A stretch of DNA of 64,000 nucleotides from Eledone cirrhosa (GCA_964016885.1 OZ024762.1:27714001-27778000), one strand, 5' to 3'; shown: positions 1 through 64,000, counted from the first letter of the stretch. The notes: generated by a model from the sequence alone, not told the origin. Made by a program: numbers and translations.

Positions 1-1400
1 GTTTACAGTGTGGACTGGGAGGTTTTTCCCATGTTACCTACACAGCCACATTACAGCGTGGATTGTGTTTTTTTGTCGTGACACCTACACGACCTCATTT
101 ATTTCGGACTGGATGTTGTGGTACCAACATAACTTTACATCGAAAGGGGTGGTGTGGATGGAGGGGTATATTTTTGTTAAGAGGTGCCTACTGACTGTAG
201 GTTTCTCTTTGTACTTAGACCAGGTGGGACTTCTGTATTACTGTGTAGCGCCAAAGATCTCGGTCCAGTGACATTGTCTTGGAGAGGTGTAAGTGTGTGA
301 GGTCGGAATTTATCAAGTCGTCCCAGGTTTTTCTGGGTCTGCCTACTCCGTGGCTACCATCTATTTTTATCGCCCTGCACTTATTTATACAGCTGTCGTC
401 TTACATGCGCATCACGTGACCATACCAACATAGTCTTCTCTCGAGTAAACAACATCTGATCCCTCTTATTCCTAATTTCTCACTTAGTTCATTTATGCTT
501 TGCCGTTCACGTATATTACTATTACACATCCAACAGAACATGCAAGCTTCGTTCCTTTCCAGTCTGCATATATCCTCTGCACACAATGCCCAAGTCTCAC
601 TGCCATGTAACATTGCTGTTCGTATGCAGGCATCATACAGCCTGCCTTTCATTTTTAGAGAGAACCCTTTAGCGGCCAATAGTGGTATAAGCTCTCTGAA
701 CTTTTTTCATCCCGTTCTGACTCTAGCTACTGTACTTTCAGAGCACCCTCCACCACTGCTGATTTTGTCACCCAGGTAACGGAAGGTGTCCACTATTTCT
801 ATAGAACCATCTGTGCAATGGAATGAGCTAGTATTCTGTGGGCACTTGCTGCTACTTATTGCACCTGAGCACCGGCCACATATAAAATCTATATTCTTAG
901 TTAGCCTACCTGTGATCCCACTACATCTTTTATGTACCCATACTTTGCATTTGGGACATAAAATGGAGTTTCTGCCTTCTCCTTACCTACACACTGAGCA
1001 TGGCCATTTCCCAGATGGGACCAGTGCCTTATTTTCCTTCCTACAAACTAGAACTTTAGTCTTTGACAGGTTAATTTTAAGGCCTTTTGATTCTAGGCCA
1101 TGCTTCCATGTTTGGAATTTCTTCTCTAGTTCAGCTATGAGCGTTAGATCATCTGCATATAGGAGTTCCCATGGGCAGCCGGTCTTGAACTCCTCTGTTA
1201 TAGCCTGAAGGGCAATAATAAATAGTAGGGGGCTAAGGACAGAGCCCTGATGAACACCAACTTTTCCGCTAAACTCTTCACTATATTCGTTGTTAATTCT
1301 AACCTTGCAGACTGTTTCTTTATACATGGCTTGTATAGCTCTCACAAGCCATTCATCAACACCTAGTTTTCTAAGAGCCCACCAGATAATGGAACGGGTT
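1..1400 (-). mobile_element. 5'-truncated, frameshifted RTE-clade LINE (RT C-terminal half plus 3' UTR running off the window start)
   Basis: ORF pieces 983-1408 (VGVHQGSVLSPLLF, LLYADDL) and 401-679 (LHGSETW, RRLCWYGHVMRM); near-identical to the plus-strand copy at 47368-48620. Confidence 0.9.
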
Positions 1401-4029
1401 CTCTTCACTGCGTAGAAGTTTGGCTTTTAGCAGATTCTTTACCACGTGCGAGTTTGGCTTACTTAATACATGACAAAACTCAATATTTATATACCTTAAT
1501 ATTGAAAACATGAAAAAAACTACATATAATACATATAATAGAGAGGGTGCGTGTGAGAAAGCTTAAAAATTACATGGCAGCAATATAACTGTTAAATATT
1601 CAAATAATTTAAATTACTGAAGGAAGAGGAAAGAAAAGAAAGGCATAGAGGAAGAAACAGATGAGGGGATAATATAGATAGTAGGAGCCTAGAAAACAAA
1701 GGAGAGTTAATTACAGAGAGAGATAAAGAGGAATAGCTTATATATTGTAATAATATAGGGAGATATTAAATTAGAACAACATTTGTGCTTAGCTTTAGGA
1801 AAAAGGAAAAAATTCAATTCATTGAATTATTGAAATATCTAAAAATATTCATCAATCGGAATTTTAATTTTAAATATAATTGGGTGTATTCATATGAAGG
1901 TTAATACCAAGTCTTTAGACAATTATCTATATATACAATATATATCCAAACATATCTGGTTGACCGTTAACATACAAATCATTTAATTTAAGTTAGTTCA
2001 GAGTAATGAATAATATTTTAGGTTATAAAAGTTAATAAATATCTGTATTAATATTAAAGTATACTATCATATTTAATTTCTAAAAACGAATTTTATGAAA
2101 TCAAATTTAAAGGATTTACAAACACGAGAAAAAAAACATAATGTTTTTACAACCTCACGAAGGTAAACTTTACTAAATTTATTATATAATATTAAATTAT
2201 TTATATTATATTGAAAACAGTTTATATTATATAATTTAGAAAATAATTACAGTTATAATTTTAAATTTTTAAAGAATTTTAAGATTAACAAATTGAATGC
2301 CTAAAGGATCAACATGCCTTATAATTAAACTTAAAAAGTTTGATTATTAAATTATATATATGCGTTTATCAAAAAAATCGATAAAGATTATATTGTCTAA
2401 AGACTTAAGATGATACCTCTCAAATAGACATAACATAATATAATCCAATAAATAAGATACTGAAGATATTGTTAAAATTAATGTTTTAGATCAATTATTG
2501 TAATAGAATCATTTAATAGATATATATTATAAATATACAAATCAAAACTTCACGAGTCCTAAGGATAAGGACTAGATGCAAAATAAAAAAAGGGAAAAAA
2601 GTAAAAATAATGAATTGTTTGCGATCATAAAAGTGCCCAATTTTAAAAAATATAGTTTAAAATGCAAGAGGGTTTTTTTTTTATTTATATAGTAGACAAA
2701 CAACACTTCTAAAGTGTCCACGAAGATGATAGAAAGGGGAGCTAAGGATTTGAATGACCCGAAGGTAACCCAAATTTAATTAAAATAAATTAAATTAAAT
2801 TAAGTAATAATCGTTATATAATTTAGAACATTAAGGAAATATCTAACAATTATATCAATAGGGAGTCAATTGAGTATACAAATTACTTATAAATGTAACT
2901 AGGAGCATGTTATTATACTAGATAAGCAAATTTGCTCAAATATATAGAGAGAGAGTATTATAGGTATTAGTGAAATGATATACATATAATAAATAAATAA
3001 TTACAATCATTATTAGTAATGTTATAAATGTAGTTTTACCTCCAGTTCAGTGGAGAGAAAGACCAATATTTGTCGATTAGTATGATTTGTGACATTTATA
3101 CTTAAATATATATAAAAAATATATATGTACAAATCTAACTTTCTGAATCTTAAAACATACCCAAAATGAGTAAAATATATAAATGCAAGAATGATTTACG
3201 GTTCAATTATAACCGGTAATCTTACAAATTATATATCCAAATTATATATTTAAAACAAAGACAAATATATAAGGATCCCAATCTATATTATATATATCTA
3301 AAATAATCCAAAGGTGTACATATTTATCAAGAGATGTAAAACTCATTCTTTGATTTATTCATTGAACCTTGTTTAACCTTTAAATATATATATATATATA
3401 TTTATAAGGGATAACAAAATATTGTTATAGGTAATCCAGTTAGAGGTTGTGAATACTCCTTATTATGGATAGTTTTAGCGTTCGGCTTTGTTTGACTCAA
3501 CAATAGGTTTACGTAGATGGCGAGTTTATGATTTAACTTGTATTCCTATGTAAGTTTATCTTGCAGTAATAAAATTGAAAACATGTGAAGAATAACATGG
3601 TTGCCAGTACAAAAAAGGGGAATTTATTTACAGTCTAACAATTGTTTCTCTGATTGAGTTGTCTAAAAATTGCTGAACACTAGAAGCAGTGCCACTCAAT
3701 CAATTTTAAATACGATGCTAGCTCAATCATGTCATCAGAAACTGTTATAAAAAATATATATAACCGGCAAATCTACAAATTCAATTTACAGCATCAATAA
3801 TAATATTAGTAATAAAGATATAGAGAGAACAAAAGAAAGAAAGAGAGATAGATAAAGGAAAGAAAAAGGAAAAATAAAAAGAAGAAAAAGGAAAAAGAAA
3901 AAGGAGAAATGAAAACAGTGAAAGATATAGAGAGAAAAAAAATGATGCAGAGAAAGGAGAGAAAAGGATAGAGGAGAAATGATGTAAGAGAAAAAAAATG
4001 ATATCAACAATAAATGAATAAATGTTTGC

Positions 4030-4640
4030 ATCTCTGAGTTGCCAGATTTGTAAAGAATTCATAATGCACGCAAATAAGTACCATAACACCAAATACAAAA
4101 CATAAACATATAACATCATCACAACCAAACACACATCAGAACACATCACCACAATACATAAACAAACCTAATTCTCAGCCCACACATAACAATTTACAAA
4201 ACTATATTGAAGAACCAGCACATAGGAAAGCATCTAAATGTAATTGTCATCTACCTGACAAATGCCCATTACAAAATAGATGCCTAGAGTCTAATATAGT
4301 ATACCTATGTACTATAAATTCAGGCAGCTTAGCATGGCACTACATTGGATCGACAGCTGGAGAATTTAAGAAAAGGTGGTATGTCCACAAACACTCTATG
4401 ATTAACAGAAAACTCATAAATACAACAACTCTGGCAACTCAGAGATGCAAACAGCGAATATAAAATCAGCTGGACGAAGCTATCAACAGCAACGACCTAT
4501 CAAATTGGCATGTCCCACTGTAGTCTTTGTAATATGAAGCTTTTCCAAATTTTAAAGTACAGCAAAATGCTACTTAACAGTAAAATTGAAAGAACTATTT
4601 ACTGTAGGCATAAAATGGCTACCAAATTTGAGACATGTAT
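4030..4640 (+). pseudogene. Decayed Penelope-like element GIY-YIG endonuclease remnant
   Basis: Manual translation from about 4237: KCNCHLPDKCPLQNRCLESNIVYLCTINSGSLAWHYIGSTAGEFKKRWYVHKHS, matching the CNC..CPL..CL..VIY..YxGST..FK.R motifs of the 819-aa ORF; downstream frame disrupted. Confidence 0.75.
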
Positions 4641-4938
4641 GTGTGTAAGACAGTTGTTTGTGATTTGAAATGGATTTTGCTAATATTTCTAGTAGATCGA
4701 GTTATCACATAGAACCATTCCTTTTTGCTTCATACATATATACATACCTGAAAAAGTAAGGTGGGATTTGAAGGAAATTTGGCTGCTATTTCTACCCAAC
4801 AAAGTCCTCACTTATACTACTTTATATAGCAGAGGTACCCAGGATGCCTGCATATTCTTCCAAAGTAACACCATGCAGTAAATTTGCGGCTTCAGAATTC
4901 CTTGCAAACTACATGACTAAGGAATTAGGATCTGTGTG

Positions 4939-5447
4939 TCATCATCATCATCATCACCGTTTTACGTCCGTTCTTCCACGCTAACATGGGTTAGACGGGT
5001 TGTCCTGTTGTGGGCAGTGTCTAGTCGGCTGACCATGCCTTGCTCATACAGGAACTGATTTGGCTTGATTTCTACAGCTGGATGCCCTTCCTAACACCAA
5101 CCTCATTTACAGTGAGTGCTGGGTGCTTTTTCGTGGCGCCTACACGTCCACTTTACAGTGTGGGCTGGGTGCTTTTTTTACCGTGGCACCTCCACGACCA
5201 CCTTGCAGTGGGGGGGGGGGCATGTTGTCTATATGCTTCAGCTTGTACCCATGGGAGGTCGGGTACTCTGTATTACTACGTGACGCCAGAGGTCACGGTC
5301 GTGTGTCATCGCCTTTGAGAGGTGTAATTGGGTAAGGTCGGCTTTCATCAACTCATTCCAGGTCATCTTGGGTCTCCCCACTCCGCGGTTTCCATCGACT
5401 TCTAGTGCTCAGCACCTTTTTATGCAGCTGTCATCCTTCATACGCAT
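4939..5447 (-). mobile_element. 3' fragment of an RTE-clade LINE with (GAT)n tail
   Basis: (CAT)n at 4939-4957; the CTGGATGCCCTTCCTAACACCAACC 3'-UTR motif shared with other RTE copies; minus frame MRMKDDSCIKRC*ALEVDGNRGVGRPKMTW. Confidence 0.8.
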
Positions 5448-5528
5448 CACATGTCCATACCAACACAACCACCTCTCTTCTCCGCCTCTCTGTTTGTATT
5501 GTCATTGAATGAGGAATTACGAAATTGC

Positions 5529-7060
5529 TCATTCCAAAGCCTCTGGATAAACAGCATTCTTGGTTTTGCCCTGTGGTGCCACAATGAAGAGACAATCAGA
5601 GTTCCCAACCCTTGTTGTGTCAACATAGAGTTGACCATGTGAAAAGACAGGATCTGCCAGATTCAACCCAACGACTTTCAATCATTACCCTTGAGATTTA
5701 TTAATGGTCATGGCAAAACTGAGTCTGATCGGAAATTGAAGTCTTTGAAATTCAAATAGCAAATCAGTTGGCTTCAGAGGTATTCTGGGAATGAAACAAT
5801 TGTCACCAGCAAATTTTCCTGACATGATTGCAACTTCTAGAACATTAGACATCATATTTTTGATGATGAGTCTTGTGCCATTACAAAGTTTTGGAGGATC
5901 CAGATTGCGAAGTAGCATAACCGATGCTCCAAGCTTCAGTATCAGGTTGTGTGGAGGAATTCCCGCTTGTTCAAGACTGTTCAAAAATTCAGTTGGATAG
6001 TTTACAACCTGGTCTTGAGAAGTGAGTGTGTCAACTGATTTGTAGCATATTTTCTCTCCCGGTAACATCTCCAACAGCCTTCTGTTGATTTCTTTCACAG
6101 CAACATTTTTAGGTGCTAAGATTGTTCGTTCACAGTGCCTGGTCTGAATGGTTGGAAACACTCTGGCAATCAGTTCTTGTTCTGTGTCAAGGATATGGCC
6201 AAATGACAACTGAATATGGTCATTGGAGTCCTTTTCAAGAAGTCCATTTCCCAATTTAAGTAGTTGGATGGCAAACTCACTGACACCTTCGTCACCAGTT
6301 AAGTGCACTCGCATGTTGGTTGTAAGGCTCAGCAGCTGAAAGTGGGGCCAGAGGTAGGATGTTTTCAGACAGGCATTGACCTAATCAGTTCGAGCCCCTT
6401 AAAGAATTATAGGCAGAGTTTGTCTGAAATCACCAGCAAGAACCATTGTCACTCCTCCCATTATGCAACTATTTTCTCTCAGATCCCTTATCGTCCGGTC
6501 CAAAGCTTCAATTGCTTCTTTATGGCTCATAGTAGCTTCATCCCAAATTATCATCTTGCATGTTTGCAGAAGCTTGCCCTTGGGTGGGTTCTTCTTGATG
6601 CTGCAAAAAGATTGTTTATGTCGTGTGAACTCTATGGGCAGCTTAAACATGGAGTGTGCAGTTCTTCCTCCATCCAGAAGTGTTGCTGCAATGTCACTTG
6701 AGGCCACAGCAAGGGCAACATGTTGCTTTTGGCGAACTTTTGCAAGCAGGAGGTTTATGAGGAAGGTCTTGCCTGTGCCAGCAGGAGCATCGATGAAGAA
6801 AAGTCCTCCCCTGTCATTTTGAATGTTTTCGATGATGTTGTGGTAGGCATATTTCTGGTCATCCATCAATCGAGGTTCATTTTCATCCACAAACTTACAA
6901 AATGTTTGAATATCGTAGTTTGTCTCCTGAAAAATGTCTTGTGCTACCTCCATTTCTTCATCTGGCTCTGGCATCCCGCAGTTAGCTAATGTGCTATGCA
7001 TTGCCTGAACTCGATGGGACATGTCACAGAGAGCTTGATTGTAAATCCTGGGGGTATATT
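5529..7060 (-). mobile_element. Helitron Rep/Hel PIF1-family helicase fragment (pseudogenised)
   Basis: ORFs 6399-7115 (Walker A DAPAGTGKTF, IIWDEA, GDFRQTLP) and 5685-6314 (MLLRNL..LCNGTR, RLQFPIRLSFAMTINKSQG); homology continues past a stop as VFSHGQLYV..NAVYPEAL; frameshift/stops present. Confidence 0.9.
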
Positions 7061-7269
7061 CCATATACATATTGCCATATACATTCCATATACATATTGC
7101 CATATACAAAAACAATTTAACGGACAGTTAGATTTATTTCTACAGTTACATTTATCAAAATTCAAGTTACTAGGAGCCGTATTATTAAATTGGATATTGC
7201 TGGGGTTGTTAATAGTATTCTGGTTACAACCCCAGCAATATCCAATTTAATAATACGGCTCCTAGTAAC

Positions 7270-7692
7270 TTGAATTTTGATAAATGTAACTGTAGAAATA
7301 AATCTAACTGTCCGTTAAATAACAATTGTTTAGCTAAAAATATAGTATATAATTGTAATGTAAAAACTAATTTAAATTCATTTAATTATATAGGTTCTAC
7401 TTCCACAGACTTTAAATCTCGTTTTAATAACCATAAATGCTCTTTTACGAATATAAATAAAAAATATTCAACTTCTCTATCTAGATTACTATGGGACCTA
7501 AAATCAAAGAACATTAACTATTCTTTACTTTGGAATATTATTTCCAAAGCTCCTCCATTCAATTCTTCTTCTGAAAATTGTGCTCTTTGTATAGAGGAAA
7601 TATTCTTTATATTAAAAAGCAAAAATTCTGTAAATTTAAGGAACAATCTTTTCAAATTAAATTCAACGTTTAAATATAAATTTAAAATGTAA
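7270..7692 (+). pseudogene. GIY-YIG endonuclease C-terminal fragment of PLE family A
   Basis: CNCRNKSNCPLNNNCLAKNIVYNC...YIGSTSTDFKSRFNNH...CALCIEE. Confidence 0.85.
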
Positions 7693-8279
7693 TATATAAC
7701 TCATCTTATTAAACCTATCGATAAATCATTAGATTCCTTCATACGACTGCCTAAAACTCTCTTAAATGAAATATTTTTTCCTTAAAAATTTTCCTTGAAA
7801 ATTCTTCTAGATAAACATACTGAAAGCTTTTTAAAAAAAAGGTATTTTTGAAAATTACTTTTTGAAAATTTCTCTTATGGGTATAAAGAAATTAAGATAA
7901 ACTTACTGAAAGTTTCTAAAAAAAAGTTTTTTTTGTTAATTCCTCTGATGGATATAAAAAATTATAATTCATATTTTATACTGTGTTTTTTTCTATATAT
8001 TCTTATATATATTTTAAAATTATATTGCTTAAAAATTATAATTCCTTTTTAAAATTATATAATTATATTTTTTTAAATTGTAATTCCTTTTAAAATTATA
8101 ATCCTTTTTAAAATTATAACTCATATTTTATTTTATATTATGTATTTTGTATTTATATATATATGTATATATGTATATATATGTGTGTATATGTATGTAT
8201 ATATATATATATATGTGTGTATATATGTGTATGTCTATATATATGTATGTATGCGTGTATGTATGTCTGTATATGTATT

Positions 8280-8833
8280 GTCGGGTCGTTGGCGACTAAA
8301 CTGGCAACCCCACCAAGGTTTCTTGGTGAGGAGGGTGACTTTGGACATCCTGCAGGACTAAAAACAAAACCTGTCAAAGGGCAAAGGAGCTCTTAAGAGT
8401 CAATGGCCATCCAAAATCACCGGGAGAGATGACCCCTTAGCCTTTGTCAAGGCAGAATTCTAGGAGAAGGAAAACTCTGATATAACACCTGCAACCCTGA
8501 TGGTATCCAATGATGTTGACTTGTTCTTCTTTTTGGTAAATATCATCTTGGTTAAGAGAGTGGGACTGGCTTTGTGCAGTGCCTTTGCTCACTATAAAAG
8601 CTTCACAGCACAGGCATTGCTTTATATCTGGAGATCTCTCTGCCCTTATCATCTCATGGTACCATGGGCCCAGCACTATGTGTCAATAATTGTCACAAGT
8701 GTAGTGTTTGTACCAGAGTTTTCAAGTCACTGGCTGAGACTAAAAAGTCACACTCGTTCAGCGCATCGGTAGGGGTTCTCCTACATGGATATAAAGTAGT
8801 GGCCGTACTCGAAAACGAGTTGGCAGCCACCAT
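8280..8833 (+). mobile_element. Internally deleted RTE-type element (5' UTR joined to C-terminal C2H2 finger and 3' end)
   Basis: 5' part similar to reverse complement of 63885-64000; 3' part reads CSVCTRVFKSLA-(frameshift)-LKSHTRSAH then a terminal hairpin gtggc..ctcg-aaaa-cgag..gccac. Confidence 0.55.
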
Positions 8834-9394
8834 ATGTATGTGTATATATATCGAAATGTATAATTTGAATACATTCTATGAATGAACTCATATAAAAGGT
8901 TTTTTACGGTTTATGCTTTAGATATATTCTTATGAAAAACTTTAAACATTAAGACGTTATAGTAAACAAACTTATATTTTAACAGTCACAACTGTATAAC
9001 ATGCGGATTTATGAAATATATAAAATTTATAAAATTATAACTTACTATAAAATAATATATGGTTTTTTTTATAATCTTAACGTTTTTTATCATCTTAACC
9101 TTTATAACATTTAATCCTTAGAGCTATCTAAATTTCAAATAAATCACTTGATTTCCTTCACGCTGTATTGCTATTACGAAGAAGAGATTTTTCTTCGGTA
9201 AAATCTCTGAATTTCCATGGGTTTAGAAACATTCCTATATTTTAAGCATAAAAAAAATATTTTATTTTTATTATTTCTTATTATTTTTTATTGATAATTA
9301 ATTTGAAAATTAATGATTAATGGTTGGTTGAAGATTAATAATAAATTTATATAAGGTTATGTAATAATAATATATATTTTAATAATATTTTTTT

Positions 9395-9456
<62 letters not shown>

Positions 9457-9643
9457 TAAAATAACAGATTAAAGTTTAAGCAAAGAATCGCTGCTTAATA
9501 TATATGTATATATTCTTTTAATAATATATAGATCTCAATTTTTAATTTATAGATCTCAATAATTTAATTGATTAATTAAATATTTAATCAAATTTAAACA
9601 TTAGATAAAATCTCCGGTTATTATTATTTATTTATTTATCATA

Positions 9644-9830
9644 GGGCAGTGGATTGGCAGTATCGGTAGAGGGTCGGACGTCATGCTTTCCAGCATAGTT
9701 ACGTCCCTTTACGATCTGAGTTCAAATCCCGCCGAGGTTCACTTTGCCTTTCATCCTTACGGGTCGATAAAATAAAGTACCAGTAATGCACTGGGTATTT
9801 GCTGACCTTGTGCCTAAAGTAGAAACAATT
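9644..9830 (+). mobile_element. tRNA-derived SINE with Meta-like central domain
   Basis: A-box-like TGGCAGTATCGG, B-box GAGTTCAAATCCC, central TTTGCCTTTCATCCTTACGGGTCGATAAAATAAAGTACCAG; same family as the copies at 60642-62180. Confidence 0.8.
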
Positions 9831-10177
9831 ATTTATTTATTTATCCACGCTTTATTTACTCTGCGTAATTCATCCACTATATATTTATTTTTTCTCTTCA
9901 TCATCTCATAAATTACGTTAATACAACACTCTCTCACTTAGGGTTTTCTCTTTTTCTCTTTCTTGTGTTTTCCTTCTTTGGGTTTGCTATTTCTGTTTCT
10001 TTTTTCCCTATTCCAACGGCTTAATTTAAATGTACTGGGATTTAAACGTCTCCGACACTAATTTGCATAATAGACCAATAATAAAGTAGTAACCCCACTA
10101 TCAGGGAGCTTCCAACCGACATGGTCGCATTATTTAAGGGTATGTCAATATTTGTTTATAAAAACTGATCTATATTA

Positions 10178-10242
10178 TATTTTATCTGATGAAAGCACAC
10201 CATAATTTAACTTGGTGTCCTTGAAATATGTATAATGAAATA
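10178..10242 (+). ncRNA. Type I hammerhead ribozyme (PLE family A pLTR)
   Basis: tattttat-CTGATGA-aagcacacca..tggtgtcctt-GAAA-tatgta-TA-atgaaata; flanks extend stem I. Confidence 0.8.
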
Positions 10243-10397
10243 AATATGGTTTTATAAATATAATTTCCATTTGTTAATATATTGTATTTTTACTCCAATA
10301 ATTTGTTGATTGCTTTATATCAGTTATAAAAATATTTGCTTGGTGTATCCCAACAAATTAAATCTAGCTTCTATATATATATATATATATATAATAT

Positions 10398-10485
<88 letters not shown>

Positions 10486-10645
10486 GAATATATATATATA
10501 TATATAAAATAAATATATATATATATGTAAAAGTTCTAAATTGTTGGGATACAACAAGCAAATATTTTTATAACTGATATAAAGCACTCAACAAATAATT
10601 GGAGTAAAAATTAACAAATGGAAACTATATTTATAAAACCATATT

Positions 10646-10710
10646 TATTTCATTATACATATTTCAAGGACACCAAGTTAAATTATGGTGTGCTTTCATC
10701 AGATAAAATA
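10646..10710 (-). ncRNA. Type I hammerhead ribozyme (PLE family A pLTR)
   Basis: Reverse complement of the 10178-10242 motif. Confidence 0.8.
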
Positions 10711-10861
10711 TAATATAGAGCAGTTTTATGAATAAATATTGACATACCCTTAAAGAATGCAACCATTACTGTTGGAAGCTCCCGGATAGTGGGGTTATAA
10801 CTTTATTTATACTATTATGTAAATTAGTATTGGATATTTTTAAATAAGCCGTTGGGTTACG

Positions 10862-10877
10862 GAGAGGGAGAGAGAGA

Positions 10878-10935
<58 letters not shown>
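10862..10935. repeat. (GA)n microsatellite
   Basis: Direct reading. Confidence 0.95.
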
Positions 10936-10938
<3 letters not shown>

Positions 10939-11819
10939 ACAAGAGAGAGAAAAAAGAAAAGAGAGGAAAGAGAAGCGAGAGCGAAAACTCTAAGTGATAG
11001 GTTGTTGAGTTGTCGTAACATTTGAGATGAAGTGAAAGAATAAATAAATATTTATTTTTTATGGATGAATAGAGAAATGTAAATAAGTGTGAATGGAAGA
11101 TACATATATAATATGAGAATTTTAACCATTTTTTAAATATGATTAAATGTTTAGTTTATCATTTAAATTATTGAGATCTATACATTAAAAATTGAGACCT
11201 ATATATTAAGAAATCTATATATTATTATTAAGACTATATATTATTAAAAGAATATATTCATATATATAGACACGCACACACAGATATATATACATATAAA
11301 TATATATACACACATAAATACATATACATATATATCTACGTACATAATATATACATACTAAGTATAAAGGATTTTTTAATTTAAGATATAGGAATTTTCA
11401 TAAACTTATAGATTTTTCATAGAAAATCTTAGAAAAAACAGAGAAAATCATTTCTATGTAATATCAAAGCAGCGTGAAGGAAATTACGTTATTTAGTTAT
11501 ATAAATGTTACACTTGTTAAGATATTAAAGGAAATTTTATGTTATACACACTTTATGTTATTATACAATTTTTTTATATATAAGTTTTATATCTAATAAA
11601 TCTACCTGTTATGTAGTTGTGACTGTTATTATATAGGTTTATTTATCACGAACCTTAAGAGAATCCTTATAAACGAGTGCAATCGAATTGTATGCATATA
11701 CACCTATATATACACAATTCCCACATATATGCACATAGACGAACCTACACATATAGGTAGATATGCATCACACATATATATATACACATACATACACACA
11801 CATAAATATATATACATGC

Positions 11820-11881
<62 letters not shown>

Positions 11882-11998
11882 TTTACGTATCGAGAAAGAG
11901 AGAAAAAGGAGGGATAGGTGATACATATAGTTATTTGCCAAGTAGCGTATGCCAAAGGTGCTCGATACTAGTGCCGGCAGTATTAAATATTCGAAGTG

Positions 11999-12050
<52 letters not shown>

Positions 12051-12052
<2 letters not shown>

Positions 12053-12164
12053 AACGAGTAGGACCCCGACGGCTGAGCTCAAGCCGTTTCGACGCCTAAT
12101 TCTGGACTAAATGAACATTTTTATCCTGGTATTTGAATAGCCGAGCTTCTCAAGGGGTAATTCC
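12051..12164 (-). ncRNA. Hammerhead ribozyme, U3-A8 core variant (inverted arm of PLE B)
   Basis: Reverse complement of 16021-16134. Confidence 0.65.
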
Positions 12165-12839
12165 ATATATGGTCAAAGTGATTGTCACAGGGATTGGTCA
12201 AAAGTTTGTTGTTGAGACATAATAATTCTATGATGGCAATTTATGGAGGGAAGGGGTAGCTAAACCTGCCAGTAGGAGGGAGAGGGGGTGGAGGAGACCC
12301 ATTCATGCGTTGATAGTGCCGACTACAGCTGGGCATGAGGTCAAAGAAGCTACTAGGGAGGGGGAGGAAGTCGAAACAGTAAGTAGAACAATAAGGGGTA
12401 AATATATAGAAAAATACTGAGTGTTAAAAAGCAATTAAATGTAAAAAAAAAAATAAACAATTTCTGGTTACTACGACCTAAGTCTCTCACTGGTACTTCT
12501 AGGCTAAAAAAATATACTAGGTGGGACGGAATTATAATGAGACCCTTTTAAGAGGTATAAGTAATAAACCAAGTATATCTTACGGTGACGGGTCAACAAG
12601 CGAGGGGCCAAAATACTAAAGAAACTACCACGAAATAGTAAATAAAGGTTTCTACCCCAGGCACAAGGCCAGCAACCACCCAGTGCAAAAAAGTAAACTA
12701 ATACGAAATAATAATTCAGAGTCCCGAAAAAGAATACTAATGCTATCTCTAAGGGTGCCGCCACGATACAAAAGTTCTAGTGCGAGCTACATAAAAGCTC
12801 GTACGAAGTAAAAGTTGATACGGAAGATTAATTCAGAAT

Positions 12840-12871
<32 letters not shown>

Positions 12872-13030
12872 TAAATACTGATAAAGGATAAATTAAAGCA
12901 AAGATACCACTAAGAAATATAGAAAGCACGGAAAAGGGGCAGCGGTCGGATAAGAGGGCAAGTATCCGGGGTCTAACACATCTGCTATAAAAAGCGGAGT
13001 CGGCCAAATCTATCGTAGAACATTCTATCG

Positions 13031-29700: not shown

Positions 29701-31132
29701 CATGGACAGTTATATGACCTCCCTTTCAGCCGAGAGACATACCAATACATATTCAAACATTGATACATATTCAAACATTGTGGGTCAACATTCATTACAG
29801 AATTTAGAGTGGCAGTACACACTTCGAGATTACATTTATATTAATAGGTACAATCAAAAATCAAAGATATAGGTTAAAGTACAACATGAAGATAAGTGGT
29901 TATATAGTGCAAATGTTATATGTGTGGCACGCATGTGCGTCTTGTTTATATAGTGTGGCAGAGAGATAGGTGTGGTAGAGGCACTTAGGTAGGTAAATAA
30001 GAGTGTTAGGTTGGTAGATCTGGTGGCAAAGTCTTTATATGATTGATATAGTCTGTGTGTGGAGAAATATTATAAGCATTAAAGATAGTGCAAGCATTAA
30101 AAGTGTTATAAGTATTGGAGATGCACAGCGCAGGGATGTCAAGTAATTCATGTACTTCGGTATTTTCATGGTCAAGGGAGTGTATATTTCGATTATATGC
30201 CTTTCACATAATCCACGACAATCCAGTTAGAGATCGTAGTCTGGTGTTCCTTAGTTCGATACAGGAGGTTGTTACGTTTCGAGAGACGCCATTGAATACC
30301 GGAAGTGTGTGTGTGGCTAAGGGGAGTTAATGCATGCGGGGAGGTAACTCTGGGGTTTCTATATCTAGCCATTAAAATGTGTCCCAATATAGACCCTAAA
30401 TTCTATGGTGAGGTGCACCTTCCAAGAGAGACTTTTAAAGCATGAAGTGTACTAACTATAGGGTAGTTTAACTAAATTATGCTGAAGGTGATCATATTAT
30501 TATTAAGGTGGATTAACCCATCTTAAGGTGCTACAAATGGAAATTATAGATGATGAGCGAGGATTCTAAATTAATGATCTCTGTGGTTGTAGTCTGCTCA
30601 TATGACCAGGCGCGGTGATTGCAGGATTGCTTCAGGACCCAATGATCTCTGGTAAGATCTGGGTCATCGCTTGCTACATTGGATGTCGAAAGATAATCAT
30701 CCCCAGGCAGGCCAAAGGTCAATCCGCAGTCCTCGCGACCCCTCTCTGACCGTCAGATCATCCATATACGTACAACCCGCACGGCAGTTGCATTGCATTC
30801 ACTCACTGCGCTCAGCAGCCTGGTCCTACTGGTCAACAGCGCTACTCGATTAAATCATTTTACATCTGTCTAAGGAAGGTGTTTCCTCTGCCCAACACCA
30901 TCCAACCGATCAATTCATGCTCAAATTACCCTTAGAGCGGTGTAGTGCCGTCCAGGTGGGTAGATGTTGTCACACCTGCCGTAGAGGTATAAATGGGTAT
31001 TTTCCCTGCGAAGGGTTCCAGAGGGATGTCGTTGTTTGTGTTATAATGGATCAGCTAGTGTTGGGTATGTAGTATAGGGTGTGTCCCTGGTGTTTGATGC
31101 TAGATGTGGTGTTAGGTTCCAGTCCGACATTG

Positions 31133-33592
31133 CTATATATAGGGCTTAAAGTTTTGGAAGGAATGTCTGAGGCGGTGCTGGCAAGTTGCAAACACCTCAG
31201 ATTTTTTGTTAAGTAGGTTACGGTTGGAGAAGATAATATTGTGTGTCTCTAGTATACAGAGGTTACAGAATTTATTAGGTGGTTTGTACGAGGTCGCGCT
31301 GCCTATCACTTCCCATTTGAGTGTGTATGGTTTATTTTTAGATGTTAGATAGTGTATGTAGCTAGAAAGTGAGGTGGAGTTGGCTAGGCTGTGCTTTTTG
31401 AACGAGTGGATGTGCGAGTTATATCTAATTTTGAAGCAGTTAGAAGTGGAGCCTACGTAGGTTTCTGAAGAGTTATTAGTCGTGACTGTGCATGAGTATA
31501 TGACATCCTTGGTTAGGCATTTTTTATCTAAAGGGCAGGTTCTATTAGCTCTACAGTTACAATTATTCTGTGCGTTAGTCCGCTGGTTATAATGCAATGC
31601 GGAAGTCTGTGTGGTGGATATAGGATTTTGGGTGTTCAGGTTGACAACCCTGGTGTTATTACTTATACTAGTGTTATTTCTATTGTTACTGCCGTTGCTA
31701 TTGTTGCTTGCTACAGTGGTATTTAGAGGGTTTGCATCCCGTTGCGATTTTGTTTGTTGGAAGTAAGAACTAATTTTACTATTATTGCTGCTAGCTATGT
31801 GGTATGCTAAGTTAGGCGTCGTGGAGTATGAGATTTTAATGGTGTTTTTGTTTAAGAGGTTGTGGTACTTGTGTCCTAGAGGGAAGTTTTTATCTAGTAG
31901 TGAGAAGAAAGCCCTGGGTATGTTGGTGGAGACATTTAGGTTGAAAGGAGGGTTGAAAAATGTATTATTTCTTCTTCTATTTTTGCTTTTAGTGTTTGGT
32001 GTGTTGCTTCCTCCTAAGGCCTCACAGTAGTTTCCATGGTAATGGTTACTTCCGGTGGCACCCTCCGCTTTGGTGTACTTGTGGTTGCTATTCCTATTAT
32101 TAGATTTCCTCATGGACATGTTGTGCGAGATGATGTTGTAGCTATGTGTTTTCTTAGGTAGGAACTCAATTTCTATATTATGGCCGGAGCTAGCTAATGC
32201 TTGATTGTAATATTGTGAGTTTTTGCTAAATATGTTTGCGTCATAGGACAGACTAGAGATTCTATTGGACACCCCCTTAGAGATAGAGTTTAATATTGAT
32301 CTAGGGTGATTAGACTTGGTATCTACGTAAATAAGTTTCTCATTAGGCTTATGGAAGGGTGTATATATTTTTGAGTCTAGGTATAGTGTGGCGTCTAGGA
32401 AGTTAACATTTTTAGTGTTTTTGTCCATGGTGATACTAAGGTTAAAGTTTTTGAATGTCTTATGCAGTTGTTTTCTAGTTCTTTCTATATTAAATTTTTT
32501 ATATTCTATGAGTAGAAGTGCATCATCGCGGTACAAACCACCGTTGAGGTAAGGGAGGTCTTTATGGATTTCATTGAGGAGGTATAGGCCGACCAAATCA
32601 GTGACCTGCGCCGAGTCACTAGATCCCATGGTTATGTCGAAGTTGTTGTGCGTATCCTTGCGTGTCCATAGTTGGTCCTCGAAGGTGATTATGGTTTTAC
32701 GGGCCGCAAGGATGACATCAACCTGGGCTCTAGTCAGGTCGCTATTGGTCATGGCCATGATAAGTGCCTTATTTAATAGGATAGGGGAAATAGAGGTGTA
32801 GTATGAATTGATATCAAATTGAATAAATTTTTTGTTCTTATTATTCTTGATATCCTTAAACCATTCAATTACTTCACCCGTATTTCCCCATTGTTTAAGG
32901 TGTATCTTGTGTTTAATTTGTGGGATGATTTTATCCAAAATCTTCTTGCTGATAATACCAATGTCGGACTTGGAAGGGCAGATAAGTCTTATCGTGGGGT
33001 TGCTGATGAAGTTCTCCTTATGGTCCTTCAGAGAGAATCTAGGGGGGTTCGGAGTGAAAGGTTGTGTATGCCTCTGTAGTCCTAGTTTAGACACTATATT
33101 ATAACCCTCTACATTAATATCTTCTAAGTTTTTCAAGGTGGTTTTTTTGTAGCTTTTATGTAGTTCATTATATATAAACTTTCTATAAGTAATATAATCT
33201 AGGCTGTATATGTTATTAGTTTTATCTGCGTGTACAATAATTTTATTACTAGTTTTGAATCCACTAATAGAAGTGTTAAGTTTGTTTAAGAAGGTGTTGC
33301 TTCTAATATGGTGCTTATTGTATTTAATGTTCTTAACTAGTTTAACTAGGTCATTTTCAAAGGAGTTAAGTAGAGTGTTATGAGGGGGGCTTTTAAAGGT
33401 TTTAAAGCCGAAGGAGTCAAAATTGTTAGTATTATTCAAGTTGTTAGATTTGTTTCTATCATAATGGAATGTCCTCCATCTCACTCTATTGATAAATGAA
33501 TTTACACTGTTGATCAGCAATTTCTCATATGTATTCCTGGATGGTATTGGTATGTTCTTGGTTGACATGGGGAGTTGGTCTTTGATTAGCAT
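31133..33592 (-). CDS. PLE reverse transcriptase-GIY-YIG endonuclease, intact 819 aa (possibly Hydra-group PLE)
   Basis: ADKT, FIQFDINSYY, MGSSDSAQVTDLVG, GLYRDDAL, VNFLDA, FFNPPFN, CNCRANRTCPLDKKC, VIY..YVGST..FKIRYNSH, CNLC..E. Confidence 0.95.
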   Translation of the reverse strand: MLIKDQLPMSTKNIPIPSRNTYEKLLINSVNSFINRVRWRTFHYDRNKSNNLNNTNNFDSFGFKTFKSPPHNTLLNSFENDLVKLVKNIKYNKHHIRSNTFLNKLNTSISGFKTSNKIIVHADKTNNIYSLDYITYRKFIYNELHKSYKKTTLKNLEDINVEGYNIVSKLGLQRHTQPFTPNPPRFSLKDHKENFISNPTIRLICPSKSDIGIISKKILDKIIPQIKHKIHLKQWGNTGEVIEWFKDIKNNKNKKFIQFDINSYYTSISPILLNKALIMAMTNSDLTRAQVDVILAARKTIITFEDQLWTRKDTHNNFDITMGSSDSAQVTDLVGLYLLNEIHKDLPYLNGGLYRDDALLLIEYKKFNIERTRKQLHKTFKNFNLSITMDKNTKNVNFLDATLYLDSKIYTPFHKPNEKLIYVDTKSNHPRSILNSISKGVSNRISSLSYDANIFSKNSQYYNQALASSGHNIEIEFLPKKTHSYNIISHNMSMRKSNNRNSNHKYTKAEGATGSNHYHGNYCEALGGSNTPNTKSKNRRRNNTFFNPPFNLNVSTNIPRAFFSLLDKNFPLGHKYHNLLNKNTIKISYSTTPNLAYHIASSNNSKISSYFQQTKSQRDANPLNTTVASNNSNGSNNRNNTSISNNTRVVNLNTQNPISTTQTSALHYNQRTNAQNNCNCRANRTCPLDKKCLTKDVIYSCTVTTNNSSETYVGSTSNCFKIRYNSHIHSFKKHSLANSTSLSSYIHYLTSKNKPYTLKWEVIGSATSYKPPNKFCNLCILETHNIIFSNRNLLNKKSEVFATCQHRLRHSFQNFKPYI

Positions 33593-33833
33593 ATTGGCAA
33601 TATTATATGTCAGCTCAACGATATGGAGCAGTTAATAGTATTAGTTATACTATTTATGGTTATGTAAACACAAAACCTTAAGCAGTTGTAAGTATTTTAC
33701 ACACACCCTAAATAGTGGTAGGCAGTAATGTATTACTACCTTATTACCAGTAAGTTAAGTAGCTCAATGTAAAAACATCAGATGATTTACAGAGCAGTTA
33801 TATGAAATATAAGAATCAAAGAACTGTTCAAAA

Positions 33834-33899
33834 CATTATTGTGCTTACAGCTGTTTCCTCCAAACCGAGGTTTGGATTCTTCGGAGCAATTTATTAATG
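33834..33899 (-). ncRNA. Hammerhead (CCGAAGA core), PLE C
   Basis: Reverse complement of 36701-36766. Confidence 0.7.
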
Positions 33900-36700
33900 C
33901 ATGGACAGTTATATGACCTCCCTTTCAGCCGAGAGACATACCAATACATATTCAAACATTGATACATATTCAAACATTGTGGGTCAACATTCATTACAGA
34001 ATTTAGAGTGGCAGTACACACTTCGAGATTACATTTATATTAATAGGTACAATCAAAAATCAAAGATATAGGTTAAAGTACAACATGAAGATAAGTGGTT
34101 ATATAGTGCAAATGTTATATGTGTGGCACGCATGTGCGTCTTGTTTATATAGTGTGGCAGAGAGATAGGTGTGGTAGAGGCACTTAGGTAGGTAAATAAG
34201 AGTGTTAGGTTGGTAGATCTGGTGGCAAAGTCTTTATATGATTGATATAGTCTGTGTGTGGAGAAATATTATAAGCATTAAAGATAGTGCAAGCATTAAA
34301 AGTGTTATAAGTATTGGAGATGCACAGCGCAGGGATGTCAAGTAATTCATGTACTTCGGTATTTTCATGGTCAAGGGAGTGTATATTTCGATTATATGCC
34401 TTTCACATAATCCACGACAATCCAGTTAGAGATCGTAGTCTGGTGTTCCTTAGTTCGATACAGGAGGTTGTTACGTTTCGAGAGACGCCATTGAATATCG
34501 GAAGTGTGTGTGTGGCTAAGGGGAGTTAATGCATGCGGGGAGGTAACTCTGGGGTTTCTATATCTAGCCATTAAAATGTGTCCCAATATAGACCCTAAAT
34601 TCTATGGTGAGGTGCACCTTCCAAGAGAGACTTTTAAAGCATAAAGTGTACTAACTATAGGGTAGTTTAACTAAATTATGCTGAAGGTGATCATATTATT
34701 ATTAAGGTGGATTAACCCATCTTAAGGTGCTACAAATGGAAATTATAGATGATGAGCGAGGATTCTAAATTAATGATCTCTGTGGTTGTAGTCTGCTCAT
34801 ATGACCAGGCGCGGTGATTGCAGGATTGCTTCAGGACCCAATGATCTCTGGTAAGATCTGGGTCATCGCTTGCTACATTGGATGTCGAAAGATAATCATC
34901 CCCAGGCAGGCCAAAGGTCAATCCGCAGTCCTCGCGACCCCTCTCTGACCGTCAGATCATCCATATACGTACAACCCGAACGGCAGTTGCATTGCATTCA
35001 CTCACTGCGCTCAGCAGCCTGGTCCTACTGGTCAACAGCGCTACTCGATTAAATCATTTTACATCTGTCTAAGGAAGGTGTTTCCTCTGCCCAACACCAT
35101 CCAACCGATCAATTCATGCTCAAATTACCCTTAGAGCGGTGTAGTGCCGTCCAGGTGGGTGGATGTTGTCACACCTGCCGTAGAGGTATAAATGGGTATT
35201 TTCCCTGCGAAGGGTTCCAGAGGGATGTCGTTGTTTGTGTTATAATGGATCAGCTAGTGTTGGGTATGTAGTATAGGGTGTGTCCCTGGTGTTTGATGCT
35301 AGATGTGGTGTTAGGGACACACCCTATACTACATACCCAACACTAGCTGATCCATTATAACACAAACAACGACATCCCTCTGGAACCCTTCGCAGGGAAA
35401 ATACCCATTTATACCTCTACGGCAGGTGTGACAACATCCACCCACCTGGACGGCACTACACCGCTCTAAGGGTAATTTGAGCATGAATTGATCGGTTGGA
35501 TGGTGTTGGGCAGAGGAAACACCTTCCTTAGACAGATGTAAAATGATTTAATCGAGTAGCGCTGTTGACCAGTAGGACCAGGCTGCTGAGCGCAGTGAGT
35601 GAATGCAATGCAACTGCCGTGCGGGTTGTACGTATATGGATGATCTGACGGTCAGAGAGGGGTCGCGAGGACTGCGGATTGACCTTTGGCCTGCCTGGGG
35701 ATGATTATCTTTCGACATCCAATGTAGCAAGCGATGACCCAGATCTTACCAGAGATCATTGGGTCCTGAAGCAATCCTGCAATCACCGCGCCTGGTCATA
35801 TGAGCAGACTACAACCACAGAGATCATTAATTTAGAATCCTCGCTCATCATCTATAATTTCCATTTGTAGCACCTTAAGATGGGTTAATCCACCTTAATA
35901 ATAATATGATCACCTTCAGCATAATTTAGTTAAACTACCCTATAGTTAGTACACTTTATGCTTTAAAAGTCTCTCTTGGAAGGTGCACCTCACCATAGAA
36001 TTTAGGGTCTATATTGGGACACATTTTAATGGCTAGATATAGAAACCCCAGAGTTACCTCCCCGCATGCATTAACTCCCCTTAGCCACACACACACTTCC
36101 GGTATTCAATGGCGTCTCTCGAAACGTAACAACCTCCTGTATCGAACTAAGGAACACCAGACTACGATCTCTAACTGGATTGTCGTGGATTATGTGAAAG
36201 GCATATAATCGAAATATACACTCCCTTGACCATGAAAATACCGAAGTACATGAATTACTTGACATCCCTGCGCTGTGCATCTCCAATACTTATAACACTT
36301 TTAATGCTTGCACTATCTTTAATGCTTATAATATTTCTCCACACACAGACTATATCAATCATATAAAGACTTTGCCACCAGATCTACCAACCTAACACTC
36401 TTATTTACCTACCTAAGTGCCTCTACCACACCTATCTCTCTGCCACACTATATAAACAAGACGCACATGCGTGCCACACATATAACATTTGCACTATATA
36501 ACCACTTATCTTCATGTTGTACTTTAACCTATATCTTTGATTTTTGATTGTACCTATTAATATAAATGTAATCTCGAAGTGTGTACTGCCACTCTAAATT
36601 CTGTAATGAATGTTGACCCACAATGTTTGAATATGTATCAATGTTTGAATATGTATTGGTATGTCTCTCGGCTGAAAGGGAGGTCATATAACTGTCCATG

Positions 36701-36766
36701 CATTAATAAATTGCTCCGAAGAATCCAAACCTCGGTTTGGAGGAAACAGCTGTAAGCACAATAATG
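36701..36766 (+). ncRNA. Type I hammerhead with CCGAAGA core, about 250 nt upstream of the ORF start, PLE C
   Basis: catta..attgct-CCGAAGA-a-tccaaac-ctcg-gtttgga-g-GAAA-cagctg-TA-agca-caat-aatg; palindromic stem III ACAGCTGT. Confidence 0.7.
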
Positions 36767-37007
36767 TTTTGAACAGTTCTTTGATTCTTATATTTCATAT
36801 AACTGCTCTGTAAATCATCTGATGTTTTTACATTGAGCTACTTAACTTACTGGTAATAAGGTAGTAATACATTACTGCCTACCACTATTTAGGGTGTGTG
36901 TAAAATACTTACAACTGCTTAAGGTTTTGTGTTTACATAACCATAAATAGTATAACTAATACTATTAACTGCTCCATATCGTTGAGCTGACATATAATAT
37001 TGCCAAT

Positions 37008-39467
37008 ATGCTAATCAAAGACCAACTCCCCATGTCAACCAAGAACATACCAATACCATCCAGGAATACATATGAGAAATTGCTGATCAACAGTGTAAAT
37101 TCATTTATCAATAGAGTGAGATGGAGGACATTCCATTATGATAGAAACAAATCTAACAACTTGAATAATACTAACAATTTTGACTCCTTCGGCTTTAAAA
37201 CCTTTAAAAGCCCCCCTCATAACACTCTACTTAACTCCTTTGAAAATGACCTAGTTAAACTAGTTAAGAACATTAAATACAATAAGCACCATATTAGAAG
37301 CAACACCTTCTTAAACAAACTTAACACTTCTATTAGTGGATTCAAAACTAGTAATAAAATTATTGTACACGCAGATAAAACTAATAACATATACAGCCTA
37401 GATTATATTACTTATAGAAAGTTTATATATAATGAACTACATAAAAGCTACAAAAAAACCACCTTGAAAAACTTAGAAGATATTAATGTAGAGGGTTATA
37501 ATATAGTGTCTAAACTAGGACTACAGAGGCATACACAACCTTTCACTCCGAACCCCCCTAGATTCTCTCTGAAGGACCATAAGGAGAACTTCATCAGCAA
37601 CCCCACGATAAGACTTATCTGCCCTTCCAAGTCCGACATTGGTATTATCAGCAAGAAGATTTTGGATAAAATCATCCCACAAATTAAACACAAGATACAC
37701 CTTAAACAATGGGGAAATACGGGTGAAGTAATTGAATGGTTTAAGGATATCAAGAATAATAAGAACAAAAAATTTATTCAATTTGATATCAATTCATACT
37801 ACACCTCTATTTCCCCTATCCTATTAAATAAGGCACTTATCATGGCCATGACCAATAGCGACCTGACTAGAGCCCAGGTTGATGTCATCCTTGCGGCCCG
37901 TAAAACCATAATCACCTTCGAGGACCAACTATGGACACGCAAGGATACGCACAACAACTTCGACATAACCATGGGATCTAGTGACTCGGCGCAGGTCACT
38001 GATTTGGTCGGCCTATACCTCCTCAATGAAATCCATAAAGACCTCCCTTACCTCAACGGTGGTTTGTACCGCGATGATGCACTTCTACTCATAGAATATA
38101 AAAAATTTAATATAGAAAGAACTAGAAAACAACTGCATAAGACATTCAAAAACTTTAACCTTAGTATCACCATGGACAAAAACACTAAAAATGTTAACTT
38201 CCTAGACGCCACACTATACCTAGACTCAAAAATATATACACCCTTCCATAAGCCTAATGAGAAACTTATTTACGTAGATACCAAGTCTAATCACCCTAGA
38301 TCAATATTAAACTCTATCTCTAAGGGGGTGTCCAATAGAATCTCTAGTCTGTCCTATGACGCAAACATATTTAGCAAAAACTCACAATATTACAATCAAG
38401 CATTAGCTAGCTCCGGCCATAATATAGAAATTGAGTTCCTACCTAAGAAAACACATAGCTACAACATCATCTCGCACAACATGTCCATGAGGAAATCTAA
38501 TAATAGGAATAGCAACCACAAGTACACCAAAGCGGAGGGTGCCACCGGAAGTAACCATTACCATGGAAACTACTGTGAGGCTTTAGGAGGAAGCAACACA
38601 CCAAACACTAAAAGCAAAAATAGAAGAAGAAATAATACATTTTTCAACCCTCCTTTCAACCTAAATGTCTCCACCAACATACCCAGGGCTTTCTTCTCAC
38701 TACTAGATAAAAACTTCCCTCTAGGACACAAGTACCACAACCTCTTAAACAAAAACACCATTAAAATCTCATACTCCACGACGCCTAACTTAGCATACCA
38801 CATAGCTAGCAGCAATAATAGTAAAATTAGTTCTTACTTCCAACAAACAAAATCGCAACGGGATGCAAACCCTCTAAATACCACTGTAGCAAGCAACAAT
38901 AGCAACGGCAGTAACAATAGAAATAACACTAGTATAAGTAATAACACCAGGGTTGTCAACCTGAACACCCAAAATCCTATATCCACCACACAGACTTCCG
39001 CATTGCATTATAACCAGCGGACTAACGCACAGAATAATTGTAACTGTAGAGCTAATAGAACCTGCCCTTTAGATAAAAAATGCCTAACCAAGGATGTCAT
39101 ATACTCATGCACAGTCACGACTAATAACTCTTCAGAAACCTACGTAGGCTCCACTTCTAACTGCTTCAAAATTAGATATAACTCGCACATCCACTCGTTC
39201 AAAAAGCACAGCCTAGCCAACTCCACCTCACTTTCTAGCTACATACACTATCTAACATCTAAAAATAAACCATACACACTCAAATGGGAAGTGATAGGCA
39301 GCGCGACCTCGTACAAACCACCTAATAAATTCTGTAACCTCTGTATACTAGAGACACACAATATTATCTTCTCCAACCGTAACCTACTTAACAAAAAATC
39401 TGAGGTGTTTGCAACTTGCCAGCACCGCCTCAGACATTCCTTCCAAAACTTTAAGCCCTATATATAG
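37008..39467 (+). CDS. PLE reverse transcriptase-GIY-YIG endonuclease, intact 819 aa
   Basis: Protein identical to 31133-33592. Confidence 0.95.
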   Translation: MLIKDQLPMSTKNIPIPSRNTYEKLLINSVNSFINRVRWRTFHYDRNKSNNLNNTNNFDSFGFKTFKSPPHNTLLNSFENDLVKLVKNIKYNKHHIRSNTFLNKLNTSISGFKTSNKIIVHADKTNNIYSLDYITYRKFIYNELHKSYKKTTLKNLEDINVEGYNIVSKLGLQRHTQPFTPNPPRFSLKDHKENFISNPTIRLICPSKSDIGIISKKILDKIIPQIKHKIHLKQWGNTGEVIEWFKDIKNNKNKKFIQFDINSYYTSISPILLNKALIMAMTNSDLTRAQVDVILAARKTIITFEDQLWTRKDTHNNFDITMGSSDSAQVTDLVGLYLLNEIHKDLPYLNGGLYRDDALLLIEYKKFNIERTRKQLHKTFKNFNLSITMDKNTKNVNFLDATLYLDSKIYTPFHKPNEKLIYVDTKSNHPRSILNSISKGVSNRISSLSYDANIFSKNSQYYNQALASSGHNIEIEFLPKKTHSYNIISHNMSMRKSNNRNSNHKYTKAEGATGSNHYHGNYCEALGGSNTPNTKSKNRRRNNTFFNPPFNLNVSTNIPRAFFSLLDKNFPLGHKYHNLLNKNTIKISYSTTPNLAYHIASSNNSKISSYFQQTKSQRDANPLNTTVASNNSNGSNNRNNTSISNNTRVVNLNTQNPISTTQTSALHYNQRTNAQNNCNCRANRTCPLDKKCLTKDVIYSCTVTTNNSSETYVGSTSNCFKIRYNSHIHSFKKHSLANSTSLSSYIHYLTSKNKPYTLKWEVIGSATSYKPPNKFCNLCILETHNIIFSNRNLLNKKSEVFATCQHRLRHSFQNFKPYI

Positions 39468-40899
39468 CAATGTCGGACTGGAACCTAACACCACATCTAG
39501 CATCAAACACCAGGGACACACCCTATACTACATACCCAACACTAGCTGATCCATTATAACACAAACAACGACATCCCTCTGGAACCCTTCGCAGGGAAAA
39601 TACCCATTTATACCTCTACGGCAGGTGTGACAACATCTACCCACCTGGACGGCACTACACCGCTCTAAGGGTAATTTGAGCATGAATTGATCGGTTGGAT
39701 GGTGTTGGGCAGAGGAAACACCTTCCTTAGACAGATGTAAAATGATTTAATCGAGTAGCGCTGTTGACCAGTAGGACCAGGCTGCTGAGCGCAGTGAGTG
39801 AATGCAATGCAACTGCCGTGCGGGTTGTACGTATATGGATGATCTGACGGTCAGAGAGGGGTCGCGAGGACTGCGGATTGACCTTTGGCCTGCCTGGGGA
39901 TGATTATCTTTCGACATCCAATGTAGCAAGCGATGACCCAGATCTTACCAGAGATCATTGGGTCCTGAAGCAATCCTGCAATCACCGCGCCTGGTCATAT
40001 GAGCAGACTACAACCACAGAGATCATTAATTTAGAATCCTCGCTCATCATCTATAATTTCCATTTGTAGCACCTTAAGATGGGTTAATCCACCTTAATAA
40101 TAATATGATCACCTTCAGCATAATTTAGTTAAACTACCCTATAGTTAGTACACTTTATGCTTTAAAAGTCTCTCTTGGAAGGTGCACCTCACCATAGAAT
40201 TTAGGGTCTATATTGGGACACATTTTAATGGCTAGATATAGAAACCCCAGAGTTACCTCCCCGCATGCATTAACTCCCCTTAGCCACACACACACTTCCG
40301 GTATTCAATGGCGTCTCTCGAAACGTAACAACCTCCTGTATCGAACTAAGGAACACCAGACTACGATCTCTAACTGGATTGTCGTGGATTATGTGAAAGG
40401 CATATAATCGAAATATACACTCCCTTGACCATGAAAATACCGAAGTACATGAATTACTTGACATCCCTGCGCTGTGCATCTCCAATACTTATAACACTTT
40501 TAATGCTTGCACTATCTTTAATGCTTATAATATTTCTCCACACACAGACTATATCAATCATATAAAGACTTTGCCACCAGATCTACCAACCTAACACTCT
40601 TATTTACCTACCTAAGTGCCTCTACCACACCTATCTCTCTGCCACACTATATAAACAAGACGCACATGCGTGCCACACATATAACATTTGCACTATATAA
40701 CCACTTATCTTCATGTTGTACTTTAACCTATATCTTTGATTTTTGATTGTACCTATTAATATAAATGTAATCTCGAAGTGTGTACTGCCACTCTAAATTC
40801 TGTAATGAATGTTGACCCACAATGTTTGAATATGTATCAATGTTTGAATATGTATTGGTATGTCTCTCGGCTGAAAGGGAGGTCATATAACTGTCCATG

Positions 40900-40965
40900 C
40901 ATTAATAAATTGCTCCGAAGAATCCAAACCTCGGTTTGGAGGAAACAGCTGTAAGCACAATAATG
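40900..40965 (+). ncRNA. Hammerhead (CCGAAGA core), PLE C
   Basis: Same motif as 36701-36766, +4199. Confidence 0.7.
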
Positions 40966-41206
40966 TTTTGAACAGTTCTTTGATTCTTATATTTCATATA
41001 ACTGCTCTGTAAATCATCTGATGTTTTTACATTGAGCTACTTAACTTACTGGTAATAAGGTAGTAATACATTACTGCCTACCACTATTTAGGGTGTGTGT
41101 AAAATACTTACAACTGCTTAAGGTTTTGTGTTTACATAACCATAAATAGTATAACTAATACTATTAACTGCTCCATATCGTTGAGCTGACATATAATATT
41201 GCCAAT

Positions 41207-43666
41207 ATGCTAATCAAAGACCAACTCCCCATGTCAACCAAGAACATACCAATACCATCCAGGAATACATATGAGAAATTGCTGATCAACAGTGTAAATT
41301 CATTTATCAATAGAGTGAGATGGAGGACATTCCATTATGATAGAAACAAATCTAACAACTTGAATAATACTAACAATTTTGACTCCTTCGGCTTTAAAAC
41401 CTTTAAAAGCCCCCCTCATAACACTCTACTTAACTCCTTTGAAAATGACCTAGTTAAACTAGTTAAGAACATTAAATACAATAAGCACCATATTAGAAGC
41501 AACACCTTCTTAAACAAACTTAACACTTCTATTAGTGGATTCAAAACTAGTAATAAAATTATTGTACACGCAGATAAAACTAATAACATATACAGCCTAG
41601 ATTATATTACTTATAGAAAGTTTATATATAATGAACTACATAAAAGCTACAAAAAAACCACCTTGAAAAACTTAGAAGATATTAATGTAGAGGGTTATAA
41701 TATAGTGTCTAAACTAGGACTACAGAGGCATACACAACCTTTCACTCCGAACCCCCCTAGATTCTCTCTGAAGGACCATAAGGAGAACTTCATCAGCAAC
41801 CCCACGATAAGACTTATCTGCCCTTCCAAGTCCGACATTGGTATTATCAGCAAGAAGATTTTGGATAAAATCATCCCACAAATTAAACACAAGATACACC
41901 TTAAACAATGGGGAAATACGGGTGAAGTAATTGAATGGTTTAAGGATATCAAGAATAATAAGAACAAAAAATTTATTCAATTTGATATCAATTCATACTA
42001 CACCTCTATTTCCCCTATCCTATTAAATAAGGCACTTATCATGGCCATGACCAATAGCGACCTGACTAGAGCCCAGGTTGATGTCATCCTTGCGGCCCGT
42101 AAAACCATAATCACCTTCGAGGACCAACTATGGACACGCAAGGATACGCACAACAACTTCGACATAACCATGGGATCTAGTGACTCGGCGCAGGTCACTG
42201 ATTTGGTCGGCCTATACCTCCTCAATGAAATCCATAAAGACCTCCCTTACCTCAACGGTGGTTTGTACCGCGATGATGCACTTCTACTCATAGAATATAA
42301 AAAATTTAATATAGAAAGAACTAGAAAACAACTGCATAAGACATTCAAAAACTTTAACCTTAGTATCACCATGGACAAAAACACTAAAAATGTTAACTTC
42401 CTAGACGCCACACTATACCTAGACTCAAAAATATATACACCCTTCCATAAGCCTAATGAGAAACTTATTTACGTAGATACCAAGTCTAATCACCCTAGAT
42501 CAATATTAAACTCTATCTCTAAGGGGGTGTCCAATAGAATCTCTAGTCTGTCCTATGACGCAAACATATTTAGCAAAAACTCACAATATTACAATCAAGC
42601 ATTAGCTAGCTCCGGCCATAATATAGAAATTGAGTTCCTACCTAAGAAAACACATAGCTACAACATCATCTCGCACAACATGTCCATGAGGAAATCTAAT
42701 AATAGGAATAGCAACCACAAGTACACCAAAGCGGAGGGTGCCACCGGAAGTAACCATTACCATGGAAACTACTGTGAGGCTTTAGGAGGAAGCAACACAC
42801 CAAACACTAAAAGCAAAAATAGAAGAAGAAATAATACATTTTTCAACCCTCCTTTCAACCTAAATGTCTCCACCAACATACCCAGGGCTTTCTTCTCACT
42901 ACTAGATAAAAACTTCCCTCTAGGACACAAGTACCACAACCTCTTAAACAAAAACACCATTAAAATCTCATACTCCACGACGCCTAACTTAGCATACCAC
43001 ATAGCTAGCAGCAATAATAGTAAAATTAGTTCTTACTTCCAACAAACAAAATCGCAACGGGATGCAAACCCTCTAAATACCACTGTAGCAAGCAACAATA
43101 GCAACGGCAGTAACAATAGAAATAACACTAGTATAAGTAATAACACCAGGGTTGTCAACCTGAACACCCAAAATCCTATATCCACCACACAGACTTCCGC
43201 ATTGCATTATAACCAGCGGACTAACGCACAGAATAATTGTAACTGTAGAGCTAATAGAACCTGCCCTTTAGATAAAAAATGCCTAACCAAGGATGTCATA
43301 TACTCATGCACAGTCACGACTAATAACTCTTCAGAAACCTACGTAGGCTCCACTTCTAACTGCTTCAAAATTAGATATAACTCGCACATCCACTCGTTCA
43401 AAAAGCACAGCCTAGCCAACTCCACCTCACTTTCTAGCTACATACACTATCTAACATCTAAAAATAAACCATACACACTCAAATGGGAAGTGATAGGCAG
43501 CGCGACCTCGTACAAACCACCTAATAAATTCTGTAACCTCTGTATACTAGAGACACACAATATTATCTTCTCCAACCGTAACCTACTTAACAAAAAATCT
43601 GAGGTGTTTGCAACTTGCCAGCACCGCCTCAGACATTCCTTCCAAAACTTTAAGCCCTATATATAG
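41207..43666 (+). CDS. PLE reverse transcriptase-GIY-YIG endonuclease, intact 819 aa
   Basis: Protein identical to 37008-39467. Confidence 0.95.
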   Translation: MLIKDQLPMSTKNIPIPSRNTYEKLLINSVNSFINRVRWRTFHYDRNKSNNLNNTNNFDSFGFKTFKSPPHNTLLNSFENDLVKLVKNIKYNKHHIRSNTFLNKLNTSISGFKTSNKIIVHADKTNNIYSLDYITYRKFIYNELHKSYKKTTLKNLEDINVEGYNIVSKLGLQRHTQPFTPNPPRFSLKDHKENFISNPTIRLICPSKSDIGIISKKILDKIIPQIKHKIHLKQWGNTGEVIEWFKDIKNNKNKKFIQFDINSYYTSISPILLNKALIMAMTNSDLTRAQVDVILAARKTIITFEDQLWTRKDTHNNFDITMGSSDSAQVTDLVGLYLLNEIHKDLPYLNGGLYRDDALLLIEYKKFNIERTRKQLHKTFKNFNLSITMDKNTKNVNFLDATLYLDSKIYTPFHKPNEKLIYVDTKSNHPRSILNSISKGVSNRISSLSYDANIFSKNSQYYNQALASSGHNIEIEFLPKKTHSYNIISHNMSMRKSNNRNSNHKYTKAEGATGSNHYHGNYCEALGGSNTPNTKSKNRRRNNTFFNPPFNLNVSTNIPRAFFSLLDKNFPLGHKYHNLLNKNTIKISYSTTPNLAYHIASSNNSKISSYFQQTKSQRDANPLNTTVASNNSNGSNNRNNTSISNNTRVVNLNTQNPISTTQTSALHYNQRTNAQNNCNCRANRTCPLDKKCLTKDVIYSCTVTTNNSSETYVGSTSNCFKIRYNSHIHSFKKHSLANSTSLSSYIHYLTSKNKPYTLKWEVIGSATSYKPPNKFCNLCILETHNIIFSNRNLLNKKSEVFATCQHRLRHSFQNFKPYI

Positions 43667-45098
43667 CAATGTCGGACTGGAACCTAACACCACATCTAGC
43701 ATCAAACACCAGGGACACACCCTATACTACATACCCAACACTAACTGATCCATTATAACACAAACAACGACATCCCTCTGGAACCCTTCGCAGGGAAAAT
43801 ACCCATTTATACCTCTACGGCAGGTGTGACAACATCCACCCACCTGGACGGCACTACACCGCTCTAAGGGTAATTTGAGCATGAATTGATCGGTTGGATG
43901 GTGTTGGGCAGAGGAAACACCTTCCTTAGACAGATGTAAAATGATTTAATCGAGTAGCGCTGTTGACCAGTAGGACCAGGCTGCTGAGCGCAGTGAGTGA
44001 ATGCAATGCAACTGCCGTGCGGGTTGTACGTATATGGATGATCTGACGGTCAGAGAGGGGTCGCGAGGACTGCGGATTGACCTTTGGCCTGCCTGGGGAT
44101 GATTATCTTTCGACATCCAATGTAGCAAGCGATGACCCAGATCTTACCAGAGATCATTGGGTCCTGAAGCAATCCTGCAATCACCGCGCCTGGTCATATG
44201 AGCAGACTACAACCACAGAGATCATTAATTTAGAATCCTCGCTCATCATCTATAATTTCCATTTGTAGCACCTTAAGATGGGTTAATCCACCTTAATAAT
44301 AATATGATCACCTTCAGCATAATTTAGTTAAACTACCCTATAGTTAGTACACTTTATGCTTTAAAAGTCTCTCTTGGAAGGTGCACCTCACCATAGAATT
44401 TAGGGTCTATATTGGGACACATTTTAATGGCTAGATATAGAAACCCCAGAGTTACCTCCCCGCATGCATTAACTCCCCTTAGCCACACACACACTTCCGG
44501 TATTCAATGGCGTCTCTCGAAACGTAACAACCTCCTGTATCGAACTAAGGAACACCAGACTACGATCTCTAACTGGATTGTCGTGGATTATGTGAAAGGC
44601 ATATAATCGAAATATACACTCCCTTGACCATGAAAATACCGAAGTACATGAATTACTTGACATCCCTGCGCTGTGCATCTCCAATACTTATAACACTTTT
44701 AATGCTTGCACTATCTTTAATGCTTATAATATTTCTCCACACACAGACTATATCAATCATATAAAGACTTTGCCACCAGATCTACCAACCTAACACTCTT
44801 ATTTACCTACCTAAGTGCCTCTACCACACCTATCTCTCTGCCACACTATATAAACAAGACGCACATGCGTGCCACACATATAACATTTGCACTATATAAC
44901 CACTTATCTTCATGTTGTACTTTAACCTATATCTTTGATTTTTGATTGTACCTATTAATATAAATGTAATCTCGAAGTGTGTACTGCCACTCTAAATTCT
45001 GTAATGAATGTTGACCCACAATGTTTGAATATGTATCAATGTTTGAATATGTATTGGTATGTCTCTCGGCTGAAAGGGAGGTCATATAACTGTCCATG

Positions 45099-45164
45099 CA
45101 TTAATAAATTGCTCCGAAGAATCCAAACCTCGGTTTGGAGGAAACAGCTGTAAGCACAATAATG
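45099..45164 (+). ncRNA. Hammerhead (CCGAAGA core), PLE C
   Basis: Same motif as 36701-36766, +8398. Confidence 0.7.
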
Positions 45165-45380
45165 TTTTGAACAGTTCTTTGATTCTTATATTTCATATAA
45201 CTGCTCTGTAAATCATCTGATGTTTTTACATTGAGCTACTTAACTTACTGGTAATAAGGTAGTAATACATTACTGCCTACCACTATTTAGGGTGTGTGTA
45301 AAATACTTACAACTGCTTAAGGTTTTGTGTTTACATAACCATAAATAGTATAACTAATACTATATATATATATATATATG

Positions 45381-45520
<140 letters not shown>

Positions 45521-45528
45521 TATAATAT

Positions 45529-45608
<80 letters not shown>

Positions 45609-45626
45609 TATATACATATATATATA

Positions 45627-46183
<557 letters not shown>

Positions 46184-46211
46184 TATACATATTTTTATAT
46201 ATATATATATA

Positions 46212-46251
<40 letters not shown>

Positions 46252-46258
46252 TATATAT

Positions 46259-46704
46259 ACGATATTAAATAAATGGAAACTATATTTATAAAACCATATT
46301 TATTTCATTATATATATTTCAGGGATATCATATTAAAAATATGGTATGCCTTCATCAGACAAAATACAATATAAACAGTCTTATAAATAGATAGATTTGA
46401 CATACCTTACACTTCAACTTCCATTTAAAAAGTTGATTTTTGACTTTTTAAATGGAAGTTGAAGTGTAAGGTATGTCAAATCTATCTATTTATAAGACTG
46501 TTTATATTGTATTTTGTCTGATGAAGGCATACCATATTTTTAATATGATATCCCTGAAATATATATAATGAAATAAATATGGTTTTATAAATATAGTTTC
46601 CATTTATTTAATATCGTAAATATACTCCAAATACTTGTTGAGTGCTTTTATATCAGTTATAAATATTTACTCGTTGTAACCCAACAATTTAAATAAAACT
46701 TTGC
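46259..46704. mobile_element. Palindromic pLTR-only insertion related to PLE family A, with hammerheads at 46301-46366 (-) and 46510-46575 (+)
   Basis: Arms 46259-46433/46443-46617; tattttgt-CTGATGA-aggcataccatat..atatgatatccct-GAAA-tatata-TA-atgaaata. Confidence 0.8.
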
Positions 46705-46708
46705 ATAT

Positions 46709-46745
<37 letters not shown>

Positions 46746-46749
46746 AAAT

Positions 46750-46800
<51 letters not shown>

Positions 46801-46842
46801 TATATATATATATATATAAAATATATATATATATATATAAAA

Positions 46843-46887
<45 letters not shown>

Positions 46888-46897
46888 TATATATATA

Positions 46898-46960
<63 letters not shown>

Positions 46961-46967
46961 AAATATA

Positions 46968-47345
46968 ATATATAAGAACAAAAGATGGTTAAAAGAGTTC
47001 CATGTATTTTATTATGCGCATTTCAAAAACAAATATCATCATGCAATAATATTTGTGTTTTCATGAAGGTTAAAAAACACTTGTGGATAGTTCAGTTTTA
47101 AAACAACTCAACTATCCACAAGTGTTTTTAACCTTCATATCATGTCCTCCTGTTTTATCTGATGAAAACACAAATATTATTGCATGATGATATTTGTTTT
47201 TGAAATGCGCATAATAAAATACATGGAACTCTTTTAACCATCTTTTGTTCTTATATATTATGTATACTCCAGTCCTACAAACTGTAGAGTGCTTCTTATC
47301 CGATATCTGCATTGCTTTATTGTACTACAATAAAACTCACCTCCT
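46968..47345. mobile_element. Small inverted-arm insertion carrying a hammerhead
   Basis: 46968-47064 is the reverse complement of about 47162-47258; 47061-47092 is the reverse complement of about 47110-47138; flanked by (TA)n. Confidence 0.75.
47151..47221 (+). ncRNA. Type I hammerhead ribozyme
   Basis: tgttttat-CTGATGA-aaacacaaatatt..gatatttgttttt-GAAA-tgcgca-TA-ataaaata; palindromic stem III ATGCGCAT. Confidence 0.85.
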
Positions 47346-47367
47346 ACATATATAAAATATATATATA

Positions 47368-48620
47368 TATATGTCCCAAATGCAAAGTATGGGTGCATAA
47401 AAGATGTAGTGGGATCACAGGTAAGCTAACTAAGAACATAGATTTTACATGTGGCCGGTGCTCTGGTGCAATAAGTAGCAGCAAGTGCCCACAAAATACT
47501 AGCTCCTTCAACTGCGCAGAGGGTTCTATAGAAATAGTGGACAGCTTCCGTTACCTGGGTGACAAAATCAGCAGTGGGGGAGGGTGCTCTGAAAGTACAG
47601 TAGCTAGAGTCAGAACTGGATGGAAAAAGTTCAGAGAGCTTATACCACTATTAGCCGCTAGAGGGTTCTCCCTAAAAATGAAAGGCAGATTATACGATGC
47701 CTGCATACGAACAGCAATGCTGCATGGCAGTGAGACCTGGGCATTGTGTGCAGAGGATATACGCAGACTAGAGAGGAACGAAGCTTGCATGCTCCGCTGG
47801 ATGTGCAATAGTAATATACGTGAACGGCAAAGCATAAACGAACTAAGGAAAAAAAAATTAGAAATAAGAGGGATCAGATGTTGTTTACTCGAGAGAAGGC
47901 TACGTTGGTATGGACACGTGATGCGCATGAAAGTCGATAGCTGTATAACAAAGTGCAGGGCAATAAAGATAGACGGTAGCCACGAAGTAGGCAGACCCAG
48001 AAAAACATGGGACGAGCTGATAAATTGCGACCTCACACGCTTACACCTCTCCAAGACGATGTCACTGGACCGAGACCTTTGGCGGTACTCAGTAATAGAG
48101 AAGACCCGCCTTACCTAAATACAAAGTAAAAACCTACTACAGTCAGTAGGCATCTCTATCAAAACACACCCCCGTCCCACCACCTCCACCCCATCCACAC
48201 CGCCCCTTTCAATGTAAAGTTATGTTGGTCCCACAACATCCAGGCCGAAACAAATGAGATCGTGTAGGTGTCACGACAAAAAACACACAGTCCACGCTGT
48301 AAATGTGGCCGTGTAGGCAACACGGTAAAAACCTCCCAGCCCCACACTGTAAATGTGGTTGGTGTTAGGAAGGGCATCCAGCTGTAGAAAACCGGCCAGA
48401 CAGTCCACCCTGTAATGTGGCCGTGTAGGCAACACGGTAAAAACCTCCCAGCCCCACACTGTAAATGTGGTTGGTGTTAGGAAGGGCATCCAACTGTAGA
48501 AAACCCGCCAGACAGTCCCATGCGAGCAAGACAACCACTCTTGCCTCAAGTGGGAAAACCCCCGTCCAAACCCATGCCAGCGTGGAACACGGACGCTAAA
48601 CCTGATGATGATGATGATGA
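47368..48620 (+). mobile_element. 5'-truncated RTE-clade LINE (C-terminal ORF to 48118, tandem-repeated 3' UTR, (GAT)n tail)
   Basis: CPKCKVWVHKRC..CGRC, FRYLG, LHGSETW, RRLRWYGHVMRM, GRPRKTW; about 120-bp UTR repeats; GATGATGAT at 48604-48620. Confidence 0.9.
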
Positions 48621-48765
48621 TATATAATATATACATATATATATATATAATATATACTTATATATATATGTATGTATAATATATACTTATATATATATGT
48701 ATGTATAATATATACTTATATATATATGTATGTATAATATATACTTATATATATATGTGTGTATA

Positions 48766-48856
<91 letters not shown>

Positions 48857-49079
48857 TATATATATATATATATATGGGACTCAAGTATTTTTATCTTATA
48901 TATATATATTATATATATAATATATATATATATATATAAAATATATATATATATGTATATAAAATATATATATATATAAAAAATATATATATATATAAAA
49001 TATATAGAAATATAAAATATATATATATATAAAATATATATATATATATAAAATATATATAAAATATATATATATATAT

Positions 49080-49139
<60 letters not shown>

Positions 49140-49143
<4 letters not shown>

Positions 49144-49262
49144 AGGCGTGTGGCTGAGTGGTTAGAGAATTGGATTCGCAATCGTAGGGTTGTGAGTTCG
49201 ATTCCTGGACCAGGTGATGCGTTATGTCCTTGAGAAAGACACTTTATTTCACGTTGCTCCTT
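49140..49262 (+). mobile_element. tRNA-derived SINE head with CORE-like segment
   Basis: A-box TGGCTGAGTGG, B-box GAGTTCGATTCC, then TGTCCTTGAGAAAGACACTTTA. Confidence 0.75.
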
Positions 49263-49790
49263 CTACCTGGAGTTGCGACCAATAGATAGTATTAGCAATT
49301 GGAAAGACCAACGGAAACATTGTTCCCTCAGTCCGATTTGACGAAAGTCGATCGTTCCTTTTAATATATATAAAATATGTATATAAAATATATATATATA
49401 TAAAATATGTATATAAAATATATATATATATATAAAATATATATATATAATATATATATATATAAAATATGTATATAAAATATATATATATATAAAATAT
49501 ATATGTAGAGATAGATATATATATAAAATATATATATATATATAGATATAGTGTAAGGTTAATATATCTGAGGGTACAATGTGCCCCCAGAAATACAGGG
49601 TTGTCTATGATTCAAGGTGGTTCGATGGTAATAATTTGATATACCAGAACTTAATATGAAGATAAGCAGAACAAGTAAATTACTTGTTCTGCTTATCTTC
49701 ATATATATAGATATATATATAAAATATATATATATAGATATATATATAAAATATATATATATATATACAATATATATTATATATATATAT

Positions 49791-51184
49791 ATATTTCGTT
49801 TCTGAATTTGTTTAGCAAGATTCTTTATCTGAAATCGTGTGTTGAAACCAATATTGTTATACTTTGGGAGGGTCATGTTGCCAATAAGAAACACACGCAC
49901 CAGTTGCTTTCACTTCAATTTATTATATATTTATAAATTTATAAATTTATAAATCTATAAATTTCTGGTTGGTTGGTTGGTTCCACAACCAGATAGTTGT
50001 TTATATATATAGTCATAGTTCTTTCGTCACACACTCTGTGACCTCTTCAGTGACTGGGGATTCCTTTCTTTGTTTCTGTGCCTCTCCTTTGTTCTGTCCT
50101 ACGCCATTTTGTTTCTATGTGTGTGTTGTGTGCTCCGTCTGCGTATGCGCCACATCCGGGTGTCTGTGTGTGTTTATGTTCATTTATTTATTTGTTTATT
50201 TACATGTTACTGGTTGGTTGTTTGTTCTATGTGTGTGTGTGTTTTCATTTTGTCCTTAATTGTAAGTTGTGATGTTGCTGTTCCACTCATATTTTCTATT
50301 TAATTTTGGTTGTAATTCTTTTATGTTTATTGCCTCCGTAATTTGTCTTTTCTGTGTGTAGATTCTATTTTTATTTCTATGTTCTCTAATTTACCCTTGT
50401 GTTCTATCTTAGCATGTTGGTAGAGTACAGATGATTCTTTATTATCTTGAAGGTCTCGCCAGTGTTCATTTATCCGTTCCCCTACACTACGAGCTGTCTC
50501 ACCTATGTACTTTATATTTTTGTCTCTACATTGTCCTTCAGTACATCTTATGCTATACACTACATTTCTAGTTTTACAGTTAATATGGGGGCTTATTTTA
50601 CAGGTTATACATTTCTTATCTATACATGAGGGTCTTTGAAAAGGGTATGTCTTGCTAATAAGTGTTTTTACGGAGGTACCTGGTCTTTCTACTATCTTAA
50701 TATTGAGTTTATGTTTATTTAGGGCCCTTCTAAATTTGTAAGCTAATTCACCTCTAGGGGTTGTATTGATGAACATTACACTCTGGTATTTATTGCTATC
50801 ATACCATGAGTTTATTCTATTAGCCTTGTTCCTAGTTCTTTGTAAATAAACAAATAAATAAATGAACATAAACACACACAGACACCCGGATGTGGCGCAT
50901 GCGCAGACGGAGCACACAACACACACACAGAAACAAAATGGCGTAGGACAGAACAAAGGAGAGGCACAGAAAGAAAGAAAGGAATCCCCAGTCACTGAAG
51001 AGGTCACAGAGTGTGTGACGAAAGAACTATGACTATATATAAACAACTATCTGGTTGTGGAACCAACCAACCAACCAGAAATTTATAGATTTATAAATTT
51101 ATAAATTTATAAATATATAATAAATTGAAGTGAAAGCAACTGGTGCTTGTGTTTCTTATTGGCAACATGACCCTCCCAAAGTAT

Positions 51185-51190
<6 letters not shown>
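49791..51190. mobile_element. PLE family D (Naiad-like) 3' fragment on minus strand 49791-50840 with inverted pLTR arm 50841-51190
   Basis: Minus ORF part 50327-50840: SVMFINTTPRGELA..KIVERPG..CIDKKCITC..C..RNVVYSIRC..C..YIGETARSVGERINEH; arms are reverse complements. Confidence 0.8.
50990..51034 (+). ncRNA. Minimal type I hammerhead (PLE D; inverted copy at 50011-50055)
   Basis: agtca-CTGAAGA-g-gtcaca-gagtg-tgtgac-GAAA-gaac-TA-tgact. Confidence 0.8.
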
Positions 51191-51248
<58 letters not shown>

Positions 51249-51307
51249 TATAATATATATATAATATATATATATATATAATATATATATAATATATATA
51301 TATATAT

Positions 51308-51340
<33 letters not shown>

Positions 51341-51367
51341 AAATATATATATATATATATATATAAA

Positions 51368-51399
<32 letters not shown>

Positions 51400-51432
51400 T
51401 ATATATATATATAAAATATATATATATCAAAA

Positions 51433-51480
<48 letters not shown>

Positions 51481-51485
<5 letters not shown>

Positions 51486-54400
51486 ATAAATGCTCTGAAA
51501 TAGCGATATATATATGAATATAGACATAGAATATTCGAAAATATTCTGTATGTTTATAATAAACATTTTGAAGACCTAATCGCTATAGAATAGAATACGT
51601 CACGTATTACAATTAGATTCTCGATAAAAGCAAGGGAAGTAATCTACGCGTTTCATTCTTGTTAGAATTCATCAGGACTACATATCCAGTGCTTTTATCG
51701 AGAATGACACAGCTAGAGACTTATAGAATACTTAGCTGTGTACAGGAACTGGTTTGAAAGAGCGGTTGCCGGTCCGGCAGAAATTAGAAATTGGAATAAA
51801 TGCTCTGAAATAGCGATATATATATGAATATAGACATAGAATATTCGAAAATATTCTGTATGTTTATAATAAACATTTTGAAGACCTAATCGCTATAGAA
51901 TAGAATACGTCACGTATTACAATTAGATTCTCGATAAAAGCAAGGGAAGTAATCTACGCGTTTCATTCTTGTTAGAATTCATCAGGACTACATATCCAGT
52001 GCTTTTATCGAGAATGACACAGCTAGAGACTTATAGAATACTTAGCTGTGTACAGGAACTGGTTTGAAAGAGCGGTTGCCGGTCCGGCAGAAATTAGAAA
52101 TTGGAATAAATGCTCTGAAATAGCGATATATATATGAATATAGACATAGAATATTCGAAAATATTCTGTATGTTTATAATAAACATTTTGAAGACCTAAT
52201 CGCTATAGAATAGAATACGTCACGTATTACAATTAGATTCTCGATAAAAGCAAGGGAAGTAATCTACGCGTTTCATTCTTGTTAGAATTCATCAGGACTA
52301 CATATCCAGTGCTTTTATCGAGAATGACACAGCTAGAGACTTATAGAATACTTAGCTGTGTACAGGAACTGGTTTGAAAGAGCGGTTGCCGGTCCGGCAG
52401 AAATTAGAAATTGGAATAAATGCTCTGAAATAGCGATATATATATGAATATAGACATAGAATATTCGAAAATATTCTGTATGTTTATAATAAACATTTTG
52501 AAGACCTAATCGCTATAGAATAGAATACGTCACGTATTACAATTAGATTCTCGATAAAAGCAAGGGAAGTAATCTACGCGTTTCATTCTTGTTAGAATTC
52601 ATCAGGACTACATATCCAGTGCTTTTATCGAGAATGACACAGCTAGAGACTTATAGAATACTTAGCTGTGTACAGGAACTGGTTTGAAAGAGCGGTTGCC
52701 GGTCCGGCAGAAATTAGAAATTGGAATAAATGCTCTGAAATAGCGATATATATATGAATATAGACATAGAATATTCGAAAATATTCTGTATGTTTATAAT
52801 AAACATTTTGAAGACCTAATCGCTATAGAATAGAATACGTCACGTATTACAATTAGATTCTCGATAAAAGCAAGGGAAGTAATCTACGCGTTTCATTCTT
52901 GTTAGAATTCATCAGGACTACATATCCAGTGCTTTTATCGAGAATGACACAGCTAGAGACTTATAGAATACTTAGCTGTGTACAGGAACTGGTTTGAAAG
53001 AGCGGTTGCCGGTCCGGCAGAAATTAGAAATTAGAAATTAGAAATTGGAATAAAAGCACTGGATATGTAGTCCTGATGAATTCTAACAAGAATGAAACGC
53101 GTAGATTACTTCCCTTGCTTTTATCGAGAATCTAATTGTAATACGTGACGTATTCTATTCTATAGCGATTAGGTCTTCAAAATGTTTATTATAAACATAC
53201 AGAATATTTTCGAATATTCTATGTCTATATTCATATATATATCGCTATTTCAGAGCATTTATTCCAATTTCTAATTTCTGCCGGACCGGCAACCGCTCTT
53301 TCAAACCAGTTCCTGTACACAGCTAAGTATTCTATAAGTCTCTAGCTGTGTCATTCTCGATAAAAGCACTGGATATGTAGTCCTGATGAATTCTAACAAG
53401 AATGAAACGCGTAGATTACTTCCCTTGCTTTTATCGAGAATCTAATTGTAATACGTGACGTATTCTATTCTATAGCGATTAGGTCTTCAAAATGTTTATT
53501 ATAAACATACAGAATATTTTCGAATATTCTATGTCTATATTCATATATATATCGCTATTTCAGAGCATTTATTCCAATTTCTAATTTCTGCCGGACCGGC
53601 AACCGCTCTTTCAAACCAGTTCCTGTACACAGCTAAGTATTCTATAAGTCTCTAGCTGTGTCATTCTCGATAAAAGCACTGGATATGTAGTCCTGATGAA
53701 TTCTAACAAGAATGAAACGCGTAGATTACTTCCCTTGCTTTTATCGAGAATCTAATTGTAATACGTGACGTATTCTATTCTATAGCGATTAGGTCTTCAA
53801 AATGTTTATTATAAACATACAGAATATTTTCGAATATTCTATGTCTATATTCATATATATATCGCTATTTCAGAGCATTTATTCCAATTTCTAATTTCTG
53901 CCGGACCGGCAACCGCTCTTTCAAACCAGTTCCTGTACACAGCTAAGTATTCTATAAGTCTCTAGCTGTGTCATTCTCGATAAAAGCACTGGATATGTAG
54001 TCCTGATGAATTCTAACAAGAATGAAACGCGTAGATTACTTCCCTTGCTTTTATCGAGAATCTAATTGTAATACGTGACGTATTCTATTCTATAGCGATT
54101 AGGTCTTCAAAATGTTTATTATAAACATACAGAATATTTTCGAATATTCTATGTCTATATTCATATATATATCGCTATTTCAGAGCATTTATTCCAATTT
54201 CTAATTTCTGCCGGACCGGCAACCGCTCTTTCAAACCAGTTCCTGTACACAGCTAAGTATTCTATAAGTCTCTAGCTGTGTCATTCTCGATAAAAGCACT
54301 GGATATGTAGTCCTGATGAATTCTAACAAGAATGAAACGCGTAGATTACTTCCCTTGCTTTTATCGAGAATCTAATTGTAATACGTGACGTATTCTATTC

Positions 54401-55720
54401 TATAGCGATTAGGTCTTCAAAATGTTTATTATAAACATACAGAATATTTTCGAATATTCTATGTCTATATTCATATATATATCGCTATTTCAGAGCATTT
54501 ATTCCAATTTCTAATTTCTGCCGGACCGGCAACCGCTCTTTCAAACCAGTTCCTGTACACAGCTAAGTATTCTATAAGTCTCTAGCTGTGTCATTCTCGA
54601 TAAAAGCACTGGATATGTAGTCCTGATGAATTCTAACAAGAATGAAACGCGTAGATTACTTCCCTTGCTTTTATCGAGAATCTAATTGTAATACGTGACG
54701 TATTCTATTCTATAGCGATTAGGTCTTCAAAATGTTTATTATAAACATACAGAATATTTTCGAATATTCTATGTCTATATTCATATATATATCGCTATTT
54801 CAGAGCATTTATTCCAATTTCTAATTTCTGCCGGACCGGCAACCGCTCTTTCAAACCAGTTCCTGTACACAGCTAAGTATTCTATAAGTCTCTAGCTGTG
54901 TCATTCTCGATAAAAGCACTGGATATGTAGTCCTGATGAATTCTAACAAGAATGAAACGCGTAGATTACTTCCCTTGCTTTTATCGAGAATCTAATTGTA
55001 ATACGTGACGTATTCTATTCTATAGCGATTAGGTCTTCAAAATGTTTATTATAAACATACAGAATATTTTCGAATATTCTATGTCTATATTCATATATAT
55101 ATCGCTATTTCAGAGCATTTATTCCAATTTCTAATTTCTGCCGGACCGGCAACCGCTCTTTCAAACCAGTTCCTGTACACAGCTAAGTATTCTATAAGTC
55201 TCTAGCTGTGTCATTCTCGATAAAAGCACTGGATATGTAGTCCTGATGAATTCTAACAAGAATGAAACGCGTAGATTACTTCCCTTGCTTTTATCGAGAA
55301 TCTAATTGTAATACGTGACGTATTCTATTCTATAGCGATTAGGTCTTCAAAATGTTTATTATAAACATACAGAATATTTTCGAATATTCTATGTCTATAT
55401 TCATATATATATCGCTATTTCAGAGCATTTATTCCAATTTCTAATTTCTGCCGGACCGGCAACCGCTCTTTCAAACCAGTTCCTGTACACAGCTAAGTAT
55501 TCTATAAGTCTCTAGCTGTGTCATTCTCGATAAAAGCACTGGATATGTAGTCCTGATGAATTCTAACAAGAATGAAACGCGTAGATTACTTCCCTTGCTT
55601 TTATCGAGAATCTAATTGTAATACGTGACGTATTCTATTCTATAGCGATTAGGTCTTCAAAATGTTTATTATAAACATACAGAATATTTTCGAATATTCT
55701 ATGTCTATATTCATATATAT
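51481..55720. mobile_element. Retrozyme-like tandem array, 310-bp unit: 5 units minus (51481-53030) and about 8.6 units plus (53051-55720), in (TA)n
   Basis: Unit starts at 51481, 51791, 52101, 52411, 52721, then 53051, 53361, ... 55531; no ORF; one hammerhead per unit (14 in total). Confidence 0.92.
53067..53109 (+). ncRNA. Minimal type I hammerhead of the 310-bp unit (first plus copy; repeats every 310 bp)
   Basis: gtagtc-CTGATGA-attct-aaca-agaat-GAAA-cgcg-TA-gattac; in full units stem I is extended by ttctcgataaaagca/tgcttttatcgagaa. Confidence 0.92.
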
Positions 55721-55758
55721 ATATATATATATATATATCAAAAATATATATATAATAT

Positions 55759-55809
<51 letters not shown>

Positions 55810-55849
55810 TATAATATATATATATTTATATATATATATATATAAATAT

Positions 55850-56380
55850 ATGAATAAAGTTAGTCCTTCATCAGTGATCTTCCAACCATCATTGGTATTT
55901 CATCGCTTTAAAGACCATATATCTCCGGTTGGTGCGAGCAACAGCTAAAAAAAGTCGTTGGGACACGTAAATAAAGGGGACACGAGATTGTAAACAAACA
56001 AAGATGGTGAAGCAACGAAAAGTGAGGAAGAAGGAGTCAAGTCCCAAATTTCCATGAATATAAGTTCGGTGAAATCGTGAACGAGAGAGAATAAAGACCA
56101 TCAAACCTGGTTGGAATGTGAGCAAGGAAGGAATTCCGTACAGGTCTAACGGGAGGAAGAAGGGATCTAGTCTGTGAATTCGGTGAACGTAAGTTCTGTG
56201 AAATCGTAGACGAGATATATATATATATATATCCAAAATTAAGTTAATCAAAATTATGGGTGTCATGCCAGAAAGACATGCGCCATATCACCCGCAAAAT
56301 AAGCTCTAAGATTCTAACGAATAGGTCCGAGCACTTTATAATGATTAATCATGTTTATTTATATGTTAATCAAATTCTAG
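55850..56380 (-). repeat. Second copy of the 21023-21255 repeat family with an internal sub-repeat
   Basis: Homology as above; AAGTTC.GTGAAATCGT..ACGAGA repeated at about 56062 and about 56192. Confidence 0.65.
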
Positions 56381-57292
<912 letters not shown>

Positions 57293-57705
57293 ATTTCGTT
57301 TCTGAATTTGTTTAGCAAGATTCTTTATCTGAAAACGTGTGTTGAAACCGATATTGTTATATTTTGGGAGGGTCATGTTGCCAATAAGAAATACACGCAC
57401 CGGTCGCCTTCACTTCAATTTATTATATTAAATTTATAAATTTCCGGTTGGTTGATTGGTTCCACAACCAGATGGTTGTTTATATATTGTCAAAGTTCTT
57501 TCGTCGCACATTCTGAGACCTCTTCAAAAACAAGATGGCGTAGGACAGAACAAATGAAGGCGCAAAACACAAAGAAAAGAATCCCCAGTCACTGAAGAGG
57601 TCAGAGAATGTGTGCCGAAAGAACTTTGACAATATATAAACAACCATCTGGTTGTGGAACCAACCAACCAACCGGAAATTTATAAATTCCTAAATTTATA
57701 AATTT
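57293..57705. mobile_element. Diverged pLTR-only inverted-arm copy of PLE D with degenerate hammerhead at 57587-57630 (+)
   Basis: 57293-57525 matches 49791-50048; 57526-57705 matches 50930-51110. Confidence 0.8.
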
Positions 57706-57740
57706 ATTATAATATATAAAATATATATATATAAAATATA

Positions 57741-58635
57741 ATATGTTGAGAAGGTAACACACCAGAGAGAGATATATAGTGCGTTATCAATAATACAGGG
57801 AAAAAACCACCAGTGTATGGAATCTATAACCTATGAAAGGCAGACTATAGACACGATAATTAAAAATATAAATTAAAGCGTAAATAAATACCTCTATAAC
57901 TAGATAACACACGTACAAATCCAAAGATATGTTTCACCAAAAAATTTGTTGAAAGAAATGGTCTAGTCTCGGTTCATCAGCGTGTGTAAGGCCATACATT
58001 TCAGACAACACTAAGAGAATTTTACAATTGACTGTCCAGCTACACGTGGGAGAGAGAAGTCACAGCGTGTTTAAGGGCAGTGAACCAGTGGCCTCTGAGA
58101 GACGAACTGCTAGAAAGGGCAGCCCAAAGCCACTCAGAGAAGTGTGCTCAACCAAACAGAGATAGGAAAGGCTGTTATTAGGAGCGAAATATCACGATAA
58201 ATTAACGGAGGCATAGGCCGTCGTTATTCCCTGTAAATAATGTGCTCAAAGGGGAAGAGATCCTGAGCCCTTTAAAATATATGTTGAGAAGGTAACACAC
58301 CAGAGAGAGATATATAGTGCGTTATCAATAATACAGGGAAAAAACCACCAGTGTATGGAATCTATAACCTATGAAAGGCAGACTATAGACACGATAATTA
58401 AAAATATAAATTAATTTATATTTTTAATTATCGTGTCTATAGTCTGCCTTTCATAGGTTATAGATTCCATACACTGGTGGTTTTTTCCCTGTATTATTGA
58501 TAACGCACTATATATCTCTCTCTGGTGTGTTACCTTCTCAACATATTATATTTTAAAGGGCTCAGGATCTCTTCCCCTTTGAGCACATTATTTACAGGGA
58601 ATAACGACGGCCTATGCCTCCGTTAATTTATCGGT
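57741..58635. mobile_element. Retrozyme-like element with about 538-bp unit: about 1.25 units minus plus an inverted arm 58414-58635
   Basis: 57741-57875 repeated at 58279-58413; fold-back at 58413; hammerhead on minus strand. Confidence 0.75.
57907..57987 (-). ncRNA. Type I hammerhead with full stem III
   Basis: Minus strand: acacacg-CTGATGA-accgaga..ttttggt-GAAA-catatc-tttg-gatttg-TA-cgtgtgt. Confidence 0.85.
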
Positions 58636-58762
58636 ATATATAAAATATATATATATATATAAACGTTTGAATATGTATAATAAAGCCAAAACAATGCAGG
58701 TATGGACATAGAAAAAAGAATGCAATTGCAAAAGATATTGTTGACAATTCGTCTTTTACCTT

Positions 58763-58826
58763 AGATTTATTTAAATGTCCTTAATTTTCGAGATAATATC
58801 TCTTCTTCAGAGGGAAATAAAGGTCT
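58763..58826 (-). ncRNA. Minimal hammerhead in the 3' pLTR of PLE family E
   Basis: Minus strand: tttatttccct-CTGAAGA-a-gagata-t-tatctc-GAAA-at-TA-agga..aaataaa. Confidence 0.6.
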
Positions 58827-59194
58827 CAAACCAGCGTTCTAAATATCTTGCCAAGCCATGCTGACAGGAAATAGTATAGAATATCTGTTCTATCTCTAAT
58901 GTCAAAGAGTTAAAATTAGGTGGATAAAGAGTAGTCTCCCTTTAAAAGGGGTTTGTTTAGGGTTTTTTTTTATATATACATGCCTGTTTAAGTGTGTGGG
59001 AGAATGCATGAAGGTGTAAGTATGTGTGTGTGTGTGTGTGTGTGAGTGTGAGAAGATAAGTCTATTCGTAAATGTGGGGGATAGGTGTTATCTGGTGTTA
59101 GAACTGGTTTTGTGTGTGTATGTGTGAGAGAGAATAAGTGGAGGTGTAAGCGTATGTGTGTGTAGGGTGTGTAAATATGAGGCTAGAAGCCCTA

Positions 59195-60441
59195 TCAGGT
59201 TATAAATTGGGTGTTGAGTTCTAGTCTATTATTGATTGGTGGTAGTGTTTTATCTATAATTAGTGCTTCCTTAATTCTAAGATTGCCGAGGTTTCTTTCC
59301 TTAGTTTCTATCCTAACTGTTATGGTTGTGTCGGTGTTTTTGCATTTAACTAGGTGTTTCTTAAATGAGGAAGCGTTAGTATTGAGGTGTTCTTTTATTC
59401 TTATGTGGAGTGGTCTGGTGGTGCTACCTACGTAGAAGTTGTTGCATTTGTCACACTCTAGTCTGTATACGACGTAAGCCTGGTGGCATAGGTCTGTGTC
59501 GTTGATGGGGCAGTTGGCTAGTCTGCAGCAGTTGTCATGTCTGGTGGAGTGTCTTTTGGTTAGCTGTCCGCGTAGAGAAGGACCTGAGTGGGCCAGTTGG
59601 ATATCTAGTCCCTCTCGTCTGATGGCTCTGCGGATGGCTGTTGTTGTTTCTTCACTGAAGTGTGGGAGCTTCAGGAAGCAAGTGTTAGTGCCTCGGGTGT
59701 GGTGTCCTCTGTTCTTTCTGGCACGGTTTGTGGTGGATGTCGTGTATCCGTTCAGTTTGAGTACTTCCAGGAAATGTGTGGTGTGTGTGTCTCGGTCTCT
59801 AGCGTCGGTGCATTTGTTCCGGATACGTGCCAGTTCGTTCCTTATGTATCCGAACTTGGCACCGAGTGGGAGGGCCGATCTGAAATGTACGAACAGGTCC
59901 CTGCTGGCGGCTTTTTTATAGAACCAGGTGTGGATGTTGCCTTCCTCTGTTACCCTGAGTTGGAAGTCCAGTAAGGATAGGGATCCGCGGTCATCGGGGT
60001 GTTCCATGCTGAACTTTATTCTGGCGTCCATGCTGGAGAATGTTGTGTATATTTTATCTGCCTCACGGGATGATGTAAGGATGAGTATGTCATCTACATA
60101 TCGGGTGAAGAAGGCATGGGAATGGCAGGTGTTGAGGGCTCGGCATTCTAGCTGGTTCATGTAGGTGATGGCCAGCAGGCCCGATAGGCTGGATCCCATG
60201 GGTAATCCTGTTGTCTGTCTGTATGTGTGGTGGTGGAAGGTGAAGTACGTGTTGTCTACTGTGAAGGACAAAAGCTGGTGTATGTCCGTCGGGTGGAGGC
60301 CGTAGCAGTGGTTGTCCTCTGCGACCACGCAGTCCATCAATAAATCGACAGCTGGATGAGCGGGGACTGTAGTGTAGAGCGAGACAACGTCGAGGCTAAA
60401 AGCGTATTTATTTAGTTTAAGTTGTTCTGGCTGGAGTTGGT
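59195..60441 (-). CDS. PLE family E RT + GIY-YIG, partial (5' end at assembly gap; 3' UTR to about 58660)
   Basis: SLDVVSLYT upstream of the called ORF, YRQTTGLPMGS, RYVDD, LSLLD, VVYRLECDKCNNFYVGSTTRPLHIRIKEH. Confidence 0.9.
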
Positions 60442-60641
60442 NNNNNNNNNNNNNNNNNNNNNNNNNNNNNNNNNNNNNNNNNNNNNNNNNNNNNNNNNNN
60501 NNNNNNNNNNNNNNNNNNNNNNNNNNNNNNNNNNNNNNNNNNNNNNNNNNNNNNNNNNNNNNNNNNNNNNNNNNNNNNNNNNNNNNNNNNNNNNNNNNNN
60601 NNNNNNNNNNNNNNNNNNNNNNNNNNNNNNNNNNNNNNNNN
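60442..60641. other. Assembly gap (200 N)
   Basis: Run of N. Confidence 1.
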
Positions 60642-62180
60642 GCCTTGTGCCAAAAGTAAAAACAATCATACCACTATCGGTAAAGCGTCAGGCACCATGC
60701 TTTGCAGCATAGAGTTACGGCCTTTTACGTTCTGAGTTTAAATCCCGCTGAGGCTAACTTATCCTTTCATCCTTACAGGGTCGATAAAATAAAGTACCAG
60801 TAATGCACTGGGGTCGATTTAATAGACTTTCTCTCTCCCCAAAATTGCTGGCCTTGTGCCTTTATACGAAACCATTATTTATGCTCAGGGCTCAAACCCA
60901 GCCAAAGTTAACTTTTTCTTTTCATCCTTATGGGGTTGATAAAATAATAGTACCAGTCAAATACTGAGGGTGGATGTAATCGACTGTCCCTTTCTTCACC
61001 AAATTTCTGGCATTGTGCCTACGTAAACTATTATCATTATATTATAATAATAATTGTTTCTATATAATAATAATGATAATAGTTTACGTAGGCACAATGC
61101 CAGAAATTTGGTGAAGAAAGGGACAGTCGATTACATCCACCCTCAGTATTTGACTGGTACTATTATTTTATCAACCCCATAAGGATGAAAAGAAAAAGTT
61201 AACTTTGGCTGGGTTTGAGCCCTGAGCATAAATAATGGTTTCGTATAAAGGCACAAGGCCAGCAATTTTGGGGAGAGAGAAAGTCGATTAAATCGACTCC
61301 AGTGCATTACTGGTACTTTATTTTATCGACTCTGTAAGGATGAAAGGATAAGTTAGCCTCAGCGGGATTTGAACTCAGAACGTAAAAGGCCGTAACTCTA
61401 TGCTGCAAAGCATGGTGTCTGACGCTTTACCGATAGTGGTATGATTGTTTTTACTTTTGGCACAAGGCCAACAATTACCCCAGGGCATTACTGGTACTTT
61501 ATTTTATCGACCTCGTAAGGATGAAAGGCAAAGTTAACCACAGCAGGATTTCAACTCAGAACGTTATGGGCCATAACTCTATACTGTAAAACATGGTGTC
61601 TGACGCTCTACCGATACTGTCAATCCACAGCCTTAAAAATAATAATAATGATTTCTACTTTAGGCACAAGGCCAGCAATCGGGGGGGGGGGCTCGATTTA
61701 ATCAACCCAGTGTATTACTGGTACTTTATTTTATTGACCCTGTAAGGATGAAAGGCAAAGTTAACCTCGGCGGGATTAATAAAAATAATGGTTTCTGTTT
61801 AGGCACAAGGCCAGCAATTTTTTTTTTTTTTTTTTTAAAGTCGGTTAACCCTTTAGCATTTAAACCAGCCGTATCCGGCCAGAATTCTCTCATCTCTTTC
61901 TGTTCAAACTAGCTGTAACTGGCTGCTCATACTGATGTTAAAATATTGTTCTCAAAATAAATAATATCAAAATCTCATAGATTCAATATTATGGGAGATA
62001 ATTATGTGAGGTAAAACCTTTACCGTGAAAATACAATAGTAAATATAGAGTAATGTAAATGCTAAAGGGTTAAATTGACCCCATTGCATTACTGGTACTT
62101 TATTTTATCAACCCAGTAAGTATGAAAGACGAAGCTAACCTTGGCAGGATTTGAAATCAGTCCGTAAAGGGACGTAACTT
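60642..62180. mobile_element. Cluster of Meta-domain tRNA-SINE copies, including an inverted duplication 60642-61045/61064-61468
   Basis: Repeated CTGGTACTTTATTTTATCGACC..AAGGATGAAAGG and GGCACAAGGCCAGCAA motifs. Confidence 0.85.
61849..62069. mobile_element. piggyBac-type MITE nested in a SINE
   Basis: 14-bp TIR CCCTTTAGCATTTA/TAAATGCTAAAGGG with TTAA on both sides (61845-61848, 62070-62073). Confidence 0.85.
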
Positions 62181-62190
62181 AATAACGATG

Positions 62191-62222
<32 letters not shown>

Positions 62223-62326
62223 CATGATAATGTGAAATGTTTCTTCATCTGCATCAAATGCTAGACCAGGGGACTGTTTAATTAATTTAATAATTGTTGA
62301 TTGTTTTGTTTTGTTAATTAAGGCTC

Positions 62327-63492
62327 TCAAACATATGATGACCCATTGTCCACGTGATAAGGTGGGGGTAATCTATAAGGCGGAGGTGGCTGAGTATAGG
62401 TATTGCTGTATGATGCATTCTCATTACCATAAATTTCCTCATCTGATGGACTCTCTTGTTCGTCTAATGTTGATGGCTGGTATGGTAGGCCTATCTGGGG
62501 TGAAAATTTACGACGTGCACTTGATTTAGGCTTACCATCTCCTGGAAGGATTACTGCCCGTTTCGAACGATTTGATTTGTCCTTTTGTGCCTGTTCCCTA
62601 TGGAACATAACTGGGTCTTGGTCCTCAAATGAATGCCGTGGTTCCTTCGGCTTGCTCTTTTCTTTTTTCTGTTTCCGACTGCAGATCAGTAAAATAATGA
62701 CGACGATAAAGATAGCTATTGCTACGGCAATAACAGTCGGTATTATAGCCTCTGCCCAGGGGTCAACCTGTACCACACCTCCAGTTCCGCTTGCTTCCGA
62801 CACATCTTGGCATGCACCTTTCATTTGGAACTCAACGTTTGTAACTTTGTACTTTGGGGACATGTATTTACTGAACTTGGGGTTAATGTAACCCTTGTGG
62901 TCAACGACCTTCTGTTTCATTTCATGTATGGTCTCATTGTCGCAGTGGTCAGTTGCTATACTGTTGTTGGTCCATGTTACAATCAACGAACCTGGTCGAG
63001 CGTCAATCACTGTGATGGAGTTTGCATCTCTGTCATCGAAATAAGACGATAATTTTTTAATGAGGTTCTTAAATTTTCTACGATCGTTTAGAAACCTTCT
63101 ACCATTCACATCGAACCTCATAATAAATTCTTGTGTTGGTACTGTGTCCGTATCACTGGCATTTATGTAAATCTGGATTATATCCTGCGCTATTTTGCCA
63201 CCCTGATCTATAGCATTTATAGTTAACTCAATTGGACTCTCCTTCATATCTTGTGGCAATGGTAGGCCAGAAAATGTTTGCTTTCCGTCATCAAACTGCA
63301 CCCAAGAGTAAGAGTATGTCGGAGGTCTATAGGAATCCCACTTGAATGCAACATCAAGAGTTAGGTCCCTTGTGGAACCGTCTTCAAGATCATTGAACGT
63401 ATTTTCGGGTATCTGGAATTCAAACATTTTCCCAGCGAAAGCATATATCTTTCCGATTGGATTGATAACATCAGGAGCCATATTTGGTGGTT
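62327..63492 (-). CDS. DAG1: Dystroglycan, terminal coding exon (cadherin-like Ig domain, SEA module, TM helix, cytoplasmic tail)
   Basis: FEFQIPENTFNDLEDGSTRDL..WVQFD..GLP; SEA cleavage-like PGSLIVTWTNNS; TM IIPTVIAVAIAIFIVVIILLIC; basic juxtamembrane; C-terminal PPPPYRLPPPY; splice acceptor tttctcattgcAG immediately before 63492. Confidence 0.9.
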
Positions 63493-63639
63493 CTGCAATG
63501 AGAAATCAGATATATAGATAGATATACAAACATGCATACATAGATATATATGCATACATGATGGCTGCAAACTCTGCTAAAATTATTGCAATCGCTTGTC
63601 AGATTATAGAGTTTGGTGCACTTTTAGGCTATGGCCAGC

Positions 63640-64000
63640 CACACAAACCTGCAACAGATCCTGAACAAGTAATGCCTGTGCTTTTAAGGGTTTTTTAAGT
63701 GGGGAAAGGCCTTGCACTCGACCAATCCCACTCTCTGAGCATCGAAAACACTATCCAAAAAGGAGAGCTGGTCAATATCATCGGATGCCTCCTAAGCCGC
63801 AGGTATTTTTTTTTTAGAGTTTCCCTCTCCTAGAAATGTGTTTTGACAACAACTGAGGGCCTTTCAATCCCAGGTGGGGGAGGGGGTGGTACTATTTGGA
63901 TGGCCATTGACTCTGCTGAGTTCCTCTGCCCTTTGCCAGGTCTTGTATTTCATCCTGCAGGGTGTCTGAATATCACCCTCCTCACCAAGCCAGCTTGGTG
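63640..64000 (-). mobile_element. Intronic RTE-type 5' UTR fragment
   Basis: Reverse complement CACCAAGCTGGCTTGGTGAGGAGGGTGA..AAAGGGC..GAGTCAATGGCCATCC matches 8310-8413. Confidence 0.6.

Follow-up and report, generated by a model that had tools for sequence, protein, structure and literature searches.

Two-armed arrays of a 310-bp hammerhead retrozyme in Eledone cirrhosa suggest Penelope-type copying of a single, probably circular, monomer RNA

Published metazoan non-LTR retrozymes are tandem repeats of a non-coding unit of 150-450 bp with one type I hammerhead each, a structured monomer and a GC content under 50%, and they co-occur with Penelope-like elements; the 310-bp family described here shares all of these features. 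Circular RNAs of such retrozymes have been reported from coral, mussel and axolotl in PMC7229834, which proposes that reverse transcription yields tandem cDNA and names Penelope-like elements as candidates. A preprint (bioRxiv 10.64898/2026.07.22.740005) links retrozymes to Penelope terminal repeats by homology, discusses local amplification and reports cleavage in one of nine frog retrozyme dimers. The two sources present competing models, namely reverse transcription on circular RNA and local satellite-like growth, and both name Penelope-like elements as the likely partner on the grounds of shared ribozymes, co-occurrence or homology, without using insertion signatures.

In the description of PMC8557442, insertions of Penelope-like elements are incomplete tandem arrays that include an inverted, 5'-truncated copy and have a tail of 30-40 bp at one end, and hammerhead pairs on opposite strands have been attributed to truncated Penelope copies (PMC4209133). 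PMC11167929 describes in vitro work with a purified Penelope protein that is predicted to form a dimer: it cleaves both strands of AT-rich DNA, extends them, and begins reverse transcription at two neighbouring internal sites, the distance between which equals the genomic tail. The same source reports that hammerhead cleavage is dispensable for insertion in vitro and that uncut RNA is the main substrate.

The window analysed here is a stretch of 64,000 nucleotides from Eledone cirrhosa (GCA_964016885.1 OZ024762.1:27714001-27778000). At positions 51480-55722, a single 310-bp unit is repeated in tandem in two arrays of opposite orientation, set inside a (TA)n tract that forms the target on the left (51189-51479) and on the right (55723-55851). 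Unit positions are counted from the predicted GUA cut, the base that follows it (window 53104) being position 1. The left arm (51480-53054, minus strand) has 5.0 units and its 3' end points outward at unit position 165 (the long end); the right arm (53050-55722, plus strand) has 8.6 units and its 3' end points outward at unit position 130-139 (the short end), where it merges into the TA tract. Unit positions 131-165 are present at the left end (51480-51514, minus strand) and absent from the right one, comparable to the tail described in PMC11167929. The 5' ends of the arms are joined at 53037-53054 by a 14-nt slippage, in which a 7-nt repeat occurs two additional times, and by 5 nt of microhomology (53050-53054). 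No mismatches were found among the full units, and there are 14 CTGATGA cores, nine on the plus and five on the minus strand, in agreement with the original prediction of about 13.6 identical units of period 310 with fourteen hammerheads. The array it had placed at 51481-55720 is real, with bounds corrected to 51480-55722, and its head-to-head orientation holds as far as the arms are inverted, the precise sense being that 5' ends are joined and 3' ends face outward. A 14-nt interrupted-TA motif occurs in the window only at 51424 and 55735, as a match without clean extension.

The unit had been described as lacking an ORF, and its longest ATG frame is indeed 30 codons. No ORF, including RT and GIY-YIG frames, was found in the unit or in 70 fetched arrays, and we therefore rejected an autonomous Penelope-like element as the identity of the family. 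The fetched arrays consist purely of unit repeats without LTR organisation, the GC content of the family is 0.34, and a crude scan of the sense strand gave no Pol III A or B box. By these sequence features, the 310-bp family is classed as a non-LTR retrozyme.

All of the predicted hammerhead parts are present in the unit: the core CUGAUGA, stem II, GAAA, the palindrome ACGCGT and the GUA site. The first hammerhead of the right arm (53067-53109, plus strand) has helix I at 53067-53072 and 53104-53109, the core at 53073-53079, helix II at 53080-53093 and the palindromic helix III at 53097-53102, with a predicted cut after A53103, and this arrangement repeats every 310 bp. Helix I has 6 bp and an internal loop, helix II 4-5 bp and helix III 1-2 bp. 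PMC4209133 gives a 6-bp helix I, a 4-5-bp helix II and a 1-2-bp palindromic helix III for the canonical metazoan type I hammerhead, and a helix II of 7-8 bp, a helix I of 4-5 bp and no helix III for the minimal hammerhead (min-HHR) of Penelope-like elements. By those definitions, the predicted ribozyme is of the canonical animal type I, the form that acts as a dimer; its three helices do not fit the dimensions of the min-HHR, so that the label minimal, used in the original prediction, has to be dropped. On cofolding, ACGCGT pairs between two copies to give a predicted dimer fold. There were no Rfam matches at the gathering score, and HH9 matches the unit only below it (23 of 52 bits, E = 0.0033). 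Two axolotl hammerheads offer parallels, HHR_Amex1 with a weak palindromic helix III like that of the 310-bp family and HHR_Amex2 with a U.U at the base of helix II, as in most of our arrays.

The predicted 15-bp extension of helix I (53353-53441, plus strand; 53353-53367 pairs with 53427-53441) was recovered in the minimum free energy fold and would, as modelled, keep both ends of a cut monomer together. In the comparison with shuffled controls that had been proposed, the monomer folds beyond chance both as a circle (z = -4.9, 0/200) and in linear form (z = -4.7, 0/100). The fold is 59% paired, branched and not rod-like. Among the hairpins listed earlier, the one at TGCCGG is present, with 5 bp and a 3-nt loop, and the ATAGCGAT/ATCGCTAT hairpin forms in the family-majority fold and is absent from the minimum free energy fold of the window copy.

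Hammerhead viroids and viroid-like RNAs are small, non-coding, structured and circular and bear hammerheads; a viroid is an infectious RNA that replicates without a DNA stage and has ribozymes in both polarities. The 310-bp family shares small size, lack of coding capacity, structure and a hammerhead with hammerhead viroids, and its 310-nt RNA is likely circular. In contrast to viroids, it is genome-encoded, has its hammerhead in only one polarity of the unit, has the branched fold described above and gives no sign of RNA-to-RNA replication. We therefore rejected a viroid identity, and the term viroid-like, applied to the array before, is not apt.

The array in the window is one member of a young dispersed family with more than 1,200 two-armed copies. 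In the 3.0-Gb genome, the 43-nt hammerhead of the window copy has 2,528 exact matches and an invariant 30-mer of the unit 16,447 (about 5 Mb). Pattern matches to arm ends abutting (TA)n numbered 1,224 at unit position 165-167 and 1,282 at 130-139, and backwards-sequence controls for the word and end patterns gave no matches. We analysed 70 stretches, namely the window, nine loci chosen by the hammerhead alone and 60 chosen by the long end; all 69 fetched loci beyond the window lie in the first 162 Mb of one contig (C1). Two arms were found at eight of the nine hammerhead-only loci. The 60 long-end loci comprise 53 with an inverted second arm, four single-armed ones, two that run off the stretch and one with an assembly gap. 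The arms meet 5'-to-5' at all 62 junctions, and no 3'-to-3' arrays were seen; one locus (L041) has an extra internal rearrangement and another (L056) 273 bp of foreign DNA between its arms. Such dispersal with fixed ends excludes an ordinary satellite that is confined to one locus and diverges gradually, which had been named as the case that would overturn the retrozyme reading.

The outer ends are fixed at two sites. In 55 of the 56 complete arrays one arm stops at 138-139 and the other at 165-170, giving a tail of 26-35 nt (26-40 counting the 170 end), a value whose exact size is blurred by the TA overlap. The search for dispersed arrays recovered the family, and the start phases it had been expected to reveal vary only at the 5' junction, where phase is random, not at the 3' ends. 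At least four TA flank both sides in 49 of the 56 complete arrays. The one complete array that departs from the two end positions is L034, whose target is not TA and bears a 12-bp duplication; target duplications are clear in L034 and L073, and 57 arrays yielded four candidates. Arms are up to 20 units long, and either arm can be the longer one (the long-end arm in 32/56). Contigs of run X1, a run of unrecorded kind from a sample that is possibly the same, have TA loose ends at positions 139 and 170.

Two of the marks of Penelope cargo are therefore found on nearly all copies analysed: the inverted arm joined at its 5' end (62 junctions) and the tail at one end only (55/56). With Poseidon PAc (PMC11167929) and the Hydra clade (PMC8557442), as described there, the family shares tandem copies with an inverted 5'-truncated copy, the tail at one end, AT-rich or (TA)n targets and a start of reverse transcription downstream of the hammerhead. 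It differs from these Penelope-like elements in having no ORF and up to 20 units per arm, and in being non-autonomous.

An autonomous Hydra-type Penelope-like element lies in the same window as a separate insertion (29600-45363). It has a 4,199-bp period, two arms, a 164-nt tail and three intact 832-codon frames (31133-33631 on the minus strand, 36969-39467 and 41168-43666 on the plus strand). At least 144 copies are 99-100% identical, and the two fixed ends, with 459 and 619 matches, lie 164 nt from each other. Pfam has no family for the 832-codon frame, which we assigned by its motifs (RWR, DKT, CxCX5C, CxxC and CxH) and its Atlas neighbours; PMC8557442 gives these motifs for the (TA)n-targeting Hydra clade. 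An apparently active enzyme of the right kind is thus present, and this intact element is a candidate enzyme donor. That the autonomous element has the same two-armed layout was not part of the earlier reading of the array as an insertion from both target ends. Among the matches listed, the unit has no clear homology to the rest of the window apart from TA-rich matches, a weak match to the 467-bp hammerhead and one of 14 nt. We found no Penelope element whose terminal repeat is homologous to the unit, either in the window (among the matches listed) or at 30 sister-family loci; Penelope frames occur at five of these 30 and, where inspected, do not carry the unit as their terminal repeat. Given this and the difference between tails of 164 nt and 26-35 nt, the Hydra-type element is no more than a candidate partner.

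To ask what was copied, we compared variants in 60 arrays of at least three units (603 units), calling a variant private if it is unique within these 60 arrays. Among the 51 arrays whose arms both exceed one unit, 48 have arms of identical haplotype, compared with 11% for random pairs; this comparison comprised 22 haplotypes, and one of the three discordant arrays is an alignment artefact. These haplotypes show that both arms derive from one template. Twelve private variants are fixed in all units of their array, and ten of them were seen in both arms. Because a new variant that is carried by all units of the two arms implies that the array was copied from one monomer, these cases point to a monomer bottleneck. 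A further 109 variants occur in single units (0.18 per unit), a rate close to the 0.2 private fixed variants per array, although the match is rough since 'private' is relative to the sample. There were 21 intermediate calls, several of which are artefacts of indel placement or alignment. Arrays are mostly born long: 21 of the 60 have no single-unit variant at all, and longer arrays have fewer such variants per unit (rho = -0.29, p = 0.02), which argues against slow growth in place. The layout and the haplotype pattern together very probably tie the family to Penelope-type twin priming.

The form of the template can be approached through the junctions. Junction phases are uniform around the unit (p = 0.56), and 2/124 lie within 5 nt of the cut site where four are expected. 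Furthermore, the cut site, which a single arm can cross up to 20 times, was passed 615 times without any single-unit change there. The lack of a scar and the uniform phases favour a covalently closed circle over a cut monomer, and we consider it probable that the template was a circular monomer RNA. The proposal of rolling-circle reverse transcription of a 310-nt circular RNA is favoured by these data as far as copying goes, and the circle itself is probable. Two other candidate signs were set aside: a 1-nt insertion near the cut site in six arrays is not a ligation scar, as it sits after position 2, and closed 310-nt contigs (one each in runs X4-X6) do not speak for a circle, as a tandem DNA repeat collapses likewise. 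Of 35 junctions free of inserts, 24 have at least 2 nt of microhomology, for which chance gives 18.5%; inserts of 1-39 nt occur at 20/55. The junction of L031 has a 16-nt overlap that is the helix I extension of the RNA itself, as expected if complementary cDNA ends anneal.

Taken together, the retrozyme was likely moved by a Penelope-like RT-endonuclease acting on a single, probably circular, monomer RNA. By analogy with related retrozymes, arrays would be transcribed, their hammerheads would dimerise through the palindromic helix III and cut out 310-nt monomers, and these would be ligated into circles. A Penelope-type protein may then cut both strands of a (TA)n tract, a target that is visible in the sequence, and both DNA 3' ends would prime reverse transcription on the same RNA at two fixed internal sites 26-35 nt apart. 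Each reverse transcriptase would make a varying number of turns around the RNA, crossing the ligated cut site, in keeping with the observed arm lengths and the missing scars. The two cDNA 3' ends would join by microhomology or short inserts, as the junctions suggest, and each cDNA would template the second strand of the other, leaving a 5'-to-5' two-armed array with a tail on one side. The earlier suggestion of a recent insertion made from both target ends is thereby supported by the two-armed copies and the fixed ends. On balance, the more than 1,200 arrays may well record a Penelope dimer that primed both break ends on one 310-nt circle and copied it by rolling circle.

Penelope-type twin priming on an uncut linear multimer, read through from a parent array, would dispense with the circle as template. 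Cleavage is dispensable in vitro (PMC11167929), a multimer would likewise give arms of the same haplotype and no scar, and in L072 one variant is indeed mirrored at the same unit of both arms. However, copying of a linear multimer offers no way for a new variant to become fixed throughout the two arms, as seen for 12 private variants in the 60 arrays, a count that is to be read with the caveat that 'private' is relative to those arrays and that very young parents would carry few variants. It also predicts frequent mirrored single-unit variants, of which only one to three cases occur in 51 arrays, and arms of up to 20 units would shorten with each generation. We therefore consider a linear multimer unlikely as the usual template. 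A minority of arrays are less simple: L090 is a mosaic with two outer units of another haplotype, L065 is one with a variant in 9/13 units, and variants recur in two or three units of long arms in L051, L055, L056 and L078. Together with L072, these arrays point to template switches, multimer templates or later local duplication.

An unligated cut monomer, copied repeatedly by end-jumping of the reverse transcriptase, would also yield the monomer bottleneck and same-haplotype arms, and in the modelled fold helix I and its extension juxtapose the two ends. Template jumps by the RTs of R2 and group II introns usually add or lose bases. The 615 passes show no such scar and arm ends do not pile up at the cut site. 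In a related scheme, the second arm would arise by fold-back of the first cDNA, which fits the junction microhomology too but leaves the fixed stop of the second arm unexplained, and either arm may be the longer one. Both schemes seem quite improbable compared with priming of both ends on a circle.

It is very unlikely that short Penelope-derived insertions grew in place as minisatellites by unequal exchange, as discussed in bioRxiv 10.64898/2026.07.22.740005. Although the recurring variants in L051, L055, L056 and L078 show that some local duplication occurs, most variants are confined to single units (109 against 21 intermediate calls, several of them artefacts), long arrays are the least varied, the inverted arms share private variants and the outer ends are fixed. 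A DNA process such as extrachromosomal circles, or a fold-back artefact of long-read assembly, of which perfect (100%) unit identity and a palindromic layout are typical, has a negligible likelihood in view of the two end positions that recur at more than 1,200 places, the unequal length of the arms, haplotypes specific to individual arrays, the target duplication of L034, the loose ends in contigs of run X1 (possibly the same sample), and the same layout with RNA-type covariation in older sister families that are 66-70% identical.

The type of family is known, and a search of openly available main texts gave no description of its insertion signatures or of two-armed, tailed retrozyme arrays. 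Neither inverted arms nor a tail are mentioned for retrozymes in the main texts of PMC7229834 and bioRxiv 10.64898/2026.07.22.740005. Compared with published metazoan non-LTR retrozymes, the 310-bp arrays have two arms, whose 3' ends are fixed at two sites within (TA)n, and no pLTR homologue that we could find; circles and cleavage have been demonstrated for published retrozymes and are predicted for the 310-bp family. Newt satellite 2 and the schistosome hammerhead satellites (PMC7229834, PMC4209133) are similar hammerhead repeats of about 330 bp, which cleave as dimers; the 310-bp family seems unrelated to them in sequence and differs in that its insertion ends and orientation are resolved.

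The family, in which almost all copies have an inverted arm and the tail of a Penelope insertion, points to a natural reverse transcriptase that turns a small circle into kilobases of concatemer at a defined target. An in vitro test could draw on it for a 310-nt substrate, two mapped start sites and intact candidate enzymes. If this reading is true, the arrays would document directly, at the level of the genome, the spread of animal retrozymes through rolling-circle reverse transcription, and the same process would explain the tandem, inverted and tailed structure of Penelope-like insertions generally.

The signal of selection on the ribozyme inside the young family is weak. None of 26 fixed substitutions fall in the 11 core positions (about one expected), pairs are broken by 6/26 compared with 39/91 (p = 0.07), and an energy test fails to separate the strands (p = 0.02 for plus, 0.04 for minus). 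Older sister families have a period of about 320 bp, are 66-70% identical and give 1,619 matches to one motif. They have the same arms and ends, and the stretch between both ends is almost unchanged. We aligned the hammerheads of 17 copies, namely the window copy and 16 of the 29 listed sister and family segments. In this alignment, 94.6% of cells pair and 17 of 27 pairs change on both sides, as scored on a structure named beforehand; as the subfamilies are few and related, these counts are not independent events. The older sister families thus keep the hammerhead through compensatory changes, a sign of constraint on the ribozyme. In eight of the 17 copies the tertiary 3-8 pair is C-G and in the other nine U-A, a C3-G8 to U3-A8 core swap that is known from schistosome Penelope hammerheads (PMC4209133).

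The retrozyme array (51480-55722), built of the 310-bp hammerhead unit, lies in the TA tract that ends a truncated Penelope-like insertion at 49690-51190 and is therefore a nested insertion into TA tracts. This insertion, which retains a GIY-YIG remnant at 50327-51046, and another truncated one at 57300-57720 have long and short ends. A young, autonomous Hydra-type Penelope-like element, assigned by motifs and Atlas neighbours, occupies 29600-45363 as 3.75 units in two-armed form (inverted arms joined 5' to 5'). All three of its 832-codon frames are intact, its tail, the stretch present at one outer end only, is unusually long (164 nt), and at least 144 near-identical copies were found. It also carries a hammerhead-like motif with the core CCGAAGA and a palindromic helix III.

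A second non-coding hammerhead family in the window, with a 467-bp unit (21593-23098 and 45624-45974), is two-armed in (TA)n like the 310-bp array and has a 69-nt tail. The two units have the helix II loop UAACAA in common, and an AT-rich motif of the 467-bp unit is loosely similar to one in the 310-bp unit. Further hammerhead-like motifs with a long helix II and a palindromic helix III occur at 10040-10845, 18328-19112, 46252-46700 and 46965-47261, in short inverted or truncated elements with (TA)n at the end.

Older sister retrozyme families of about 320 bp (loci L131-L160, L080, L091 and L100) have the same inverted arms and ends as the 310-bp family, hammerhead cores with U3-A8 and a longer palindromic helix III; at L151 and L152 the repeat is shortened to 163 bp and lacks the hammerhead. 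Within the 310-bp family, one array has taken up 273 bp of GC-rich, unrelated sequence between its two arms (L056:838-1109), and at L090 and L065 the haplotype changes part-way along one arm.

Three runs labelled as other organisms (X4, X5 and X6) each yielded one closed 310-nt contig at a depth of 18-34, identical to the window unit or differing by one base. The simplest reading is cross-sample contamination from this very high-copy repeat.

Elsewhere in the window, a host gene exon matching dystroglycan lies on the minus strand at 62327-63505 (Pfam DAG1, E 3e-20). Helicase-like and LINE-type reverse transcriptase frames are located at 5685-7127 (-), 27133-29182 (-) and 47288-48118 (+); among the LINE-type frames, 27133-28515 (-) matches Pfam RVT_1, and the helicase-like frames are, judging by their motifs, presumably of Helitron/PIF1 type.
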